A DNA stretch of 64,000 bases, taken from Bdellovibrionales bacterium CG10_big_fil_rev_8_21_14_0_10_45_34. Lineage in GTDB: Bacteria; Bdellovibrionota; Bdellovibrionia; Bdellovibrionales; 1-14-0-10-45-34. Where the stretch lies: the NCBI GenBank assembly GCA_002778785.1, contig PEZS01000001.1, positions 13,894-77,893 of the forward strand. Direction: 5' to 3'. A model generated the notes under the pieces. It saw only the letters and a program-made list of their open reading frames with translations. It had not been told where the DNA came from and did not search any database. Positions 1-64,000 of this stretch are shown here, piece by piece (the stretch's first letter is position 1; each line of letters begins with the position of its first letter). Position numbers and translations under genes: made by a program.

Positions 1-494
1 CCGTAAGAGACGCAGTGGCAGTCGTAGAGAACCAAATGAAGCAGTTCGTCAGCGCAAATGGATCGCGCACGGTTGATGATTTTCATAAAGAGCTCGGGCT
101 CATTATGTGGAATGAGTGCGGCATGGCAAGAAACTCTGCGGGCTTAAAGGGCGCGCTTTCGAAGATACAAGAGCTGCAAGAAAGATTTCTGAAAGAGATT
201 CGCGTACCCGGCGGAGCAGAAACGTACAACCAAGAGCTTGAAAAAGCGGGCCGTGTAAAAGACTTTTTAGAATTGGGTGAGTTAATGGTTCGAGATGCCT
301 TACACCGCGAAGAAAGCTGCGGAGGACACTTTAGAGAAGAGTATCAAACGACCGAGGGAGAGGCTCTTAGAAACGATGATAAGTTTTGTTATGTGGCGGC
401 TTGGGAGTTTAAAGGTGCCGGAAGCGAACCCGTTCTCAACAAAGAACCTTTGTCTTTTGATAACGTAAAACTCACTCAGCGAAGTTACAAATAA
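1..494 (+). CDS. sdhA: Succinate dehydrogenase/fumarate reductase flavoprotein subunit, C-terminal part (runs in from left edge)
   Basis: [17 protein letters not shown] motif and terminal ...QRSYK; directly upstream of the Fe-S subunit. Confidence 0.95.
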
Positions 495-505
495 AGGATC
501 AAAGA

Positions 506-1267
506 ATGAGCGAAAATAAGAAGATGACGATTTATCTACGTGTTTGGCGTCAGCAGTCTGTTCAAAGTGAGGGGCAACTCGTTGATTACACAGTTAAAGA
601 TGTTTCCCCAGATATGTCCTTTCTTGAAATGTTCGATGTACTTAACCAGCAACTCATTAAAAAAGGCGAAGAACCCATTGTGTTTGACCATGATTGCCGA
701 GAGGGAATTTGTGGTACTTGTTCAATGACTATTGACGGAGTTCCTCATGGGCCAGAAAAGGGCGTGGCTACTTGCCAACTACATATGAGAAGTTATTCCG
801 ACGGGGACTCAATCGTCGTAGAGCCTTTTCGGGCCAAAAGCTTTTCAATTATCAAAGATCTTTCGGTAGACAGATCGGCTTTTGATCGCATTGTCGGCGC
901 AGGTGGCTATGTGTCAGTTAACACTGGCAGTGCTCAAGACGCGAACAATCTTCCGGTACCAAAGGAAGATGCCGATCGGGCCTTTGACTTTGCAACTTGT
1001 ATTGGTTGCGGAGCTTGTGTGGCCGCATGTAAAAACGGTTCTGCTATGTTGTTTGTCGGAGCAAAGGTCGCTCAGCTCTCGTTACTTCCACAGGGACAAG
1101 CAGAGAGAACTCGCCGTGCTATTAACATGGTCGCACAAATGGACGAAGAAGGGTTTGGCGCTTGTTCAACAACAGGAGCTTGCTCTGCAACTTGCCCTAA
1201 AGAGATTAGCCTTGAGGCCATTGCTCGGCTAAACCGCGAATACACCCGCGCCAAACTCAAATCCTAA
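506..1267 (+). CDS. sdhB: Succinate dehydrogenase/fumarate reductase iron-sulfur subunit
   Basis: [21 protein letters not shown] and [12 protein letters not shown] Fe-S motifs. Confidence 0.95.
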
Positions 1268-1355
1268 AGGTACTAAAGGTACGGAGTCACTTGTGGGACT
1301 CGACGCGTTAGACTCACCGAGTCCCACAAGTGACTCCGTACCTTTAGTACCTTTA
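1265..1355. repeat. Perfect 38-bp inverted repeat with 15-nt loop between convergent genes (possible bidirectional terminator)
   Basis: Arm 1265-1302 TAAAGGTACTAAAGGTACGGAGTCACTTGTGGGACTCG is the exact reverse complement of 1318-1355. Confidence 0.9.
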
Positions 1356-1367
1356 TTCTTCTTGGGT

Positions 1368-1631
1368 TTAAGAAAAAGTGGGGCCTTGGTTGGGGCGTGA
1401 ACTTCCGTCTGACTTATTTGCTTCGTTCTGAGCAGCAGGTGTCTTGCCTCTATCAAGTGCCCAAAGAATAAGGCCCATAGAAACACTGATTAACACCAGT
1501 ACGCCCATAGTTCTGCCAATGAGATCATTAGCAATGTCTTTTTGAATGATTCCCAAAATCCACAAGATGCCAATAGTTGCAGCGTCAAGGACACTAACTA
1601 TAAAGAATAATTGCCAGACTTTTATTTTCAT
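1368..1631 (-). CDS. Small two-TM hypothetical membrane protein
   Basis: Two hydrophobic segments; likely start MKIKVW at 1631. Confidence 0.65.
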   Translation of the reverse strand: MKIKVWQLFFIVSVLDAATIGILWILGIIQKDIANDLIGRTMGVLVLISVSMGLILWALDRGKTPAAQNEANKSDGSSRPNQGPTFS

Positions 1632-1861
1632 AAACCCCATCCAATACTTAAGTAGTCTATACACCTCTTTTTAAATGCGCCAAAGTAACGTCGTCGAGCT
1701 AGACCCTCAGCTAGGGCATATCTCTCGGCCACAGAGGGCTCGTATCTAACCCAACTAGACCATTCGGTTCGACTCTTCGTTTCAATCTTGAGCTTCCATG
1801 AAAATCTATTTATTCGTGCATATGTTCCTCCGATAAAGATTCGTTGCCGGAGGGGTGTCGC

Positions 1862-2449
1862 GTGAATCATTTTTGGCTGATCTTCATTGGAGTCGTGTTG
1901 GCAAGTTTCGGTGGTATGATGGTGAACATATATAACGGACTCGTTCGCCTCAGAAGCCAGGTCGAAAGAGCTTGGGCAAATATAGAAGTTGTCCTTAAAC
2001 AACGATTCGACGAGATTCCTCAAATCGTGCAAGTCGTTGAACAATATGCTGGCTATGAATCAAGTGTTCTTAAGGACCTTGCGCAAGCAAGAACTCGCTA
2101 CGGATCTGCCGGTTCAGTGGGGCAAAAAATCAAAGCGGCCCAAGATATGAGCATTGCGCTCAGCGGAGTGATGGCCATCGGAGAAGCGTATCCAGAGTTG
2201 AAGGCCAACGAAAATTTCAAACAGCTTCAGCAGCGAGTCTCCGCACTAGAAAGCCAAATTGCCGATCGTCGAGAGACCTACAACGATGTTATCGCTAACT
2301 TTAACGCAAGAATTGAGCAGTTCCCGGATGTATTCGCCGCGAAGTTTTTGAATTATCAACGGCAAGAAATGTTCAAGGCCACCGAACAAGAGCGAAACAC
2401 CATTCCGAGCTTAAAGATGAATCTGCCAGGTTCAAGAGCTGCTAGCTAA
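1862..2449 (+). CDS. lemA: LemA family protein
   Basis: N-terminal TM, YNGLVRLR..V..AWANIEVVLKQRFD, EAYPELKANENF motifs. Confidence 0.93.
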   Translation: MNHFWLIFIGVVLASFGGMMVNIYNGLVRLRSQVERAWANIEVVLKQRFDEIPQIVQVVEQYAGYESSVLKDLAQARTRYGSAGSVGQKIKAAQDMSIALSGVMAIGEAYPELKANENFKQLQQRVSALESQIADRRETYNDVIANFNARIEQFPDVFAAKFLNYQRQEMFKATEQERNTIPSLKMNLPGSRAAS

Positions 2450-2559
2450 TTCGTAGCAGGAAAACAGTGGAATACTGTGGAGTTACTAGAGTGTAGGCGA
2501 TGAACAATGAAAAATAGGCACTTTAAAAGAGCGACGAGCATAGAAAGCTTTGAGTACGC

Positions 2560-3912
2560 ATGGAGAGGCTGATAATAGCAAGCTTCATCGCAGGAGCCTA
2601 TCTACTCTTTGACGCCTTCAAAAGAAGTCAGAGACGGAGAAAAGTTGAGGATACTCCGCGAAGCCGCATAGAGACGGCCCCTCAGGGGCATGTCGAGTTT
2701 GAAGGCTTTGCATGGCCTTTAGGAGAAACTACGGTAGCTGCCGACGGCAATGACAGCGTCTATTACACGTTCGAACTTCAAAAGAAAGAGAAAACAGGGT
2801 CAGGTAAGTCGCGCCGAAGCAAATGGACGACCATTTTTTCAAAGTACCACATTCTTCCAATTTACGTTTTCGACGGATCTGGGCTCGCCATTGTCGATCC
2901 CTCTTCAGCCAAGCTAGAGCTCGTAAAAAAAGCGAATCGGAGATGGGCTCTGCTTGATCATGAGACAAAGCAAAGGATCAGAGACTTCGTTGCAGATAAG
3001 AAAGCAATTAGACTGCCTTCATGGGGGCTTTTAGGTAACTTTTTAGGTCCTAGCTATCGCATCAAACAATGTCAAATATGCGTGGGTGCGCCCCTTTATG
3101 TGAGCGGACATTTTAAGTCGCTTCAAACTCAGACGACTCAGTCGGCTGCACTCGCAGAGTTTTATAAACTCGTCTATGACACGAGCACGCAGCGACTGCG
3201 AAACAATGCAGCGATCTTAGATACCAACAATGATTCAAAGATCTCTGCAAAGGAGATAAGAAGAGGCTACCCAATTGCTGCACAGATTGCTTTGAGAAGA
3301 GCTGAAGAAAAACCTGGAAGCGACGGTAGTGATGTGCACGCCAGTTCTCACTTTCAGATTTATGGCACAGTTGGAAGTAGTGATCACGAAGATCTCTTCG
3401 TGTCTGATCTTCATGAAGAGCATTTGTCGAATCATCTCGGAAGAGCACTCGCACTGCGATACGCTGCAGGTGCAATGCTCTTGGCTTTGGCGATGGGACT
3501 GGGTGTTGATATGCTCAACGGTAACTTCAACCGGAGAAGCAAACGATCGGTATCGCCCAAACAACATGCAACAAAACAGAGTTCGCCGGCGGCTACAACG
3601 CATCCTTCGAATGCAGACCAAGGCGATTCACCTACTACTTTGGGAGTTGGCTCAGTTCGCCAAATTGATCGAAAAGTTGCAATTGCCGATAGCGTGAGCC
3701 ACGAGAGTGCTTTGATAGAGAGTGAAGAAAAACAGCACGAAGATTCGCCCGTGCTGCTGCATGAAAGATGTGTGGGCGGCGATCAAGTTTCTTGTAGAAC
3801 TCTCGTGTTTCGCAGTGAGAACTACCAGCTTTCTGAGAAACATATCAGCTATTACAAACATCGAGCCTGCCAGCTCGGTGCAAAATCCCTTTGCGAAACC
3901 AAGGCGCCATAA
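2560..3912 (+). CDS. GIDE-domain-like membrane protein with EF-hand-like loop and Cys-containing C-terminus
   Basis: EDTPRSRIETAPQGHVEFEG motif; LDTNNDSKISAKE loop; adjacent to lemA as is common for this family. Confidence 0.65.
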   Translation: MERLIIASFIAGAYLLFDAFKRSQRRRKVEDTPRSRIETAPQGHVEFEGFAWPLGETTVAADGNDSVYYTFELQKKEKTGSGKSRRSKWTTIFSKYHILPIYVFDGSGLAIVDPSSAKLELVKKANRRWALLDHETKQRIRDFVADKKAIRLPSWGLLGNFLGPSYRIKQCQICVGAPLYVSGHFKSLQTQTTQSAALAEFYKLVYDTSTQRLRNNAAILDTNNDSKISAKEIRRGYPIAAQIALRRAEEKPGSDGSDVHASSHFQIYGTVGSSDHEDLFVSDLHEEHLSNHLGRALALRYAAGAMLLALAMGLGVDMLNGNFNRRSKRSVSPKQHATKQSSPAATTHPSNADQGDSPTTLGVGSVRQIDRKVAIADSVSHESALIESEEKQHEDSPVLLHERCVGGDQVSCRTLVFRSENYQLSEKHISYYKHRACQLGAKSLCETKAP

Positions 3913-4013
3913 TTTTAAGTTAAAATGAGGGTATTTGTTGCTGACGGCATCACAAGCTTCAACTAGATGTCACAAACTCAATTAAAGGTTTCCAGCAGTC
4001 ACATGGCGAACAA

Positions 4014-5369
4014 CTATGGGTATTTCCAGCTGGCTTTCGTTAAGCGATTGTCAATCGCGATAGATAAGCTTGAGCCAATCGGTAAAGGCAATATCGCCAT
4101 CCAATCAAAATCAGAATGTTCAAAGTCTCTGAGAATTCCAAACAGAGACTTTGCTAGTTCGGCATCCCAATCTTTGGGGGCCTGAGTGTACAGCTCACGA
4201 AATTCAATTTGGCCAAGCACATTCTTAAAGTGCTCCTTCAAGGGTTGCTCAATAAGCTCAAGTGAAAGTACAAGGCCTCGCTTTTGCTGTTTTGATTGCT
4301 GAAAATCTGGGTACAGCGTTTCTAGTTTTTCAAGAAGAACTTCTGCAAGGCGCTGCTTACCCGAATGCTCGTTTAATCCGAGGCTGCTACAAGTAGCTTT
4401 GTTGAAATAGATGAGGGGTTTGTCGGGTGCGTAGTGCGAAGGCATTTCACCAGGGGCTATATTTTCAGGGGCTATGCCACCACCGCGGGCGATGCTTTCC
4501 GCAGGGGATGTGCTTCCAGGGGGTATGTCTTCCTTGGGTTCAATTTGCGTATGATCCAAGCGCTCAGATATTTGTCCTGCAGATTTCACACCGGCCAACT
4601 CTTTCGATGTGATTTTCCATCCCATTTCTTGAAGCAGACTCACGTCAAAGGCTCCGGGGCGCAAGAGTGCGAATTGTTTTTTTGGATAGAACTGCACAAT
4701 CGTCGACTCAATTCCAATTGCAGTGGGCCCGCTATCGAGGATCAAAGGAATTTCTCCGCAAAGATCGTCAAAGACATGAGCAGCAGAAGTTGGGCTTACA
4801 TGACCAAAACGGTTAGCGCTTGGTGCACAGAGTGGCTCCTTGAGTAGGGCTAAAACTTCCGCAAAGACGGGATGGGCTGGGGAGCGAAGGGCAACTGTGG
4901 GTTGTCCACTGGTCGCCGTGTCTGAGACGTGGGAATGCTTCGGTAAAACGACTGTGAGTGGCCCTGGCCAGTGAGCCCGAAGTGTTCGCTCGATGAGCTC
5001 GAGAGTTTCATGGTCAAACAATAGAGAAATGTCGCTGGAGAGAACTTTAAGTTCTACCAGGTGATCGATCCAGACCATTCTTTCATCAAAAGATTTACTC
5101 TGAAGTTTGTGCAAAATCTGAGCGAAGCGATCAGACGAAGTAGGTGTTTCACCCCCTACGTGCTCAGGAACTGGAACGTGTACGATCAAGGGATCGTGAG
5201 ACGGGCGACCCTTGGCCTTAAAAATCTTTTTTAGCGCTGCTTTGTCAAACGTGCGTCCCGCCAGTCCGTAAACGGTCTCTGTGGGTAGGGCAACGATGGA
5301 TCCTTTTTTTAAAAGGTTCACAGCTTTTAATATCGCGTTCGCGTTAGCGGGAAGAATTTCGGTTAACAT
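4014..5369 (-). CDS. sua5: L-threonylcarbamoyladenylate synthase, Sua5 type
   Basis: VALPTETVYGLA, KGRPSHDPLIVH, WPGPLT, APSANRFG, APGEMPSHYAP. Confidence 0.93.
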   Translation of the reverse strand: MLTEILPANANAILKAVNLLKKGSIVALPTETVYGLAGRTFDKAALKKIFKAKGRPSHDPLIVHVPVPEHVGGETPTSSDRFAQILHKLQSKSFDERMVWIDHLVELKVLSSDISLLFDHETLELIERTLRAHWPGPLTVVLPKHSHVSDTATSGQPTVALRSPAHPVFAEVLALLKEPLCAPSANRFGHVSPTSAAHVFDDLCGEIPLILDSGPTAIGIESTIVQFYPKKQFALLRPGAFDVSLLQEMGWKITSKELAGVKSAGQISERLDHTQIEPKEDIPPGSTSPAESIARGGGIAPENIAPGEMPSHYAPDKPLIYFNKATCSSLGLNEHSGKQRLAEVLLEKLETLYPDFQQSKQQKRGLVLSLELIEQPLKEHFKNVLGQIEFRELYTQAPKDWDAELAKSLFGILRDFEHSDFDWMAILPLPIGSSLSIAIDNRLTKASWKYP

Positions 5370-5939
5370 CAGTGGGCATCGCTCATACGGTTGATCTGAA
5401 TCTGGCGTAGGTCTTTGTGTTGCATAGTGGCAATGTACGATTCGCCGAGGGCCTTCAAAATGTCAACACATCGCCCCTAAAACTCCCGTCAAACCTCTAT
5501 CAGAACTCCTATGGCCGAAATACAATTTAGCGGATGGTTACTGAATAGAGTTGTTAGTTTAGTATCAATCTGGCCCCACTTTTTTTTATGCACCACTCGC
5601 CATAATTTCTACTTATGAAGCTCATCCCAGGGACTTTTTCAAAGAAGTGAAAACTCCCATAAACTTCAGGACTAAAGGCCGAAACGACACCAAAAGTCCT
5701 GGCACCAACGTTGCTTTATGTAAAGACAACCCGCCCGACCCCCCGCAATCGCGGAGACCTAAGAGTCGGCACTATCCTACCATCAATCCTATCCAGATGA
5801 AGGGGGCAACAAGCCTCCCCTTCAGCCTTTGTGGCTCATCGAAAACGAATACGGCACCAACGTTATTAACAGAGGATCCGGTACCTAGCGCGATCGATAA
5901 GTCTTCGTCACTATCGATGTTTCATCAGCCATTCTAAGA

Positions 5940-7235
5940 CTAAGGCTTGAAATTTCTAGGAAGTTTCTTCCAGCAATCCAAGTAGTCATTCTGCAACAAG
6001 CCTGGCTCAGACAAAGCCCACTTTGTAGGAGTAAAAACATGCCGGCTCTCCCACATAAAGGCCATGGTGTTGTCGAGTTTCATTGGCTTTAACTGACTCT
6101 CAGTTGCCTTTTTAAAAGCTTCAACATCGGGCCCATGCCCCGACATGGAATTGTGCAGACTTGAGGCTCCGGGCACGAAGCCTGTTTCTTTAGCATCATA
6201 GGTGCCGCAAATCATTCCCATATACTCACTCATCAAATTTCTATGGTAGTAGGGTGGACGAAACGTGTCTTCTGCCACCATCCAGCGCGGTGGAAAAATA
6301 GCGAAATCAAAATTGGCAAATCCGGGTTTCTCACTGGCGGATGTAAGCACCGTGAAAATCGACGGATCAGGGTGATCAAAACTTATAGTGCCGATAGTGT
6401 TAAACTTTCGAAGGTCATACTTGTACGGAAAGTAATTGCCATGCCAGGCAATGACATCAAGCGGATGCCCCGGCGTTTGAGTTTTAAAAATGCGATCCTG
6501 GTACTTCCAGAAGAGAGTGGCAGAGTCTGGCTCGTCAAAGTAGTGGGCGACAGGAGCCAAAAAATCTCTCGGACTGGCTAGTCCGTTCGACCCTATAGGA
6601 CCTAGCTCGGGCAAGCGAAAGGGTGAACCGCAGTTTTCAAGCACATATCCGGCGCAGGAACTACCCGATGCGTCGCTCGAGCGTACTTGAAACTTTACTC
6701 CTCTAGGGATAACGGCAAATTCAAGAGGCTCCACCACTAAAATGCCAAACTCGGTAAGGATCTCAAGCTCTCCTTGATAAGGAATAATCATCCACTCGCC
6801 ATCAGAGGATATCAAAAACTCGTTGAGAGAAGAATCATTGAAGTTGTAGAGAAAAACATGTCCACCCTGCTGGCCGCTGCCATTAGAAACTATGCATCTT
6901 AAGCTTTTTAGAAAGCTCGTAGAAGCGGTACCCCGTAGAGGATTCCACCGGTACTGCTCTGGTGAGGGCTTTGCCAGTTCAGCAAGAGAATCAGTAAGGA
7001 GGGTAGGCTCTTCAACAAAACTCGAATGTCCTACGGTGGGTTTAATTCTGTAAAGCCAAGATCTCAAATTAAGTTCTCGCGGAGCGGTGAAGCTACTACC
7101 GCTGAGCTGCTCAGCATAAAGCCCGAACTTGGGTCTCTGTGGGGAATTACCTCGCTCCGGAAGCGCTCCTGGTAAGGCTTCTGAGCAATGATAGTTAGGA
7201 AATCCAGAAAGATACTTTGGTTGTTTGCGGCTCAT
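5940..7235 (-). CDS. hmgA: Homogentisate 1,2-dioxygenase
   Basis: GLYAEQLSGSSFTAPR, DHPDPSIFTVLT, FRPPYYHRN, HGPD. Confidence 0.96.
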   Translation of the reverse strand: MSRKQPKYLSGFPNYHCSEALPGALPERGNSPQRPKFGLYAEQLSGSSFTAPRELNLRSWLYRIKPTVGHSSFVEEPTLLTDSLAELAKPSPEQYRWNPLRGTASTSFLKSLRCIVSNGSGQQGGHVFLYNFNDSSLNEFLISSDGEWMIIPYQGELEILTEFGILVVEPLEFAVIPRGVKFQVRSSDASGSSCAGYVLENCGSPFRLPELGPIGSNGLASPRDFLAPVAHYFDEPDSATLFWKYQDRIFKTQTPGHPLDVIAWHGNYFPYKYDLRKFNTIGTISFDHPDPSIFTVLTSASEKPGFANFDFAIFPPRWMVAEDTFRPPYYHRNLMSEYMGMICGTYDAKETGFVPGASSLHNSMSGHGPDVEAFKKATESQLKPMKLDNTMAFMWESRHVFTPTKWALSEPGLLQNDYLDCWKKLPRNFKP

Positions 7236-7421
7236 AAATCTCCTATATCTCAAAATGAGATCGGCGGCCACTCACCCTGCGGCCGGTAGACTTTCTTGGC
7301 AGCGCCTTTGTGAGGTGAGCTGTTTCTTTTGTGACTGTAGCAATGGGCCAAAAGCCTGTATAGGCTATCGACAATATTTTAAAGAGTTAGCCTTGTTCAG
7401 TTTTAATCCGATCCTTTAAGT

Positions 7422-7910
7422 ATGCGTCAAATCACTCATTTAGTAGTATTCCGCTTTCGGATCGTGACCCTGTTTTTAGGGACTATTTGCACTTGTTCAT
7501 TTGCCAGCCAGGCGTGGGCCGGAAACTTTAGGTACACTTCACCACCTTTGGGCCTTGAAATCGAAGATCATGTGCGAGTCCAAGAAGACCCACAGTTTGA
7601 GAGCTATTTAAAATCGCGTGCGCAAGAAGAAGTGACAAACGAAAAATACCGCAAGGCTGAAGTCAAAAAAAGGTACGAGCAATTGGAAGTCGAAGAGAAT
7701 CAGCGGCGTGCTCAGGTCAAAAAGCGCAGGGAGCAACGAGTTCAAAGAAAGATCGCCTCTGTGAATCAGCACGATAGAGCCGAGCGCGTATGGCAGGCCA
7801 AGCATGAGCAGGCCGAAAAAGCCTACGCGATCAAGCGGCGAGAAGAAGCTGGTCAGGCTGAAGAGCTTAGAATGCGTCGACTCAAAGCCTACTCTCATTC
7901 GAAGCGCTAG
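7422..7910 (+). CDS. Hypothetical secreted, charged coiled-coil protein
   Basis: Signal-peptide-like N-terminus (SQAWA), E/K/R-rich body. Confidence 0.6.
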   Translation: MRQITHLVVFRFRIVTLFLGTICTCSFASQAWAGNFRYTSPPLGLEIEDHVRVQEDPQFESYLKSRAQEEVTNEKYRKAEVKKRYEQLEVEENQRRAQVKKRREQRVQRKIASVNQHDRAERVWQAKHEQAEKAYAIKRREEAGQAEELRMRRLKAYSHSKR

Positions 7911-7959
7911 TACGCGCGGGCCTGTTGAAAGAAATGCAACTCCGTGTATAGTTGGCAAC

Positions 7960-8847
7960 ATGCTAAACAAAGAGAGTATTCGCGATTACTTACTGTCCTT
8001 GCAAGATAACATTTGCCAAGCGCTAACAGACATCAACGAGGCAGGATTTCAAGAGGACCATTGGCAGCGCGACGGCGGCGGCGGTGGCAGAACCCGAGTT
8101 TTTAGTGACAACGGCAAACTTCTTGAAAAGGGTGGAGTTAACTTTTCAGAGGTTTTCGGAGAGTTTAGCCCTGAGTTCGCGAAGACCCTTCCCAAAGGCG
8201 AGGGCACCAGCTTCTATGCGACCGGAGTTTCTCTTGTGCTCCACCCCAAAAATCCTTATGTACCTACAGTTCATGCGAATTACCGGTATCTCGAACGCGG
8301 TGGCGTGGGTTGGTTCGGGGGTGGATGCGACTTAACTCCTTATTACCCTTTTCATGAAGACATAGTTCACTTTCATAAAACCTATAAAGACGCTCTCGAC
8401 GATTTCGATCCAGTATTGTATCCAAAGTTTAAGAAAGCCTGCGATGAGTATTTTTATTTGCCACATCGCCTTGAAACTAGAGGTGTGGGCGGCATTTTCT
8501 TTGACTATGAAGAAGCCACAAACGAGATGTATTCTTTAGTACAAAAGCTCGGCAATCAGTTTGTACCATCTTACCTGCCCATCGCTTCCAAAAGACTCGA
8601 GCACTCATTTACCGAGAAAGAGAAAACCTTCCAAGAGATCCGGCGCGGGCGTTACGTGGAGTTCAATCTCATCTACGATCGCGGTACACTATTTGGCTTA
8701 AAGACCGGCGGAAGAATCGAGTCGATTCTGATGTCGCTTCCGAAGCATGCGCAGTGGCATTATAGTTACGAGCCAGAGCCCAATTCGGCTGAGGCTAGGC
8801 TCAAGGAATACCTCAAGCCCACGGACTGGCTCGCCAAACTTATCTAA
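7960..8847 (+). CDS. hemF: Oxygen-dependent coproporphyrinogen III oxidase
   Basis: EKGGVNFSEV, WFGGGCDLTP, RRGRYVEFNLIYDRGTLFGL; start taken at MLNKES. Confidence 0.96.
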   Translation: MLNKESIRDYLLSLQDNICQALTDINEAGFQEDHWQRDGGGGGRTRVFSDNGKLLEKGGVNFSEVFGEFSPEFAKTLPKGEGTSFYATGVSLVLHPKNPYVPTVHANYRYLERGGVGWFGGGCDLTPYYPFHEDIVHFHKTYKDALDDFDPVLYPKFKKACDEYFYLPHRLETRGVGGIFFDYEEATNEMYSLVQKLGNQFVPSYLPIASKRLEHSFTEKEKTFQEIRRGRYVEFNLIYDRGTLFGLKTGGRIESILMSLPKHAQWHYSYEPEPNSAEARLKEYLKPTDWLAKLI

Positions 8848-10766
8848 TTCAGTTCGGCTGAGAGCAGCAACTCGGACACTTGCTTTGCAAAAGCGCCGGG
8901 ATTTTCTATCGAAGAACCCTCGCTAAGCAGCGCCTGATTTACCAGGAAGGCGCCCCATTGGATTTGCTTTTCCTTAGACGCTTTTGAAAGTTTATCAATT
9001 AAAGGATGTTCAGGGTTAATCTCCAAAATGCGCTTTGGTTTTTGATTCTGACCAAGCCCCATAGTTGACATCATTTTCTCTAATCGGGCTGAGGGGTCAT
9101 AAGCTCCAGAAACTAAGCAAACTGCAGAGTCTTTCATTCGCTCTGATAGTTGCACTTCACGGACGCCCTCTTTGAGAGATTCATTAAGATTAGTAAGCAA
9201 CTCCTTATATTTTTCATCCCATATCGACTTTAGCTTTTCTCTTTCAGACTTCTGCTCGGTTGTGAGCAAATCAACACCCTCTTTAGTGATCGCCTGAAGA
9301 CGTTTACCTTCGTATTCCCCAATGAGATCAACGATCCAATCATCAATTGTATCAATGAAATAAATGACTTCAATGCCGTTGGCCATGGCCTGCTCCACAT
9401 GGGGGCTAGACTTCATAGTCGCAAGATTATCGCCTGTAATGTAGAAGATGCTTGTTTGATCTTCTTTCATGCGAGAAATATAGTCCTTTAAGCTTGATGG
9501 ATTCTCACTGGTTGAAGAATTAAACAACATAAGATCTAAGAGAGCCGATTTGTGGTCGGCATCAACGGCGATACCTTCTTTGAGGGTAGTTCCAAATTCC
9601 TTCCAGAATGCCAGATAGTTCTCAGGTTCTTTGTTTTTCATTTCAGACAGCGTTTTTAAAATCTTTGAAACCAGAGACTTTTTAATCTGAACCACTTGAC
9701 GATCTTGTTGCAGCATTTCTCTAGAAACGTTGAGAGACAAATCACTACTGTCAACTACGCCTTTAACAAATCGCAGGTACTCAGGCAGAATGCTTTCGCA
9801 GTCGCCCATAATGAACACACGTTTAGCATAGAGGCTGAGCCCCCATTTCGTGTCTCGATAGTTGAAATTAAATGGACGCTTTGAGGGTATATAAAGAAGA
9901 CTGGAAAACTCTAATGTACCTTCTGCGCGGAAGTGAACGGTTTTTAATGGGTCAGCCCATTCGTGTGTTAAGTGTTTGTAGAATTCGTTGTACTCGTCGG
10001 GTTTGATTTCAGACGGTGATCTCAACCAAAGTGCTTTTTGCGAATTGAGAGTTTGATCTTCAACAACTTCCTCAAATTCCCCTTCGATCACCTTGCCCTC
10101 AGAATCTTTTTTGGGGACTTCCGACTTACTCATCATTTTGATCGGGTAGGATATAAAATCAGAATACTTTTTAATGAGAGATTTAATTTGGTGTTCGTCG
10201 ATGAAGTCGAGTTCGTTATCCTCTTCTTCAAACGTTTTTAACTTTAGTGAGATTGTCGTGCCAGGGCCTTCAGGGCGGGGAGCCTCAGAAACCGTGTACT
10301 CTCCAGCTCCACTAGACTTCCATACTGTGCCGCTGCTGGTGCCAGCTTTCTGTGTGTGAACAGTCACTTCATCCGCAACCATAAACGCGGAGTAAAAGCC
10401 TACTCCAAATTGACCAATGAGCTCGGGATTTGCTGAAAGATCCTTTTTAAGCTGCGCCCACTTTTTTGTCCCGCTATGAGCAATCGTCCCGAGGTACTCT
10501 TCAACCTCTTGGGTGGTCATACCAATTCCGTTATCTTTGATCTTAAGAATTCGGTGGGGCTCATCGATTTCGAGTCGCACAGCCAGTTCGTCTGAAGTCG
10601 CTACATTCCCATCAGAAAGTCCTTCGACACGCCTTTTATCGAGGGCATCGCTAGCATTTGAAATAAGCTCCCTTAAAAAAACTTCCTTTTTTGAATAAAG
10701 GGAATGGATCATTAGATCCAAGATTTCTTTAATTTCTGCCTGAAACGTCTTTACCTGAGTCGACAT
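8844..10766 (-). CDS. htpG: Molecular chaperone HtpG (Hsp90)
   Basis: FLRELISNASDA, IGQFGVGFYS, LNVSREMLQ. Confidence 0.97.
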   Translation of the reverse strand: MSTQVKTFQAEIKEILDLMIHSLYSKKEVFLRELISNASDALDKRRVEGLSDGNVATSDELAVRLEIDEPHRILKIKDNGIGMTTQEVEEYLGTIAHSGTKKWAQLKKDLSANPELIGQFGVGFYSAFMVADEVTVHTQKAGTSSGTVWKSSGAGEYTVSEAPRPEGPGTTISLKLKTFEEEDNELDFIDEHQIKSLIKKYSDFISYPIKMMSKSEVPKKDSEGKVIEGEFEEVVEDQTLNSQKALWLRSPSEIKPDEYNEFYKHLTHEWADPLKTVHFRAEGTLEFSSLLYIPSKRPFNFNYRDTKWGLSLYAKRVFIMGDCESILPEYLRFVKGVVDSSDLSLNVSREMLQQDRQVVQIKKSLVSKILKTLSEMKNKEPENYLAFWKEFGTTLKEGIAVDADHKSALLDLMLFNSSTSENPSSLKDYISRMKEDQTSIFYITGDNLATMKSSPHVEQAMANGIEVIYFIDTIDDWIVDLIGEYEGKRLQAITKEGVDLLTTEQKSEREKLKSIWDEKYKELLTNLNESLKEGVREVQLSERMKDSAVCLVSGAYDPSARLEKMMSTMGLGQNQKPKRILEINPEHPLIDKLSKASKEKQIQWGAFLVNQALLSEGSSIENPGAFAKQVSELLLSAELN

Positions 10767-10944
10767 TGCCGCCTCTCCTTTGGTTTATTCTGATGGGTTA
10801 CTATGAATTTCCGAGCTGGCGCTGGGGCTCGCTCGCTACCTTCCACCAAGTGATTAGTGTCAATATGGGTAGGTTCGTCCAGAAATCAAGTCTTTAGGGG
10901 CCCTTAAAGTTCAGTGATCCCCTAAAATTCTCGAAAACAAAGGT

Positions 10945-11247
10945 GTGAGCGAAGTCAGAAAATCCTCGATTGGTGCGCGAAAAAAGTTGATATGGGGCAG
11001 GGTAGCTACGATTCTCGCCGTTTCGACTTTAATGATGGCTATAGCTGCCAGCTATTGGGTGAGGCTTGGGTGGCTCCCAGGTGATATTTATATAAAAAAA
11101 TGGGATGTCTCCTTTTACCTGCCGCTCACCTCGTCCGCCTTGGTGGGTTTAGTCATGACGGTCTTCTATCTCATATTAGTGCGAACCGTGTCTCAGTTTG
11201 GGTATTCGAGGTCAAGAGTAAAAGCTGAGTTCGCTAAAAACCGATAA
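10945..11247 (+). CDS. DUF2905-like small membrane protein
   Basis: LGWLPGDIYIK...FYLPLTS motif. Confidence 0.7.
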   Translation: MSEVRKSSIGARKKLIWGRVATILAVSTLMMAIAASYWVRLGWLPGDIYIKKWDVSFYLPLTSSALVGLVMTVFYLILVRTVSQFGYSRSRVKAEFAKNR

Positions 11248-11300
11248 GTCTAGTGAGCGGAAAAAATGAGGCCTCTTCGTGAGGTCAGATTTTTTCACAA

Positions 11301-12554
11301 TTGGAGGTCTATATGTCTCGCGCCTGTACGTTGAACTCCGAGACTAAAGAATGTAAGGCTTTTTTAAGCTTTCTAATATTAACGCTAGCATTTGCTGTTA
11401 GCGGGTGTGGCGTTTTGACTGAGGAGCTCTCAAGTACGAGTACCGATGTTCTAAACCCTGTTTTTGATCCAGATGGCGACGGGGCTGATCCCACTCCGAC
11501 CCCGACTCCTGAAGTTATAGAAAAAACCTATCTTGGCGTAGTTGGCAATACCGCCGATGGTGGATTTACACTCTTTGAGGTTAATACCTCTAATGGCTCA
11601 CTCGAACAGAAAGCTGAGGATACAGCGGTTGGCGCTTATGCCAATTACGTAGTTGCCTCTCCGGATGGGAAAAACGTTTACACTTCCAACATGACCGGAA
11701 GCGTGACTAAGATCGATGTTAATGCCGAGACAGGAGCTACAAGTAAGTCATCAGTAACGGTTGGATCATCTAACAGAACGATGTCGGTACATCCGAGCGG
11801 TAAGTTTGTTTTTGTTGGAGAATCTTTAAACCCCACAAGTAAGATACATGCTTTGTCGCGCGATCTCTCGTCTGGGGATTTGGCGCCGGTTGGAACTATC
11901 AACACCTATGTGCGTCTAAGGGGCCGAATGTCTTTCGGACTTGATGGAGGGGTGCTATTCGCTCCCAATTGGCAATCACCGAGTATTTCTCAGCTTGCCG
12001 TCTCCTTGACTACTGGGGTGCTTACTGGGCTAACTCCCGATGCGGTACCCACAGGTGAATCACGCACGTTAGACACGGTTGTTTCGCCAGATGGCAAACA
12101 CCTCTACACACCAAATGACTGGAATAATCGAATTCGAGGGTTTGATATCGATCCAACCACTGGGGCTTTAGCCGCTATGGTTACACCGTCATTTACTATG
12201 ACGGGACTGGCTGCGATAATTTCAATGGCTATGACTCCTAATGGCAAATGTATATTTGGCGGGGGCTGGGGGAGTGGGAAAGTATTTGCAGCATCGAGAA
12301 ATGCAACAACAGGAGAGCTCACTTACTTAGATGTGACAACCTACGAAACGGCGATATCGCAAACAGAGATCGATTCGTCAGGAAAGTTTATGTATGTTTC
12401 AAGGTATGCATCTACTAACAATCTTTATGGGTTTGCGATTGACCAAGAAGCTTGCACCTACACTCTACTCGATGGGTTTCCGAAAACAATCGCCTACGGT
12501 GCGCTGAACTCATTAATCATTTTTAATGCCAGTTACGAAGAACAAGCTGAGTAA
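11301..12554 (+). CDS. Lactonase-family 7-bladed beta-propeller lipoprotein
   Basis: Lipobox AVSGC; repeated SPDGK/HPSGK/TPNGK/DSSGK blades; PTPTPTP linker. Confidence 0.8.
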   Translation: MEVYMSRACTLNSETKECKAFLSFLILTLAFAVSGCGVLTEELSSTSTDVLNPVFDPDGDGADPTPTPTPEVIEKTYLGVVGNTADGGFTLFEVNTSNGSLEQKAEDTAVGAYANYVVASPDGKNVYTSNMTGSVTKIDVNAETGATSKSSVTVGSSNRTMSVHPSGKFVFVGESLNPTSKIHALSRDLSSGDLAPVGTINTYVRLRGRMSFGLDGGVLFAPNWQSPSISQLAVSLTTGVLTGLTPDAVPTGESRTLDTVVSPDGKHLYTPNDWNNRIRGFDIDPTTGALAAMVTPSFTMTGLAAIISMAMTPNGKCIFGGGWGSGKVFAASRNATTGELTYLDVTTYETAISQTEIDSSGKFMYVSRYASTNNLYGFAIDQEACTYTLLDGFPKTIAYGALNSLIIFNASYEEQAE

Positions 12555-12634
12555 ATTTTATGGCGGCGAAAGCTGCTCAGGATTAACTCATATGTAACAA
12601 CGCCGCCCACTTTCCTATCACTTGAGCTAGGCAC

Positions 12635-13837
12635 TTAAAGCAGCGAGGGAAATTTAATAAGGTCCCGGGCGATATTCTTCTGATGAGCCTCTATCGTGCC
12701 GCCACCTATCTCAAGAAGCTTAGCATCTCTCCAAAGACGCTCAACAACGTACTCGCCTACGTACCCATATCCTCCGAGAACTTGTATTGCGCGGTCGGCA
12801 ATCGCTTTAGAGCCTTTTGAGGCGATCAACTTCACCCCGTCTGAATCGAGCCTGTTTCCGGAATCGGTAAGATCCATCATTCGAGCCGTTTCGTAAACGT
12901 AGGCTTTCATCGCGCGGTACTCGGCGAAACTCTCTGCAATATATGATTGAATTTGCCCAAACTGGTTTAGTCGCTGCCCAAAAGCCATTCGTTCGTTCGC
13001 ATATTTATTCATAATCTCGACACATCGGCGAGCAATCCCAACCCCCATAGCGGCGAGCGTGACTCTTTCAATCTCAAGGTTCTTCATCATGTGGCCGAGC
13101 GAATCACCCTCTTGGCCGATAAGGTGCGAGGAAGGCACTTTGCAGCTTTCAAAAACAAGTTCTGCTGTATTAGAGGCGCGCATTCCTAACTTGTCTTTTA
13201 TCTTTTGTCCTACTGAGAAACCGGGGAAGCCTCTTTCAACTATAAAAGTTGAAAGCAATGGCCTACCATCGATCTCGCCAGTTTTTGCATACACCCAAAC
13301 GAGATCGCAGGGAGTTCGGCTTTCATCAATAGTGCCGTTGGTAATCCACATTTTTCTGCCTTGCAGAATATAGTGATCGCCTTCTTTTTTTGCTGTCGTT
13401 TCCATCGCCAAGACATCAGTTCCAACGGCGGGCTCCGACATTGCCATCGCTCCGACATGCTCTCCGGAGCAAAGCCGAGGTAAGAACTTCTGTTTTTGCT
13501 CCTCTGAGCCATTGAAGCTCAAATTGTTTACAAAAAGCATCGAGTGAGCTAGGTAGGCCAAGCAAAAACCTGGATCCGCTGCCGACAGTTCTTCATGGGC
13601 TATGACAGCTGCGAGTGCGTCCATTCCTGAACCGCCGTGGTTCGGGTCAGCCGTGATCCCCAGAAGTCCAAGTTCTCCAAGTTTTCTAAACAGATCCAAA
13701 TTGAATATTTCTTTAGAGTCGTACTCCTGAGCCTGTGGTTCCACCTCGGCCTGCACAAAACTACGAACGGTTTCTCTGAGCATTTTGTGCTCATCGGTGG
13801 GATTGTAAAGATCCATTTCTTTGTATTGAGTATCCAT
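12635..13837 (-). CDS. Acyl-CoA dehydrogenase (isovaleryl-CoA dehydrogenase-like)
   Basis: AMSEPAVGTD, KMWITNG, RDAKLLEIGGGT. Confidence 0.9.
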   Translation of the reverse strand: MDTQYKEMDLYNPTDEHKMLRETVRSFVQAEVEPQAQEYDSKEIFNLDLFRKLGELGLLGITADPNHGGSGMDALAAVIAHEELSAADPGFCLAYLAHSMLFVNNLSFNGSEEQKQKFLPRLCSGEHVGAMAMSEPAVGTDVLAMETTAKKEGDHYILQGRKMWITNGTIDESRTPCDLVWVYAKTGEIDGRPLLSTFIVERGFPGFSVGQKIKDKLGMRASNTAELVFESCKVPSSHLIGQEGDSLGHMMKNLEIERVTLAAMGVGIARRCVEIMNKYANERMAFGQRLNQFGQIQSYIAESFAEYRAMKAYVYETARMMDLTDSGNRLDSDGVKLIASKGSKAIADRAIQVLGGYGYVGEYVVERLWRDAKLLEIGGGTIEAHQKNIARDLIKFPSLL

Positions 13838-13976
13838 CTAAGCTCCTGGTAGAAAACATTGCTCTGACGCTACAGCTATTTCACTCGCGAACCGCCACTC
13901 AAAACAAACCCTGAATATCTCGATTTATTAAAAATCTAAACCAAAACTGTCCGCGGGTGGCAGCTCGACAGTAATT

Positions 13977-15125
13977 CTAGGAAAGTTCTGCCTTTGCAAT
14001 GGTCTGTAGTTGCATATTACTCGTTCCTTCGTAAATCTGTCCGATCTTTGAATCGCGAAAAAACTTTTCAACGGGGTATTCTTTTGTGAATCCGTTTCCG
14101 CCGAACAAATCCACCGCCATAGAACAAATTTTCTCTGAGGCCTTTGAAGAGAAGTACTTTGCCATAGCGGCTTCTTGCAAAAAGGGTTTACCGGCATCTT
14201 TCAGCCTGGCCGCATTGTAAACAAGAAGTCTCGCTGCTTCTAGCTGAGTGCGCATTTCAGCAAGCTGGAACTGAACGGCTTGAAAGCTTGCTAGGGGGTT
14301 GCCAAACTGTTCTCGAGTTTTTATGTAGCCTTTCGCTGCTTCATAAGCACCTTGAGCTATGCCAATCATCTGCGCGCCTATACCGATTCTTCCTTCGTTA
14401 AGTGTCTCTATTGCTACCTTATAACCCTTGCCGACTTCTCCCAGTATGTTTTCTTGTGGTATTTCGCAGTTTTCAAAAAGTAGTTCGCAAGTTGAGCTAG
14501 CTCTAATTCCGAGTTTATCTTCTTTTTTTCCGATCTTGAAGCCTGCTGACCCTCTCTCTACGATGAAAGCCGTGATGCCTTTATAACCCTGGCTAGGGTC
14601 AACGTTAGCAAAAGCAATAAAAACATCTGCTTCATTGGCATTTGTGATCCAGAGCTTGTGTCCATTAAGCACATAGCCATCGTTTTTTTTGTCAGCCTTA
14701 AGCTTAAGCGCGAAGGCATCTGACCCGCTAACACTTTCACTGAGTGCGTAAGCGCCTATACACTCACTCGCCAGTCTGGGGAGATATTTTTTCTTTTGTT
14801 CAGAATTCGCCCATTTTAAAAACGCATTTGTCACAAGAGTATTCTGTACATCGACCAATACGCTTACAGAGCCGTCGACACGTCCTATTTCTTCAACCGC
14901 GAGGCAGGCGTTGAAGAATGTGCTGCCTGCTCCGCCAAATTCTTCTGGGGTTTCAATGCCCATCAATCCAATCTCAAAGAGCTTTTTTATGAGGCCCTTG
15001 TCCATTTGAGCTTCGTGATCCATTTGAGAGACTAGAGGCCGAATTTCGCCTTCGGCAAACTGCCTCACAGCATCGCGGAAGTCCGCTTCGTCGCTAGATA
15101 GTAGTGATGTAGCTTGTGGATTCAT
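13977..15125 (-). CDS. Short/branched-chain acyl-CoA dehydrogenase
   Basis: ALSESVSGSDAF, KLGIRASSTC, RDSKIGQIYEGTSNMQ. Confidence 0.9.
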   Translation of the reverse strand: MNPQATSLLSSDEADFRDAVRQFAEGEIRPLVSQMDHEAQMDKGLIKKLFEIGLMGIETPEEFGGAGSTFFNACLAVEEIGRVDGSVSVLVDVQNTLVTNAFLKWANSEQKKKYLPRLASECIGAYALSESVSGSDAFALKLKADKKNDGYVLNGHKLWITNANEADVFIAFANVDPSQGYKGITAFIVERGSAGFKIGKKEDKLGIRASSTCELLFENCEIPQENILGEVGKGYKVAIETLNEGRIGIGAQMIGIAQGAYEAAKGYIKTREQFGNPLASFQAVQFQLAEMRTQLEAARLLVYNAARLKDAGKPFLQEAAMAKYFSSKASEKICSMAVDLFGGNGFTKEYPVEKFFRDSKIGQIYEGTSNMQLQTIAKAELS

Positions 15126-15242
15126 GTATGCGCCCCCTGATGACCGTGTTCTTCGCTGATGCAAGGTAAATGCCGATGCTACAGCGAACCTATGAGATGA
15201 TGCTCGACAAGAATGCTTAGAATTAGTTGAAAAATCAAGTGA

Positions 15243-15626
15243 TTAGGGCGTGAGCTCATCAATGAGCTCTATCTGGACTCTTTGCTGACACTCCGTGCAC
15301 AGATCTATCAGCGGAAATTGAGGCGGTGACTCGGCAATCACAAATGGCTTGTCGCAACTAGGACATGTTCCGAGACCACCCCTGACCTTTGCCGCTTGCC
15401 GATAAGAAAAAATGCCAACAATAATTGTAGTAAGCAATCCAAGCGGCACCAGAAGAAAGTGAAGAATTGGAACAAAGGCAAATCCGGCAGTAGCAAGAAG
15501 GATAATTCCCGCTGCTTTAGCACTGCGCTTCAGGCGTTCGCCTTCGTCGTAAGTAAGGATTTCGACCTCACCTCTGGTAAGCTTGTCTTCGTACTTAAGA
15601 TTTACTAATTTGGTCTTGGCATTCAT
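15243..15626 (-). CDS. Hypothetical membrane protein with C-terminal zinc ribbon
   Basis: Two TM segments, CPSC...CTEC. Confidence 0.7.
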   Translation of the reverse strand: MNAKTKLVNLKYEDKLTRGEVEILTYDEGERLKRSAKAAGIILLATAGFAFVPILHFLLVPLGLLTTIIVGIFSYRQAAKVRGGLGTCPSCDKPFVIAESPPQFPLIDLCTECQQRVQIELIDELTP

Positions 15627-15671
15627 ATCGGTAAGCTAGCAAGAAATTTTGCTTAAGCAAACCCTTACCCG

Positions 15672-17135
15672 CTAGGAGATTTTGAGAGGAATGTCCTCTT
15701 TGAAGGCCATTTTCTGCATTCTCTCCAATACTCCGTTTTTCTCAAGGAGCTCCATGCTTTTGTGGCCCACGTAAATTCGTGGAACAAAGTTTCTGTATTG
15801 GCTTAAGATTCTTACAACACTATTCGAAACTTCAACGAGAAGTTTGGGCTCCCCATGCCTCGTCAAAATTTTAACTGGGTCTCTTAGGAGTAAAGGATGC
15901 ATGTTCTTACTCTCTTTAGCTTCCTTTGTGACAGAAGTGTGATCTTTGGTAAACTGAACATCTCGATTTGGTATGTCAAAGATCATCCAAGCATTCGGGT
16001 CAAGTTTCATAAGCTCTGCCGACAACCACTCACTAGCGCGCTGAATTTCTTTTATCACTTGGGCCTTGTGCTCGGTGCTTTGTAAAAGAGTCGGTTCGAC
16101 CGGAGCAATTTTAATTTGTTTGGGTGCAATGCGCATCGCGAGCATTTCGCAAAGTTCACGAATGACGGGATGACTCTTTTCTTGCGCAAGGTATTCATGA
16201 ACCTTTGCCATAAAATAGCTGTCATTAAATGTAAAGTACTTGGACGGCTTTTGAGTAATGTCTTGAGTGAGCTCATCGAACGAAAAAGCCTGTCCCATCT
16301 CTAAAAAATACTCTGCGATTTTAGCTGCTATGAGGTCAAACTTGTATCCGGTGCTGTCTTCTATAATTTGCGAATACCAAAAAAACCGAGAAATCAAAAA
16401 ATATTCCGCAACGTTGAGACCTGATTCGTGTACGCAAAGTATTTTCTGGCCGTTGTAATCAACGGCTACCAAACTTTTTAAAAGCTGATCTAAGTCGTAT
16501 ACTCCGTATTTGACCCCCGTGTGGTGAGCGTCACGCAAAAGATAATCCATACGGTCGGCGTCGATGTCCGAGTGTAGAAGTTGGTTAGCTAACACCAGCG
16601 GAGAGTTGCCGCCGATCGTCTCGGACAAATCTCTAGGATCTATGCCGCCTTCACGCAAGATAGGAGTAATCCCCCCCGGAAAGTCAGTGTTTTGTATGAT
16701 GTGACTTCCGAGGCGCTCGTGGTTTGCCATTGGAAGCTGAAAACCATGGTCTCTCTGACGCTTCCAGTGGTTAATGTAGGCAAGTTCAATCGTGTGAGAG
16801 AATGGAAAGGTGCCAATGTCATGTAACAATGCTGCGAGCCGCATCTTTCGATGAAACTCAGTTTGAGGGTCACGCACTTTAGGATTGAAAAGCTTCTCAT
16901 CGGAGACAGCAAGACCAATAGCCTTGAGGACACGATCCATTACATGGAGCACGCCAAGGGCATGAGAAAACCTTGTATGAGTGGCCCCTGGAAAGAGGTA
17001 AAATGTGAATCCGAGTTGTTTAATCCATCGGAGGCGCTGGTAGTACGCTGTCTCGACGATTTCATCTTCGGTTTTGGTGAGAGAGATTGTTCCATGAATG
17101 TTGTCGGATATCATTTTCTTAAAAATCGCCATCAC
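15672..17135 (-). CDS. HD-domain phosphohydrolase, dNTP triphosphohydrolase (SAMHD1-like) family
   Basis: QRLRWIKQLG, HTRFSHALG, LLHDIG, DADRMDYLLRD. Confidence 0.88.
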   Translation of the reverse strand: MMAIFKKMISDNIHGTISLTKTEDEIVETAYYQRLRWIKQLGFTFYLFPGATHTRFSHALGVLHVMDRVLKAIGLAVSDEKLFNPKVRDPQTEFHRKMRLAALLHDIGTFPFSHTIELAYINHWKRQRDHGFQLPMANHERLGSHIIQNTDFPGGITPILREGGIDPRDLSETIGGNSPLVLANQLLHSDIDADRMDYLLRDAHHTGVKYGVYDLDQLLKSLVAVDYNGQKILCVHESGLNVAEYFLISRFFWYSQIIEDSTGYKFDLIAAKIAEYFLEMGQAFSFDELTQDITQKPSKYFTFNDSYFMAKVHEYLAQEKSHPVIRELCEMLAMRIAPKQIKIAPVEPTLLQSTEHKAQVIKEIQRASEWLSAELMKLDPNAWMIFDIPNRDVQFTKDHTSVTKEAKESKNMHPLLLRDPVKILTRHGEPKLLVEVSNSVVRILSQYRNFVPRIYVGHKSMELLEKNGVLERMQKMAFKEDIPLKIS

Positions 17136-17245
17136 TCTAAGAATAGCGAATTTTTTATGACTTGATGATTTCTTTAAAGTAATCGGGACTGGCCGATGGT
17201 CTAGCCTTGTGAAAACTGATTCATACTAACGAGGTACCTTGAGCC

Positions 17246-18412
17246 TCATTTTTGCGATATGCGAAGCTTTTGACCGGCTGAGAGGGGATCGAGTTCCCCC
17301 GAACGGATTTTCTCTGAGAGAAGAGAAATTTCCGCAGAGTGGGCCGTTAGCCAAACTTCGTAGTTAGCCCGCAGCTCAGCCTCGAACCAACTCACCAACT
17401 GATTTTGGCGTCGCTTCTGAAAGGCGCTCCCTAACAGTTGCCTATCAACGAAGGTCTTTATTGCATCAAAAAACTCATGCCATCCAAAATCAGAAATAGA
17501 GCTTAATGGTATTACGCTTGGAGCGCTTTCGTCGCTTGCGAATAAAATTGAAAATGCCTGAGAGAGCATCTTTGCGGCACTTTGGGATTCTTTAACTTTG
17601 GAGCCATCAGCCTTGTTCACGACAACAAGGTCTGCAAACTCTAGGATTCCTCGCTTGATTCCTTGAAGGTCATCGCCAGCATTCGCGATGGTCAAAACAA
17701 CAAAAACATCCACCATGTCGGCAACGGCATACTCACTTTGGCCGACTCCAACGGACTCAACGATGATTCGGTCAAATCCCGCGGCTTCGCACAATGCTAT
17801 CGAAACTTGAGTGGATCGAGTCACGCCCCCCATGGCGCCTCTTGAGGGCGAGGGGCGAATGAAAGCTTCTTTTGCACGCGAGAGCTCTTGCATTCGAGTC
17901 TTATCGCCCAGAATGCTGCCACCTGAAACCGGACTTGAGGGATCAACAGCTAACACCGCTACCTTATGGCCTTGTGCTATTAGGCTTAGTCCGAATCGTT
18001 CGATAAAGGTGCTTTTTCCAGCGCCAGGGGGGCCGGTAATACCAATTCGTAGAGTTTCAATGTCCGGGTCGACTGCATCTATAGGGTTTTTTGTAGTCAC
18101 TTCAGATGCAAGTGTTCGGGTTATAAGGTTCTTGTCTCGGTTCGTATCGGAGAGATTGATTTTCGACGGAAATGCTCTAATGCGCTCCTTCTTAGTCGTA
18201 GGGTCAGTTCCTTTTTGGGGCTTTCGTGATGAGGTAAATTGCTTAAGCTCATTGAGAAGTTTTTGAACAAAATCTCTGTCGGCCTTGAGAGAGCTTTCTG
18301 CCAAAGAAATTGCGCGCGCTAGATAAGCGGGATTGCCTTTCTTGATATTTTCTGCAAATTCTTTAAGGGCCAATTCTTTCAAGTTCTCTCTCGCAATTTG
18401 GTAGGCCCCCAA
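17246..18412 (-). CDS. meaB: Methylmalonyl-CoA mutase-associated GTPase MeaB/ArgK
   Basis: [14 protein letters not shown]...[21 protein letters not shown]. Confidence 0.94.
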
Positions 18413-18660
18413 GTTTCGAAGAAAAACTAATCTGGAGACACATAGTTACTACTTTTTCAAAAGCAAACAGCTGCCTATTGAAGCTAGCACCTATAGAATT
18501 TCAGCATTTAGTAAAGCCATCAAGAACTATTGAATTTCTTATTGGACCCGCTAATGGGGAGTCACATGCAAAAAGTTCAATAGTAGCGTGTCAGTTTGAC
18601 TCCAAACTGGGGGGCGAGATATTGGTGCGAGCTCTTGGAGGTTTTGTGAGTTTACTAAAA

Positions 18661-19326
18661 ATGAGGACATTACTAACAATCGGTATGATCGGTGTGCTAT
18701 CGGGCTGCCTTCAACTTAGGGAAGACAAAATAATTGTTAGAGCCAAACTTCCTGTTGACCATGAATATGCCGGTAACGGGCGGCTCTGTATGCGGGTTAT
18801 CAATAACAATGAGTTTAAGTATGAAACCCTTAAACTGTGCCAAGACGAGATTGTAGTCAGTAACTCAAGCTTCTCATTTAATACGACTCTTGAAAGTCAT
18901 ATCCCAAGAGGTGTCGATCTTATCGAGGTAGCATCTGTCGATAAGATAAGGTTTTCTGTCGAAAGAAAGGCCGAGGGTTCCGACAAAGTGGAAGTGTTCA
19001 ACTACCAAGGAATCCTTCAGCGCATCTCTAGGGATAATCAAGGAATCAAGGTAGATCTAGAGTTTGTGGCTGCAAACCGTCATAAAGTCGCACCGCTTGC
19101 GGACATTGAATACGGCTGCAACCTTTATTTTAACCGAAACTATCATTTAGATCACAATCCCGAAGTTGCAGTGCAAACCTGTGTTGCATGGAAGATTTCT
19201 CCAAGCGGAAGCAGTTTGTGCAGGGATCGAGTCGATAACAATAGACCTATCTCGAACGCTGTCGCCTTCAACAAGCAGATGGAATGCCTAGAAGACGTCG
19301 CGTTTGAACAAGGAACTTTAAAGTAG
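18661..19326 (+). CDS. Hypothetical lipoprotein
   Basis: Lipobox VLSGC after a short hydrophobic segment; lies on the opposite strand between the mutase and meaB. Confidence 0.6.
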
Positions 19327-22269
19327 ATTCTTCTCGATCTTGTCAACCAACTCTAGTGCGGCCTTGGTGATCATCGTACCCGGGCGGAAGATAGCTACTG
19401 CGCCGGCCCGAAACAGTGCCTCATCATCATCGGGTGGGATAACTCCGCCAACGACTATAAGAATATCAGCTCGACCTTGTTTAGTGAGCTCCTTCTTAAG
19501 GGATGGAACAAGTGTTAAATGTCCAGCGGCAAGTGAGCTCATACCGACCACATGAACGTCATTCTCGATAGCCTGCTTAGCCGTTTCTTCTGGGGTTTGA
19601 AACAACGGACCCACGTCAACATCAAAACCCATATCAGCAAACGCGGTCGCAATAACCTTTTGCCCACGGTCATGACCGTCCTGGCCAATCTTAGCCACCA
19701 AAATGCGGGGCGGCCTTCCGTGTTGGGTGTGAAAAGTTTTAACTCTCTGTATGACTTTACTGATGTCGCCTTGGTTTTGTTTCATCTCTTTACTGAACAC
19801 TCCTGTAATCATTTGTGTCGGAGCTTTATGCCTTCCAAATACCTTTTCGAGCGCGTAGCTCATTTCGCCCAAAGTGGCTTTAGCCCGAGCGGCCACAACA
19901 CATGCCTCCAATAAGTTTTGATTTGCGATTTTGGCTGCAACAGTCAGCTTATTTAAAGCAGCCTCCACTTCGCTCTCAGAGCGGGAGCTCTTGAGCTGCT
20001 TAAGTCTCTCAACCTGAAGGGTTCGAACTTTAGAATTGTCGACTTTTAATACTTCAACGTGTTCACTCAAAGGTTCTACAAAGCAATTCACGCCAACAAC
20101 ACTTTGCGCACCTGACTCGATCCAGGCCTGTGTACGGGCAGCCGACTCTTCGATGCGCATTTTAGGTATACCTGCCTCGATGGCTTTAGCCATTCCGCCA
20201 AGTTCCTCAACTTCTTTAATGTGGACCATCGCTTTTTCAAATAGTTCTTGAGTGAGTGTCTCCACAAAGTGGCTACCCCCCCAAGGATCAACAGTTTTCG
20301 TCGCGTCGGTGGACGAAGCGATGTATTTTTGTGTGTTCCTTGCAATCTCGGCACTCATTTCAGTAGGGAGCGCAAGAGCTTCGTCAAAAGAATTTGTGTG
20401 TAAGCTTTGCGTGTGACCGTGAACGGCGGCCATCGCCTCAATCGTTGTTCGCGTCACATTGTTGTACACATCTTTAGCCGTCAAACTCCAACCAGAGGTT
20501 TGGCAGTGCGCCCGTAGCGAAGTTGCCTTCTCACTTTTTGGCGAAAATTGCTTGAGCATATGGGCCCAAAGCTTTCTTCCGGCACGCAGTTTCGCAACTT
20601 CTACGAAATAGTTCATGCCGATAGCCCAAAAAAACGACAGTCTCGGCCCCAACTGATCGATCGAAAGACCTTTTTGAATCCCTGCACGCACGTATTCTAG
20701 CCCATCGCAAATCGTGTAGGCCAGTTCAAGATCAGCGGAAGCTCCGGCTTCGTGCATGTGATAGCCTGAAATACTAATCGAGTTGAACTTGGGCATTTCC
20801 TTTGCGGTGTATTCAAAAATATCGGCGACAATTCTCATCGACTCAGCCGGCGGATAAATATAGGTGTTTCGAACCATAAACTCTTTAAGAATATCATTTT
20901 GAATGGTTCCTGTGAGCTTCGAGCGAGGCACACCTTGTTCTTCGGCGGCAACAATATAAAGAGCCATAATCGGAAGTACAGCCCCGTTCATCGTCATAGA
21001 TACGCTCATCTTATCAAGCGGGATCTGATCAAAAAGAATTTTCATATCCGAGATCGAATCTATGGCTACTCCAGCCATTCCTACGTCTCCTGTAACGCGT
21101 GGATGGTCGGAGTCGTATCCGCGATGAGTGGCCAAATCAAAAGCAATCGAAAGACCCATCTGACCCTTCGACAAATTATCGCGGTAAAAACGATTGCTCT
21201 CTTCAGCCGTAGAAAAACCTGCGTACTGCCGAATTGTCCAAGGCCGAGTAAGATACATAGTTGGGTAGGGGCCCCTAGTGAACGGACTGACACCGGGAAG
21301 GTCTTCGCTCTCTTCGACCGAAAAGTCTTTATAGCCCAGCTTAAAATCAATTCCCTCACGGGCAGTCATAAAGACGAAGTCTTGATCCAGTTTGGGCATC
21401 AAAGTATTTCGTAGTGCCTTGATGGATTTTTCTTCCCACTTAAGATCGGTTGGACTCGAGTTACCTTTCGCTTTTCGCAAGCTGAGGTCGTCACAGGTTT
21501 GATCCAGATTTTTAAGAGCCATCTTTGCAAGAGTGTGGGTGGCAGCTTCTATCCAGTAAGCGCCTCGCGCGGCATCTGAAGTTTTGCCGAAGTGGCATTC
21601 TTCAAGCAGAATCCAGTGCGTGAGATCAGCGATGCGAAGGGCATCTTCAAATCTAGCATCGGACTTTTCAAAAATCGGATGAATCACCATGGCATCGCAG
21701 CCGCCAAGAACTGCTGTTGCTGCCCGCTGGGTCGACTGTATCAAAGAGTTCCATCCGCGGAGCCCATCAGTTTGTTTGGAGGTTATCTTTGCAATCAAAC
21801 AAAAATTTGATTTGCCGCCAGCGGCCAAATTCAAAAGTGCTCTGAGGGCTCTGAGCTTTGCGATCTCTAAAAAGGTTAAATCACCAACGCCAATCTCAAT
21901 ACCAACATAGGAGGATTGATCTGCACTCACAAAGTGGGCCAGCCCGTAGGCGATTTGATTCTCTGGGGTGAGATCATCCGGAATAGAAATAGAATTTGCG
22001 GGAATTGTTCGTGTTTCTTTAAACCGCTCGATCGAAGGGGCGCTGTCTGAAGCAAAAGGTATTCTTATCCAGTCGTAGCGCCCCTCAAAGTAGCGAGCCG
22101 GACAAGTCAGCGGAAAAATATCGAAAAACTCGCTGCTGTTTTGTTGAAAGTAGACGCTAGAGAGGCCGATTAGGGGCGCTGGCTGATATTTCAGCAAGTC
22201 ATCGAGTTTCACTCCCTTTGTACCTTCGCGCACCTGCTCGAGCCAAAACTCGAAATTCTTGGATTTCAT
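19318..22269 (-). CDS. mutB: Methylmalonyl-CoA mutase large subunit with fused N-terminal degenerate small-subunit-like domain
   Basis: [27 protein letters not shown]12 motif; N-terminal ~290 aa carries [33 protein letters not shown]. Confidence 0.92.
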
Positions 22270-22419
22270 AGGTTGACAGTAGAGGACAAAACCCCGGTTT
22301 TTTCAAGAAGATGCGAGGTTTCGTTTCAAGAAAGACCAGAAATTTGGTAGTCATGGTTAACCAAGGCGTGAAGCCTATTTCTACTACACGATTTTTTTAC
22401 ACGTGAATCTGGAGCGTAA

Positions 22420-23100
22420 ATGGACATTCTTGAGATTGCGGTTAAGATTTTATTCTTCTTTGTGCCTTTTTTATTTGCTTTGTCTTTTCATGAGTTTGCG
22501 CACGGATGGGTGGCCAAGCGTATGGGAGACAACACGGCAGAGATGATGGGCCGCCTCAATTTAAACCCACTCTCGCATGCAGATCCGCTAGGTACATTCG
22601 TGCTACCGCTCTCAGCGCTTTTGATCTCTGCAACGACAGGAGCTGCACCGTTCTTTTTTGGTTGGGCCAAACCTGTGCCAGTCAACTCTCGTAACTTAAC
22701 AAAACCTAAGCACCAGATGTTTTGGATTGCTTTAGCCGGTCCGCTGTCGAATATTTTTCTCGCTTTCGTGGGCGCATTCGTTTACCAGCTTTTCGTACTT
22801 AAGCTCAATCATGTCTCGTATGCCGGTGGTGTGATGGAGCTGACCAGCTTCTTCATCATCATTAACTTATTCTTAGCAGTGTTCAATTTGCTTCCGCTAC
22901 ATCCACTCGACGGCGGAAAGATCATTTCACGCTTTCTTTCTGTGGAGCTAGATCGCAAGCTCGAGCATTTAAGCCAATACTCCTTTTTAATATTTATGGG
23001 ACTCATTCTCTTTGGCGCTTTTGCTTATTTGGCGATTCCTGTTTATTACGTTCGAAACGTCTTTCTGTGGGTTTGGGCAAATTTGATTGGATTGGTATGA
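22420..23100 (+). CDS. Site-2 protease family (M50) membrane metalloprotease
   Basis: HEFAH, FNLLPLHPLDGG. Confidence 0.92.
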   Translation: MDILEIAVKILFFFVPFLFALSFHEFAHGWVAKRMGDNTAEMMGRLNLNPLSHADPLGTFVLPLSALLISATTGAAPFFFGWAKPVPVNSRNLTKPKHQMFWIALAGPLSNIFLAFVGAFVYQLFVLKLNHVSYAGGVMELTSFFIIINLFLAVFNLLPLHPLDGGKIISRFLSVELDRKLEHLSQYSFLIFMGLILFGAFAYLAIPVYYVRNVFLWVWANLIGLV

Positions 23101-24128
23101 CAGAGCAAAAGTCAGAAAAAAAGCCAGCGATGAAACGGGTCATGAGCGGTATGCGAACAACGGGTTCGCTACATATTGGTAATTATTTTGGGTCTTTGAT
23201 TAATTACGTAAAACTTCAGAACGAAGGGTACGAATGTTTTTTCGGAGCAATGGATTGGCACGCACTCACAACGTCCTACCGTGATTCTGAAAGTGTGGGT
23301 AATTATACCCGTGACATCATCGCCGACTGGCTTGCATGGGGAGTCGATCCAGAAAAATCTGTTGTTTATATACAAAGCAAACTTCCGGAGCTTTTGGAAC
23401 TCACGATGGTATTTGCCAATCTCACACCGATGGGTTGGCTTGAGCGAGTCACAACCTGGAAAGACGCTATCGAAGAAATGAAATCCACCGACACCCACAA
23501 TTTGGGACGATTTATGTACCCGGTTCTTCAGGCGGCGGACATAGCCATCTTTAATGGTGAAGCCGTGCCGGTGGGTAAAGATCAAGTGCCTCACCTTGAG
23601 CTCAGCCGAGACATCATTCAAAGATTCAATAGAATCTACGGGGTGACCCTCAAAGAGCCGCAGCCTCTCTTAACAGAAAATCCGCTTGTGCCTGGTACGG
23701 ACGGTCGAAAGATGAGCAAGTCCTACGGCAATATCATACCGCTAACGGAAGAGGCAAAGTCTTCGGAAAAGCGGATCAAGAAAATGCAAACGGATCCAGC
23801 CAGGGTGCGGCGTGAAGACCCAGGGGAGCCTACAAAGTGCCCTGTGTACTATATCCACAAACTCTACTCGAGCGACGACGATTTGGCTTGGGTTGAAAAG
23901 GGCTGCCGTTCGGCCGGAATCGGCTGCGGGGACTGTAAGGGGCGTCTGATCGAGAACCGCGAAAAAGTCATGAGTGGGCCCCGTCAAAGAAAGAATGAAC
24001 TCTTGAACAACAAGCAAGAACTTGATTCAATCTTGTCCAGGGGTTGCGATCGGGCCCGCGCGGAGGCGGCAAAAACAATGGCCTCAGTGCGTAAAGCCAT
24101 GAAATGGTCGGGAGGAAGTTTTTCGTGA
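23097..24128 (+). CDS. trpS: Tryptophan--tRNA ligase
   Basis: HIGN, YPVLQAADI, VPVGKDQ, KMSKS. Confidence 0.96.
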   Translation: MTEQKSEKKPAMKRVMSGMRTTGSLHIGNYFGSLINYVKLQNEGYECFFGAMDWHALTTSYRDSESVGNYTRDIIADWLAWGVDPEKSVVYIQSKLPELLELTMVFANLTPMGWLERVTTWKDAIEEMKSTDTHNLGRFMYPVLQAADIAIFNGEAVPVGKDQVPHLELSRDIIQRFNRIYGVTLKEPQPLLTENPLVPGTDGRKMSKSYGNIIPLTEEAKSSEKRIKKMQTDPARVRREDPGEPTKCPVYYIHKLYSSDDDLAWVEKGCRSAGIGCGDCKGRLIENREKVMSGPRQRKNELLNNKQELDSILSRGCDRARAEAAKTMASVRKAMKWSGGSFS

Positions 24129-25339
24129 GTGTTCACGTTTCGTTGGACCAGTTTGAAGGTCCATTGGGTTTACTTCTCTATTTGATTCGAAAAGATGAGT
24201 TGGATATTTATGATATTCCTATTCATCGAATTACAGAGCAGTATCTTGACCAGATCAAAAAAATCGTGGAGCTAGATCTTGAAGCTGCAGGCGATTTCGT
24301 TGCCATGGCGGCAACCTTGCTTCAAATCAAATCCCAGATGCTGGTGCCTTCTTACAACGAAGTGGGTGAGCCTATCGAAGTCGAAGACCCGCGCAAAACG
24401 CTGGTTCAGCGCCTTCTGGAATATCAAACGATACAAGAGGGAGCACGTTTGCTCTCCCAAAGGCCCTGGCTGGGGCGTGAGCAATGGGCTCGAGGAATTC
24501 GTGAGAATATCGACGCAAATTCTGATGAAATTGACCTCGATGATAAAGGCCTCTTTGCGCTCATTTCCTCTTTTCGCACTGTCATGCGAAAGATCAAAAA
24601 GAAAGTTCACAAAGTGGCAGCGAGTGGCCAGAGTGTGGCTTCACGAATTCTCGAACTAAAGCGATGGTTGGTTCCCGATAAGCGTGTGGAGCTGCACGAA
24701 CTACTAGCGCAAGAAATGGAGTTTAACCGGAGTTCGCATGGCGTCGACAGCTCTTCTGCTTCTTCGGCTCAGCCAAAAGCCGTTTCAGAAAAACTATTGA
24801 TTAGCTTTTTATCCGTTTTAGAACTCACAAAATTGGGCTTCTTAAGAATTTTTCAATCGGACGTCTACGGGCCTTTATGGCTAACTCCGATTAAAGAAAT
24901 TTCGGATGATGTTGTAAATCGAGTTGAAGAATTCGACGCACAAGATCCTAATGCGACTGCCGAAAAGTGGGCCAGTCTCGCTGAGAATGAAGTTTTGAGT
25001 GAGGCAGCAGAAGCCGATGAAAATTCAAACTTGAATATAGGCCAAAGCGCGAACGTTAACTCTAGTGAATCTGGTTATGAAAATTTAGGTGTTGAAGGGA
25101 GTTTGAATTTAAAGAGAAGCCCACATACAGAGGCAAACGCAAACGCAGATGCACATGCAAATTTGATTCCAAATGAAGAAATGAATTCTTCTCACATATC
25201 CGATACCGAACTTGCTCTTGGCGCTGACAAGTCAGAGGAGTTCAATGACTTACAAAATGAAATGTCGCCGACTGCGGAGTATGCAACGGATGACGATATA
25301 ATAGCTGCTGAAAAAGAATTGGGTTTAGATTCGTTCTAA
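24125..25339 (+). CDS. scpA: Segregation/condensation protein A with acidic C-terminal tail
   Basis: FEGPLGLLLYLIRK..LDIYDIPI..IT.QYL, FLSVLEL. Confidence 0.92.
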   Translation: MSVHVSLDQFEGPLGLLLYLIRKDELDIYDIPIHRITEQYLDQIKKIVELDLEAAGDFVAMAATLLQIKSQMLVPSYNEVGEPIEVEDPRKTLVQRLLEYQTIQEGARLLSQRPWLGREQWARGIRENIDANSDEIDLDDKGLFALISSFRTVMRKIKKKVHKVAASGQSVASRILELKRWLVPDKRVELHELLAQEMEFNRSSHGVDSSSASSAQPKAVSEKLLISFLSVLELTKLGFLRIFQSDVYGPLWLTPIKEISDDVVNRVEEFDAQDPNATAEKWASLAENEVLSEAAEADENSNLNIGQSANVNSSESGYENLGVEGSLNLKRSPHTEANANADAHANLIPNEEMNSSHISDTELALGADKSEEFNDLQNEMSPTAEYATDDDIIAAEKELGLDSF

Positions 25340-25365
25340 AAAGACTTAAGACAACGGAGTGGATT

Positions 25366-26787
25366 TTGGCAAAAAACAATAAAAGCGGCAAAGTGAAAGC
25401 ATTGAGCGAAAACGCCATAAAGGCTGCAATCGAATTTACGAGTGAAAGCGATAGTGCAAAAGACCGTGAGATTGACTATGAGATTGACTATCAGAATGAC
25501 AGTGAAAATAGCACTGATACATCTGGTACAGACACAATAAGTATTGGTTCAATGAAGGCAAGCTTCGAAGAAGAAGATAAAAGGCACCAGTTGGCTGATG
25601 AATTCGACGAGATTGTTGAAGAAACTGAATCATTATCAGAAGAGTCCCAGCCTTCTGTAGCGGAGTTCTCATTAGAAGAAGAGTCTGAAATGGAAGACCC
25701 GGATTTTACCGGCTCTGAATTTGACGAACTTGAACTAAAGGCCACAGAGCTTGATAAAACTGAAAAAAACGATTCAGAAGAGTCAGCTTCTGAAGAACTA
25801 CAAGAATCGGTAAATGTCTCAGGAACAGAACTCGAAGCGTTTGAGTCGGCGGAAATCGAAGAAACTGAATTTATAGAAGCCTCTCAAGTAAAGTCTATCT
25901 TAGAGAGCATATTGTTTAGCACAGACAAGCCTTTGAGTTTTGATCTTATCCATCAGGCGTTTAAAGGCTCAAACGTCACCCGTGCTGAGCTTCGCAGTGC
26001 TTTAGAATCTTACCAGATTGATCTTGCTGATAGTCAAAGGGGCGTGACTTTAGAGATTGTCGCCAACGGTTACCAGCTGAGGACAAAAATAGACAATCAA
26101 GAGTATCTCAAGAGAATGATCAAAGGGCGTCCGTTCAAAGTTTCAGGGCCAGCGTTAGAAGTGCTTTCGATTGTTGCCTACAAACAGCCGATCGTGAAGT
26201 CTGAGGTCGATCAGATTCGTGGAGTGGAGTCGGGCCATTTGCTTCGAGCCTTAATGGATCGCGGACTTATAAAATTTGGCGAACGCAGTGATTTGCCTGG
26301 TAAGCCAATGAACTATGAATCAACACGGAAGTTTCTAGAGATATTTGGGCTTAGGAATCTTAAAGAGCTTCCTAGTCTTTCAGATATTGAAAGTCTGATT
26401 CCAGAGGGCATAGACGAGGTCGAAGAAAAGCCAAAGCTTGCTGATCTGACTGACGATCTAAGTATGAAGGCAGGCGTCACTTACTCAGAGGGCGAACAGG
26501 AACTCGAGAGAATAACCGGTCAACTTACAGAAATTTCGGCAACGACTGAGTTTTTTGAACAAGAAAAGATTCGAGAAAAAGCGCGCAAAGACAAAGAGCG
26601 CGCCGAAGACGTTAAAGAATTGCTGGCGTTAGGTAGAGAAGTGCCATTTAAAGATGTTCGATGGCTTGAAAAATACGAACGGGAATTACTAGCTAACAGT
26701 GAACCCCCAATAGATGAATCCGGGATGAGTTCACCAGCGAGCGGCGAAGCCATAACTTCTTTGGAGTCAGAAGAAAGCCTCAGCTAA
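25366..26787 (+). CDS. scpB: SMC-Scp complex subunit ScpB with long acidic N-terminal extension
   Basis: LEVLSIVAYKQPI, IRGV, FLEIFGLRNLKELP. Confidence 0.93.
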   Translation: MAKNNKSGKVKALSENAIKAAIEFTSESDSAKDREIDYEIDYQNDSENSTDTSGTDTISIGSMKASFEEEDKRHQLADEFDEIVEETESLSEESQPSVAEFSLEEESEMEDPDFTGSEFDELELKATELDKTEKNDSEESASEELQESVNVSGTELEAFESAEIEETEFIEASQVKSILESILFSTDKPLSFDLIHQAFKGSNVTRAELRSALESYQIDLADSQRGVTLEIVANGYQLRTKIDNQEYLKRMIKGRPFKVSGPALEVLSIVAYKQPIVKSEVDQIRGVESGHLLRALMDRGLIKFGERSDLPGKPMNYESTRKFLEIFGLRNLKELPSLSDIESLIPEGIDEVEEKPKLADLTDDLSMKAGVTYSEGEQELERITGQLTEISATTEFFEQEKIREKARKDKERAEDVKELLALGREVPFKDVRWLEKYERELLANSEPPIDESGMSSPASGEAITSLESEESLS

Positions 26788-27164
26788 ATCAATGATGTCT
26801 CTTTGACTCTTTCAGGGAGCTCTAGAGCCGCCCGTTCCCATTCCAAAAGCATGTCGTAGTCCTCAGGGCGCAGAATCGTTAGATCATCACCTGGATGTCT
26901 AGGCGTTAAGATCACTTCAATGCTGTGTCGCTTGAGTCCCTCAGCTGCAAGACTTGGCTTTTCACTGAGAGCGATGCTGTAGCGGTTTGTCTCTACATTC
27001 TTAAAGTATTCTGTAACTTTCGTTCGCAGTTGAATAACTGAATCGGCTCCGCCAAGGCAATGAAAGCTATATTTTATTTGAGCTGGCTTTTCTCTTGTAC
27101 CGTAAACCGGAGATGAATAGCGAAAATGACGTAACCCCGAATCGAACAACCCCCTAATTTTCAT
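26784..27164 (-). CDS. Hypothetical protein
   Basis: 126-aa ORF, SD-like GGGG upstream, no recognisable motif. Confidence 0.55.
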   Translation of the reverse strand: MKIRGLFDSGLRHFRYSSPVYGTREKPAQIKYSFHCLGGADSVIQLRTKVTEYFKNVETNRYSIALSEKPSLAAEGLKRHSIEVILTPRHPGDDLTILRPEDYDMLLEWERAALELPERVKETSLI

Positions 27165-27257
27165 AACTTACCCCCATCACTTGCATAGTTGGCCCATTGC
27201 CAACCTGTCAACTTTCAGACACGAACGACTGTTCGATGGGTTAAAGGTGTATAATTA

Positions 27258-28484
27258 TTACAGTTCGCTTAATGCGTTAGAGAGGGCCGAGCGCCTCACA
27301 CAGTCCATCGCAAATACGAAAGCTTTAACAGAGAGCCGTTTGCTGTAATCCACGCTCTCTTCACTGAGCGCTCTTAAAAACTTTCCGCAGTTGGCGTTAG
27401 ATAGCAGCTGCACTCCAGCGCCGGCGTCAAAGGCGGGGATCTCGGTGAGCGGCTCACTCACCATCTTTTCGCGAATTTTAGCCAAGGTATCCGAAAACTC
27501 GGGTGTGCCTAATATTGCAGCCACCAGCGAGCTTGAAAAAAGGAAGGGTGCTATCTTTTGAGTATTATCAGGGGCCGCTAAATACTGAAATGCTGCGCTC
27601 AGTTTCGGCGACGCAGCTGTTTGCGTAGCAAGTCTGCCAAACATGGGAGCAGCGAAAGTAAGTCCGCGCGAAATCACGGAGATCGAGATTTTAGAGGCCC
27701 AAGTGAATGCGAGCCCCGAAATGCGAAAAATAGGAACCATTGCAGCTGTAGCGCTAAAACGACTCAGGAAAGACCATGCACGTATTTTGTGCTCAATTTC
27801 ATTGCTGAGGGCGATGCCATTTTCTTTACTGCAATCAAGTACTCCCAACATGAGCATTCGATCTTCTTGCGCATTATGAACGTAGGGTAGGCCGAGCCGA
27901 TTGCGAATCAGCAATTCAAACGATTCTTTTTCAAGAAATGTAGCGCCACCCCACGCCTTCATAGTTTGAGTGTACATCGACCAATAGAGGGTCAGCCTTT
28001 CTTTGGAAGTAGATTGGCATAGGTACTTGCCTACTAAATAGGCTTCGTGCATTTCTTTTTTACGCTGGTCGGCTCTCTTTGCGCGCCTTAGGCCCACAGC
28101 TTGCGCACATGCAAAGGCCTGCCTACGCGGAACAGCTGTCAAATACTGATTGAGAATGGTTTTGAAGGGCTCGCTCGTGGATACCGAATGCGTAGTTGAC
28201 GAGATACTTTCTTCTCTAGAATTCTCAATCTGCAGGTTAGAAAGCCTCGTGTTTCTTTGCAAGTTGTGACGTTCGCGTGTATTTGCGCTTTCATAACCGC
28301 AGTACTTTTGTAGGTCGTGCTTTAATTCAAGTTGAAATGTTTTTGGGTCCTGTTTTAATTCAAGTGGAAACTGAGATTCCGCATGTACCGATTGTGCAAG
28401 TGGGAGTAGTAAAAAAAATAAAGGAACACTAAAAAGAGTTCCTTGAATTCGTTTGGCGTTGGGGTTTGAAGGCGACAAAGTCAT
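27258..28484 (-). CDS. Hypothetical secreted/membrane protein
   Basis: Signal peptide (AQSVHA), hydrophobic C-terminal half. Confidence 0.6.
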   Translation of the reverse strand: MTLSPSNPNAKRIQGTLFSVPLFFLLLPLAQSVHAESQFPLELKQDPKTFQLELKHDLQKYCGYESANTRERHNLQRNTRLSNLQIENSREESISSTTHSVSTSEPFKTILNQYLTAVPRRQAFACAQAVGLRRAKRADQRKKEMHEAYLVGKYLCQSTSKERLTLYWSMYTQTMKAWGGATFLEKESFELLIRNRLGLPYVHNAQEDRMLMLGVLDCSKENGIALSNEIEHKIRAWSFLSRFSATAAMVPIFRISGLAFTWASKISISVISRGLTFAAPMFGRLATQTAASPKLSAAFQYLAAPDNTQKIAPFLFSSSLVAAILGTPEFSDTLAKIREKMVSEPLTEIPAFDAGAGVQLLSNANCGKFLRALSEESVDYSKRLSVKAFVFAMDCVRRSALSNALSEL

Positions 28485-28502
28485 ATTTGGTGGTAAAGCT
28501 TA

Positions 28503-29549
28503 TTAAGGCGCATTCATAAGTTGCATACTTTCATACATCTCAATAGTCTGCTCCATTTTCATTTCTATCTCTGCGATTTGCGCAAGTTTAGTTGCCATAT
28601 CAGACCATTCGACATAGGCGTAGTAGGCAAACCCTGCAGAACTAATAATAAAAATAGTGCCCATATGTTCGGTCATGGCTCCCATGGCCGTCTTTGAAGT
28701 GCGCTTAACGTATTTCGCAAAAACGTCAACATATTTGGCCGCCGACAACAATGCTTCTCCTCCTGGGACGGTTCGGCCTACCTTCATCGCAAGTTTGGAG
28801 AATTTGAATTGAATGGTGTCAAAAACTCCCTTTGGCTTATATTTGGGGTTGTTGAGATTGTCATCAATGGCAAGGTCAACACCTTTCGATGCTCCATAGG
28901 TCTTTGCTAGCTCGAACATCGCCCGAGCACCCGTATATGCGGTACGTGCATTTACCCCTACGTAAGCTGCAGCCGTCCCAGTAAGCATCATCGAATGAAA
29001 AAGAAAATTCTGTCGAAGCTGTCGCACTGACTCGAGACTATTCCTTAACTCAAAAAAGACGTTTTGCTTTGTTGTCGAAGCTGGATCTAATTCATCTTCT
29101 TGACTCTCAAGAAAGTTTTTGGTTCTAGCGACGGTAGGTGAATCTACAATTGTGGCGTCAATGAGTCGAGGTTCTAAGGAGGACGAGTAAAAACTTCGCA
29201 TCTCAGACTCGGCCTTACTAATTAGGTATTGTGCCTCTGACAACTTCACTTTGATGTTCTTCTTCGCTTCTTCTAAGGCTTCCCCAAAGGCGGGGTCATT
29301 AGCTTGCGCTCGAGTCACTTCAGATGTGACAAGCACAACTGGACTACCGTCGTCTTCAGAATCATGAACTTCCATTGCGTGCCCTAAAGTGGGTACTCCA
29401 CCTGCCAACAAAGCAGCAAAAAAGTAGTTGATTGCCACCTCCCAATGAGGCCTGGCAAATGTGCTATCTGAAAGTGTATGCTTGAAGGACATTGAACTTC
29501 TCCTGTCTATTGAACTTGTGAAAAACGCCATCCAAAGTAATGCAGACAT
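28503..29549 (-). CDS. Hypothetical secreted/membrane protein
   Basis: Signal-like segment (LGHA), coiled coil plus two hydrophobic helices; exact start uncertain. Confidence 0.6.
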   Translation of the reverse strand: MSALLWMAFFTSSIDRRSSMSFKHTLSDSTFARPHWEVAINYFFAALLAGGVPTLGHAMEVHDSEDDGSPVVLVTSEVTRAQANDPAFGEALEEAKKNIKVKLSEAQYLISKAESEMRSFYSSSLEPRLIDATIVDSPTVARTKNFLESQEDELDPASTTKQNVFFELRNSLESVRQLRQNFLFHSMMLTGTAAAYVGVNARTAYTGARAMFELAKTYGASKGVDLAIDDNLNNPKYKPKGVFDTIQFKFSKLAMKVGRTVPGGEALLSAAKYVDVFAKYVKRTSKTAMGAMTEHMGTIFIISSAGFAYYAYVEWSDMATKLAQIAEIEMKMEQTIEMYESMQLMNAP

Positions 29550-29877
29550 TGAACCAGTTTAAGCCCAATTTAGCGGGGACTACGCACTCGTCCGCTCATA
29601 ATATTTTCAAAAAGTTTGCCTTTATTGCGCCTCCTGACCCAACACTTGACCGACTTGCCTCATGTTAAAGGGCACCGAGAGGTGGGGAGTTGTAAGGGTT
29701 AAGAATGACTTGGTTTCTAGGGGAAAGCCTCAGAACTTGTAGTCGCTTTAACTTGAGTCAACGAAGCTAAAACGGAACGTGATAGTCAGAGTGGCACCAT
29801 CGGACTTGGTATTGACTTTGCTCTTATAGAGGCGGGGTGGGCAAGTTGGCCCTTGCACTATTTATAAGGGGGAATTC

Positions 29878-30972
29878 ATGTCGTTCAATGGAGGAAAGCA
29901 AAAGGTAGGTTGCCAAGCAGTCGCTCAGGGGGGCGGCGGGGAAGCATTCATTAAGAATATAAAAGACACCTTTGCGTGGCTTTGTGCCGTTATGTCGTTA
30001 CTTATGTTAGTTGCGGTAGCTGCAGACGCACAGTCACAAAGGGTCTTGAATATCGGAAAGGGCGAGCAGAGTACTGTGGCGAGGCTTCGTAATTCTAAAA
30101 CGGTACCAATCTACGAAACTCAAACTTATACAACTACCTGCACAGATACAGTCCTAGCAGGTCATCGACAAGAATGTCAGGTCGTCAGGGAGCAATGTCG
30201 CACAGAAAATGTATGTCCAAACCGTAGGGGTGCCCAGTGTCGCCAAGAGAGAGTTTGTACGGGCGGACATCGCGAGTGTCGCTCCGTTCCCTACTACGAA
30301 ACTGTTTACTACAGTTGCGAGCGAACACGCACAGTCGTCGTCGGCTATGAAACCGTTAAAGAGACGTCAACCGACATTGCCGTAAGAGTTGCGAGCGATT
30401 CTTCACGAGCATTGAGTGGTCAAGAGAAGTTGCTTATCGTGGTTGATGACGACGCTGAGCTGAAAGTTAAAGGTGAGGGGCTTGACGGGGCAAATCTTGT
30501 CGAGATCAAGCGTAACCTGAAGACTGACTACACTTCTTCTATCTCGAATATCATTTCAGGCGAGATTCTTGTTGATATCATTGATGCAGCACCACTGAAA
30601 CAAAAAATGAATCTCTCAATGGGTCAGATCGAAAGACGAGGCGCAACTGTTTCATTTATCGTTAAGGATGATCTTGATCTATCAACTTTCAGGGTTCACT
30701 TAGAGTTTGAAGAGGATAAGTTTCTAGCAAACAAAGTGTTGTTTGATGGAATACTCAGCGAGCAACACCTAAAATTGCAAGCGACGGCAGGCGGAACACT
30801 CGTGAGCATCGATCTTAGCAAGCTAAGTCTTCGACACTCTCTTGATAGATCAAAGAGGCACAGAATTGAACTTCGACTCGAGCTTGATCGTGATGTAGCC
30901 GAGTACCTTAACTCCGAATCAGATGTAAAATCCATTAACGTCGAGAAAGTGATTAAGACCAAGCTGAACTAG
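29878..30972 (+). CDS. Hypothetical secreted protein with Cys-rich beta-hairpin region
   Basis: Signal-like segment, C/R/T/V-rich stretch (ECQVVREQCRTENVC...), SD GGGGGA. Confidence 0.7.
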   Translation: MSFNGGKQKVGCQAVAQGGGGEAFIKNIKDTFAWLCAVMSLLMLVAVAADAQSQRVLNIGKGEQSTVARLRNSKTVPIYETQTYTTTCTDTVLAGHRQECQVVREQCRTENVCPNRRGAQCRQERVCTGGHRECRSVPYYETVYYSCERTRTVVVGYETVKETSTDIAVRVASDSSRALSGQEKLLIVVDDDAELKVKGEGLDGANLVEIKRNLKTDYTSSISNIISGEILVDIIDAAPLKQKMNLSMGQIERRGATVSFIVKDDLDLSTFRVHLEFEEDKFLANKVLFDGILSEQHLKLQATAGGTLVSIDLSKLSLRHSLDRSKRHRIELRLELDRDVAEYLNSESDVKSINVEKVIKTKLN

Positions 30973-30997
30973 TGGTGACCCCTTGGCCTTGATACCC

Positions 30998-31030
30998 AAG
31001 AGGCTTCCGTAAGGAAGCCTCTTTTTTTTG
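30998..31030 (+). terminator. Rho-independent terminator
   Basis: AAGAGGCTTCC-GTAA-GGAAGCCTCTT followed by a T run. Confidence 0.9.
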
Positions 31031-31144
31031 GTACCACATTAACCGGCATGTCAAACGCCCAGCGGAATTCGTATAAAAACTTTGTGATGGGGTAAATCGC
31101 CACTTTTTTGAAGCCTTGTCGAAATGATGGGTTAATCTGCCTCT

Positions 31145-32128
31145 ATGTTGGAAGTAGAAGCAGAATCAGTTCGAGGTTTAGATTTAATCGGCTCAAACGA
31201 AAAGTTTATTAGAGTGGTAAGAATTGCCCAAAAGATAGCCCCAAGCCGAGCGAGCGTCATGCTCTCTGGCGAGAGCGGCTCTGGCAAAGATGTTTTGGCT
31301 CGCTACATTCACGAAATCAGCGACAGACGAGCCGGCCCTTTCGTGGCAATCAACTGCTCAGCGATTCCGAAAGACTTAATGGAGTCAGAACTTTTTGGGC
31401 ACAGCAGAGGTGCATTTACAGGCGCTGTCGAAAAAAAGATGGGACAGTTCGAAGAGGTCTCGGGGGGAACGCTCTTTTTAGATGAAATCGCCGACTTGCA
31501 CCCAAGCCTACAAGCAAAACTGTTAAGAGTGTTACAAGAAGGAAAGATCAAACGGGTAGGCGAGAACCAGTTTCGACCGATCAATATCAGACTTATATGC
31601 GCCACTCATAAAGATCTTAAAAAAGAGGTTTGTGAAGGTCGTTTTCGCGATGATTTGTTTTTTAGAATAAACGTTGTGCCAATTGAAATTCCGGCTCTGC
31701 GCGACAGAAAAGTTGATATAGTGCCCTTATCTGAACATTTTTTGAGAAAACATGTTCGGCTCAATCATTTAAAGGTACTTGGTTTTACCGAGTCTGCGCT
31801 GAAGGCACTCGTAGAATACAGTTGGCCAGGCAATATTAGAGAGCTTGAGAACCTGATTGAGAGGTCATGTCTTCTTTGTGAAAACGATTGGGTGACAGAA
31901 GAGGATTTGGGTATTGAGGCGAATCGCCTACATGGTTTTGATCGAACGGAGAATTTCTCAAAAGTGGGCTCTAATGGTGAGATCGCTCCTCTTGCAGAGA
32001 TAGAAATGAATTACATCAATCACGTACTTGATCTCAACAACGGCTGCCGAGAGAAAACAGCTAGTCAGCTCGGGATTGACCGAAAAACTTTGTACCGACG
32101 GCTTTTAAGCTCGCATGCCACCCACTAG
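31145..32128 (+). CDS. Sigma-54-dependent transcriptional activator (AAA+ and Fis-type HTH, no N-terminal sensor domain)
   Basis: GESGSGKD, ESELFGHSRGAFTGA, LFLDEI, WPGNIREL, LGIDRKTLYR. Confidence 0.93.
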   Translation: MLEVEAESVRGLDLIGSNEKFIRVVRIAQKIAPSRASVMLSGESGSGKDVLARYIHEISDRRAGPFVAINCSAIPKDLMESELFGHSRGAFTGAVEKKMGQFEEVSGGTLFLDEIADLHPSLQAKLLRVLQEGKIKRVGENQFRPINIRLICATHKDLKKEVCEGRFRDDLFFRINVVPIEIPALRDRKVDIVPLSEHFLRKHVRLNHLKVLGFTESALKALVEYSWPGNIRELENLIERSCLLCENDWVTEEDLGIEANRLHGFDRTENFSKVGSNGEIAPLAEIEMNYINHVLDLNNGCREKTASQLGIDRKTLYRRLLSSHATH

Positions 32129-32144
32129 TTGCCGACTAATGCAA

Positions 32145-33177
32145 TCAAAACAATTGAAGCTGGTTTGCGGTGTCGGGTTTGGCTTCTGACTTCTCAGAAA
32201 GTCGAACACCAATACCGATAAGTCGCACGGGTTTCTTTGCTCGATTATAGGCTGCAGCAACGAGATCTGAAAAGCTCGCGACTGTGGGCAAAGTTCTGTT
32301 GGCTCGTTCGAGAGTGGTTTGCGAAAAGTCATAAAACTTGATTTTGACAACATGGCCAGAAATGGCTTCAGTGGCATTTGCTTTAGTTAGTCTTTGCTTA
32401 AAGTTTTCATAAAGTTTTGGCAGTTGCTCCAGGCATTCTTCAATCGACTTTAGGTCTGTGAAGTAGGTATTCTCTACGCTCAATGATTTTCGCACGCTAC
32501 TAGTTGAAACTGGGCGGTTATCTATACCTCGACTTAGTTCGTAGAGTCTTTGCTCCCCACCTGCCGAAGTGGGTACTAAGCTCGGTGAGCGAGCATTTTT
32601 GCAAGTCTGCACAATTCATAAGATTTAAGGAGTGCATTTTTTGAGTAGTGACTTTGCCCACACCAGGAATGCGCTCTACCTTAAGGCTGAGCATAAAGTC
32701 CGAAACCATATTTGGAGTAATCGTGAACTGACCGTTGGGCTTCTTCCAGTCGCTGGTTACTTTCGCCAAAAACTTATTCGGTGCAATCCCGGCTGAGGCT
32801 GTGAGTCGCAGTTCTTGAAAAATGCGCTTTCGAATTTCTAGAGCAGTTCTGCTAGCGATGCCTTCATTGCGTTCGCAATTGGTTAAATCAAGATAGGCTT
32901 CATCTAACGAAAGCGGTTCGATGAGGTCTGTATAGTCTTTGAAGATTTTTCGGATTTTGTAGCTTTCCGCTTTGTACTTATCAAAATTTACAGGCAATAT
33001 AACAAGATTAGGGCACAGCTTAAGTGCCGTCTTTGTGGGCATTGCCGAACGCAGTCCAAACTTGCGCGCCTCATAGCTCGCGGTTGTAAGAACGCCTCGA
33101 TTAAGGCCACCGACTGCAACGGGCTTTCCCTTTAGTTTAGGATTGTCTCTTACTTCAACGGCAGCAAAAAAACAGTT
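32145..33177 (-). pseudogene. dinB: DNA polymerase IV, 5'-truncated and frameshifted
   Basis: Reads ..NCFFAAVEVRDNP..YEARKFG.RSAMP..EPLSLDEAYLD..KPNG..IPGVGK; first ~10 codons (incl. catalytic Asp of the HxDMD motif) absent; frameshift near 32550. Confidence 0.88.
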
Positions 33178-33179
33178 GC

Positions 33180-33344
33180 TTATATTGATGCTTTCAGTAG
33201 TTCTATCGCACTTTCTACCTCTTGGCCGACCTTAGATTTTGGATCAAGATACGGAACGATTGCCGAGACCTCCCTCGCGTAAATCCAAAATTCTTCGCCA
33301 TAAGTCTTTTCAAGAAGTTTTTCTTCAACAGCCACTCTACGCAT
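33180..33344 (-). pseudogene. C-terminal fragment resembling isoprenylcysteine carboxyl methyltransferase-family membrane proteins
   Basis: Hand translation MRRVAVEEKLLEKTYGEEFWIYAREVSAIVPY... resembles the EE..L...(F/Y)G..Y..Y...V...P tail of that family. Confidence 0.45.
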
Positions 33345-33355
33345 CACGATAGAGT

Positions 33356-36300
33356 TTAGGGCGACTGATGAACTGTCCCATCTGCGCCAGCTTCGTTGTC
33401 ACTTGTGCCACCGGTCACAAAGATTTTGGCTGCATCGAAGGCAGAGCCAGAACCCCTTACGACAGCAATGCGGCCGCCTCCTCCGCCACCGCATTGACGG
33501 CCAGTTGAGGAAGACGTACGGCCATTGCCACCACGTGCATACAAACCATTGGAGCTTCCAACAATTGAGACGGTGCCTCCTGCATTGATATAAATGCTAC
33601 CCCCGGCCCCACCGGCTCCGCAAAAGCTGACATGCTGCTCTCCATCTTGCCCATCTGCGGATATAGTCGAACTGGTGGTCATATTGAAATTGCCCGTGAG
33701 CTGTATCGATATTGCACCCCCACCATTTCCGCCTTCGTTTTCACTGACCGACCAGATCCAGGTGTCTGTTGCGCCACCGCCTGAGCCAAAAGTTATCGGA
33801 GCAGTGTTTGATCCGTATGTCGAACCGCCGTTAGCGCCGGCGAAGTTCCCTGCGCCCCCAGTTCCACCATGCCCACCGCCCCCGGCTGCTAAGTAGGTTC
33901 GATCGCTCGCGCCACCGCCAGTTCCTTCTCCCGAATATGAGGCATTAGTTGAGTTTCCTCCAACATGTCCTAGCCCTGAAGCCGAGACAAGAGAAGATAC
34001 GCCCAAAGAAAGATTGGTAGCATTAATGGTTACGTTCCCCCAAACTCCGGAGTGATCCAAAATTGTCACGTCGCCGCCCATGCTGATTGTAAAGCGTGCT
34101 TCTGTATCTGAATTAAACAATCGACCTTGCCAGGCTGTTGCAGAGCCTATCACGAGATTACCAGTGCCTGAAACTGTATACCCATCAGGAATCCACTTAG
34201 CGTACTCAACATAGCAAGTTGTATTTAAAGTGCCCGAATCACAGATGCTATCAGCCGTAGCGTATTCGTAGCTTAATGTGCCTCTGCCGCCCGCGGTCCC
34301 GGCTGAGTATTTACCGGGAATTCGGCTAAAAGCTCCAGTATCCCCGGAAGGATTCCAGCCGTTTGTTAAGTAGATCTTTGTCGAAGGATCAATCCATATG
34401 CGTCCACCACCGCCTGCGCCACCGCCATTTGCACCTGGCTCGCCCTGTGCGCCCACAGCCTCCAATCTTGTAGAAAAAGTTGTGATAGCCAGAGTATCCG
34501 CTGTAAGTCTTAAAGTCCCGCCCGAGCCGCCGCCGACGGCGCCGCTATTGCCAGGGCTTCCGGTCGAATTTATATTGCCTGTTACAGACAATGTGTTAGC
34601 AGCCCGCAAGTCTAAGCGTCCGCCACCAGTTCCTGCTCCGTCGTAGCCACCTAAACCAGCGGTAGCACCGCCAGAGCCATAGTCGGTTGGGTTAGTAGCA
34701 CTGCCATAAGTTGAGCCGCCATCGGAGCCAATTACGCGACCTCTACCGCCAGCACCGCCATAACCTCCGCCGCCGCCATTAAATGTACCGCTGTCTTCAC
34801 CTCGAATACCTCCGCCAGGGCCAGCGCCAATACCCCTTGAAGTTCCGCCGTTCCAACCAGAGGCACCAGGGTATCCTACCCCATAGGAAGTAACTGTACC
34901 GGCTACCGTTATATTAGTAGCCGAAATCGGCCAAAAATTGCCGGTCATCGTTCCGCCGGCGTTCACCGTGAGATTTCCCGTTAGGTTGAGTGAGACGTCT
35001 TTCAGTCGCTCGTAATTGATGATGTGGCCACCACTTGCAACGATTAGATTTCCTGACCCTGTAATATTGCTTCCTGCTGGGACATACTTTGTTGAGCTCA
35101 CTGTACATGTAGTCGATAGATCACCAGAGTCGCAAAGCGCTGTACTCCAGTTGGCTACTGTATGCTCATAGATTCCGTCTTCGCCAGGGTCGTGACTTCC
35201 TGAAAGCCCCATTAAATAAACTCTTGTAGAACTGAGCAGCCTTGGCGACACCACCTTGATGTAACCCCCAGCTCCACCGCCAGAGCCTCTGTAAGATGGT
35301 GTTAAATTCATACCAGAGTTGCCTCCGCGAGCGACAAGTCTGATGTCGCCAGAAAAGGAACTTGCTTCGACATAAATACTTCCGCCCGAGCCGCCAGCAC
35401 CATTTACATTACCATGTACGGCGCCGCTACCACCACAGACACCTGCGATGTGGCCAGCCGGAGAAGTACTGATCGTTCCCGATGCAACTAAGCGAATGCG
35501 TCCGCCTCCGCTTCCGCCGGCAGCATAGGTACCCGCGCCGCCCCCCCCCGAGCCGTAGGAGTTGGCAAGACTACTTGAGCCGTAGACAGCCGCCACGGTA
35601 GCACCGCTTTCAGACTCTCCGCCAAGCCCAGCATGACTTGCGCCCGAGCAGGCTGTTCCAGATCCTGCATTAAAGCAGGTGCCGCCCCCACTACCTTGCC
35701 CGGTTATGTTGGAGTTACCAGTACGGTGGCCCCCTAATCCCCCAAGTCCAGACGCATTGATACTAGCCGAACATGCTGCCACATCCGCCGGCGTTCCGGT
35801 AAAATTCATATTCACGGCTGTGATTTGCACGTTTGCGTTGATGCGACTTGCGCCATTGATGCTTAAATCACCTGTTAGAGCGATCGTAAAATCCTGCATG
35901 TTGTTAAGGTTTCTAAGCTGTCCGGTGTTTGTAATCGTCAGATTATTTGCGTTGATCGTTGCTCCGTTAGGAACATCTTGGACCGTCGTAACAGTACAAG
36001 TGGTGGTAAAGTCACCAGAGTCGCACGATATCGGCGTGATAATTATCGTTGCATCAGCAGTCAAAACACCAACTCCGCCAGATCCTGTTAAGTCCGGCTT
36101 TGTGGCCCTGATTACGATTGTTCCAATCGTGTCACTGCTGATCCCATTTCCTGAAAAGTCAGCTGTACCAGAGGACGCAGCTTCGGTCAGTGTGCCAGAG
36201 AGTGTTCCTGGTCCCGAGTGTTTACTAATGGCAATAGTAGCTGATGAGTCGACCCCTGTATCAACAACGTTACCAAAAGCATCTCTGACTTGCACAATCC

Positions 36301-38217
36301 CTTGGGGGTTGAAAGCTGTAGAAAACTTTGCATGTGTTGCTGGTGCAGTTGTAAAGACAAGTTGGTTAGCTGCTGCATGAGTGATCGTAAATCCATTAGA
36401 GGCTTGCGTCAGCGTACCAATGCCGCCCGACCCTGATAGATCTTGCTTAGTCGCCGTCATAACTTTTGCGCCAGCAGCGGTCATATCAAGTCCAGAGAAA
36501 GTTGCAATCCCGTCAGAAGCTGTAGCAACAGCAGTTCCGTTCAGTGATCCTGTCCCTGTTGTGATCGAAAGCGTGACTTGGGCTGTGCTATCCACACCGG
36601 ATGTAATACGGTTACCATGAGCATCAACGATATGCACAAGTGGCTGCTGAGCAAAGTCCACACCAGCCACTGTAGATGTACTTGGCTGCTGAGCAAACAA
36701 CAGACTTACAGCTGGGCCGTGAGTAAAGATAACCGAGCCACCAGATACAGCTATTGGAGTCGTTAGAGAAAGAGTTTTGCTCTCGGCTCGTGTAGAGGCC
36801 AAAGTACATGTGCTTACGCCAGAAGCATTTGAAACAGAGCAACCGCCATACGTGTTCGTACTTCCCGTATCGGTGGCACTAAATGTCGGCGTAACCCCTT
36901 GCAGTGGACACATAGAGGCATTCAAAAGTGTGACTGTTACAGTCGAAGTCGCTGTGCCGTTAGCTACAACGGGCGTCGTACCGGTAATTGTTGTATTGGC
37001 CGAAGCGGCAGTTGCATCTACGATAAAATCATAGAGGCCCCCCGAGGCAATAAGCGTTGATCCACTTGTTCGTTTTGCCTCTACGGAAAGCTTGTAGCTA
37101 CCACTGGCAAGCGTGCATCCCGTCGGCGAAAAAGTTGTCGAAGTCGTGTTTTGTGTAGCACAAGCGACGGTCGTGCCATCGATCTGGTAGACAGTGACAT
37201 CGTAGGAATCAGCATTTGATGAGGCTCCCCAAGCAAACGTGGGGCTAGATCCAGAAGTTAAACAAATATCACCAATCGAATCAGCTCCACCCGTTACGCC
37301 CGTGATAGAAAACACACCCATCGCTGTAGGGTCATAGTTAAAGTCATGTTGAACCACGCTTGAGACTCTGCCGGCCCTGTCATAGGCACGCACATATAAA
37401 GTGTGAGATCCTACGCTAAGACCACTTACCGTGTAGTCACTTCCATAGGGACAGGCAGTAAAAGCTCCAGAGTTGAGTCTGCACTCTGTGCGCTGAACAC
37501 CACTGCCGGAGTCGGTCGCATTAAACCGAAAGGTAGCGGAGTGTCGACATTCACAACACTTCCAGGAGTTGATGTGAATGACACAACAGGAGCCGTGCGA
37601 TCCAGCATAAAGTAAGGACGCTTGAGTGCGGACTTCGCTTTACCGCTTCTTCCTACTGCCTGTACTGTGATCCGTACAAGCGTGTCTTCCGGAATACCGC
37701 AGTTTTCCATCAAAAGAGAGAAATCCGTTACAGAAAGACTGCAGACAAGACTGTCTTCATCATCTGCTAATTTCACGCGAACAATGTATCTTGCAGCGTT
37801 TTCACTTTCTGACCACTCAATGGAGGGTTCTGTGTCTGCATAGACAATTTGATTTTCATCTTCGATTTCTTCGCCATGAAGCTTTTGAAGCTGAAACTCC
37901 GAAAGCGGAAGTTCCCCTGAAGACAGATCCTTCAAGCTTTCTTCAACAAATCCACAGGAAGAGAGTGTGCTCAATGTAAGAATTGCTAACAGACTCTTTA
38001 CAACAACTAATGGCTGCAGAGAGAATTTGGACAAACTAATATGTGCTAGCTTTGGGGCACTCCAAGTCGCTATTTTAGAAGCCTTTTGTAGAAACGAATG
38101 CTTTAGAAGTCTCATTCTAAGAAGCTGTGCCCCCAGAAAATATCCCTGCGGCGTTATTGCAACTCGTTTTTCCCTAGTCATCTTGGTTTGTTTCTGAGTC
38201 TTCAACATACGTCCCAC
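33356..38217 (-). pseudogene. Giant (~1600 aa) Gly-rich surface lipoprotein/adhesin with Ig-like domains, split by one frameshift near 37540
   Basis: ORF 37426-38217 (lipobox-like LSSC, DRTAP) continues in another frame (ATFRFNATDSGSGV...VRAYDRAG) into ORF 33356-37393; invasin-like Ig domain; three CDSGxxxTTC-initiated Gly-rich repeats. Confidence 0.75.
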
Positions 38218-38707
38218 CTCAGTTTACCTTTTCGGTGGGTGAAGCGACTAACTTAAGACAAATGTGCCAGGCGTATTTTTAGGAGGCACCGCCCCCTCGT
38301 TAGCTAAGCAATTTCAATCCAGCCCCGACAAATTCAAGTCTAATCTCAAAAGGAATCTTCATTCGACTTATCTCGAGACAAATGGCCCCAAGGCAAAATA
38401 ACTGGTCGAATCCTGGGGCCCCCCGATGCTTAACCGTGGCCGCCCATCAAGAAGGGCTCGTTGCGGGTGTCTTGCTGCTGAAGATCTTTAAACTCAGCAA
38501 AGTACTCCGAAACAACAATGCGAACGTCCTCGAGATGCGGAAATCTTACGAGCTGCCTTCGGAATTCACCCGGGTTCACTTTTGTTTCCTAACGGCTATT
38601 ATGAGAAATCGAAGGAAATCTTAGCGGTCGAACGCAAATCAAAAACGCTCATGGATAAAAACTATCTACAGTTAAGTGAAGAGCCGAAGAGCCAGGGCCT
38701 GGGCAAA

Positions 38708-38755
38708 TGGTGATCCCGGCATGACTTGAACATGCGACCCTCAGTTTAGGAAACT
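38708..38755 (-). mobile_element. att site: duplicated 3' half of tRNA-Arg(CCT), left boundary of integrated element
   Basis: Minus strand reads AGT-TTCCTAA-ACTGA-GGGTC-GCATG-TTCAAGT-CATGC-CGGGATC-ACCA (anticodon loop, T arm, 3' acceptor strand, CCA); no D arm or 5' acceptor strand upstream. Confidence 0.85.
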
Positions 38756-39034
38756 ATAGCTCTGTCGAGCAAAGTGTGTGAATAAAAATTTGTAAGACAT
38801 TGGAATGATTCATTTTCTAGTTCTGCAAATTGATCGATTTCGAATTTTCCAGAGTGACAGTCAGACGTATCTAAGTTGTTGAATCTACGTTGCGCCTACG
38901 TTCCATTACCAAACATTTTCCGGCAATTTCCCCGTCATTTGACATTCGAGTGGTCGACCCGACATTTTAGACTGAGGGTCGATCAGGGGCCCCCCTCTCC
39001 AAAAAAGATTTCCCGCATTTTTCCAATACTTATT

Positions 39035-39343
39035 TTAGGTAACTCGCCCCTTATCCGGGCCCTCCAAGACGAGCTTTAGTTGACCGCCGCACGCTTCAAC
39101 AATTTTGCGTAGGGTTTGGATCTCATAGCGGTCGTACTCAGGGTTTTCATAACGACTAATTGCTGAGGCGGTGGTCCGCACACGTTTTGCGACCTGCACC
39201 TGAGTGAGATTGGATTGCAAACGAAGACGTTCCAATTGTTCACCAATAGAGAGTTTTTCGAATTCTTCCTCAAATCCTTTTCGAAATTTAGGATTCTTGA
39301 GTTTCTCTTCAAGCCATCCCTTCGTTTTTGCGGTTTTTCTCAT
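39035..39343 (-). CDS. XRE-family HTH antitoxin (HigA-like)
   Basis: LTQVQVAKRVRTTASAISRYE; ATGA overlap with upstream toxin. Confidence 0.85.
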   Translation of the reverse strand: MRKTAKTKGWLEEKLKNPKFRKGFEEEFEKLSIGEQLERLRLQSNLTQVQVAKRVRTTASAISRYENPEYDRYEIQTLRKIVEACGGQLKLVLEGPDKGRVT

Positions 39344-39690
39344 CGGCTGCTCCTTTTTGAAAAATCTATTTTTATCTTTTCGGCCCGCACAATTTCGCCC
39401 ATCGGTGTCTTGTCGCTTTTCTTTAAGAAGCCGTGGGTTAAAATCACACGCTTGCCGACGAAAAAGAAATACAGTACTCGTCCCTGATCGGCCTTGAATT
39501 CAAAACGCTGATCTGTTCCGGTTAAGTGTTTGAACTTCTGCTCATTGAAGATCTTGCCGACATCGCCCATCGTTTTAAAAAGGGCCGCAAATTTCAGTTG
39601 TGTATTTAATGGCTTAGACTCAAGCCAATCTTCCGCCGGAGCCGAGCCGTCTCCGCCAATAAAAAACTGGATGCTAAATATATTTCTATT
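39340..39690 (-). pseudogene. RelE/ParE (HigB/Gp49-like) toxin, apparently lacking a start codon
   Basis: EFKADQGRVLYFF..KRVILTHGFLKK..KTP..EI.RAE; frame stays open upstream to 39690 (FSIQFF..PAEDWL) then a TAA with no ATG/GTG/TTG. Confidence 0.7.
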
Positions 39691-39754
39691 TTAAGAATCG
39701 ATCAGGAGTAGTAGAACTTGAATCCACAAAATCTTTCGCCTCAGTCTCTACGCT

Positions 39755-39979
39755 TTAGTCGTATTCTAAACTAAAGATTTTCTTTTTCCCCCTGACTCCA
39801 GATACGAGTTCGACTGAGCTTTTTGGAAGTCCAAAATGTTTCGATAGAAGCTCCCGAATTCTTTCGTTGGCTTTACCGTCAACCGGTGGCACATGCACAC
39901 GCACAATATAGCTGCCGTCATTTTGTTTTTCTACAGATTCGACCTTTGAGTTCGTTTTAACGGAGACAGAAATCTTCAT
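39755..39979 (-). CDS. DUF167 / YggU-family protein
   Basis: PPVDGKANE, SVELVSG..GKKK. Confidence 0.88.
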   Translation of the reverse strand: MKISVSVKTNSKVESVEKQNDGSYIVRVHVPPVDGKANERIRELLSKHFGLPKSSVELVSGVRGKKKIFSLEYD

Positions 39980-39985
39980 TCGTTA

Positions 39986-40342
39986 CTATGCCTTCCTCAC
40001 AAATTCAGATTTCAAATTGATTGATCCTACGCCATCAATTTTGCAGGCAATATTATGACCATCGTCAGCATCAGTAAGTCGGATGTTGCGGACTTTAGTT
40101 CCACCCTTCACTGAACTCGATGAGCCTTTAATCTTTAGATCTTTGATGACGATGACCGAATCGCCGTTGATGAGAACGTTACCGTTGGCATCTCGAACGG
40201 ATTTATCCTCAACGCCTTCAGAAACGGCACTCGATTCCACTGCATCTTTGGCCCACTCATGTGAGCACTCGGGGCAAACCCAAAGGTTCCCATCCACATA
40301 TACATTTGCAGAACTACATTTTGGACATTGATCCTGGACCAT
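39986..40342 (-). CDS. PhnA/YjdM zinc-ribbon protein
   Basis: [40 protein letters not shown]. Confidence 0.92.
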
Positions 40343-40613
40343 AGCGTCCTCTCATTTATAAAACTGGCCTCTGTGTGAAATCAGTTTTCGAAGGCAAATT
40401 CAACTAGGCATCCCGATTTCTTACTACACCAAAATTGTGTGAGCAAACTCCATCCTGAGACGATGTTGTGGGCTTCGATAGTGGCCCATCAGCGTGTCTT
40501 TTGTCAGTTAAGAAACATTCAACTTTGTACGCTGGAGCATTTGAGCTACCCCCGAAGTCCGCAAGCCAAACTTAATTGTCATTTGAAGAGAAAGGTCCTA
40601 TAAATATAAGCTT

Positions 40614-41360
40614 ATGTTCAGTCATCATTTTGATCAAGAGCCCGACACGAGGGTTACTCTGCATTGGTTTATGTTGAGTTTTAGCGGAGGCTGCATAAAT
40701 GCGGGCGGCTTTCTTGCTACCGGCAAATTCGTCAGCCACGTGACCGGATTTGCTACGCTCTTTGGCGTCGACATTGCGAATTACCAGATAGAGGCAGCGT
40801 TGGGAATTGTCTCTGTCCCTCTCTTCTTTTTAATGGGGGCCTTTGTTGCTGGGCTATTGATTGATCGTCCCATCTCCCAGGGAAAAAAACCTCATTTCGA
40901 CTGGGTCATGGGGCTGAGTGCCATCTGCCTTTTTCTCGCTGCCGGAGGTGGTGAGATGCTGCTATTCGGGAAGTTTACGGATGTGGTTGGGTTAAAACAG
41001 AACTATTCACTTTTGGTGCTCCTCTGCCTTGCAAGCGGTCTTCAAAACGGAGCGATTACTTCCTCCTCGGGTCGATCCGTAAGAACAACTCATTTGACAG
41101 GCCTTACTACTGATCTTGGACTCGGACTGGCTCGTACTCTCACTTTTGATCTGAAGAAAAATACGTTTCAGAAGGAAACACGGGCAAATTATCTACGGAT
41201 CGGTTCAATCCTTTCGTTTGTCGCGGGCTCGGCATTTGGAGCATGGATATTTATAAAGGTTGAATACAAAGGATTCATTTTTTCCGCGCTGATCGCTGCC
41301 TACGCTGCTTGGCACGGCAGAAAAGCCAAGGTTGTCGCTCATGTTATACCTCCACCATAG
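40614..41360 (+). CDS. YoaK / DUF1275 family membrane protein
   Basis: GCINAGGF, FVSHVTG, GLQNG, VRTTHLTGLTTDLG. Confidence 0.9.
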   Translation: MFSHHFDQEPDTRVTLHWFMLSFSGGCINAGGFLATGKFVSHVTGFATLFGVDIANYQIEAALGIVSVPLFFLMGAFVAGLLIDRPISQGKKPHFDWVMGLSAICLFLAAGGGEMLLFGKFTDVVGLKQNYSLLVLLCLASGLQNGAITSSSGRSVRTTHLTGLTTDLGLGLARTLTFDLKKNTFQKETRANYLRIGSILSFVAGSAFGAWIFIKVEYKGFIFSALIAAYAAWHGRKAKVVAHVIPPP

Positions 41361-41450
41361 GTGAGGGCTTCATTTTGAAGGCTGTCAGCATTTCAAGACT
41401 GAATCCACCGCGCTCAAGAACTAAACCCGGACCAGTGCATGTGTACCGAA

Positions 41451-42236
41451 CTATTGTTTCAATATTTCGACTCTCCCACTATCAAGATCATAGTAGCCAC
41501 TGACAATCAGAAGTTGTTTAGACTCCAGCCTCGCACGCAAAACGGGCCTTGAGTTCATCAGCTTGGTCCGAACTAGATCCACGTGAGCTCTGGAGACAAG
41601 ATCAATTGGGTCTCCCTCTTTACCTTGCACGAGATCAATCGCAGGGGAGATTGCATCTACCAGAGTTCCGATGTGCCCCTCGTATTGATTGTGGACTGCA
41701 GCTTCTATGGCGCCACATCGTTCATGACCTAGAATAAAAATGAGAGAGACACCCAGATGAACCGCTGCGTATTCCATACTTGCAATAACTGCGTCATCGA
41801 TAATATTTCCAGCTTCGCGAACTACGAAAAGATCGCCAATACCCTGATCAAAAATTATCTCCGGGGGAACCCGTGAGTCGGCGCATCCCAAAATTGCAGC
41901 AATTGGGTGCTGTTCGTTCGAAACCTCCCTCACACGACTTCGACTCTGATCCGGATGAATCAAGCGATCTTGGACATAGCGTTGATTGCCTTCGAAAAGC
42001 TTTCTCAGGGCCTGCTCTGACCCCAACGACAAAGCACGGGGCGCATTACCTAAAACTTGCGTTTCAGGTTTGAGCTCACCATGACCACAGCCAACGACAG
42101 CAAAACTGAGTATCAAAACATAAATAAAGCGCGGCACTAAAGGGCCCCTTCCGCTGTGGCTTGCAATTGACCGACAAAATTTCACTCTCCCCCTCGCAAT
42201 TACTTCACTAAAGTAGGGTACTCTGTGTTTCATCAA
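41451..42236 (-). CDS. Beta-class carbonic anhydrase (possible lipoprotein)
   Basis: GCADSRVPPE, FDQGIGDLFVVR.AGN, GHERCGA; AVVGC lipobox; exact start uncertain. Confidence 0.92.
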   Translation of the reverse strand: MMKHRVPYFSEVIARGRVKFCRSIASHSGRGPLVPRFIYVLILSFAVVGCGHGELKPETQVLGNAPRALSLGSEQALRKLFEGNQRYVQDRLIHPDQSRSRVREVSNEQHPIAAILGCADSRVPPEIIFDQGIGDLFVVREAGNIIDDAVIASMEYAAVHLGVSLIFILGHERCGAIEAAVHNQYEGHIGTLVDAISPAIDLVQGKEGDPIDLVSRAHVDLVRTKLMNSRPVLRARLESKQLLIVSGYYDLDSGRVEILKQ

Positions 42237-44538
42237 ACTTGTACGAAGTTTTCGTCCGGCCTGATTTATCAGAAGCCTGTATCTGAAGTGCAGTCATAAC
42301 AATCGTGTTGAAAATGCTTTCCACAGAACTTGCGCGAGCAACAACGTTTGAGGGTCGCCTCAGGCCCATGATGAAGGGACCAAGAACTTCTCCGCCACCG
42401 AGTTGTTGCAAAAGTTTGTAGGCGATATTTCCACTTTCAAGATTTGGGAAAATCAAAATATTTGCCCCACTTTTTATTTCACAGAACGGAAAAATCCGTT
42501 TGACGATATCTGAGTCAATAGCTGTGTCGGCCTGCATATCTCCATCGACAACCAGATCTGGCCTTAGAGTCCTTATTATTTGGGTGGCCTGTTGCATCTT
42601 TCGTGGAACGCCCTCTAGCCCCGTAAAATTGGAATAACTTAGCATTGCAATTTTTGGAGAAAAGCCAAAATACTCCGCTGCCTTGGAGGAGTGGATGGCA
42701 ATCTTTGCAAGATCCTCAGCTGAGGGGCACTTATTGATCGACGTGTCCGCAAAGAAAAGAATTTTTCCTTTAAAAAGAATCAAATTAAGTCCGGCGGCTA
42801 GGCCGCTCTTGCCAACACCGATGGTTTGCAAAATTGGCCTTACGCAATCCGGATAATTCTGCGAAGCCCCACAAACAAGTCCATCGGCCTTTCCGAGGGC
42901 AACAGCGATCGCGGCACGGTAAAAATTGTTCTCCAATAGCCGTGCAGCCTCAGACTTCGTCACCCCTTTTCTCTTCCTATTTTCAAACAAAAGTTGGGTG
43001 AATTCTTTGGAGTCATTTAGATCCCTCGGGTTGACAATTTCGATGTTTTCTAACCCGGTCAGTCCAAGCTCATCAATTGCAGAAGTGATCTCTTTCCGAT
43101 CTCCAATTAGAACCGGATACGCTAAACGTTCTTCAACTACAGAACTTACAGCCTTCAGTATCTTGTGGTTATCTCCCTCAGGAAAAATTATGCGCGGAAG
43201 TCGCAAACATGCTTCCTCAAGATTTTTCTTAACCCTGTGTAAAACCGATCTAATAAAACATTTTGTTGGCCCTTGAATTGACTCAAGTCGATCCTTGTAT
43301 TTTTCGAAATCGGCGATAGGCAATTTTGCGACACCCGAATCCATAGCTGCTTTGGCAACGGCTGGGGTAACTGCGAGTAGGACTCTGCGATCAAAGGGTT
43401 TTGGCAAAATATAGTTTGGTCCGAATTTAAAGGACCTATCTCCGTAGGCATGGGAAACACTGTCGGGAACATCTTCTCGCGCAAGAGCCGCGATGGCATA
43501 TGTCGCAGCAAGCATCATTTCTGGATTTATTTCTGAAGCTCTGACATCAAGTGCTCCGCGAAAAATATATGGAAATCCCAGCAGGTTGTTAACTTGGTTG
43601 GGAAAATCGCTTCTTCCGGTTGCAACTATAGCTTTTGGATGAACCTTTCTTACTGCTTCAGGGTCGATTTCTGGAGTCGGATTAGCTAGAGCGAAAATGA
43701 TTGGGCGACTTTTCATCCCTTTAATCATGTCAGCGGTTACAACATTCCCAGCGCTTAATCCTATCAGCACATCAGCATTGTCCAACGCTTGCACCAAAGT
43801 ACGCGACGAGGTGTCTTGAGCAAATGCGCCTTTGTATTTGTCCATATCAAGAGTCCGCCCCGAATAAACAACTCCGTTAACATCACACATTGTGATCTGA
43901 GATTTTGGGACACCTATCCTCATTAGCATGTTTGCGCAAGCAACAGCTGCGGCCCCGGCACCGCAGAAGACGACGTTTATATTTTTCACATCCCTTTTGG
44001 TAAGGTGACAAGCGTTCAGGAGGGCGGCACTGACTACAATTGCAGTTCCATGTTGGTCGTCATGGAAAACAGGAATAGAAAGTTCCTTTTTTAGGGCCTC
44101 TTCGATTTCAAAACATTCTGGAGCTCGAATATCCTCTAGGTTAATCCCGCCGAAAGTAGGTTCAAGAGCCCGAACAGCAGTTATGAACTCAGATGTGGAG
44201 CGAGCGTTGAGCTCTAGATCGAACACATCGATGTCTGCGAATTGTTTAAATAGAACAGCCTTGCCTTCCATCACCGGTTTACCTGCCAAAGGGCCGATGT
44301 TCCCAAGTCCGAGAACAGCTGTGCCATTTGTAATCACCGCTACCAGATTTCCTTTAGACGTATAAGAGTATGCACTATCAGGGTTCTTCGCTATTTCTTT
44401 GCAGGGGGCTGCGACGCCCGGTGTGTAGGCGAGTGAAAGCAATTGGTCAGAGTGACAAGGCTTGCTTGAAACAACTTCAATTTTTCCGGGTCTACCTTCC
44501 GAATGGTACGTCAAAGCGTCCTTGTCAAAATGATTCAC
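42208..44538 (-). CDS. maeB: NADP-dependent malic enzyme with C-terminal phosphotransacetylase-like domain
   Basis: LSLAYTPGVA, KPVMEGK, NLEDI, HDDQHGTA, TGRSDFPNQVNN, FPNLESGNIAYKL. Confidence 0.95.
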   Translation of the reverse strand: MNHFDKDALTYHSEGRPGKIEVVSSKPCHSDQLLSLAYTPGVAAPCKEIAKNPDSAYSYTSKGNLVAVITNGTAVLGLGNIGPLAGKPVMEGKAVLFKQFADIDVFDLELNARSTSEFITAVRALEPTFGGINLEDIRAPECFEIEEALKKELSIPVFHDDQHGTAIVVSAALLNACHLTKRDVKNINVVFCGAGAAAVACANMLMRIGVPKSQITMCDVNGVVYSGRTLDMDKYKGAFAQDTSSRTLVQALDNADVLIGLSAGNVVTADMIKGMKSRPIIFALANPTPEIDPEAVRKVHPKAIVATGRSDFPNQVNNLLGFPYIFRGALDVRASEINPEMMLAATYAIAALAREDVPDSVSHAYGDRSFKFGPNYILPKPFDRRVLLAVTPAVAKAAMDSGVAKLPIADFEKYKDRLESIQGPTKCFIRSVLHRVKKNLEEACLRLPRIIFPEGDNHKILKAVSSVVEERLAYPVLIGDRKEITSAIDELGLTGLENIEIVNPRDLNDSKEFTQLLFENRKRKGVTKSEAARLLENNFYRAAIAVALGKADGLVCGASQNYPDCVRPILQTIGVGKSGLAAGLNLILFKGKILFFADTSINKCPSAEDLAKIAIHSSKAAEYFGFSPKIAMLSYSNFTGLEGVPRKMQQATQIIRTLRPDLVVDGDMQADTAIDSDIVKRIFPFCEIKSGANILIFPNLESGNIAYKLLQQLGGGEVLGPFIMGLRRPSNVVARASSVESIFNTIVMTALQIQASDKSGRTKTSYKFDETQSTLL

Positions 44539-44592
44539 AGTAGCTCCTCCCGGAGATGTCCTAAAAAAGAGTAGCTCATCAGAGATAAAGCT

Positions 44593-44730
44593 CTAAGAGT
44601 CCTCATGGTTCTCATCCCCATTCTGAGATGATTCACTTTCCAAGGCCTTTCTGAAGTGCTTGAGGCCCCAAAAAAATAAAACAACAAACCCCAAATAGAG
44701 TACAAAGAAAACTCCTGATACCCATCGCAT
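44593..44730 (-). CDS. 45-aa single-TM small protein
   Basis: MRWVSGVFFVLYLGFVVLFFWGLKHFRKALESESSQNGDENHEDS; co-oriented within the operon. Confidence 0.5.
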   Translation of the reverse strand: MRWVSGVFFVLYLGFVVLFFWGLKHFRKALESESSQNGDENHEDS

Positions 44731-44897
44731 ATCAAATGCCACAATGGAATTCCTCCTGCCAGCCAATTTCCAAATTCTCTGAGCCAACATTAGGAGGTCC
44801 CTTTGCAAACAAATTTGATTCCTTGGCCGATCGCCGGTCGAAGCTGGAATCTGACTTGATAAGTTGAGATACTTTAGCAAATGACTTCGAAAGATCT

Positions 44898-45968
44898 CTA
44901 ATTGTAATTTGCATTTGATACTCCGAGCTCGACGACCCCGTCTTGGGACTTGTATATAACGGCCGACAGTTGTTTTCCTAGGTGTGAACGCAGGACTTCA
45001 AAAGCTCTTCTTCTGGCTCCCCCCATAACTGATCCAGAATCTTTTGAATCAAGAGAAGAGCCCTTGATAAAGCAGCTATAGCCGACAATAGCACCCACTG
45101 TATCGACCACCGTAATTCCATCCATACTCGCCATTCGACGAATCAGCTGACTCCAAGCAACTAATTGCTGATGGGAATCGCGCATATCTGATTCCATAAG
45201 TTTTGAAATGCCAAATGAAACTTCGATTCGCTTTTCGAGTAAAATACCATCTCGAAAGAAAGAAGGAACGCTCTTTTGATGAGGAATCACGGCAAGTAAA
45301 GTTCCATGGTTCGAGTGCAGAATGTCTACGCCCAATCGATTGTAAAAGGATTGCAGCTTACTTTTTAGTTCTGACGGTGCATCCTTTGTCGCAATCTTCA
45401 TAAAATTTCGAATCATGTCTTTTGGATTTACGACCTCTTCGTGGTCTCCCATCATATTTACGAATTGAAAAAGCCCCAGGCCACACCGGACCTCAATAAA
45501 GCTCCGTCCGAGTCGGGCTAACCCAATAACTTTTAGATCTTTGTTTTTATTCTGTCTTAGCCGCTCAAATGGTGTCGGGTTTACAGGAGAAGGGTCTGTT
45601 CTAAATATTCCATAGCTTATGGCCCTGTTTTTAAGTATTGCGTAGACCGCCCACTCGCGTCCTTCGGTAAGAGGTGCGGATTGTCTAAAGGCTTGATGTA
45701 CCGTTTCCCGATTTTGCGGTCCTGATCCGATCAATATTGGATCAATGCCATGAGCAACCGATAGAATCTCCTCCACATCTTCTCCGATAAAGACCGTCGG
45801 AAAGAGGTCGGTACCTTCCTCGCGATACATCGATAAAACAACAATAAACTCCGCTAGTAAATCCGCAGCAATATCCGATTGCTGAAAATCAGAAACGAAG
45901 GGAGTGATTTGTGACTGAAGGTAGCTACGAAAAGAAAGCACTCCCGTGTGATTTCTAAATTCTGCCAT
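44898..45968 (-). CDS. Hypothetical protein with C-terminal divergent DisA_N/diadenylate-cyclase-like domain
   Basis: HGTLLAVI, MASMDGITVVD, GGARRRAF, SQDG parallel the DAC motifs HGAL.., DGA, GxRHRxA, SxxG. Confidence 0.6.
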   Translation of the reverse strand: MAEFRNHTGVLSFRSYLQSQITPFVSDFQQSDIAADLLAEFIVVLSMYREEGTDLFPTVFIGEDVEEILSVAHGIDPILIGSGPQNRETVHQAFRQSAPLTEGREWAVYAILKNRAISYGIFRTDPSPVNPTPFERLRQNKNKDLKVIGLARLGRSFIEVRCGLGLFQFVNMMGDHEEVVNPKDMIRNFMKIATKDAPSELKSKLQSFYNRLGVDILHSNHGTLLAVIPHQKSVPSFFRDGILLEKRIEVSFGISKLMESDMRDSHQQLVAWSQLIRRMASMDGITVVDTVGAIVGYSCFIKGSSLDSKDSGSVMGGARRRAFEVLRSHLGKQLSAVIYKSQDGVVELGVSNANYN

Positions 45969-45977
45969 TGTGAGCCA

Positions 45978-46100
45978 TCATTCTGGTCTGCTATCTTTTT
46001 TGTCGTTTTCGTCGGTATTCTTTGAAATTCCAAGCAGTTCAGGAAAAAGAAACATACCTAAGAAGTAAACAGCAACTATTAAAATTAGGATTCCGGCCAT
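45978..46100 (-). CDS. 40-aa single-TM small protein (not in ORF track)
   Basis: Hand translation MAGILILIVAVYFLGMFLFPELLGISKNTDENDKKDSRPE; fills the gap between fur-like and DAC-like genes. Confidence 0.55.
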   Translation of the reverse strand: MAGILILIVAVYFLGMFLFPELLGISKNTDENDKKDSRPE

Positions 46101-46114
46101 AACTATTTCTATGC

Positions 46115-46585
46115 TCACAAACTCACCTCGACTTGGTTTTCTGATTCACAATCGGAGCACTGACCATAAAAAACTACGGAAAGGTTAGCTTTAGAAAAAT
46201 CATGAATCTCTTTAAGAGACTTTTCGATTCGGCGGAACAGTTTTGGATCACCAATTTTCACATCTCCACAGCCCTTACAAATGTAGTAGTGATGGACCTT
46301 GTTCCCAAAAATAAACTGATAGGCCTTTCCGGTCTTTGGAAGATACAATTCTTGAATCAGATCAAGCGAGATTAACTTTTCGATATTTCTATAAATTGTT
46401 GTGCGATCAACCTCGGGCAGGTTGCTTGCAACATACTCTTGGATTTCTTTGCTACTTACGTGCCTTCTTTGATTATCAAGGAAGAGCTGAATCAAAAGCT
46501 TCTTCGACGGAGTCATGCGAAGTCCTTTTGATTTCAAATATGCAAACAGTTCTTCTTGTTTCTTCACAGCTATTCCTTTATCCAC
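46115..46585 (-). CDS. Fur-family metalloregulator
   Basis: GLRMTP, TTIYRN, HHYYICKGCG, YGQCSDC. Confidence 0.9.
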   Translation of the reverse strand: MDKGIAVKKQEELFAYLKSKGLRMTPSKKLLIQLFLDNQRRHVSSKEIQEYVASNLPEVDRTTIYRNIEKLISLDLIQELYLPKTGKAYQFIFGNKVHHYYICKGCGDVKIGDPKLFRRIEKSLKEIHDFSKANLSVVFYGQCSDCESENQVEVSL

Positions 46586-47256
46586 ATCGTCAGGTGGCCA
46601 CTTTCAATATGTCGACTCTCAACCATTTTCCAATCATTTGGTACGCGACCTCCGTAACCGTGGAAAGTAATGAGAACTTTTCCAGGCTTAGCCCATGCAA
46701 GTTGCCGAAAGACCTCTGAGGTGTACCGTGCATAGTTCCTCACCGCAAAATCAATATTGTTTTCAATTGTTCCAGATTCGTCATCGGCGATTTGCTCCTG
46801 GAATGGGTTGTAAAGGTAGTAAATGTCAAAAAGACTCCAATTTAGGTCAAGCATGTTCATTTGAACAATCGAAATATCTTTGAAGCCGTTGACATCAACA
46901 ATGTGGTTCGCAATCTCGACGAAGTTTTCGCGTTGCTCGATGCCAAACACTTCATAGTTTGTCAAAATTCTTAGCAGAAAGCAGAGCTTTCCAACTCCGC
47001 AGCCGATATCGATTAAAGACCTTCGATCCATCGGTCTAATCCATTCTGAAATCTGTCGAGCCACATCGATCGAAGACCAATGAATGGCTGATTGTCGTTG
47101 ATAGTAGGGGGGGAAAATTAGATCAAACTCTGAATCCTCAACAGGTTCTCCCGAGCGGAGCTTTTCGATGATTCCACTTTCCAAGAGGGGCTCGTTGGAA
47201 AACGTTTTAGAAAATCGGTCAAGATTTCGAGATAGACTATGCATCCAAAACCTCAA
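46570..47256 (-). CDS. Class I SAM-dependent methyltransferase
   Basis: LIDIGCGVGK motif I, YLYNPF. Confidence 0.85.
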   Translation of the reverse strand: MRFWMHSLSRNLDRFSKTFSNEPLLESGIIEKLRSGEPVEDSEFDLIFPPYYQRQSAIHWSSIDVARQISEWIRPMDRRSLIDIGCGVGKLCFLLRILTNYEVFGIEQRENFVEIANHIVDVNGFKDISIVQMNMLDLNWSLFDIYYLYNPFQEQIADDESGTIENNIDFAVRNYARYTSEVFRQLAWAKPGKVLITFHGYGGRVPNDWKMVESRHIESGHLTMWIKE

Positions 47257-47671
47257 TTTCCTGATCCAATTGATGAACTAGCGAATCCATTCCATTTTGG
47301 TTTCGACATTCCGATGCACGCACCAAAGTTGCCAAGTCTTTCTCATCGTTCATTTCAACAACAATGATCCATCCCCCGTTGAAAGGGTCGTCGTTCAAAA
47401 TTCCTGGATCCGTGAAAAGACTCTCATTTACTTCGATTAGTGTGCCCGAGACCGGACTAACGAAATCATGCGTAAATTTCACGGACTCAATTGAAAATAA
47501 ACTCTCGCCCTTGTGGACCAGCTTTCCGATGTCAGGTAAATCTAAAAAAAGAACTTCACCAAGCCAACTCAAGCGAAAGTCTGTCAGTCCAATGGATACT
47601 AAATTTTCATCGACCCGGATCCATTCACCATTGTGAGAAAGATAGAGATTTTCTGAGACAGTAAAATTCAT
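47237..47671 (-). CDS. Glycine cleavage H-like lipoyl-carrier protein
   Basis: HxEW-like start, IGLTDF, ESVK (lipoyl Lys), SPVSG..IEVN, N.DPF..GW. Confidence 0.85.
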   Translation of the reverse strand: MNFTVSENLYLSHNGEWIRVDENLVSIGLTDFRLSWLGEVLFLDLPDIGKLVHKGESLFSIESVKFTHDFVSPVSGTLIEVNESLFTDPGILNDDPFNGGWIIVVEMNDEKDLATLVRASECRNQNGMDSLVHQLDQEIEVLDA

Positions 47672-47730
47672 TTTCAGACCCTTCTATTGTCACAAGGGGA
47701 TTAAAACATTCATAATATGCCCTTTAATAT

Positions 47731-47780
47731 AACTGCATCATGTTGCATTAGCAAAATAATTAATGCAACATGATGCAGTT
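47731..47780. promoter_or_regulatory. Perfect 20-bp inverted repeat, candidate double operator for the Fur-family regulator
   Basis: AACTGCATCATGTTGCATTA-N10-TAATGCAACATGATGCAGTT, ~60 bp upstream of the gcvH-like start. Confidence 0.65.
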
Positions 47781-47989
47781 AGGTACCGTCTGTTTTTCAG
47801 AAAGCATCCGAGTTTGAATCGATAGTTAGCCGAGATAGGCAGAATCAGGACTCGGGAAAAAACGCATGCAAAATAGCTACAAAGATGAGGCTAGGATGGT
47901 CTAGATTCCATTCAAGATGTTAAGATCTATTTTGTTTCCCTCGTGAATCAATCCCTTTAATATCTTGCCTTTAATCAGCATCGTCATAG

Positions 47990-48169
47990 TTACTTAGTTT
48001 TCCCAACAAGCTGCTGATTAACCGAAAGCATTCGAATTAGGCCCGTCCTCTTGCTCGAAAATGCCTTTTGTTGAATGTCTGTAAGAACCGAAACAAATAC
48101 GCCAGTAATCACCAAAATTCCAATCAGTCGAAATAGAATTGGAAATACTCTAAATACTATTGAATCCAT
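47990..48169 (-). CDS. 59-aa small membrane protein (not in ORF track)
   Basis: SD GGAGG then MDSIVFRVFPILFRLIGILVITGVFVSVLTDIQQKAFSSKRTGLIRMLSVNQQLVGKTK. Confidence 0.6.
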   Translation of the reverse strand: MDSIVFRVFPILFRLIGILVITGVFVSVLTDIQQKAFSSKRTGLIRMLSVNQQLVGKTK

Positions 48170-48236
48170 AGGTGCCTCCGCGAAAAGGAAAGCTTCCTTT
48201 TTTGTGAAAGTCCAACAGTACAGTTGGGGTTTGGAG

Positions 48237-49283
48237 TCATTTCTTTAGGGTGAACGAGCTGCCCGTATATTCGTTTTTAAATGAGTTTTGATCGATTTTG
48301 ATGGCCTTGTCATTCCAGCCGAAGGTCATCGGTTCTCTGAGATCGAAAATACGAGCTAAAAGAAATGTTCCTTGAGCCACCTTCTGCTCTAGTTGTGTTG
48401 GGCTTATCAATAGGTCCGAGATCGGGCGCGCATGCCGCTCAACTTCCGATCTCATACCTCCTAAATCAGAGAGCACAGGGACTCCATCGAACGCTAGGCT
48501 CGAAATCCAATAGAGATCCCGCTCACCAATCAGTTTAAAAAAGTAAGGGACATCGCCGCGCTCAAGTTGAACTCGCTCTTCAAGCAATAAATCTTCAATA
48601 CTAATTTCGCCAGCAAGATGGGCGAGGTAGTATTTGGTATTTCTTAAAATCACTCGAATCGGAACGGTGGAATTTATCTTCTCGCTAAGTAGTGATCGTA
48701 ATGGATCTATGTTTTGAAAAACAATGTCGAAGAGATCGAAGTACCCAGCTAAAATTCTTCGTTTCTGATCCGCCGTAAACGAAGCGAGTCCGCTCCCGAT
48801 GTTTTGTGCGCCCGATCTTTCAAACGACAGGTCTTTGTATGGTAAGAGCGCTGTTTCGCTGGGAAGCAATAAGTTGGTTAGAGCAACCTCAGCATCTATG
48901 ACTTGAAGTCCGCCTTTTGTAGGGACCAAATTATGTTTATGAAGATCACGTATTCCAAAAATATATGAATACGCAAGAATGACACCAAATGAATAAAAGT
49001 GGGGGTCATCTATCTCGATGCCTTCAGGGGAAACTATTTCTCGCGAAATGCCTTCCCAATCATTGATCCGTTGGATTTCTAAATTAAATAAGTATGACGA
49101 TAGTGTTCTTGAATCATTACGACCACTTTTTTCAAAGAACGGTGCTAAGACGCTATCATTTCCAAAAAATAGTTGTTCCCAAAAAATGGAGCGAGGCTTC
49201 CGATACCAAGGACCGGAAGCCTGCTCAAAGCGTTGCACGCTTTTGCCGAAGTTATGTTTATCCGCGACAAAAGCAGATCGCAT
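48237..49283 (-). CDS. Stand-alone LanM-type dehydratase/kinase domain (DUF4135-like), no LanC cyclase
   Basis: DKHNFGKSV, YRKPRS, YIFGIRDLHKHNL, IDAE, IRVILRNTKYY, EERVQLERGDVPYF match class II lanthipeptide synthetase N-terminal motifs. Confidence 0.8.
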   Translation of the reverse strand: MRSAFVADKHNFGKSVQRFEQASGPWYRKPRSIFWEQLFFGNDSVLAPFFEKSGRNDSRTLSSYLFNLEIQRINDWEGISREIVSPEGIEIDDPHFYSFGVILAYSYIFGIRDLHKHNLVPTKGGLQVIDAEVALTNLLLPSETALLPYKDLSFERSGAQNIGSGLASFTADQKRRILAGYFDLFDIVFQNIDPLRSLLSEKINSTVPIRVILRNTKYYLAHLAGEISIEDLLLEERVQLERGDVPYFFKLIGERDLYWISSLAFDGVPVLSDLGGMRSEVERHARPISDLLISPTQLEQKVAQGTFLLARIFDLREPMTFGWNDKAIKIDQNSFKNEYTGSSFTLKK

Positions 49284-49357
49284 TAGTGACCACTTTCTCC
49301 GCCTTCAAAGGCCTCCGACTGAGTGATCAACTCGTCGAGATTAATTTCGATTGGCAT
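49283..49357 (-). CDS. Putative 24-aa precursor peptide MPIEINLDELITQSEAFEGGESGH (not in ORF track)
   Basis: SD GAAGGGAG 5 nt before ATG; start overlaps 3' end of the kinase gene; TAA overlaps ATG of the dehydratase (TAATG). Confidence 0.75.
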   Translation of the reverse strand: MPIEINLDELITQSEAFEGGESGH

Positions 49358-51128
49358 AGGTACTCCCTTCGTTTGATCCGCGATGACCAGAAATTTGGGC
49401 ATCATCAGACCTGTTTAAAATTGAAATCTGCATATTTGCTAAATTGGATTTAGATATTAGGCGAATGCGATTTCGTCTTGCTTCCGAGATAACGGGATCA
49501 CTATCAGCCATGCCCGTTATCAAACGAGCCTCTAGTGCGAGATCGTAGCGCGCAATAAGATCGATACCATTTGTGTGATCGGTCTTTAAGTCATAGTCCA
49601 TGAAGTAGACTCTCGAACCAAAGTCTCCAGGTCCATGCTGCGCCATCCATAATTCAAATTCTTGCGCCGAATATAGGTTCACTCTCTTAACGCCACTGTC
49701 CTCGGGAATCTTTAATTGCCAGCACTGGTGAATTAGCGGATCGTCGTCAAGAATCACGACAGTCTGAGTTTTATCTATTTCGATAGAAGGCAGTTCGCTT
49801 GCCTTCGCCGTTACCGGGAACTCTAATTTGACAGTTGTTCCGCTGCCAATCTCTGAATCGATCTCGATTTTTCCGCCAAGTGTTTGAATCGTAGAGAGTG
49901 CGTGCGATAAACCTAGCCCTGTCCCATTCGGTTTTCCAAAAGTCGCGCCCTCTTTCATCAATAGAGGCAAACGATCTTTAGGAATTCCACATCCTGTATC
50001 TTTTATGGATATAGCGGCTTGATTCTTGGTTAGTTGGACAGAAACCTCAATTTTGCCTTTAGCAGAGATAGATTCTCCTGCATTGTCTAAAATATTTCTA
50101 AACATCGACTCGATTTCCGTTGAGATCCCCTTAATAGGTATTTGAGAGACATCGTTATGTAGAAAAGCTAGCTGCACGCGCTCTGGAAGCCGTTCTTTGA
50201 AATCAGTGATTGTTCTACTCAGAATTAAATGAATATCTACGTCGTGTGCCGTTTCAACCGCACGAACTTTACGGGCTGTAAGAAGGGCTTGCGACGACAT
50301 CAAAACATTATTGACGCCTTCAATAAGTCTAAATTTTTGTTCTTCGGAAATATCTAAAACGGAAATTCTCATCTGAAGTGAAGCGAGTGGTCCTTTTATA
50401 TTGTGAGCAAGATGTTCGGCCATCTTGAGGCGACCAAGATCAAAGCTTTGTTTAGCAGCGGACTCTTCCAGAATTTTAATCTGACTGATGAATGAAAGCA
50501 GGGATGCGTCTAAGTTTTTAACTTCTTCAATGTTGGAACTCTCAAACTGAGCGTGATATTCGTCGGGTCCGGGAGATTGCCCATAAGAATTAGACAGCCA
50601 GGTGGCGCGATTTTCTATAGGCGAAGTAATTTCCCGAATTGTTTTAAAAAGCTTCGACCTAATCAAAAGATAACAACCAGACAGAAAAATAAAGAACGTA
50701 GTCGATAGTAAAATGCTAGAAAATATTACTCCGGCGAGATCAAGCTCAATGTGAATTTCGAGATTTTGGTTTGATGGGAGAGCGAACTTCTCATTTGCAA
50801 AAGACGACAACAATCCAAACTTTTGAAGTTGACCAGAGTGCGCAATAAGTTGCCCATCAACATAAATATCTGAGCGCATGTCTATATCTTGAGTCGCTCG
50901 CCACGCCTCCGTCAGTCGCGCAGCCTCGCGATCAATATCAGCCATGCTCTGCGCTGTAATTCCTGCGGTAGCAATCTCTTTTAAATGCGAGGTTATAAGA
51001 TTGATTGCTTTGTCTTTAATTTGGGTAACTGAAAAATATGTGTTTAGACTAAGGACGAGAAAGCCCAGCGCGGCTGTAACCACAAAAACGAAATTCATCT
51101 GTGACTGAAGACGCGTGGCTAATTTCAA
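49341..51128 (-). CDS. Membrane hybrid sensor histidine kinase with C-terminal receiver-like domain
   Basis: Two TMs, AHNIKGPL H-box, NILDNA, DTGCGI, GTGLGL; VVILDDD..FMDYDL..NGIDLI receiver. Confidence 0.9.
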   Translation of the reverse strand: MKLATRLQSQMNFVFVVTAALGFLVLSLNTYFSVTQIKDKAINLITSHLKEIATAGITAQSMADIDREAARLTEAWRATQDIDMRSDIYVDGQLIAHSGQLQKFGLLSSFANEKFALPSNQNLEIHIELDLAGVIFSSILLSTTFFIFLSGCYLLIRSKLFKTIREITSPIENRATWLSNSYGQSPGPDEYHAQFESSNIEEVKNLDASLLSFISQIKILEESAAKQSFDLGRLKMAEHLAHNIKGPLASLQMRISVLDISEEQKFRLIEGVNNVLMSSQALLTARKVRAVETAHDVDIHLILSRTITDFKERLPERVQLAFLHNDVSQIPIKGISTEIESMFRNILDNAGESISAKGKIEVSVQLTKNQAAISIKDTGCGIPKDRLPLLMKEGATFGKPNGTGLGLSHALSTIQTLGGKIEIDSEIGSGTTVKLEFPVTAKASELPSIEIDKTQTVVILDDDPLIHQCWQLKIPEDSGVKRVNLYSAQEFELWMAQHGPGDFGSRVYFMDYDLKTDHTNGIDLIARYDLALEARLITGMADSDPVISEARRNRIRLISKSNLANMQISILNRSDDAQISGHRGSNEGSTYANRN

Positions 51129-52633
51129 TCAGCCCTCATCTCTATCGTCTCAAATAGCATCGTATGGTAGCCCATGGGATGAGACGGTATGCGTTTCACC
51201 TTCTGGCTCCACAGTCCAGAGGCATCAGTGCCAAACATAAGAGGAATTGTAGTGTGATGTCTTAAGGCTAAGTTTTGGGTTTCTTTGTAGAGCGAGATTC
51301 GTTTCTGCGTGTCGAATTCTCTCATTGCCTCATCAATTTTTTTATCTACCGCTGGATCACTAATGTGAAAGTAATTTGCGTCGTAGTTTGCTCGGAAATA
51401 TGTCAGAACCGAGATGCCGTCTGGATAGTCCATACCCTTTCTCGCGACGACAGATTCCGAAATTTTGCCAAAAAGACGTCTTAGTTTTTCTGCCTTTGAC
51501 ATGGGATTTAAGGTGATGGAAATTTTATCGTGAGTCCAAACCCGCGTTAGATATTTAATAATTTTTACTTCTAATTCGACATCCGGGTCGTAGTCTAACT
51601 TGAACGAAATTGATTTACCTGAGTAGGACGTCTTTTCGACTGGGTTGACATCAGACTTTTCCATTTCGCCAGGAAAACCCTTGGGGATAAAACCGTAGGC
51701 CGGTTTAAATATTGGGTGTGCAACTTCCCGAATTAAATCTTCCGAGCTTACCTTTGAAGCTAAATATTTTCTGGCTGCTAAATCTACATACTTTGGATTT
51801 AGAACAATATAAGTTTCGCTAGTGAGAACGGTTGGAACAGCTCCCCATGATTTTGCTTCTAAAGCAGCTTGATCCTTCGAACTTACTGGATCGTTATCCA
51901 GAGTATCCGTCTCATCCTTCATTGCAAGCTCTACCGGATTCTCGGAGCTTCCAAAAAAGATAATTTTCTCTGGCGGGTTGATACTATCGAAAGGGTCTTT
52001 TCTCCATTTTGTTAGCTTCAGTCGATTGTTTTCGGAAGATTCAAGTTTATATGGCCCGCTGAATCCGTCTGGCAGTTCCTTTGGGTTGCTCAAAGATTTT
52101 AGGTTAAATATTGCACAATCAGAAACGGCCATGTGCTTGATGAATAGAACGGATGGAAAAGAGAGCATAAACTCTACTTCGTCGTCCGATATGACTTTGA
52201 TACCAAGATCATTTAGGTTCTTAGTTTTGGCGAAAGTTTTTGCGCCTTTGATGTAGTCAATATCCGCGCCAATTGCAGCTCCGACAAGAAACAATCGTGC
52301 GAAACTTAACTGAACATTTTTTGCAGTGATGCGATCTCCGTTAGAAAATGTGGCGGGCTTTAGTTTAAATTTATAGCTCGTGCGGTCCGCTGATTCTGTC
52401 CACGTATCGACAAGGTCTACTAAGACATCGCCGGTTGGGTTATAACGAAACAATCCTCGATATAACTGTGAATTTATCATCATTGAATAGGCATCTTCCA
52501 TCGCATGCGGGTCTAATTTAATGTCAACCTTCGGGTGGTGAATTTTCAATTCCAATGGTTCCTTTTCTTTCTTCGTACATCCGAACGAAAGTATTGCCCC
52601 GCACAGAAGTGCCCTAAAGAATCGAGCGTCCAT
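51125..52633 (-). CDS. Family-5 (oligopeptide-type) extracellular solute-binding lipoprotein, no ABC permease/ATPase adjacent
   Basis: Lipobox SFGC, LDPH, LYRGLFRY, W..S.D..SY.FKLK, FSNG..ITA, SGPYKL. Confidence 0.88.
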   Translation of the reverse strand: MDARFFRALLCGAILSFGCTKKEKEPLELKIHHPKVDIKLDPHAMEDAYSMMINSQLYRGLFRYNPTGDVLVDLVDTWTESADRTSYKFKLKPATFSNGDRITAKNVQLSFARLFLVGAAIGADIDYIKGAKTFAKTKNLNDLGIKVISDDEVEFMLSFPSVLFIKHMAVSDCAIFNLKSLSNPKELPDGFSGPYKLESSENNRLKLTKWRKDPFDSINPPEKIIFFGSSENPVELAMKDETDTLDNDPVSSKDQAALEAKSWGAVPTVLTSETYIVLNPKYVDLAARKYLASKVSSEDLIREVAHPIFKPAYGFIPKGFPGEMEKSDVNPVEKTSYSGKSISFKLDYDPDVELEVKIIKYLTRVWTHDKISITLNPMSKAEKLRRLFGKISESVVARKGMDYPDGISVLTYFRANYDANYFHISDPAVDKKIDEAMREFDTQKRISLYKETQNLALRHHTTIPLMFGTDASGLWSQKVKRIPSHPMGYHTMLFETIEMRAD

Positions 52634-53792
52634 CTTTAGATGCCTTTCTAGTTCGAGTCTGAGTTAGAAGGTAAACAATTGCACAGAGGGCGACTGAGGC
52701 TCTCAGTATCCCCTCAGAGAGAAGGGATACCTTGGGCGCGCCGAGACCTACCAAGAATTCTCCCGTAGCGAAAATCGCGACCATAATGCTCGAGCGGGCG
52801 CTCGAAACTCCGCCCAGCTTGTTGTCCGGCGTATCATGTTGAATGTGACCGGAGATTCTGTGGAAGATTGTCCAAAACGCGCAATCGCGCACAAAACAAA
52901 TTAAGAGCGATACAGAACCTGGACCCGGAACGACTCCAAGGAGGATGCAGCCGAGTCCAAGGACAGAAAAAAATGGTATGCTGCTGATCTTGTTCGTTAC
53001 ACTGCGCTCTAAAAATCCAGAAACCCAAACTGCTAGCCCGTAACTTACCGTGTATATTCCAATCCAGCTCTGATCGTTACCGGCGATCCTGGATGTGTAA
53101 GCCACCGTGCCCATCATTGAGGTAACCAAAATCATATCTAAAGTTATGGCCTGACGGTTGATGGTAAAAAGATCACGAAATTTTTGAGACCACTTTGAAA
53201 TCGTCTTAGTTGCCTGTGCAAATTCAATGTTCGGGATCATAAATGCGATAATTCCATTTACGATAAACGAGACGGCATCGACGATGATTGCAAAGCGTAA
53301 ATCGAAGTTGCTAATAATGAACCAAGCAAGGAGTCCTGAGAAAAGGGTCGCACCTTGGGTCGCTTTGTTAAACCAAATGGCCTGTCGGGCGTTGCCCGAA
53401 TAGGTATCATCGCTAAAGAATTTATTAATTCGGTTTCGACTGCCAATTTGAAACGAAACAACGATAGACCGCGTAACGCACAGGATTGCCAGCAGCAGAT
53501 AGTTCGTGTTGGCTTCTTGCCAAACGAAGTACAATGCCACCGACGCCATGGAGGCGAATATTTCTGCAAACGCAATGAGCCGCCTCGGCGGAATAACATC
53601 TGTAAGGTGTCCCCACGCAGCCGTAAAGAGCATTGGAATGAATCGTTGAAGCGCAAGTATCAGCGTGGCGTCGGCCAAACTGAAGTTTGCTTTCAGCATG
53701 AATGCAACTAATGCCAGATTAAAAGCAAAAGTTCCAACTGATGAAACAAGAATCCCTGAGTAGAACATTACGGCAATATTTCTAATGTTCAT
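52614..53792 (-). CDS. MFS transporter (exporter-like)
   Basis: ~12 hydrophobic segments, GHLTDVIPPRRL motif-A-like, VDAVSFIV; start MNIRN overlaps the regulator stop (ATGA). Confidence 0.85.
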   Translation of the reverse strand: MNIRNIAVMFYSGILVSSVGTFAFNLALVAFMLKANFSLADATLILALQRFIPMLFTAAWGHLTDVIPPRRLIAFAEIFASMASVALYFVWQEANTNYLLLAILCVTRSIVVSFQIGSRNRINKFFSDDTYSGNARQAIWFNKATQGATLFSGLLAWFIISNFDLRFAIIVDAVSFIVNGIIAFMIPNIEFAQATKTISKWSQKFRDLFTINRQAITLDMILVTSMMGTVAYTSRIAGNDQSWIGIYTVSYGLAVWVSGFLERSVTNKISSIPFFSVLGLGCILLGVVPGPGSVSLLICFVRDCAFWTIFHRISGHIQHDTPDNKLGGVSSARSSIMVAIFATGEFLVGLGAPKVSLLSEGILRASVALCAIVYLLTQTRTRKASKDGRSIL

Positions 53793-54800
53793 ATTGCCTC
53801 TGTTCCTTCGTGAGAATCGCACAATTCTTTTTTTCGCTTATAGTAATACGACTTAGATATTTTCAACTTATCGATAATGGCGGCATTGTCTCCGCCCAAA
53901 AGAGCGAGCGCCCGCTCAAAGAACACTTTTTCCATCCAGTCCAAACTTAGCCGGTAATATTGAGGGTTAACGTCGGAAGGTATGTGCGGCAAAAGGGTTG
54001 CTGGAAGCACGGTCACTTTTCCAGACGCTTGCAATTCACTTAGCATGAGATGCTCTGGAAGGAGCTGCGGCTTATTCGTTCCTCGAATCAATATGCACGC
54101 GCGTTCTATCGTATTCTGAAGCTCCCGGATATTGCCAGGCCAAGAATGTTGTTCTAATAACCGCTTTGCATCTCTTGAGATCGTGATTCCAGGAATGGAG
54201 CGTCTAGCCATGCATTGAGCAAGAAATAATATATCGTCTTGTCGATCGCGGAGAGGTGGCGACTTCAAAACAATCTGATTTAATCTGAAATATAGGTCTT
54301 CACGAAATCGACCTTGAGCCACAAGCTCCTCAAGTTTTTTATTTGTTGCCGCGATCACGCGAATGTTTAGCGGAATATTTTTAGTTGATCCAACAGGGGT
54401 GACGACCTTCTCTTGCAATACGCGAAGAAGCTTCACTTGCATCTCTGGAGGAAGCTCACCAATTTCATCCAAAAATATATCTCCGCCGTTTGCCGCGACG
54501 AACTTGCCTACCTAATCCTTTACTGCACCCGTAAATGCCCCACGCACATGGCCAAATAGTTCACTTTCAAAAAGGTTTTGAGAAATAGCTCCGCAGTTCA
54601 CCGCCACGAACGGGCGAGTGGGATCGTTCTCTTGCAGATTGAGAGTTCTGGCTATCAATTCCTTTCCCGTTCCATTTTCGCCGAGGATTAAGACAAAAGC
54701 TCTGGTGTTTTTAAACTTCGAAATTTCTGCTCTCAACTTAATAGTTATCGGAGAAATGCCCATGATCTCGTATCGTGCGGCACTTTTGAAATTGCGTCGC
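53789..54800 (-). pseudogene. Sigma-54-dependent activator, N-terminally truncated with an in-frame TAG at 54512-54514
   Basis: GENGTGKE, ESELFGHVRGAFTGAVKD*VGKF..IFLDEIGEL, WPGNIREL; both ORF pieces are in the same frame. Confidence 0.85.
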
Positions 54801-54802
54801 GC

Positions 54803-56689
54803 GTGCTTACTTCCGACCAGATTGCCAGTTTGCTCTATCAGCAATGGAACCCATCCAGGCGTTTACCGTTTAAATCGTACAACCCGGAAGAAGTTCGACA
54901 AAGCCTCTTATTTTCCGATGTCGGGATTGACCTTAATGGCTTTGCGATAGGTAGCACTTATTTTAGAGTTGTTTCGCTAAAATCCCTTCCTGACCAGACT
55001 TATTCTACAATGGCATCGACGCTTCGTGCCTTTCCATTTAAATCTCGGCTCTATGTGACCGTTCACGTGCCAGATCAAATGAAAGAAATTGAATCGCTTC
55101 AAACCCAGCGACGTATTGCCTACTCGATGGTCGCGGGAAAGCGCACGGGAGTGTCCGACTTAGAAAGCAACGCGAAGTTTCAAGATCTTGAATCTCTTTT
55201 GGAGCAGATGATCGCTCAAGGTCAAAAGGTGTTTCAGGTATCGGTAAACGTATTGCTGCAAAGTGAAAGTGAGTCTGAGCTAGAAATACAACTTGATACG
55301 GTTCTTTCAAAGTTTCGAGAGTTGGCAGGTGCGGAAGGATTAACAGAAACTCTAGCGGCCTTTGACATATTTTCCCAAGTAGCTCTTCCAAACGCGCGTT
55401 CCAAAGAGCGATCAAAGAAAATTAAAACCGGAAACCTTTGTGATTTGCTTCCGCTCTACGGAGCTTGGCCCGGTCACTCACAGCCGAGTATTTTACTTAA
55501 GTCTCGTTCTGGAAGCATATTGACCTTCAATCCCTTTGATTCCTCGATGTCGAACAGCAATCAGCTAATTTCCGGCGCCAGCGGCTCCGGCAAATCGGTG
55601 ATGGTGAATATTTTGATTCTGCAAATGCTGAAGGAAAACCCGAAAGTATTCTTTATTGATATTGGCGGATCGTATCGCAAATTAGCAGAGAACCTTGGAG
55701 GCCAGTATGTCGATTTGGGAGTTAACGACCATTTGTCGATCAATCCGTTCGACTTACTTGCCGGTGAAACCAAGCCTTCATCCCACAAAATTAAGTTTTT
55801 GGTGGGTCTTATTGAGTTGATGACAAAGGAAGATGGTGTTGACCGGCTCCCTCGACTCATTCGAGCTGAGATTGAAGACGCGATTCAGACCGTCTATGCT
55901 AGCAAGACAAAGCCACGTCTTTCAGACCTTCGAGACCTTCTTATCGCACATCCAGACCAAAGCATTCGCACTTACGGCAAAATTTTGGGCCCTTGGTGCG
56001 GAAACACACCTTACGGAAAGTTTTTAGATCGGGAGACTACGATAAGTTTGACTAGCGACGTAATTGCTTTCGATCTCAAGAACCTGGAGTCTTTCGCGGA
56101 CCTCCAAAACATATGTCTGTATGTAATCACTGATCTTGTTTGGAGAGAAGTTCAGAAAGATCGCTCGAAGATGAAATTTATTGTTTTCGACGAATGCTGG
56201 AAACTCCTCAAAGACGAAGCGGGTCTCGTTTTTATCGAGGAGATCTTCAGAACGGTTCGAAAATATAACTGTTCTGCAATTGCGATTAGCCAAGATCTCT
56301 TGGATTTTTTGAATTCAAAAATTTCATCCGCGTTGTTACCAAACTGCGCGATGAAATGGATTCTCATGCAAAGTCAGAATGACTTTGCCAAAATGCAGGA
56401 AGCTCTTGGGCTTAATGAGAATGAGCTGCAGTTGATTCAGTCGTTACGACAGCAAAAGGGCGAATATTCAGAAGCCTTTTTAATCGCTGGGCAAGAACGC
56501 CATACAGTTGCAGTCATAGAGCCGACACCGCTCGAATTGTGGATTGCCACGACTGATCCGAAGGATCTTTCCGCGCTCGAAGTCTTTAAGGTTGAGAATC
56601 CAACGCTTTCGCATTTCGATTGCTTAAGATCTCTATCGAAAAAATATCCAAGAGGCATCGCGGCCCACCAGCAAGCGGTGAAAAAATGA
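54803..56689 (+). CDS. VirB4/TraC-like conjugative ATPase, probably N-terminally truncated
   Basis: GASGSGKS Walker A, FIDIGGSY, INPFD, FIVFDECW, RTVRKY; no room for promoter/N-terminus upstream. Confidence 0.85.
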   Translation: MLTSDQIASLLYQQWNPSRRLPFKSYNPEEVRQSLLFSDVGIDLNGFAIGSTYFRVVSLKSLPDQTYSTMASTLRAFPFKSRLYVTVHVPDQMKEIESLQTQRRIAYSMVAGKRTGVSDLESNAKFQDLESLLEQMIAQGQKVFQVSVNVLLQSESESELEIQLDTVLSKFRELAGAEGLTETLAAFDIFSQVALPNARSKERSKKIKTGNLCDLLPLYGAWPGHSQPSILLKSRSGSILTFNPFDSSMSNSNQLISGASGSGKSVMVNILILQMLKENPKVFFIDIGGSYRKLAENLGGQYVDLGVNDHLSINPFDLLAGETKPSSHKIKFLVGLIELMTKEDGVDRLPRLIRAEIEDAIQTVYASKTKPRLSDLRDLLIAHPDQSIRTYGKILGPWCGNTPYGKFLDRETTISLTSDVIAFDLKNLESFADLQNICLYVITDLVWREVQKDRSKMKFIVFDECWKLLKDEAGLVFIEEIFRTVRKYNCSAIAISQDLLDFLNSKISSALLPNCAMKWILMQSQNDFAKMQEALGLNENELQLIQSLRQQKGEYSEAFLIAGQERHTVAVIEPTPLELWIATTDPKDLSALEVFKVENPTLSHFDCLRSLSKKYPRGIAAHQQAVKK

Positions 56690-57372
56690 AAAAATTTGTA
56701 GTTAGAGTAGTTTTGCTTCAATTCTTATTAATGCCATCAGCTCGGGCCGACATGTTCGGCGGTGATCTTGTGATACTGGCCCAAATTTTATCGAACGCCG
56801 TTCAGCAACTGGTTCAACTCAAAAATATTCTTGAAAATGGTAAGGACAATTTGGATCTCATTAAGGATATCAATCGTGGTATCAATGACTCCCTCAATCT
56901 AATTAAAACGATAAGCCCGAATACTGATCCTGGGCTCTACAAAGAATGGGAAAAAGTCTCTCAGGCCCTTTCGGAATTAGAAAGGCTCTATGGAGTTCCA
57001 GTCGAATCTCACGACCGGAAAGTTCAGGATGATACGGACAAGAGCGTTGCCGAGGCTATCGCCTTTAATAACTCAATCTACAAATATACAAAAACAATCG
57101 ACGACATCGGCGAGATTATCAAAGATCAGAGCCACGCGGTTTCACCTGGTGGTGCTGCTAAATTAACTGCGCAGGCATTAGGTGTTTTGATTCATATTCA
57201 AAACGAGGGACTTCGGGCGCAAGCTACCGGACTGAAACTTCAAGCTCAGGCAATGATGGTCCAAAATCGTAAGGACAAGGATCAAACCCGTCAAATGGTT
57301 GCGACCGCCGAAAGTCTTCAGCAGGCCCTCGGCACGCAGAAGCCGAAGTTTACCTTACCTCGGTTCGAATAA
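56686..57372 (+). CDS. Secreted VirB5/TrbJ-like conjugative transfer protein
   Basis: Signal peptide (SARA-D), Q-rich helical body, position between VirB4 and VirB6-like genes. Confidence 0.55.
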   Translation: MKKFVVRVVLLQFLLMPSARADMFGGDLVILAQILSNAVQQLVQLKNILENGKDNLDLIKDINRGINDSLNLIKTISPNTDPGLYKEWEKVSQALSELERLYGVPVESHDRKVQDDTDKSVAEAIAFNNSIYKYTKTIDDIGEIIKDQSHAVSPGGAAKLTAQALGVLIHIQNEGLRAQATGLKLQAQAMMVQNRKDKDQTRQMVATAESLQQALGTQKPKFTLPRFE

Positions 57373-57408
57373 ATCTCATTAGTCTTAGCATTCTAAAAAA
57401 GTAGGTTT

Positions 57409-58356
57409 ATGGATATTTCCTGGGTTTCAGCCGAAGCGAAGCAGATTCACACGTTCTTTGTTTCCATTTTCTATCTCGTTGCAACAGTGCTCATTTTGCT
57501 TGGCGTGGTGATCGAGTATTTCAAGATTCCACTTGGCAATATGCCTGCATTTTCACAGCTCATTGGACGAGCGTTGATCGCGACAATTCTTTTAGTTGCA
57601 TACCCGGAAATCTCAAATACCATTTGCGCGCTTGCCGACGCAATTGCGGAACGTCTTGGTGATGTGAATAACTACAGCAATGTTTTATCAACAGCCGGTG
57701 AAGCTTTGAAACAGCACTCTTGGTCCTGGACTTCAATCGGCGATTCGCTGCTCTCCGTCGTATCTTACCTCGCCTATTTCATTTTATACATCACGGTCTA
57801 TTTTTTCGATGCAGCCATTATTTACTGTCTTGTTCTTCTTTATATATTTTCACCAATCATGATCGTCTTTTTTATTCTTCCGCAAACTGCCGGGCTCACA
57901 AGCGGTCTATTTAGGGCCTTATGTGAGATAGCAACTTGGAAAATAGTTTGGTGTGTTCTTGGGACTCTGCTCTGGAGTACGGCGCTGAATAGTTTTAAAC
58001 ACTCAGGTGAGAGCAATTTTATTACGCTTCTCGCTCTCACCCTGATGCTGACATTCTCCATTATTCTAACGCCAATTGTAGCCAAACAACTCATATCTGG
58101 TGCCCTGTCCTCAGTAGCGAGCCAAACCGCTGGTCTCGCGGCAAACGCAATGACGGCGGGAGCCCTTTCAACCGGATTTATAGCTGGTGCCTCTAGAAAA
58201 TTTTCGAAAAAAGCGTTCGTCGGTACGGCTCGAATGGCCGCTAAAGCCGCAAAAGATACGGCGAAGACTGTGAGGAAAACTCGGAATCGATTTTCTCAGA
58301 AAATGACCAACAACAATATTCCCGAAGATCCAATGAACGACTGTCCTCAAGCCTAA
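57409..58356 (+). CDS. VirB6/TrbL-like polytopic membrane protein
   Basis: 5-6 TMs with Ala/Gly-rich basic tail; T4SS context. Confidence 0.65.
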   Translation: MDISWVSAEAKQIHTFFVSIFYLVATVLILLGVVIEYFKIPLGNMPAFSQLIGRALIATILLVAYPEISNTICALADAIAERLGDVNNYSNVLSTAGEALKQHSWSWTSIGDSLLSVVSYLAYFILYITVYFFDAAIIYCLVLLYIFSPIMIVFFILPQTAGLTSGLFRALCEIATWKIVWCVLGTLLWSTALNSFKHSGESNFITLLALTLMLTFSIILTPIVAKQLISGALSSVASQTAGLAANAMTAGALSTGFIAGASRKFSKKAFVGTARMAAKAAKDTAKTVRKTRNRFSQKMTNNNIPEDPMNDCPQA

Positions 58357-58397
58357 TTATCAAAAGAGACGCATAAAAATATTTAGAGGGAGTTCTT

Positions 58398-58934
58398 ATG
58401 AAGTTTTCATCGGCGTGGGCGCGAATCGCTGCGCTAAATGTTACGCTTAAACTGGCAACTGTCACGTTGGCCGCAATCGTTCTTGTTCAAATGGTGATTC
58501 TACTTCAGTTGGCGCTACGAAATCCTATAGTAGTTGAACGAGGATGTTTTTCCAGAGTGCTTCCTGCCCGCGCGGCGGGGGTAACGTCGGAGGAGATTAG
58601 CGCGTTTATTAACGAAGCTATTCCTATGCGTTTTGATACAAACTTGGTTCCTAAGGAAGGGTATCTTGCAATATCCGAGACGATAAGTCGCGAAAAGGAA
58701 CAATCTGCGCTCAAACAGCGGCAGATCTCCCAGCGAGTATTGATTTCCGAAGCTAAGGTTGACGGCCAAAATGTTCAAGTAGCAATCGACCGCGTGATGT
58801 CTGTCGGCAAGGTGAAGTCAATTTTGCCACTTGTCTTAAAAGTTGAAGTTCAGACAACCAATCGAAGTGAGTCAAACCCATACGGCTTAATTCTCAGTTC
58901 CCTTAGTGCAATTGAAGATAAGGAGGCAAAGTGA
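58398..58934 (+). CDS. VirB8/TraE-like single-TM T4SS protein
   Basis: N-terminal TM, terminal R..SNPYGL motif. Confidence 0.65.
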   Translation: MKFSSAWARIAALNVTLKLATVTLAAIVLVQMVILLQLALRNPIVVERGCFSRVLPARAAGVTSEEISAFINEAIPMRFDTNLVPKEGYLAISETISREKEQSALKQRQISQRVLISEAKVDGQNVQVAIDRVMSVGKVKSILPLVLKVEVQTTNRSESNPYGLILSSLSAIEDKEAK

Positions 58935-59302
58935 TTACATCGCTGATTTTTCTTTTCCTCAGTTTCATTGCTCCAGTTTGGGCAAACTCGGTAAAGACAG
59001 TGAGGCTTTGCGAAAAAGGTGTTCTTACCGCCTATGTGTCGCCGAGGGGAACCGTTCTTGATTTTCCGACCGAGCCAGAAAAGGTTGTGCTCGGTTCGAA
59101 AAACACGTTTTCAATTGAATACATTAGAAGTGATTTGACGATCTCGCCGTTGTCTCTTCAGGCTCGGTCGAACTTATTCGTTTATGTTCAAGGCCGACGC
59201 TTTGTCATTGATCTCATCACGTCTCAAGCAAATGGCGCCGCCACTTATTATATTCGCGATTGCGTCGAAGATCGCGTGAAAGTAAAAAAAAGTGGAAAAT
59301 AG
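58931..59302 (+). CDS. Short VirB9/TrbG-like periplasmic T4SS protein
   Basis: Signal peptide, TVLDFP..P..VVLG, SNLFV. Confidence 0.55.
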   Translation: MITSLIFLFLSFIAPVWANSVKTVRLCEKGVLTAYVSPRGTVLDFPTEPEKVVLGSKNTFSIEYIRSDLTISPLSLQARSNLFVYVQGRRFVIDLITSQANGAATYYIRDCVEDRVKVKKSGK

Positions 59303-60176
59303 CGAACAATCAGTAGAGATAGTTCAGGACCCTCATGTCGGAAACCGCTTCGGGTTTCAACATGACCGTGCGTCCATTCCTAAACATAGAATCGTATTCT
59401 GCATTTGTGCGACATTAGCATGCGTCATAATCGTCATGTTATTTCAAGGACCAGCACAACCGAACGTGGACGACATAAAAGAAATTCGCGCGCCTGATCC
59501 AGGTCAACTGACAGATCAGACAAATAAAATTCATTTTGATGACTACTCCGCCGAGTCTGAAAGTGCTTCGCTAAAACAAAAAGCTCAAGTCCGCAGGGTT
59601 ACTGTTTCTAAACTTCCCGGACTTCAGAAGTTCGAACGATCTCGTGGAAAAGCAATTCCGCCAGGGATGACGTTAAAAGCTATTCTCGTAAATGGTGCCT
59701 CCAACGGAACCGTTAAAGTTGAAGTGACTGAATCACTCCTGTTGCAAGGCGAGACACTCGTTCCCGAAGGCGCCGTTCTCATCGGCGTCGGGCAATCAAC
59801 CGAAGACCGTTTATTCATCCGTTTCAATACCCTCGTCTTTAAAGATGGAACCACTGAGAACGTTCAAGCTCAAGCTATTGATACTGATGATCGGATTGCT
59901 GGTCTTAAGGGTTCTCGCATTGGCAGATATGCAATTAAGTATGGTGCGGCTGTCGGACTTAACTTTGCGGGAGGTCTGGCTCAAGGGCTTCAAGAAAAGG
60001 AAGTCATTAATCAACAGGCAGTAACGAAAACCGACACGAAGAATGCGCTCTTGAACGGAGCGAGCCGGGCAACTCTTGAGATGGCGAATGAAACGATGAC
60101 GAACTTGAGAAATCAAACGCCAGTGATCGAGGTCAAAGCAGGTAAAGAAGTCATCGTCATGTTCGAAGGCACGTAA
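59292..60176 (+). CDS. VirB10/TrbI/TraB-like T4SS protein
   Basis: TM anchor, IPPG..LKAIL, VPEGAVLIG, RLFIRFNTLV, PVIEVKAG. Confidence 0.75.
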   Translation: MENSEQSVEIVQDPHVGNRFGFQHDRASIPKHRIVFCICATLACVIIVMLFQGPAQPNVDDIKEIRAPDPGQLTDQTNKIHFDDYSAESESASLKQKAQVRRVTVSKLPGLQKFERSRGKAIPPGMTLKAILVNGASNGTVKVEVTESLLLQGETLVPEGAVLIGVGQSTEDRLFIRFNTLVFKDGTTENVQAQAIDTDDRIAGLKGSRIGRYAIKYGAAVGLNFAGGLAQGLQEKEVINQQAVTKTDTKNALLNGASRATLEMANETMTNLRNQTPVIEVKAGKEVIVMFEGT

Positions 60177-60225
60177 AAGATTACTCCAACCATAAGTCGC
60201 ATATTCATATCACCAAAGGATACAA

Positions 60226-61683
60226 ATGCAAAAGCCTGATAATTTTGAAGTACGAATTAATATCTTTGCAAAGAACGTTAGACTCTTACTTTCGCCTATT
60301 GAAGAACTCGCAGTTGGTATTAGAGCTAACACAGTTCCCTGGGATATTTGCGCGGGTTGGACATTTTTTGCAATGATCGTCATTGTCTTTAAAATCGACT
60401 ACCTATTTCTCTCTTTTGTAGGTCTGAGAAATTTGTACCCCTACCATCCGCTGTTGTATCGGATCTATGCGTTCTGCTTTCTCTCCTCCGCCTTTTGGAT
60501 CTGGGCATGGGCACAAGTAAAGCGAAAAAGAGATAAACTTTCCGTCTTAACTGACGCATTTAAAAACGCGGGACTCCAATCGCGAATCGGTAGGATACCT
60601 CAGTTTATCGCCGACTACGCACTTGATCCGACAATTCGGAAAATGCGCGTGACGAATGCCGGGTTCCCACTGATGAAGTTCGCAGAGCAAAGCAAATTTC
60701 TTGAATCCGAGCTTGGAATTTTTATTGATGAAATAAAAGAAGATCGAGAGAAACGAGCAATTGACCTTATTTACTCGCACTATCCGATGGTGACCGAGGT
60801 CAAATATTCGCCGACTATAACTAAAAGGCCGTTGGAGTTTCTCGTAGGCCAAACTCGTGCTCAAAATGTCTTTGCGTCATTTCGAAACTTTCCGCACATT
60901 TTGGTGGCTGGTCAGACCGGCGGCGGTAAATCCACTTTTCTAAGGCAACTCATCGTTCATACCTATCTAAATGCAAAGTCTTCAAGATTTTTGCTGATTG
61001 ATCTCAAGGGCGGCTTAGAGTTTTCAATTTTCGAAAACTACAGTCCATTCACCGTGGTGCCGAATGTCCGTGCGGCAGTCAAAGAACTTAAGACCATGAA
61101 CAAAATGTTAGAGGACCGAATGAAGGTCCTTAAAGAAAATAAATGTAAGGACGTGGATGCCTTTATGAGAAAGAAAGACAAAGCCGAAAACAAAGTGAGT
61201 CTTGATCGTCAATTTGTAGTTGTGGACGAAGCGGCTGAAATGTTTCTTGCTGGACATCATGCAAAAGCAAACGAAATTCAAGAAGCTCGCGCAATCTTAA
61301 GTCGTATAGCACGTCAAGGTCGGGCTGTTGGGGTCCATCTTATCGTTGCGACCCAACGACCTGATAGCAAATCCCTTGATCCTCAGGTTAAAGCAAATTT
61401 GCCAGGAGTTATCTGTTTTCAGATGATTAACGATGCGTCCAGTATAGCTGTCTTAGGAAACGGAAGAGCAACAGATCTTCCTAAGGTTCCCGGCAGAGCA
61501 ATTTGGAAAAACGGAATTGAAATGCTTGAAGTGCAAACACCTTTTTTGAGTGAAGACGACGCGACAAAGCTTTTAGGTGAGCCGGATAAAAAGGAAATAA
61601 AAACAGATGAGAGTCCCGACGTAAACCCAGTTGAGTCAGCGCAAGTGCCTAACAAAGAAGATTATAGAAATCCGGAGGAGTGA
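60226..61683 (+). CDS. FtsK/SpoIIIE-family ATPase (TcpA-like coupling protein candidate)
   Basis: Two N-terminal TMs, PHILVAGQTGGGKST, IDLKGGLEF, VVVDE, RQGRAVGVHLIVATQRP, PGRA. Confidence 0.88.
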   Translation: MQKPDNFEVRINIFAKNVRLLLSPIEELAVGIRANTVPWDICAGWTFFAMIVIVFKIDYLFLSFVGLRNLYPYHPLLYRIYAFCFLSSAFWIWAWAQVKRKRDKLSVLTDAFKNAGLQSRIGRIPQFIADYALDPTIRKMRVTNAGFPLMKFAEQSKFLESELGIFIDEIKEDREKRAIDLIYSHYPMVTEVKYSPTITKRPLEFLVGQTRAQNVFASFRNFPHILVAGQTGGGKSTFLRQLIVHTYLNAKSSRFLLIDLKGGLEFSIFENYSPFTVVPNVRAAVKELKTMNKMLEDRMKVLKENKCKDVDAFMRKKDKAENKVSLDRQFVVVDEAAEMFLAGHHAKANEIQEARAILSRIARQGRAVGVHLIVATQRPDSKSLDPQVKANLPGVICFQMINDASSIAVLGNGRATDLPKVPGRAIWKNGIEMLEVQTPFLSEDDATKLLGEPDKKEIKTDESPDVNPVESAQVPNKEDYRNPEE

Positions 61684-62573
61684 ACTTGGATAAAATAGCA
61701 CGTCAAAGACGACCGAAGTGCAATCTCGTAGACCGAGACGATGACATTTTTCATTTTCTATGGAAGTGGAAGTGCGCCTCGACATCCACGCTAGCTCGAA
61801 AATTTTTTAAGAATGGAAGTCGTGACGCCGCATACAAGAGGCTCGTTCTGTTGCATAGGGATAAGTATATTGATATCGAAGTAATCGAAAAGAATAAGTA
61901 TGCTTTGGTTTGGACGCTGAGGGAAAAAGGTTACCTTCATATAGAGCAAAGAATTAAAAATTTAGCGGTGTCAGGGTTCGCCTCTGAGTCTTTGTTTCAC
62001 GATCATTTGGTGTCAGCATTTCATCTCGGAGAGTGGCTTAAGTATCCTCCCGAATTCACCAGAGTGTTCACCGAACAACAACTACGTCGGGTGGCTCCAG
62101 ACAACTGGCCCGACTGGCTGCCTCATTCTCAAGAACATCGACCCGACGGCTACTCGATGTATTTCGTCGGAACAAAACAAGTTGTTGTGGCCTTCGAGGT
62201 CGAGTTGAATGTGAAAGCTCATGCCAGGTACGATACAGTAGTTGAGTTCTATGATAACAAAAAAAATATTAGCTTTGTATTTTGGCTCGTAGAATCGAAA
62301 AGTGACTTGGCTTCAATTAAAAAAGCTTTTCAAAGCTTTGGCGTTCGAGACTGGTCCAAGCATCACTTTATTTATCTCGATGATTTTAGAAAAAATGGTT
62401 GGGATGCTAAGTTCGTCGAAGGGAAACATCATAGAACCACGCCTGCCAAATTTCTAAATCCGAACGGGGTCTCCAGACTCTCTCTAGAGTCTCCAGTACG
62501 GGAGACAGGCCACTTATTAAATCTTGAAAAAAAGCCAATGAACTTAAGCCCTTCCGTCGATATCAAAAAATAG
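61680..62573 (+). CDS. Replication-relaxation (Replic_Relax)-like protein, candidate relaxase
   Basis: N-terminal wHTH (RDDDIF..RL..L), HDH, RPDG, VAFEVEL..K...RY. Confidence 0.7.
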   Translation: MNLDKIARQRRPKCNLVDRDDDIFHFLWKWKCASTSTLARKFFKNGSRDAAYKRLVLLHRDKYIDIEVIEKNKYALVWTLREKGYLHIEQRIKNLAVSGFASESLFHDHLVSAFHLGEWLKYPPEFTRVFTEQQLRRVAPDNWPDWLPHSQEHRPDGYSMYFVGTKQVVVAFEVELNVKAHARYDTVVEFYDNKKNISFVFWLVESKSDLASIKKAFQSFGVRDWSKHHFIYLDDFRKNGWDAKFVEGKHHRTTPAKFLNPNGVSRLSLESPVRETGHLLNLEKKPMNLSPSVDIKK

Positions 62574-62733
62574 CAAATTGCCGACAGAGTAGCGATTCAA
62601 ATCGCTTCCCACATTTGTCCGCAACCGCACTCCCGTCTCCATACCACTCCCATCTGCTCCACTCTCCGAACCCCCATGCACCTCGCGCAAAATCCAAGTC
62701 CCAAACATAATTTAAAGAAAGGATTTATCTTTT

Positions 62734-63129
62734 ATGGATAATCAAACTAAGGCAGCTGTTGTCTCGTGCTTACTGTTTCTAAATGCGTGCGCGACGACAA
62801 CACAATCAGCTCTACTAGGTGCGGCTGTGGGAGGAGTGGCCGGCGGTGCCATCGGCCAAGCACAAACGCAGGATTCTCAAGGAACTTTGACCGGCGCCGC
62901 AATCGGCGTGGGGGTTGGCGCCTTGATGGGATTTCTGTCAGGCAAGGGTAAGAAGAAAGAGGATTTGAAAACTGAGGCTAAGACGTTGAGCGACGAGGAT
63001 ACTTACCCCGCATTGACAAAACCAAAGCTCAGATCCGTATGGGTGCCGGATAAAGTCGAAGGCAACAAATATATCAAAGGCCATTGGATCTATGTCATCG
63101 AAGATGCTGGGTCCTGGAGCAAAGACTAA
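62734..63129 (+). CDS. Glycine-zipper lipoprotein, TraV-like C-terminus
   Basis: Lipobox LNAC, GAAVGGVAGGAIG, P.LRSVWVP...GHWIY. Confidence 0.7.
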   Translation: MDNQTKAAVVSCLLFLNACATTTQSALLGAAVGGVAGGAIGQAQTQDSQGTLTGAAIGVGVGALMGFLSGKGKKKEDLKTEAKTLSDEDTYPALTKPKLRSVWVPDKVEGNKYIKGHWIYVIEDAGSWSKD

Positions 63130-63182
63130 CTCCAAATTTTTAAACCACATCAAGAGTCGCGAAATTCAAACAAGGATTTTTC

Positions 63183-64000
63183 GTGCAATATCAAACTCAC
63201 CTCGGTGACGCTTTAGAAATTTTAAAAACAATTCCCTCAAACTCCGTTGATTCTCTTGTTACTGACCCTCCTGCGGGCATTGGACTATTCAACCTTGAAT
63301 GGGATAGTGATAAGGGCGGTAGAGATGCGTGGGTCGAATGGCTTAGTCAGGTCTTTAAAGAATGCTTGAGGACGATGAAACCCGGTGCCCATGGATTTGT
63401 TTGGGCGATTCCTAGAACTTCGCATTGGACGGCGACCGCTTTAGAATATGCGGGATTTAATATTAAGGATGTCGTTACTCACATTTTTGGTAGTGGATTT
63501 CCAAAAAATATTGCGATCGACAAAGCGCTTACGCGAGCGAAATACGTCAATACGGATCTTGTTTTTAAAGTAACTGCCTGGATTCGAGAGCGTCGAAATG
63601 AACTGGGCTTACGAAACAAAGATCTAGATTTAATTGCAGAGGTAAAAGGCGGGGCCTGTCACTGGACTGCCGCGCCTCCGAATGGAAAGCCAGGTATTCC
63701 GACTCGCGAGCGTTGGGAAAAACTTAAGGCCGTATTGGGTAATGCACCCGATTGGATGGATAAGCTCATTTTACCCGCACACGAAAGTGGTGGCGCGACT
63801 GAATTTTCAGATCAATGGAAAGGATGGGGAACGGCGCTCAAGCCCGCATCTGAACATTGGATTTTAATTCAGAAGCCCATATCTGAACACAACATTGCCT
63901 CGAACGTGAGGAAGTTTGGCGTTGGAGGAATCAACATTGATTCCTCCAGGATTCCAGTCGTCGGCAAAATTCCCTCGACAACAAATCTAAATTTTCGGAG
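63183..64000 (+). CDS. Site-specific DNA methyltransferase (beta-class N4/N6), partial, runs off right edge
   Basis: Hand translation from GTG 63183 (SD AAGGA): LGDALEILK..SVDSLVTDPPAG..KPGAH..FGSGFPK..GWGTALKPASEHWIL. Confidence 0.85.
   Translation, partial: MQYQTHLGDALEILKTIPSNSVDSLVTDPPAGIGLFNLEWDSDKGGRDAWVEWLSQVFKECLRTMKPGAHGFVWAIPRTSHWTATALEYAGFNIKDVVTHIFGSGFPKNIAIDKALTRAKYVNTDLVFKVTAWIRERRNELGLRNKDLDLIAEVKGGACHWTAAPPNGKPGIPTRERWEKLKAVLGNAPDWMDKLILPAHESGGATEFSDQWKGWGTALKPASEHWILIQKPISEHNIASNVRKFGVGGINIDSSRIPVVGKIPSTTNLNFR

Follow-up and report, generated by a model that had tools for sequence, protein, structure and literature searches.

A conserved 24-codon gene beside a minimal LanM-type dehydratase in Bdellovibrionota, and its possible role as a self-made peptide signal

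Between the genes for a histidine kinase and a LanM-like enzyme, in a stretch of DNA of 64,000 nt from a Bdellovibrionales genome (hereafter the window), lies a short open reading frame that had been put forward, from the letters alone, as a hidden 24-aa peptide precursor. Is this frame a gene, and if so, what is made from it and to what end? The ORF, MPIEINLDELITQSEAFEGGESGH, comprises 24 codons and runs on the minus strand from an ATG at 49357-49355 to a TAA at 49285-49283 (49283..49357, stop included). The strong Shine-Dalgarno (SD) sequence of the original prediction is GAAGGGAG (49363..49370, minus strand), with a spacer of 5 nt to the ATG. The frame also fills the gap between its neighbours with overlaps on both sides, as had been noted: its first 17 nt coincide with the end of the 595-aa kinase ORF (49341..51128, minus strand), and its stop together with the ATG of the enzyme ORF (48237..49283, minus strand) reads TAATG, one base being common to both. 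A longer, 40-aa version from an in-frame ATG at 49405 was considered and rejected because, in relatives, the start preceded by an SD lies 4-7 residues before the I-N-L motif described below.

At 23 of 24 Bdellovibrionota loci an equivalent ORF of 23-28 aa lies in the corresponding position, which confirms the hidden frame, and these ORFs encode 19 distinct peptides. The count comprises 22 loci found by a script, at all of which an ORF with a GGAGG-like SD ends -12 to +11 nt from the enzyme start, and one locus (L035) recognised by eye; at the 24th (L026) the contig ends 163 nt upstream. Between the paralogues L018 and L020 the peptide genes differ by 12 synonymous and 2 non-synonymous codons, third positions holding 14 of the 16 base changes, and the peptide frame is open in 20 of 20 distinct sequences as against 0-9 of 20 for the other frames, a comparison made on ORFs that had been preselected beforehand. 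Aligning the small ORFs upstream of homologous enzymes, which had been proposed as a check, revealed the expected conserved leader motif and Ser and mostly synonymous changes. The SD-preceded equivalents and the prevalence of synonymous changes indicate that the ORF is more than a chance occurrence. None of six family peptides looked up in a collection of 15 billion proteins was present, which marks the gene as unannotated. Its length, below that of gene callers, and this lack of annotation could also be explained by an ORF without functional product, either a spacer for translational coupling or a frame open by chance, but 23 of the 24 loci keep the motif, the length, the position of the Ser and the SD, with mainly synonymous changes, and the ORF persists in the divergent gene order of L028, where a sigma-54 promoter of its own lies 40 nt upstream of the peptide ATG; we regard this explanation as highly improbable. 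On the comparative sequence evidence, the 24-codon ORF is a real, conserved gene under purifying selection that gene callers have missed.

The family shares a leader motif, I-[N/D]-L-x-x-[L/I]-E, represented in the window peptide by I5-N6-L7..L10. Among the 19 distinct peptides, Ile occupies the first position in 18, Leu the third in 19, Leu or Ile the sixth in 19 and Glu the seventh in 17, and a Ser stands 18 residues past the first Ile of the motif (+18) in 17, corresponding to Ser22 of the window peptide. The leader is strongly acidic throughout (4-8 D/E, 0-1 K/R), and only 2-4 residues follow the conserved Ser. Ser22, the tail Ser already suspected as a site, is thus the predicted site of modification, whereas the positions of Thr12 and Ser14, which had been named alongside it, are mostly Ala in relatives and are not supported as family sites. 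The window peptide contains no Cys (16 of the 19 peptides are Cys-free), so that lanthionine formation is impossible, as had been foreseen. A Gly-Gly motif had also been pointed out; it occurs at +15/+16 in just 3 of the 19 peptides, with Gly at +16 in 11, and hence is not a feature of the family. The expected absence of a dedicated C39 peptidase was borne out by a search with PF03412, which found none in the peptide's own, 100%-complete genome and found the control in 7 of 14 genomes; the rarity of Gly-Gly and the absence of PF03412 from this genome both speak against processing of a double-glycine leader by a C39 peptidase. Since the last residue takes ten identities across the family (F, G, N, Y, C, H, E, T, W, Q), the suggested His-to-Dha crosslink cannot be conserved chemistry. 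What the family does show are the traits of a RiPP precursor, namely a small gene beside a modifying enzyme, a conserved motif, a core that varies and a modifiable residue that does so rarely; the core Cys with which dehydrated Ser/Thr would pair in a LanA is lacking from the window peptide, as from most of its relatives. The view of the peptide as a genuine precursor with a leader and a short tail, encoded beside its modifying enzyme, is therefore supported, and the original prediction as a whole is supported in part.

The 348-aa enzyme is recognised by Pfam, fold and residues as a stand-alone LanM-type dehydratase core (DUF4135) without a cyclase domain. It matches PF13575 with 49.4 bits (cut-off 29, E 4.9e-13), residues 7-137 aligning to profile positions 54-176 of 378, and a search of its own genome with this profile gave 51.2 bits, frame neighbours included. 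The best folds for its AF2 model (pLDDT 93.1) are CylM and LicM2 (Foldseek E 6.6e-9 and 6.9e-8), with VIA Z of 16.8 and 15.6, respectively, compared with ~10-11 for PI3K-like kinases. According to a profile-to-5DZT alignment and a conservation list, K29, D113, H115, N118 and D130 align to CylM K274, D347, H349, N352 and D364 (phosphorylation), and D8, H10, R210 and T216 align to CylM D252, H254, R506 and T512 (elimination); all nine columns are invariant or at least 90% conserved in 21 sequences. In the CylM study, the roles of these residues in phosphorylation and elimination are shown by mutagenesis (PMC4550811). The model for full-length LanM (TIGR03897) yields 35.5 bits against a cut-off of 304, and a Pfam scan of the 348 residues found no LANC_like domain. 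Short length is the rule in this family, which forms 360 clusters (50% identity) at E<=1e-30: the best 150 representatives are mostly 320-390 aa, with some shorter fragments and a maximum of 423 aa. A separate LanC cyclase (PF05147) had no match in the peptide's own genome, a search in which the control likewise gave 0 of 14 genomes. Judged by its profile matches and predicted structure, the protein is a minimal, cyclase-less LanM-type dehydratase.

Would such an enzyme complete a dehydration? The retention of all four CylM elimination residues favours dehydroalanine over phosphoserine as the product. Dehydration is not guaranteed, because EmbM, a cyclase-less LanM-like enzyme, stops at phosphorylation and yields a diphosphorylated peptide in the accounts of a review and of Paoli et al., and salivaricin 10 is described as retaining pThr. 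An enzyme that stops in the same way here would leave phosphoserine at position 22, comparable to the phosphothreonine of phospeptin, but EmbM is reported to be devoid of the elimination residues, whereas D8, H10, R210 and T216 are kept here and are invariant or at least 90% conserved in the 21 sequences, and we consider an end at phosphorylation quite unlikely.

The enzyme can be set beside several known systems. With LanM proteins (CylM, PDB 5DZT; LicM2, PDB 6ST5) it shares a lipid-kinase-like fold, the nine CylM residues and a substrate in which an acidic leader is followed by Ser; it differs in its length (348 aa versus ~900-1000), in beginning at about CylM residue 245, in the absence of the LanC-like cyclase and in acting on a peptide without Cys. 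PoyF (polytheonamide) and EmbM (phospeptin) are, as described, also stand-alone LanM-type enzymes working on Cys-free ribosomal peptides: PoyF carries out a single dehydration according to the review, and EmbA, the precursor for EmbM, is without Cys and has a kinase and a regulator encoded nearby (review; Paoli et al.). The substrates of these two enzymes are reported to carry long NHLP or Nif11 leaders, in contrast to precursors of 23-28 aa here, EmbM is further set apart by its reported end at phosphothreonine, and neither enzyme is described together with a cassette of MFS transporter, OppA-like binding protein, hybrid kinase and sigma-54 control. The LanMbC enzyme CcaM (dehydrazole/carnazolamide) likewise uses a DUF4135 domain to make dehydroalanines without lanthionine, but it is described as having ~1015 aa, as depending on a class III-type cyclase domain to which it is fused, and as leader-independent, azole-dependent and encoded beside a YcaO (PMC10676384), traits that are all absent here. 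The network in that study, as described there, left out proteins of <500 aa (PMC10676384), and such enzyme-length filters (at least 500 aa in the dehydrazole study), combined with ORF-length filters, make genome mining miss the whole family. Cyclase-less LanM-like enzymes are thus already known (PoyF, EmbM), and the cassette as a unit was not found in print; the literature searched, which comprised main texts and few subscription journals, held no description of the cassette or of ~345-aa DUF4135 proteins.

The surroundings of the peptide gene go beyond what the original prediction described: it is one of six genes in a conserved signalling cassette that has a sigma-54 promoter, and the copy in the window genome has lost its regulator. 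In relatives the order is sigma-54 activator, MFS transporter, OppA-like lipoprotein, hybrid kinase, peptide and enzyme, with the promoter ahead. Across the 24 loci we counted the enzyme in 23, the kinase (HK) in 22, the solute-binding protein (SBP) in 20, the transporter in 18 and the activator in 16, missing genes being mostly due to contig ends. Gene ends overlap along the operon, by 4 nt in the case of SBP and HK. The 595-aa hybrid sensor kinase has TM segments at ~9-34 and ~129-157, an H-box, a HATPase_c domain and a C-terminal receiver-like domain, and the kinases compared share two TM segments around a periplasmic loop of ~95 residues. Upstream of it, a family-5 (OppA-like) SBP of 502 aa (51125..52633, minus strand; Pfam SBP_bac_5) has a signal sequence ending in Cys, which suggests a lipoprotein. 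The best folds for its AF2 model (pLDDT 88.7) are peptide-loaded OppA proteins, with a Phr signal pentapeptide among the ligands, and PrgZ is also among the structural matches, although the OppA fold is generic and the matches include peptide, opine and metal binders. The MFS transporter (402 aa, 52614..53822, minus strand; Pfam MFS_1, TIGR00900) is predicted to be an exporter.

This combination of an SBP-HK operon and a kinase with a periplasmic loop, and the absence of an ABC permease among the window ORFs scanned (27 to 63 kb), is what characterises sensor genes for binding-protein-dependent two-component systems, and the SBP-HK pair is kept in 20-22 of the 24 loci and, in a sister subfamily, at 10 of the 11 scanned. 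Binding-protein-dependent kinases that resemble it are those of LuxP-LuxQ, TorT-TorS and CBP-ChiS. PrgZ/TraC of the enterococcal pheromone plasmids is a family-5 lipoprotein that serves outside the cell as a specific receptor for a short self-made peptide, encoded on an element with conjugation genes (PMC7117660). The SBP model matches both PrgZ and Phr-bound OppA structurally; the difference is that PrgZ passes its peptide on to an Opp permease, which serves a receptor inside the cell, whereas here the adjacent gene encodes a membrane kinase and none next to it a permease.

Regulation in relatives suggests a circuit that feeds back on itself. Their intact activators consist of REC and sigma-54 AAA+ domains, and the pattern TGGCA[CT]-N5-TxGC[AT] sits 24-46 nt upstream of the activator gene at 10 loci, and at 3 further loci it lies just within an activator ORF that was called too long. 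This covers 13 of the 13 loci with a full-length activator, out of a total of 28 matches in the 550,340 nt scanned. An activator that heads the operon behind a -24/-12 promoter would give autoinduction. Relatives thus show the layout of an autoregulated sigma-54 operon and the window does not. Its activator remnant (53789..54844, minus strand) has an in-frame TAG at 54514-54512 and is missing the receiver (~131 residues) and the upstream promoter. A sigma-54 scan of the window gave 36 matches at <=2 mismatches versus 30.2 expected, none of them at the head of the cassette, and scans for sigma-70 promoters and terminators over 47.5-55.2 kb gave no more than shuffles. From its sequence, the activator in this genome is a pseudogene whose promoter is gone, and the five other cassette genes are intact. 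The loop is therefore probably open or silent in the window genome, and the loss of receiver and promoter together with the TAG indicates that this copy may be decaying. For the junction between the activator and VirB4, an inversion was rejected on finding no separate N-terminal VirB4 fragment in the genome; a deletion from a divergent layout like that of L055/L058 would be the simpler account.

Does the peptide leave the cell? A second enzyme subfamily, with 27-30% identity to the first, provides a comparison. At 12 of its loci, ORFs upstream of the enzymes carry the motif [IVF]-[ND]-[LMV]-x-x-[LVY]-E followed by Ser/Thr-rich tails, and among the 11 loci scanned, SBP5 and HK are each present in 10 and the MFS transporter in 1. 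The sole locus with the transporter carries a short 27-aa ORF, and all seven of the long precursors examined begin with Sec-type signal sequences. This exchange, a transporter with a signal-less peptide versus a Sec signal without transporter, points to export of the peptide itself. It also counts against a peptide that stays inside the cell, for instance modified to regulate the kinase or serving as scaffold for a small metabolite, with SBP and kinase sensing something else such as prey or environmental peptides, as does the linkage of enzyme, SBP5 and HK in two subfamilies with so little identity between their enzymes. The overlap of kinase and peptide genes, the generic fold of the SBP and the fact that neither a protease nor a dedicated peptide exporter was identified would agree with such a role, which we nevertheless hold to be improbable.

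From the anatomy and conservation of the peptide gene, the fold and residues of the enzyme, the synteny and the promoter of relatives, we infer, with moderate confidence, that the peptide is dehydrated at Ser22 by the adjacent enzyme, exported and sensed by the cassette as an autoinducer. The enzyme would recognise the leader motif and act on the Ser at +18, phosphorylating Ser22 with ATP through K29, D113, H115, N118 and D130 and then eliminating the phosphate through D8, H10, R210 and T216, so that phosphoserine would be the intermediate and dehydroalanine the product. The MFS protein would export either the whole modified peptide or a short fragment cut from its C-terminus by some peptidase. 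Outside the cytoplasm the OppA-like lipoprotein would bind the exported species and signal, by way of the two-TM hybrid kinase, to the receiver of the sigma-54 activator. In relatives, where the activator heads the operon behind its promoter, the circuit would switch itself on. Several observations run against this reading. The cassette has no protease gene, and export of a 24-mer by an MFS protein would be unusual, so that a short fragment must be assumed; the kinase lacks an Hpt domain that could connect its receiver with that of the activator; the OppA fold is generic and the window activator is broken. Moreover, the L018 and L020 peptides, from paralogous cassettes on contigs whose names have one common assembly prefix, both end in LSSAG, which fits poorly with the tail as a determinant of specificity.

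The peptide could instead be an antagonistic small RiPP, like a bacteriocin or microcin, with the MFS protein serving export or immunity and the two-component system only regulating production, as LanRK does. LanM-type chemistry is classically antimicrobial, RiPP clusters often include kinases and transporters (the phospeptin cluster, as described, also has a sensor kinase and response regulator), and bacteriocins often reside on mobile elements, an association that the conjugation neighbours described below would fit. The family itself counts against this: only 2-4 residues follow the conserved Ser, the leader has 4-8 D/E and 0-1 K/R, no protease, immunity gene or ABC exporter is conserved across the 24 cassette loci, and the conserved partner, a peptide-binding protein, has no adjacent permease. 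Microcin C and pantocin A also combine a tiny precursor, few enzymes, an MFS exporter and leader removal by unassigned peptidases; these are antibiotics made by adenylation or Glu-Glu-Asn cyclisation, with no linked sensor. The self-activating sigma-54 layout agrees better with a signal, although in nisin one molecule acts as antibiotic and as inducer. Indeed, nisin and subtilin with LanRK provide the precedent of a LanM/LanB-type modified peptide inducing its own operon via a two-component system; in those systems the peptide is sensed by the kinase itself and an OmpR-type regulator follows, whereas the cassette here has an OppA-like lipoprotein, a hybrid kinase and a sigma-54 activator in a Gram-negative lineage. 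We consider an antagonistic product rather unlikely and retain the autoinducer as the preferred reading.

Self-made peptide signals are textbook knowledge in Gram-positives and rare in Gram-negatives, and to our knowledge none is established for Bdellovibrio-like predators. If the autoinducer reading is true, small dehydro-peptides would form a new class of signals, enzymology would gain a useful minimal LanM dehydratase whose leader works like a ruler, and the cassette would offer a way into the group behaviour or gene transfer of predatory bacteria. Comprising a single peptide, enzyme and pump and one pair of receptor proteins, it is compact and directly testable, and it recurs across hundreds of the enzyme clusters mentioned above, although gene callers do not see its key gene. 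In the window, and likewise in 9 of 23 relatives, conjugation/T4SS genes lie next to the cassette. No convincing sigma-54 promoters were found ahead of the neighbouring T4SS genes of relatives, so that the link to T4SS is one of adjacency only, and the slight dip in GC at 46-52 kb (0.405-0.438 versus 0.45-0.48) is not decisive for mobility. A wider scheme is tentative and, in our judgement, doubtful: a Gram-negative RiPP-type pheromone of 23-28 aa, dehydrated at one fixed Ser by a minimal LanM, released through MFS or, in the sister subfamily, through Sec with subsequent trimming by a prolyl oligopeptidase, captured by an OppA-like lipoprotein and read out by the hybrid kinase and sigma-54, whose cassette would travel with T4SS/conjugation genes and time the joint action of the elements or of the predators. 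Just downstream of the enzyme, a 59-aa ORF with one TM segment (47990..48169, minus strand), whose membership in the cassette is uncertain, is conserved (59% identity) in the closest relative, L015, only.

The peptide gene (minus strand, 49357..49283, ATG...TAA) encodes MPIEINLDELITQSEAFEGGESGH, and a Shine-Dalgarno sequence, GAAGGGAG (49370-49363, minus strand), ends five bases 5' of its ATG. This start codon sits 17 nt within the 3' end of a 595-aa ORF (49341..51128), and the stop codon overlaps the ATG of the 348-aa ORF (48237..49283) as TAATG, so that the original prediction described the 24-aa ORF correctly and omitted only its strand. A mechanical ORF list extends the same frame to an ATG at 49405, giving 40 aa; unlike this extension, the Shine-Dalgarno-preceded start in relatives lies 4-7 residues ahead of an I-N-L motif. 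None of six family peptides looked up in a collection of 15 billion proteins was present, hence we consider the peptide gene to be uncalled everywhere. In a lake-water metagenome (run X5), one contig of low depth covers 49271-49421 and differs from the window at a single position, 49331 (C>G on the plus strand); we interpret this change as a Glu9-to-Asp substitution.

Homologues of the 348-aa protein occur in 8 of the 61 related genomes searched, its own genome counted. When each species was represented by a single genome, a scan gave 79 loci, from which we took as working set the window and its 23 closest relatives (L015-L036 and L085), whose titles all denote Bdellovibrionota-type MAGs or isolates. 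By script, 22 of these 24 loci were found to have an ORF of 23-28 codons whose end lies between -12 and +11 nt from the enzyme start, always with a GGAGG-like Shine-Dalgarno sequence and, in all but one, an ATG start; another was recognised by eye in L035, so that 23 of the 24 loci have such an ORF, with 19 distinct peptides among them. In L026 the contig ends 163 nt upstream of the enzyme gene and the peptide remnant consists of a family-like tail half only (…VAEEFELGSLG); the frame upstream of the enzyme there (1-200) looks like the end part of a gene from a mobile element. The peptides share I at position 1 (18/19), N or D at 2 and L at 3 (19/19 each), L or I at 6 (19/19) and E at 7 (17/19), with an alternating acidic stretch thereafter. 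A Ser stands at position 18 (counting I as 1) in 17 of the 19, the two exceptions being shorter peptides with Ser at 17 or 16, and only 2-4 residues lie C-terminal to this conserved Ser.

The enzyme genes of L018 and L020 share 78% DNA identity, and the peptide genes of these two loci differ synonymously at 12 codons and non-synonymously at 2, with 14 of the 16 base changes at third positions, while the peptides of L019, L021 and L024 are identical despite enzyme genes that are only 83-87% identical. Judged from these comparisons, selection on the peptide gene is at the protein level. The hidden gene family is well supported, and the observation behind the original prediction is confirmed; its interpretation survives in part. 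Among the 19 distinct peptides, neither the Gly-Gly cleavage site nor the His crosslink is a family feature, and the same holds for Thr12 and Ser14.

The 348-aa protein is a member of DUF4135 (49.4 bits against the Pfam model, cut-off 29), and scores 35.5 bits against the LanM model TIGR03897, far under the cut-off of 304. Its AlphaFold model, built on 21 family sequences (pLDDT 93.1, pTM 0.92), finds CylM and LicM2 as the best solved structures (Foldseek E 6.6e-9 and 6.9e-8); VIA gives Z 16.8 for CylM (285 residues, 3.7 A) and 15.6 for LicM2, followed by PI3K/PIKK kinases at about 10-11. The family profile matches CylM only from residue ~249 on, and the enzyme therefore corresponds to the kinase-like core without the first ~245 residues of CylM and without the cyclase. 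The residues reported for phosphorylation in CylM (K274, D347, H349, N352, D364) have their counterparts in K29, D113, H115, N118 and D130, and those reported for phosphate elimination (D252, H254, R506, T512; PMC4550811) in D8, H10, R210 and T216; all nine are invariant or at least 90% conserved among the 21 sequences. Because both sets are retained, the enzyme is predicted to carry out full dehydration, working like the dehydratase domain of a LanM. It is not itself a LanM, since the cyclase, the size and a Cys-bearing substrate are all wanting. The stand-alone form is the norm in this family. It falls into 95 clusters at 90% identity, whose names go no further than 'hypothetical', 'DUF4135' or 'lantibiotic modifying enzyme'; clustering at 50% identity leaves 360 representatives with E<=1e-30, and of the best 150 the majority have a length of 320-390 aa.

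Cyclase-less LanM-like enzymes are already known from PoyF, with one dehydration reported in polytheonamide, and from EmbM (phospeptin). EmbM is reported to be without the elimination residues and to stop at phosphothreonine, whereas the enzyme described here keeps these residues. DUF4135 without lanthionine is likewise known from the dehydrazoles, but the enzyme described there is an azole-requiring, leader-independent fusion of ~1015 aa, compared with 348 aa here, and that study reports leaving out proteins under 500 aa (PMC10676384). Neither the ~345-aa family nor the cassette turned up in the full-text literature searched, with most subscription journals outside coverage.

All cassette genes are encoded on the minus strand and overlap at their ends; in the order of transcription they are the sigma-54 activator remnant (54844..53789), MFS transporter (53822..52614), family-5 solute-binding protein (SBP; 52633..51125), hybrid histidine kinase of 595 aa (51128..49341), peptide and, last, enzyme (49283..48237). 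Homologues in the same order were found among the 24 loci for the enzyme in 23, the kinase in 22, the SBP in 20, the MFS in 18 and the activator in 16, and absences mostly reflect contig ends; in L028, L036 and L085, MFS-SBP-kinase is divergent from peptide-enzyme. L024 looks like a cassette remnant: on a 455-kb contig it retains only a 214-aa kinase fragment, the enzyme and the peptide, which is still identical to that of L019/L021. Across the 24 loci we found no conserved gene downstream of the cassette, and no conserved protease or ABC transporter in its neighbourhood. Three pairs (L018/L020, L025/L030, L031/L034) lie on contigs sharing one assembly-name prefix, and one genome may thus carry two parallel cassettes; the peptide tails differ within the latter two pairs, and both L018 and L020 end in LSSAG. 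In the window, a 59-aa single-TM ORF immediately 3' of the enzyme (47990-48169, minus strand) has a conserved counterpart (59% identity) in L015, the closest relative, and in no other. The cassette is followed on the same strand by GcvH-like, SAM-methyltransferase and Fur-family genes (46115-47671) with no counterparts beside the cassette in three relatives checked.

The kinases have two TM segments flanking a loop of ~95 residues, and the hybrid kinase is without an Hpt domain. In most of the full-length SBPs compared, the signal sequence ends in Cys-Thr, in the manner of lipoproteins. The best matches of the SBP model (pLDDT 88.7) are OppA proteins with bound peptides, including OppA of B. 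subtilis in complex with a pentapeptide derived from Phr; the enterococcal pheromone receptor PrgZ is matched too, and at the sequence level there are matches to OppA and DppE. The window ORFs scanned, between 27 and 63 kb, include no ABC permease.

Export of the peptide is argued for most strongly by a sister subfamily of enzymes (27-30% identity) in other Bdellovibrionota loci, among them L037, L038, L041, L042, L055, L058 and L065. Upstream ORFs with the same leader motif, here [IVF]-[ND]-[LMV]-x-x-[LVY]-E, and a Ser/Thr-rich tail occur in 12 loci, and the seven long precursors examined (95-130 aa) all start with a Sec-type signal sequence. In a Pfam scan of 11 sister loci (L059 left out), SBP5 and the kinase each stand beside the enzyme in 10, while an MFS occurs in one, L043, whose upstream ORF is a 27-mer without a signal; in L037, L038 and L041 a prolyl oligopeptidase follows the enzyme. 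The pump is thus missing where the peptide has a secretion signal and present where it has none, and the OppA-like protein and kinase are retained in both arrangements, a complementary pattern that one would expect of a peptide that is released and then detected at the cell's exterior.

In relatives the activator consists of REC and sigma-54 AAA+, and a -24/-12 promoter, TGGCA[CT]-N5-TxGC[AT], lies 24-46 nt 5' of its gene in 10 loci; in 3 further loci it falls just within an activator ORF that was called too long. It is thus present in 13 of 13 loci with a full-length activator, and the pattern has only 28 occurrences in 550 kb of these loci; in L028 it lies 40 nt ahead of the peptide ATG. The operon thus carries the gene for its promoter's activator. 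We propose that the peptide would undergo leader-guided phosphorylation and then elimination at Ser22, would be exported and captured by the SBP, and that the signal would pass from kinase to activator, leading to autoinduction of the cassette. Lantibiotic autoinduction, and for the SBP the pheromone receptor PrgZ as reported in PMC7117660, may serve as functional analogies. The MFS and the OppA-like pocket would speak for a short C-terminal piece as the mature form, against which stand the lack of a peptidase encoded in the cassette and the shared last five residues of the paralogues L018/L020. The cassette offers a directly testable signalling hypothesis.

In this genome the circuit is probably not self-activating. 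The activator is a pseudogene: it aligns only to residues 132-465 of a relative's (55% identity), contains an in-frame TAG (54514-54512) and is missing its receiver domain and upstream promoter; the five other cassette genes are intact. A VirB4/TraC-like gene (54803..56689, plus strand) abuts the remnant and is itself without about 155-180 N-terminal residues, which suggests a single junction near 54.8 kb. One rearrangement seems to have removed the heads of both genes, most simply by a deletion spanning a divergent junction of the kind seen in the sister loci L055 and L058, where a VirB2 pilin gene is present. In 9 of 23 relatives the cassette has T4SS-like genes at a distance of at most 7 kb, and a search upstream of these genes in relatives gave no convincing sigma-54 promoter. 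In the window a T4SS/conjugation set spans 54803-62573 (plus strand), with the truncated VirB4, TrbL/VirB6-like, TrbI/VirB10-like and FtsK-type coupling ATPase genes. Elsewhere in the window, a Y-family (IMS/DinB-type) DNA polymerase is present as two overlapping ORFs of 174 and 155 aa (32145-33042, minus strand), a split that is possibly a frameshift or an assembly error.
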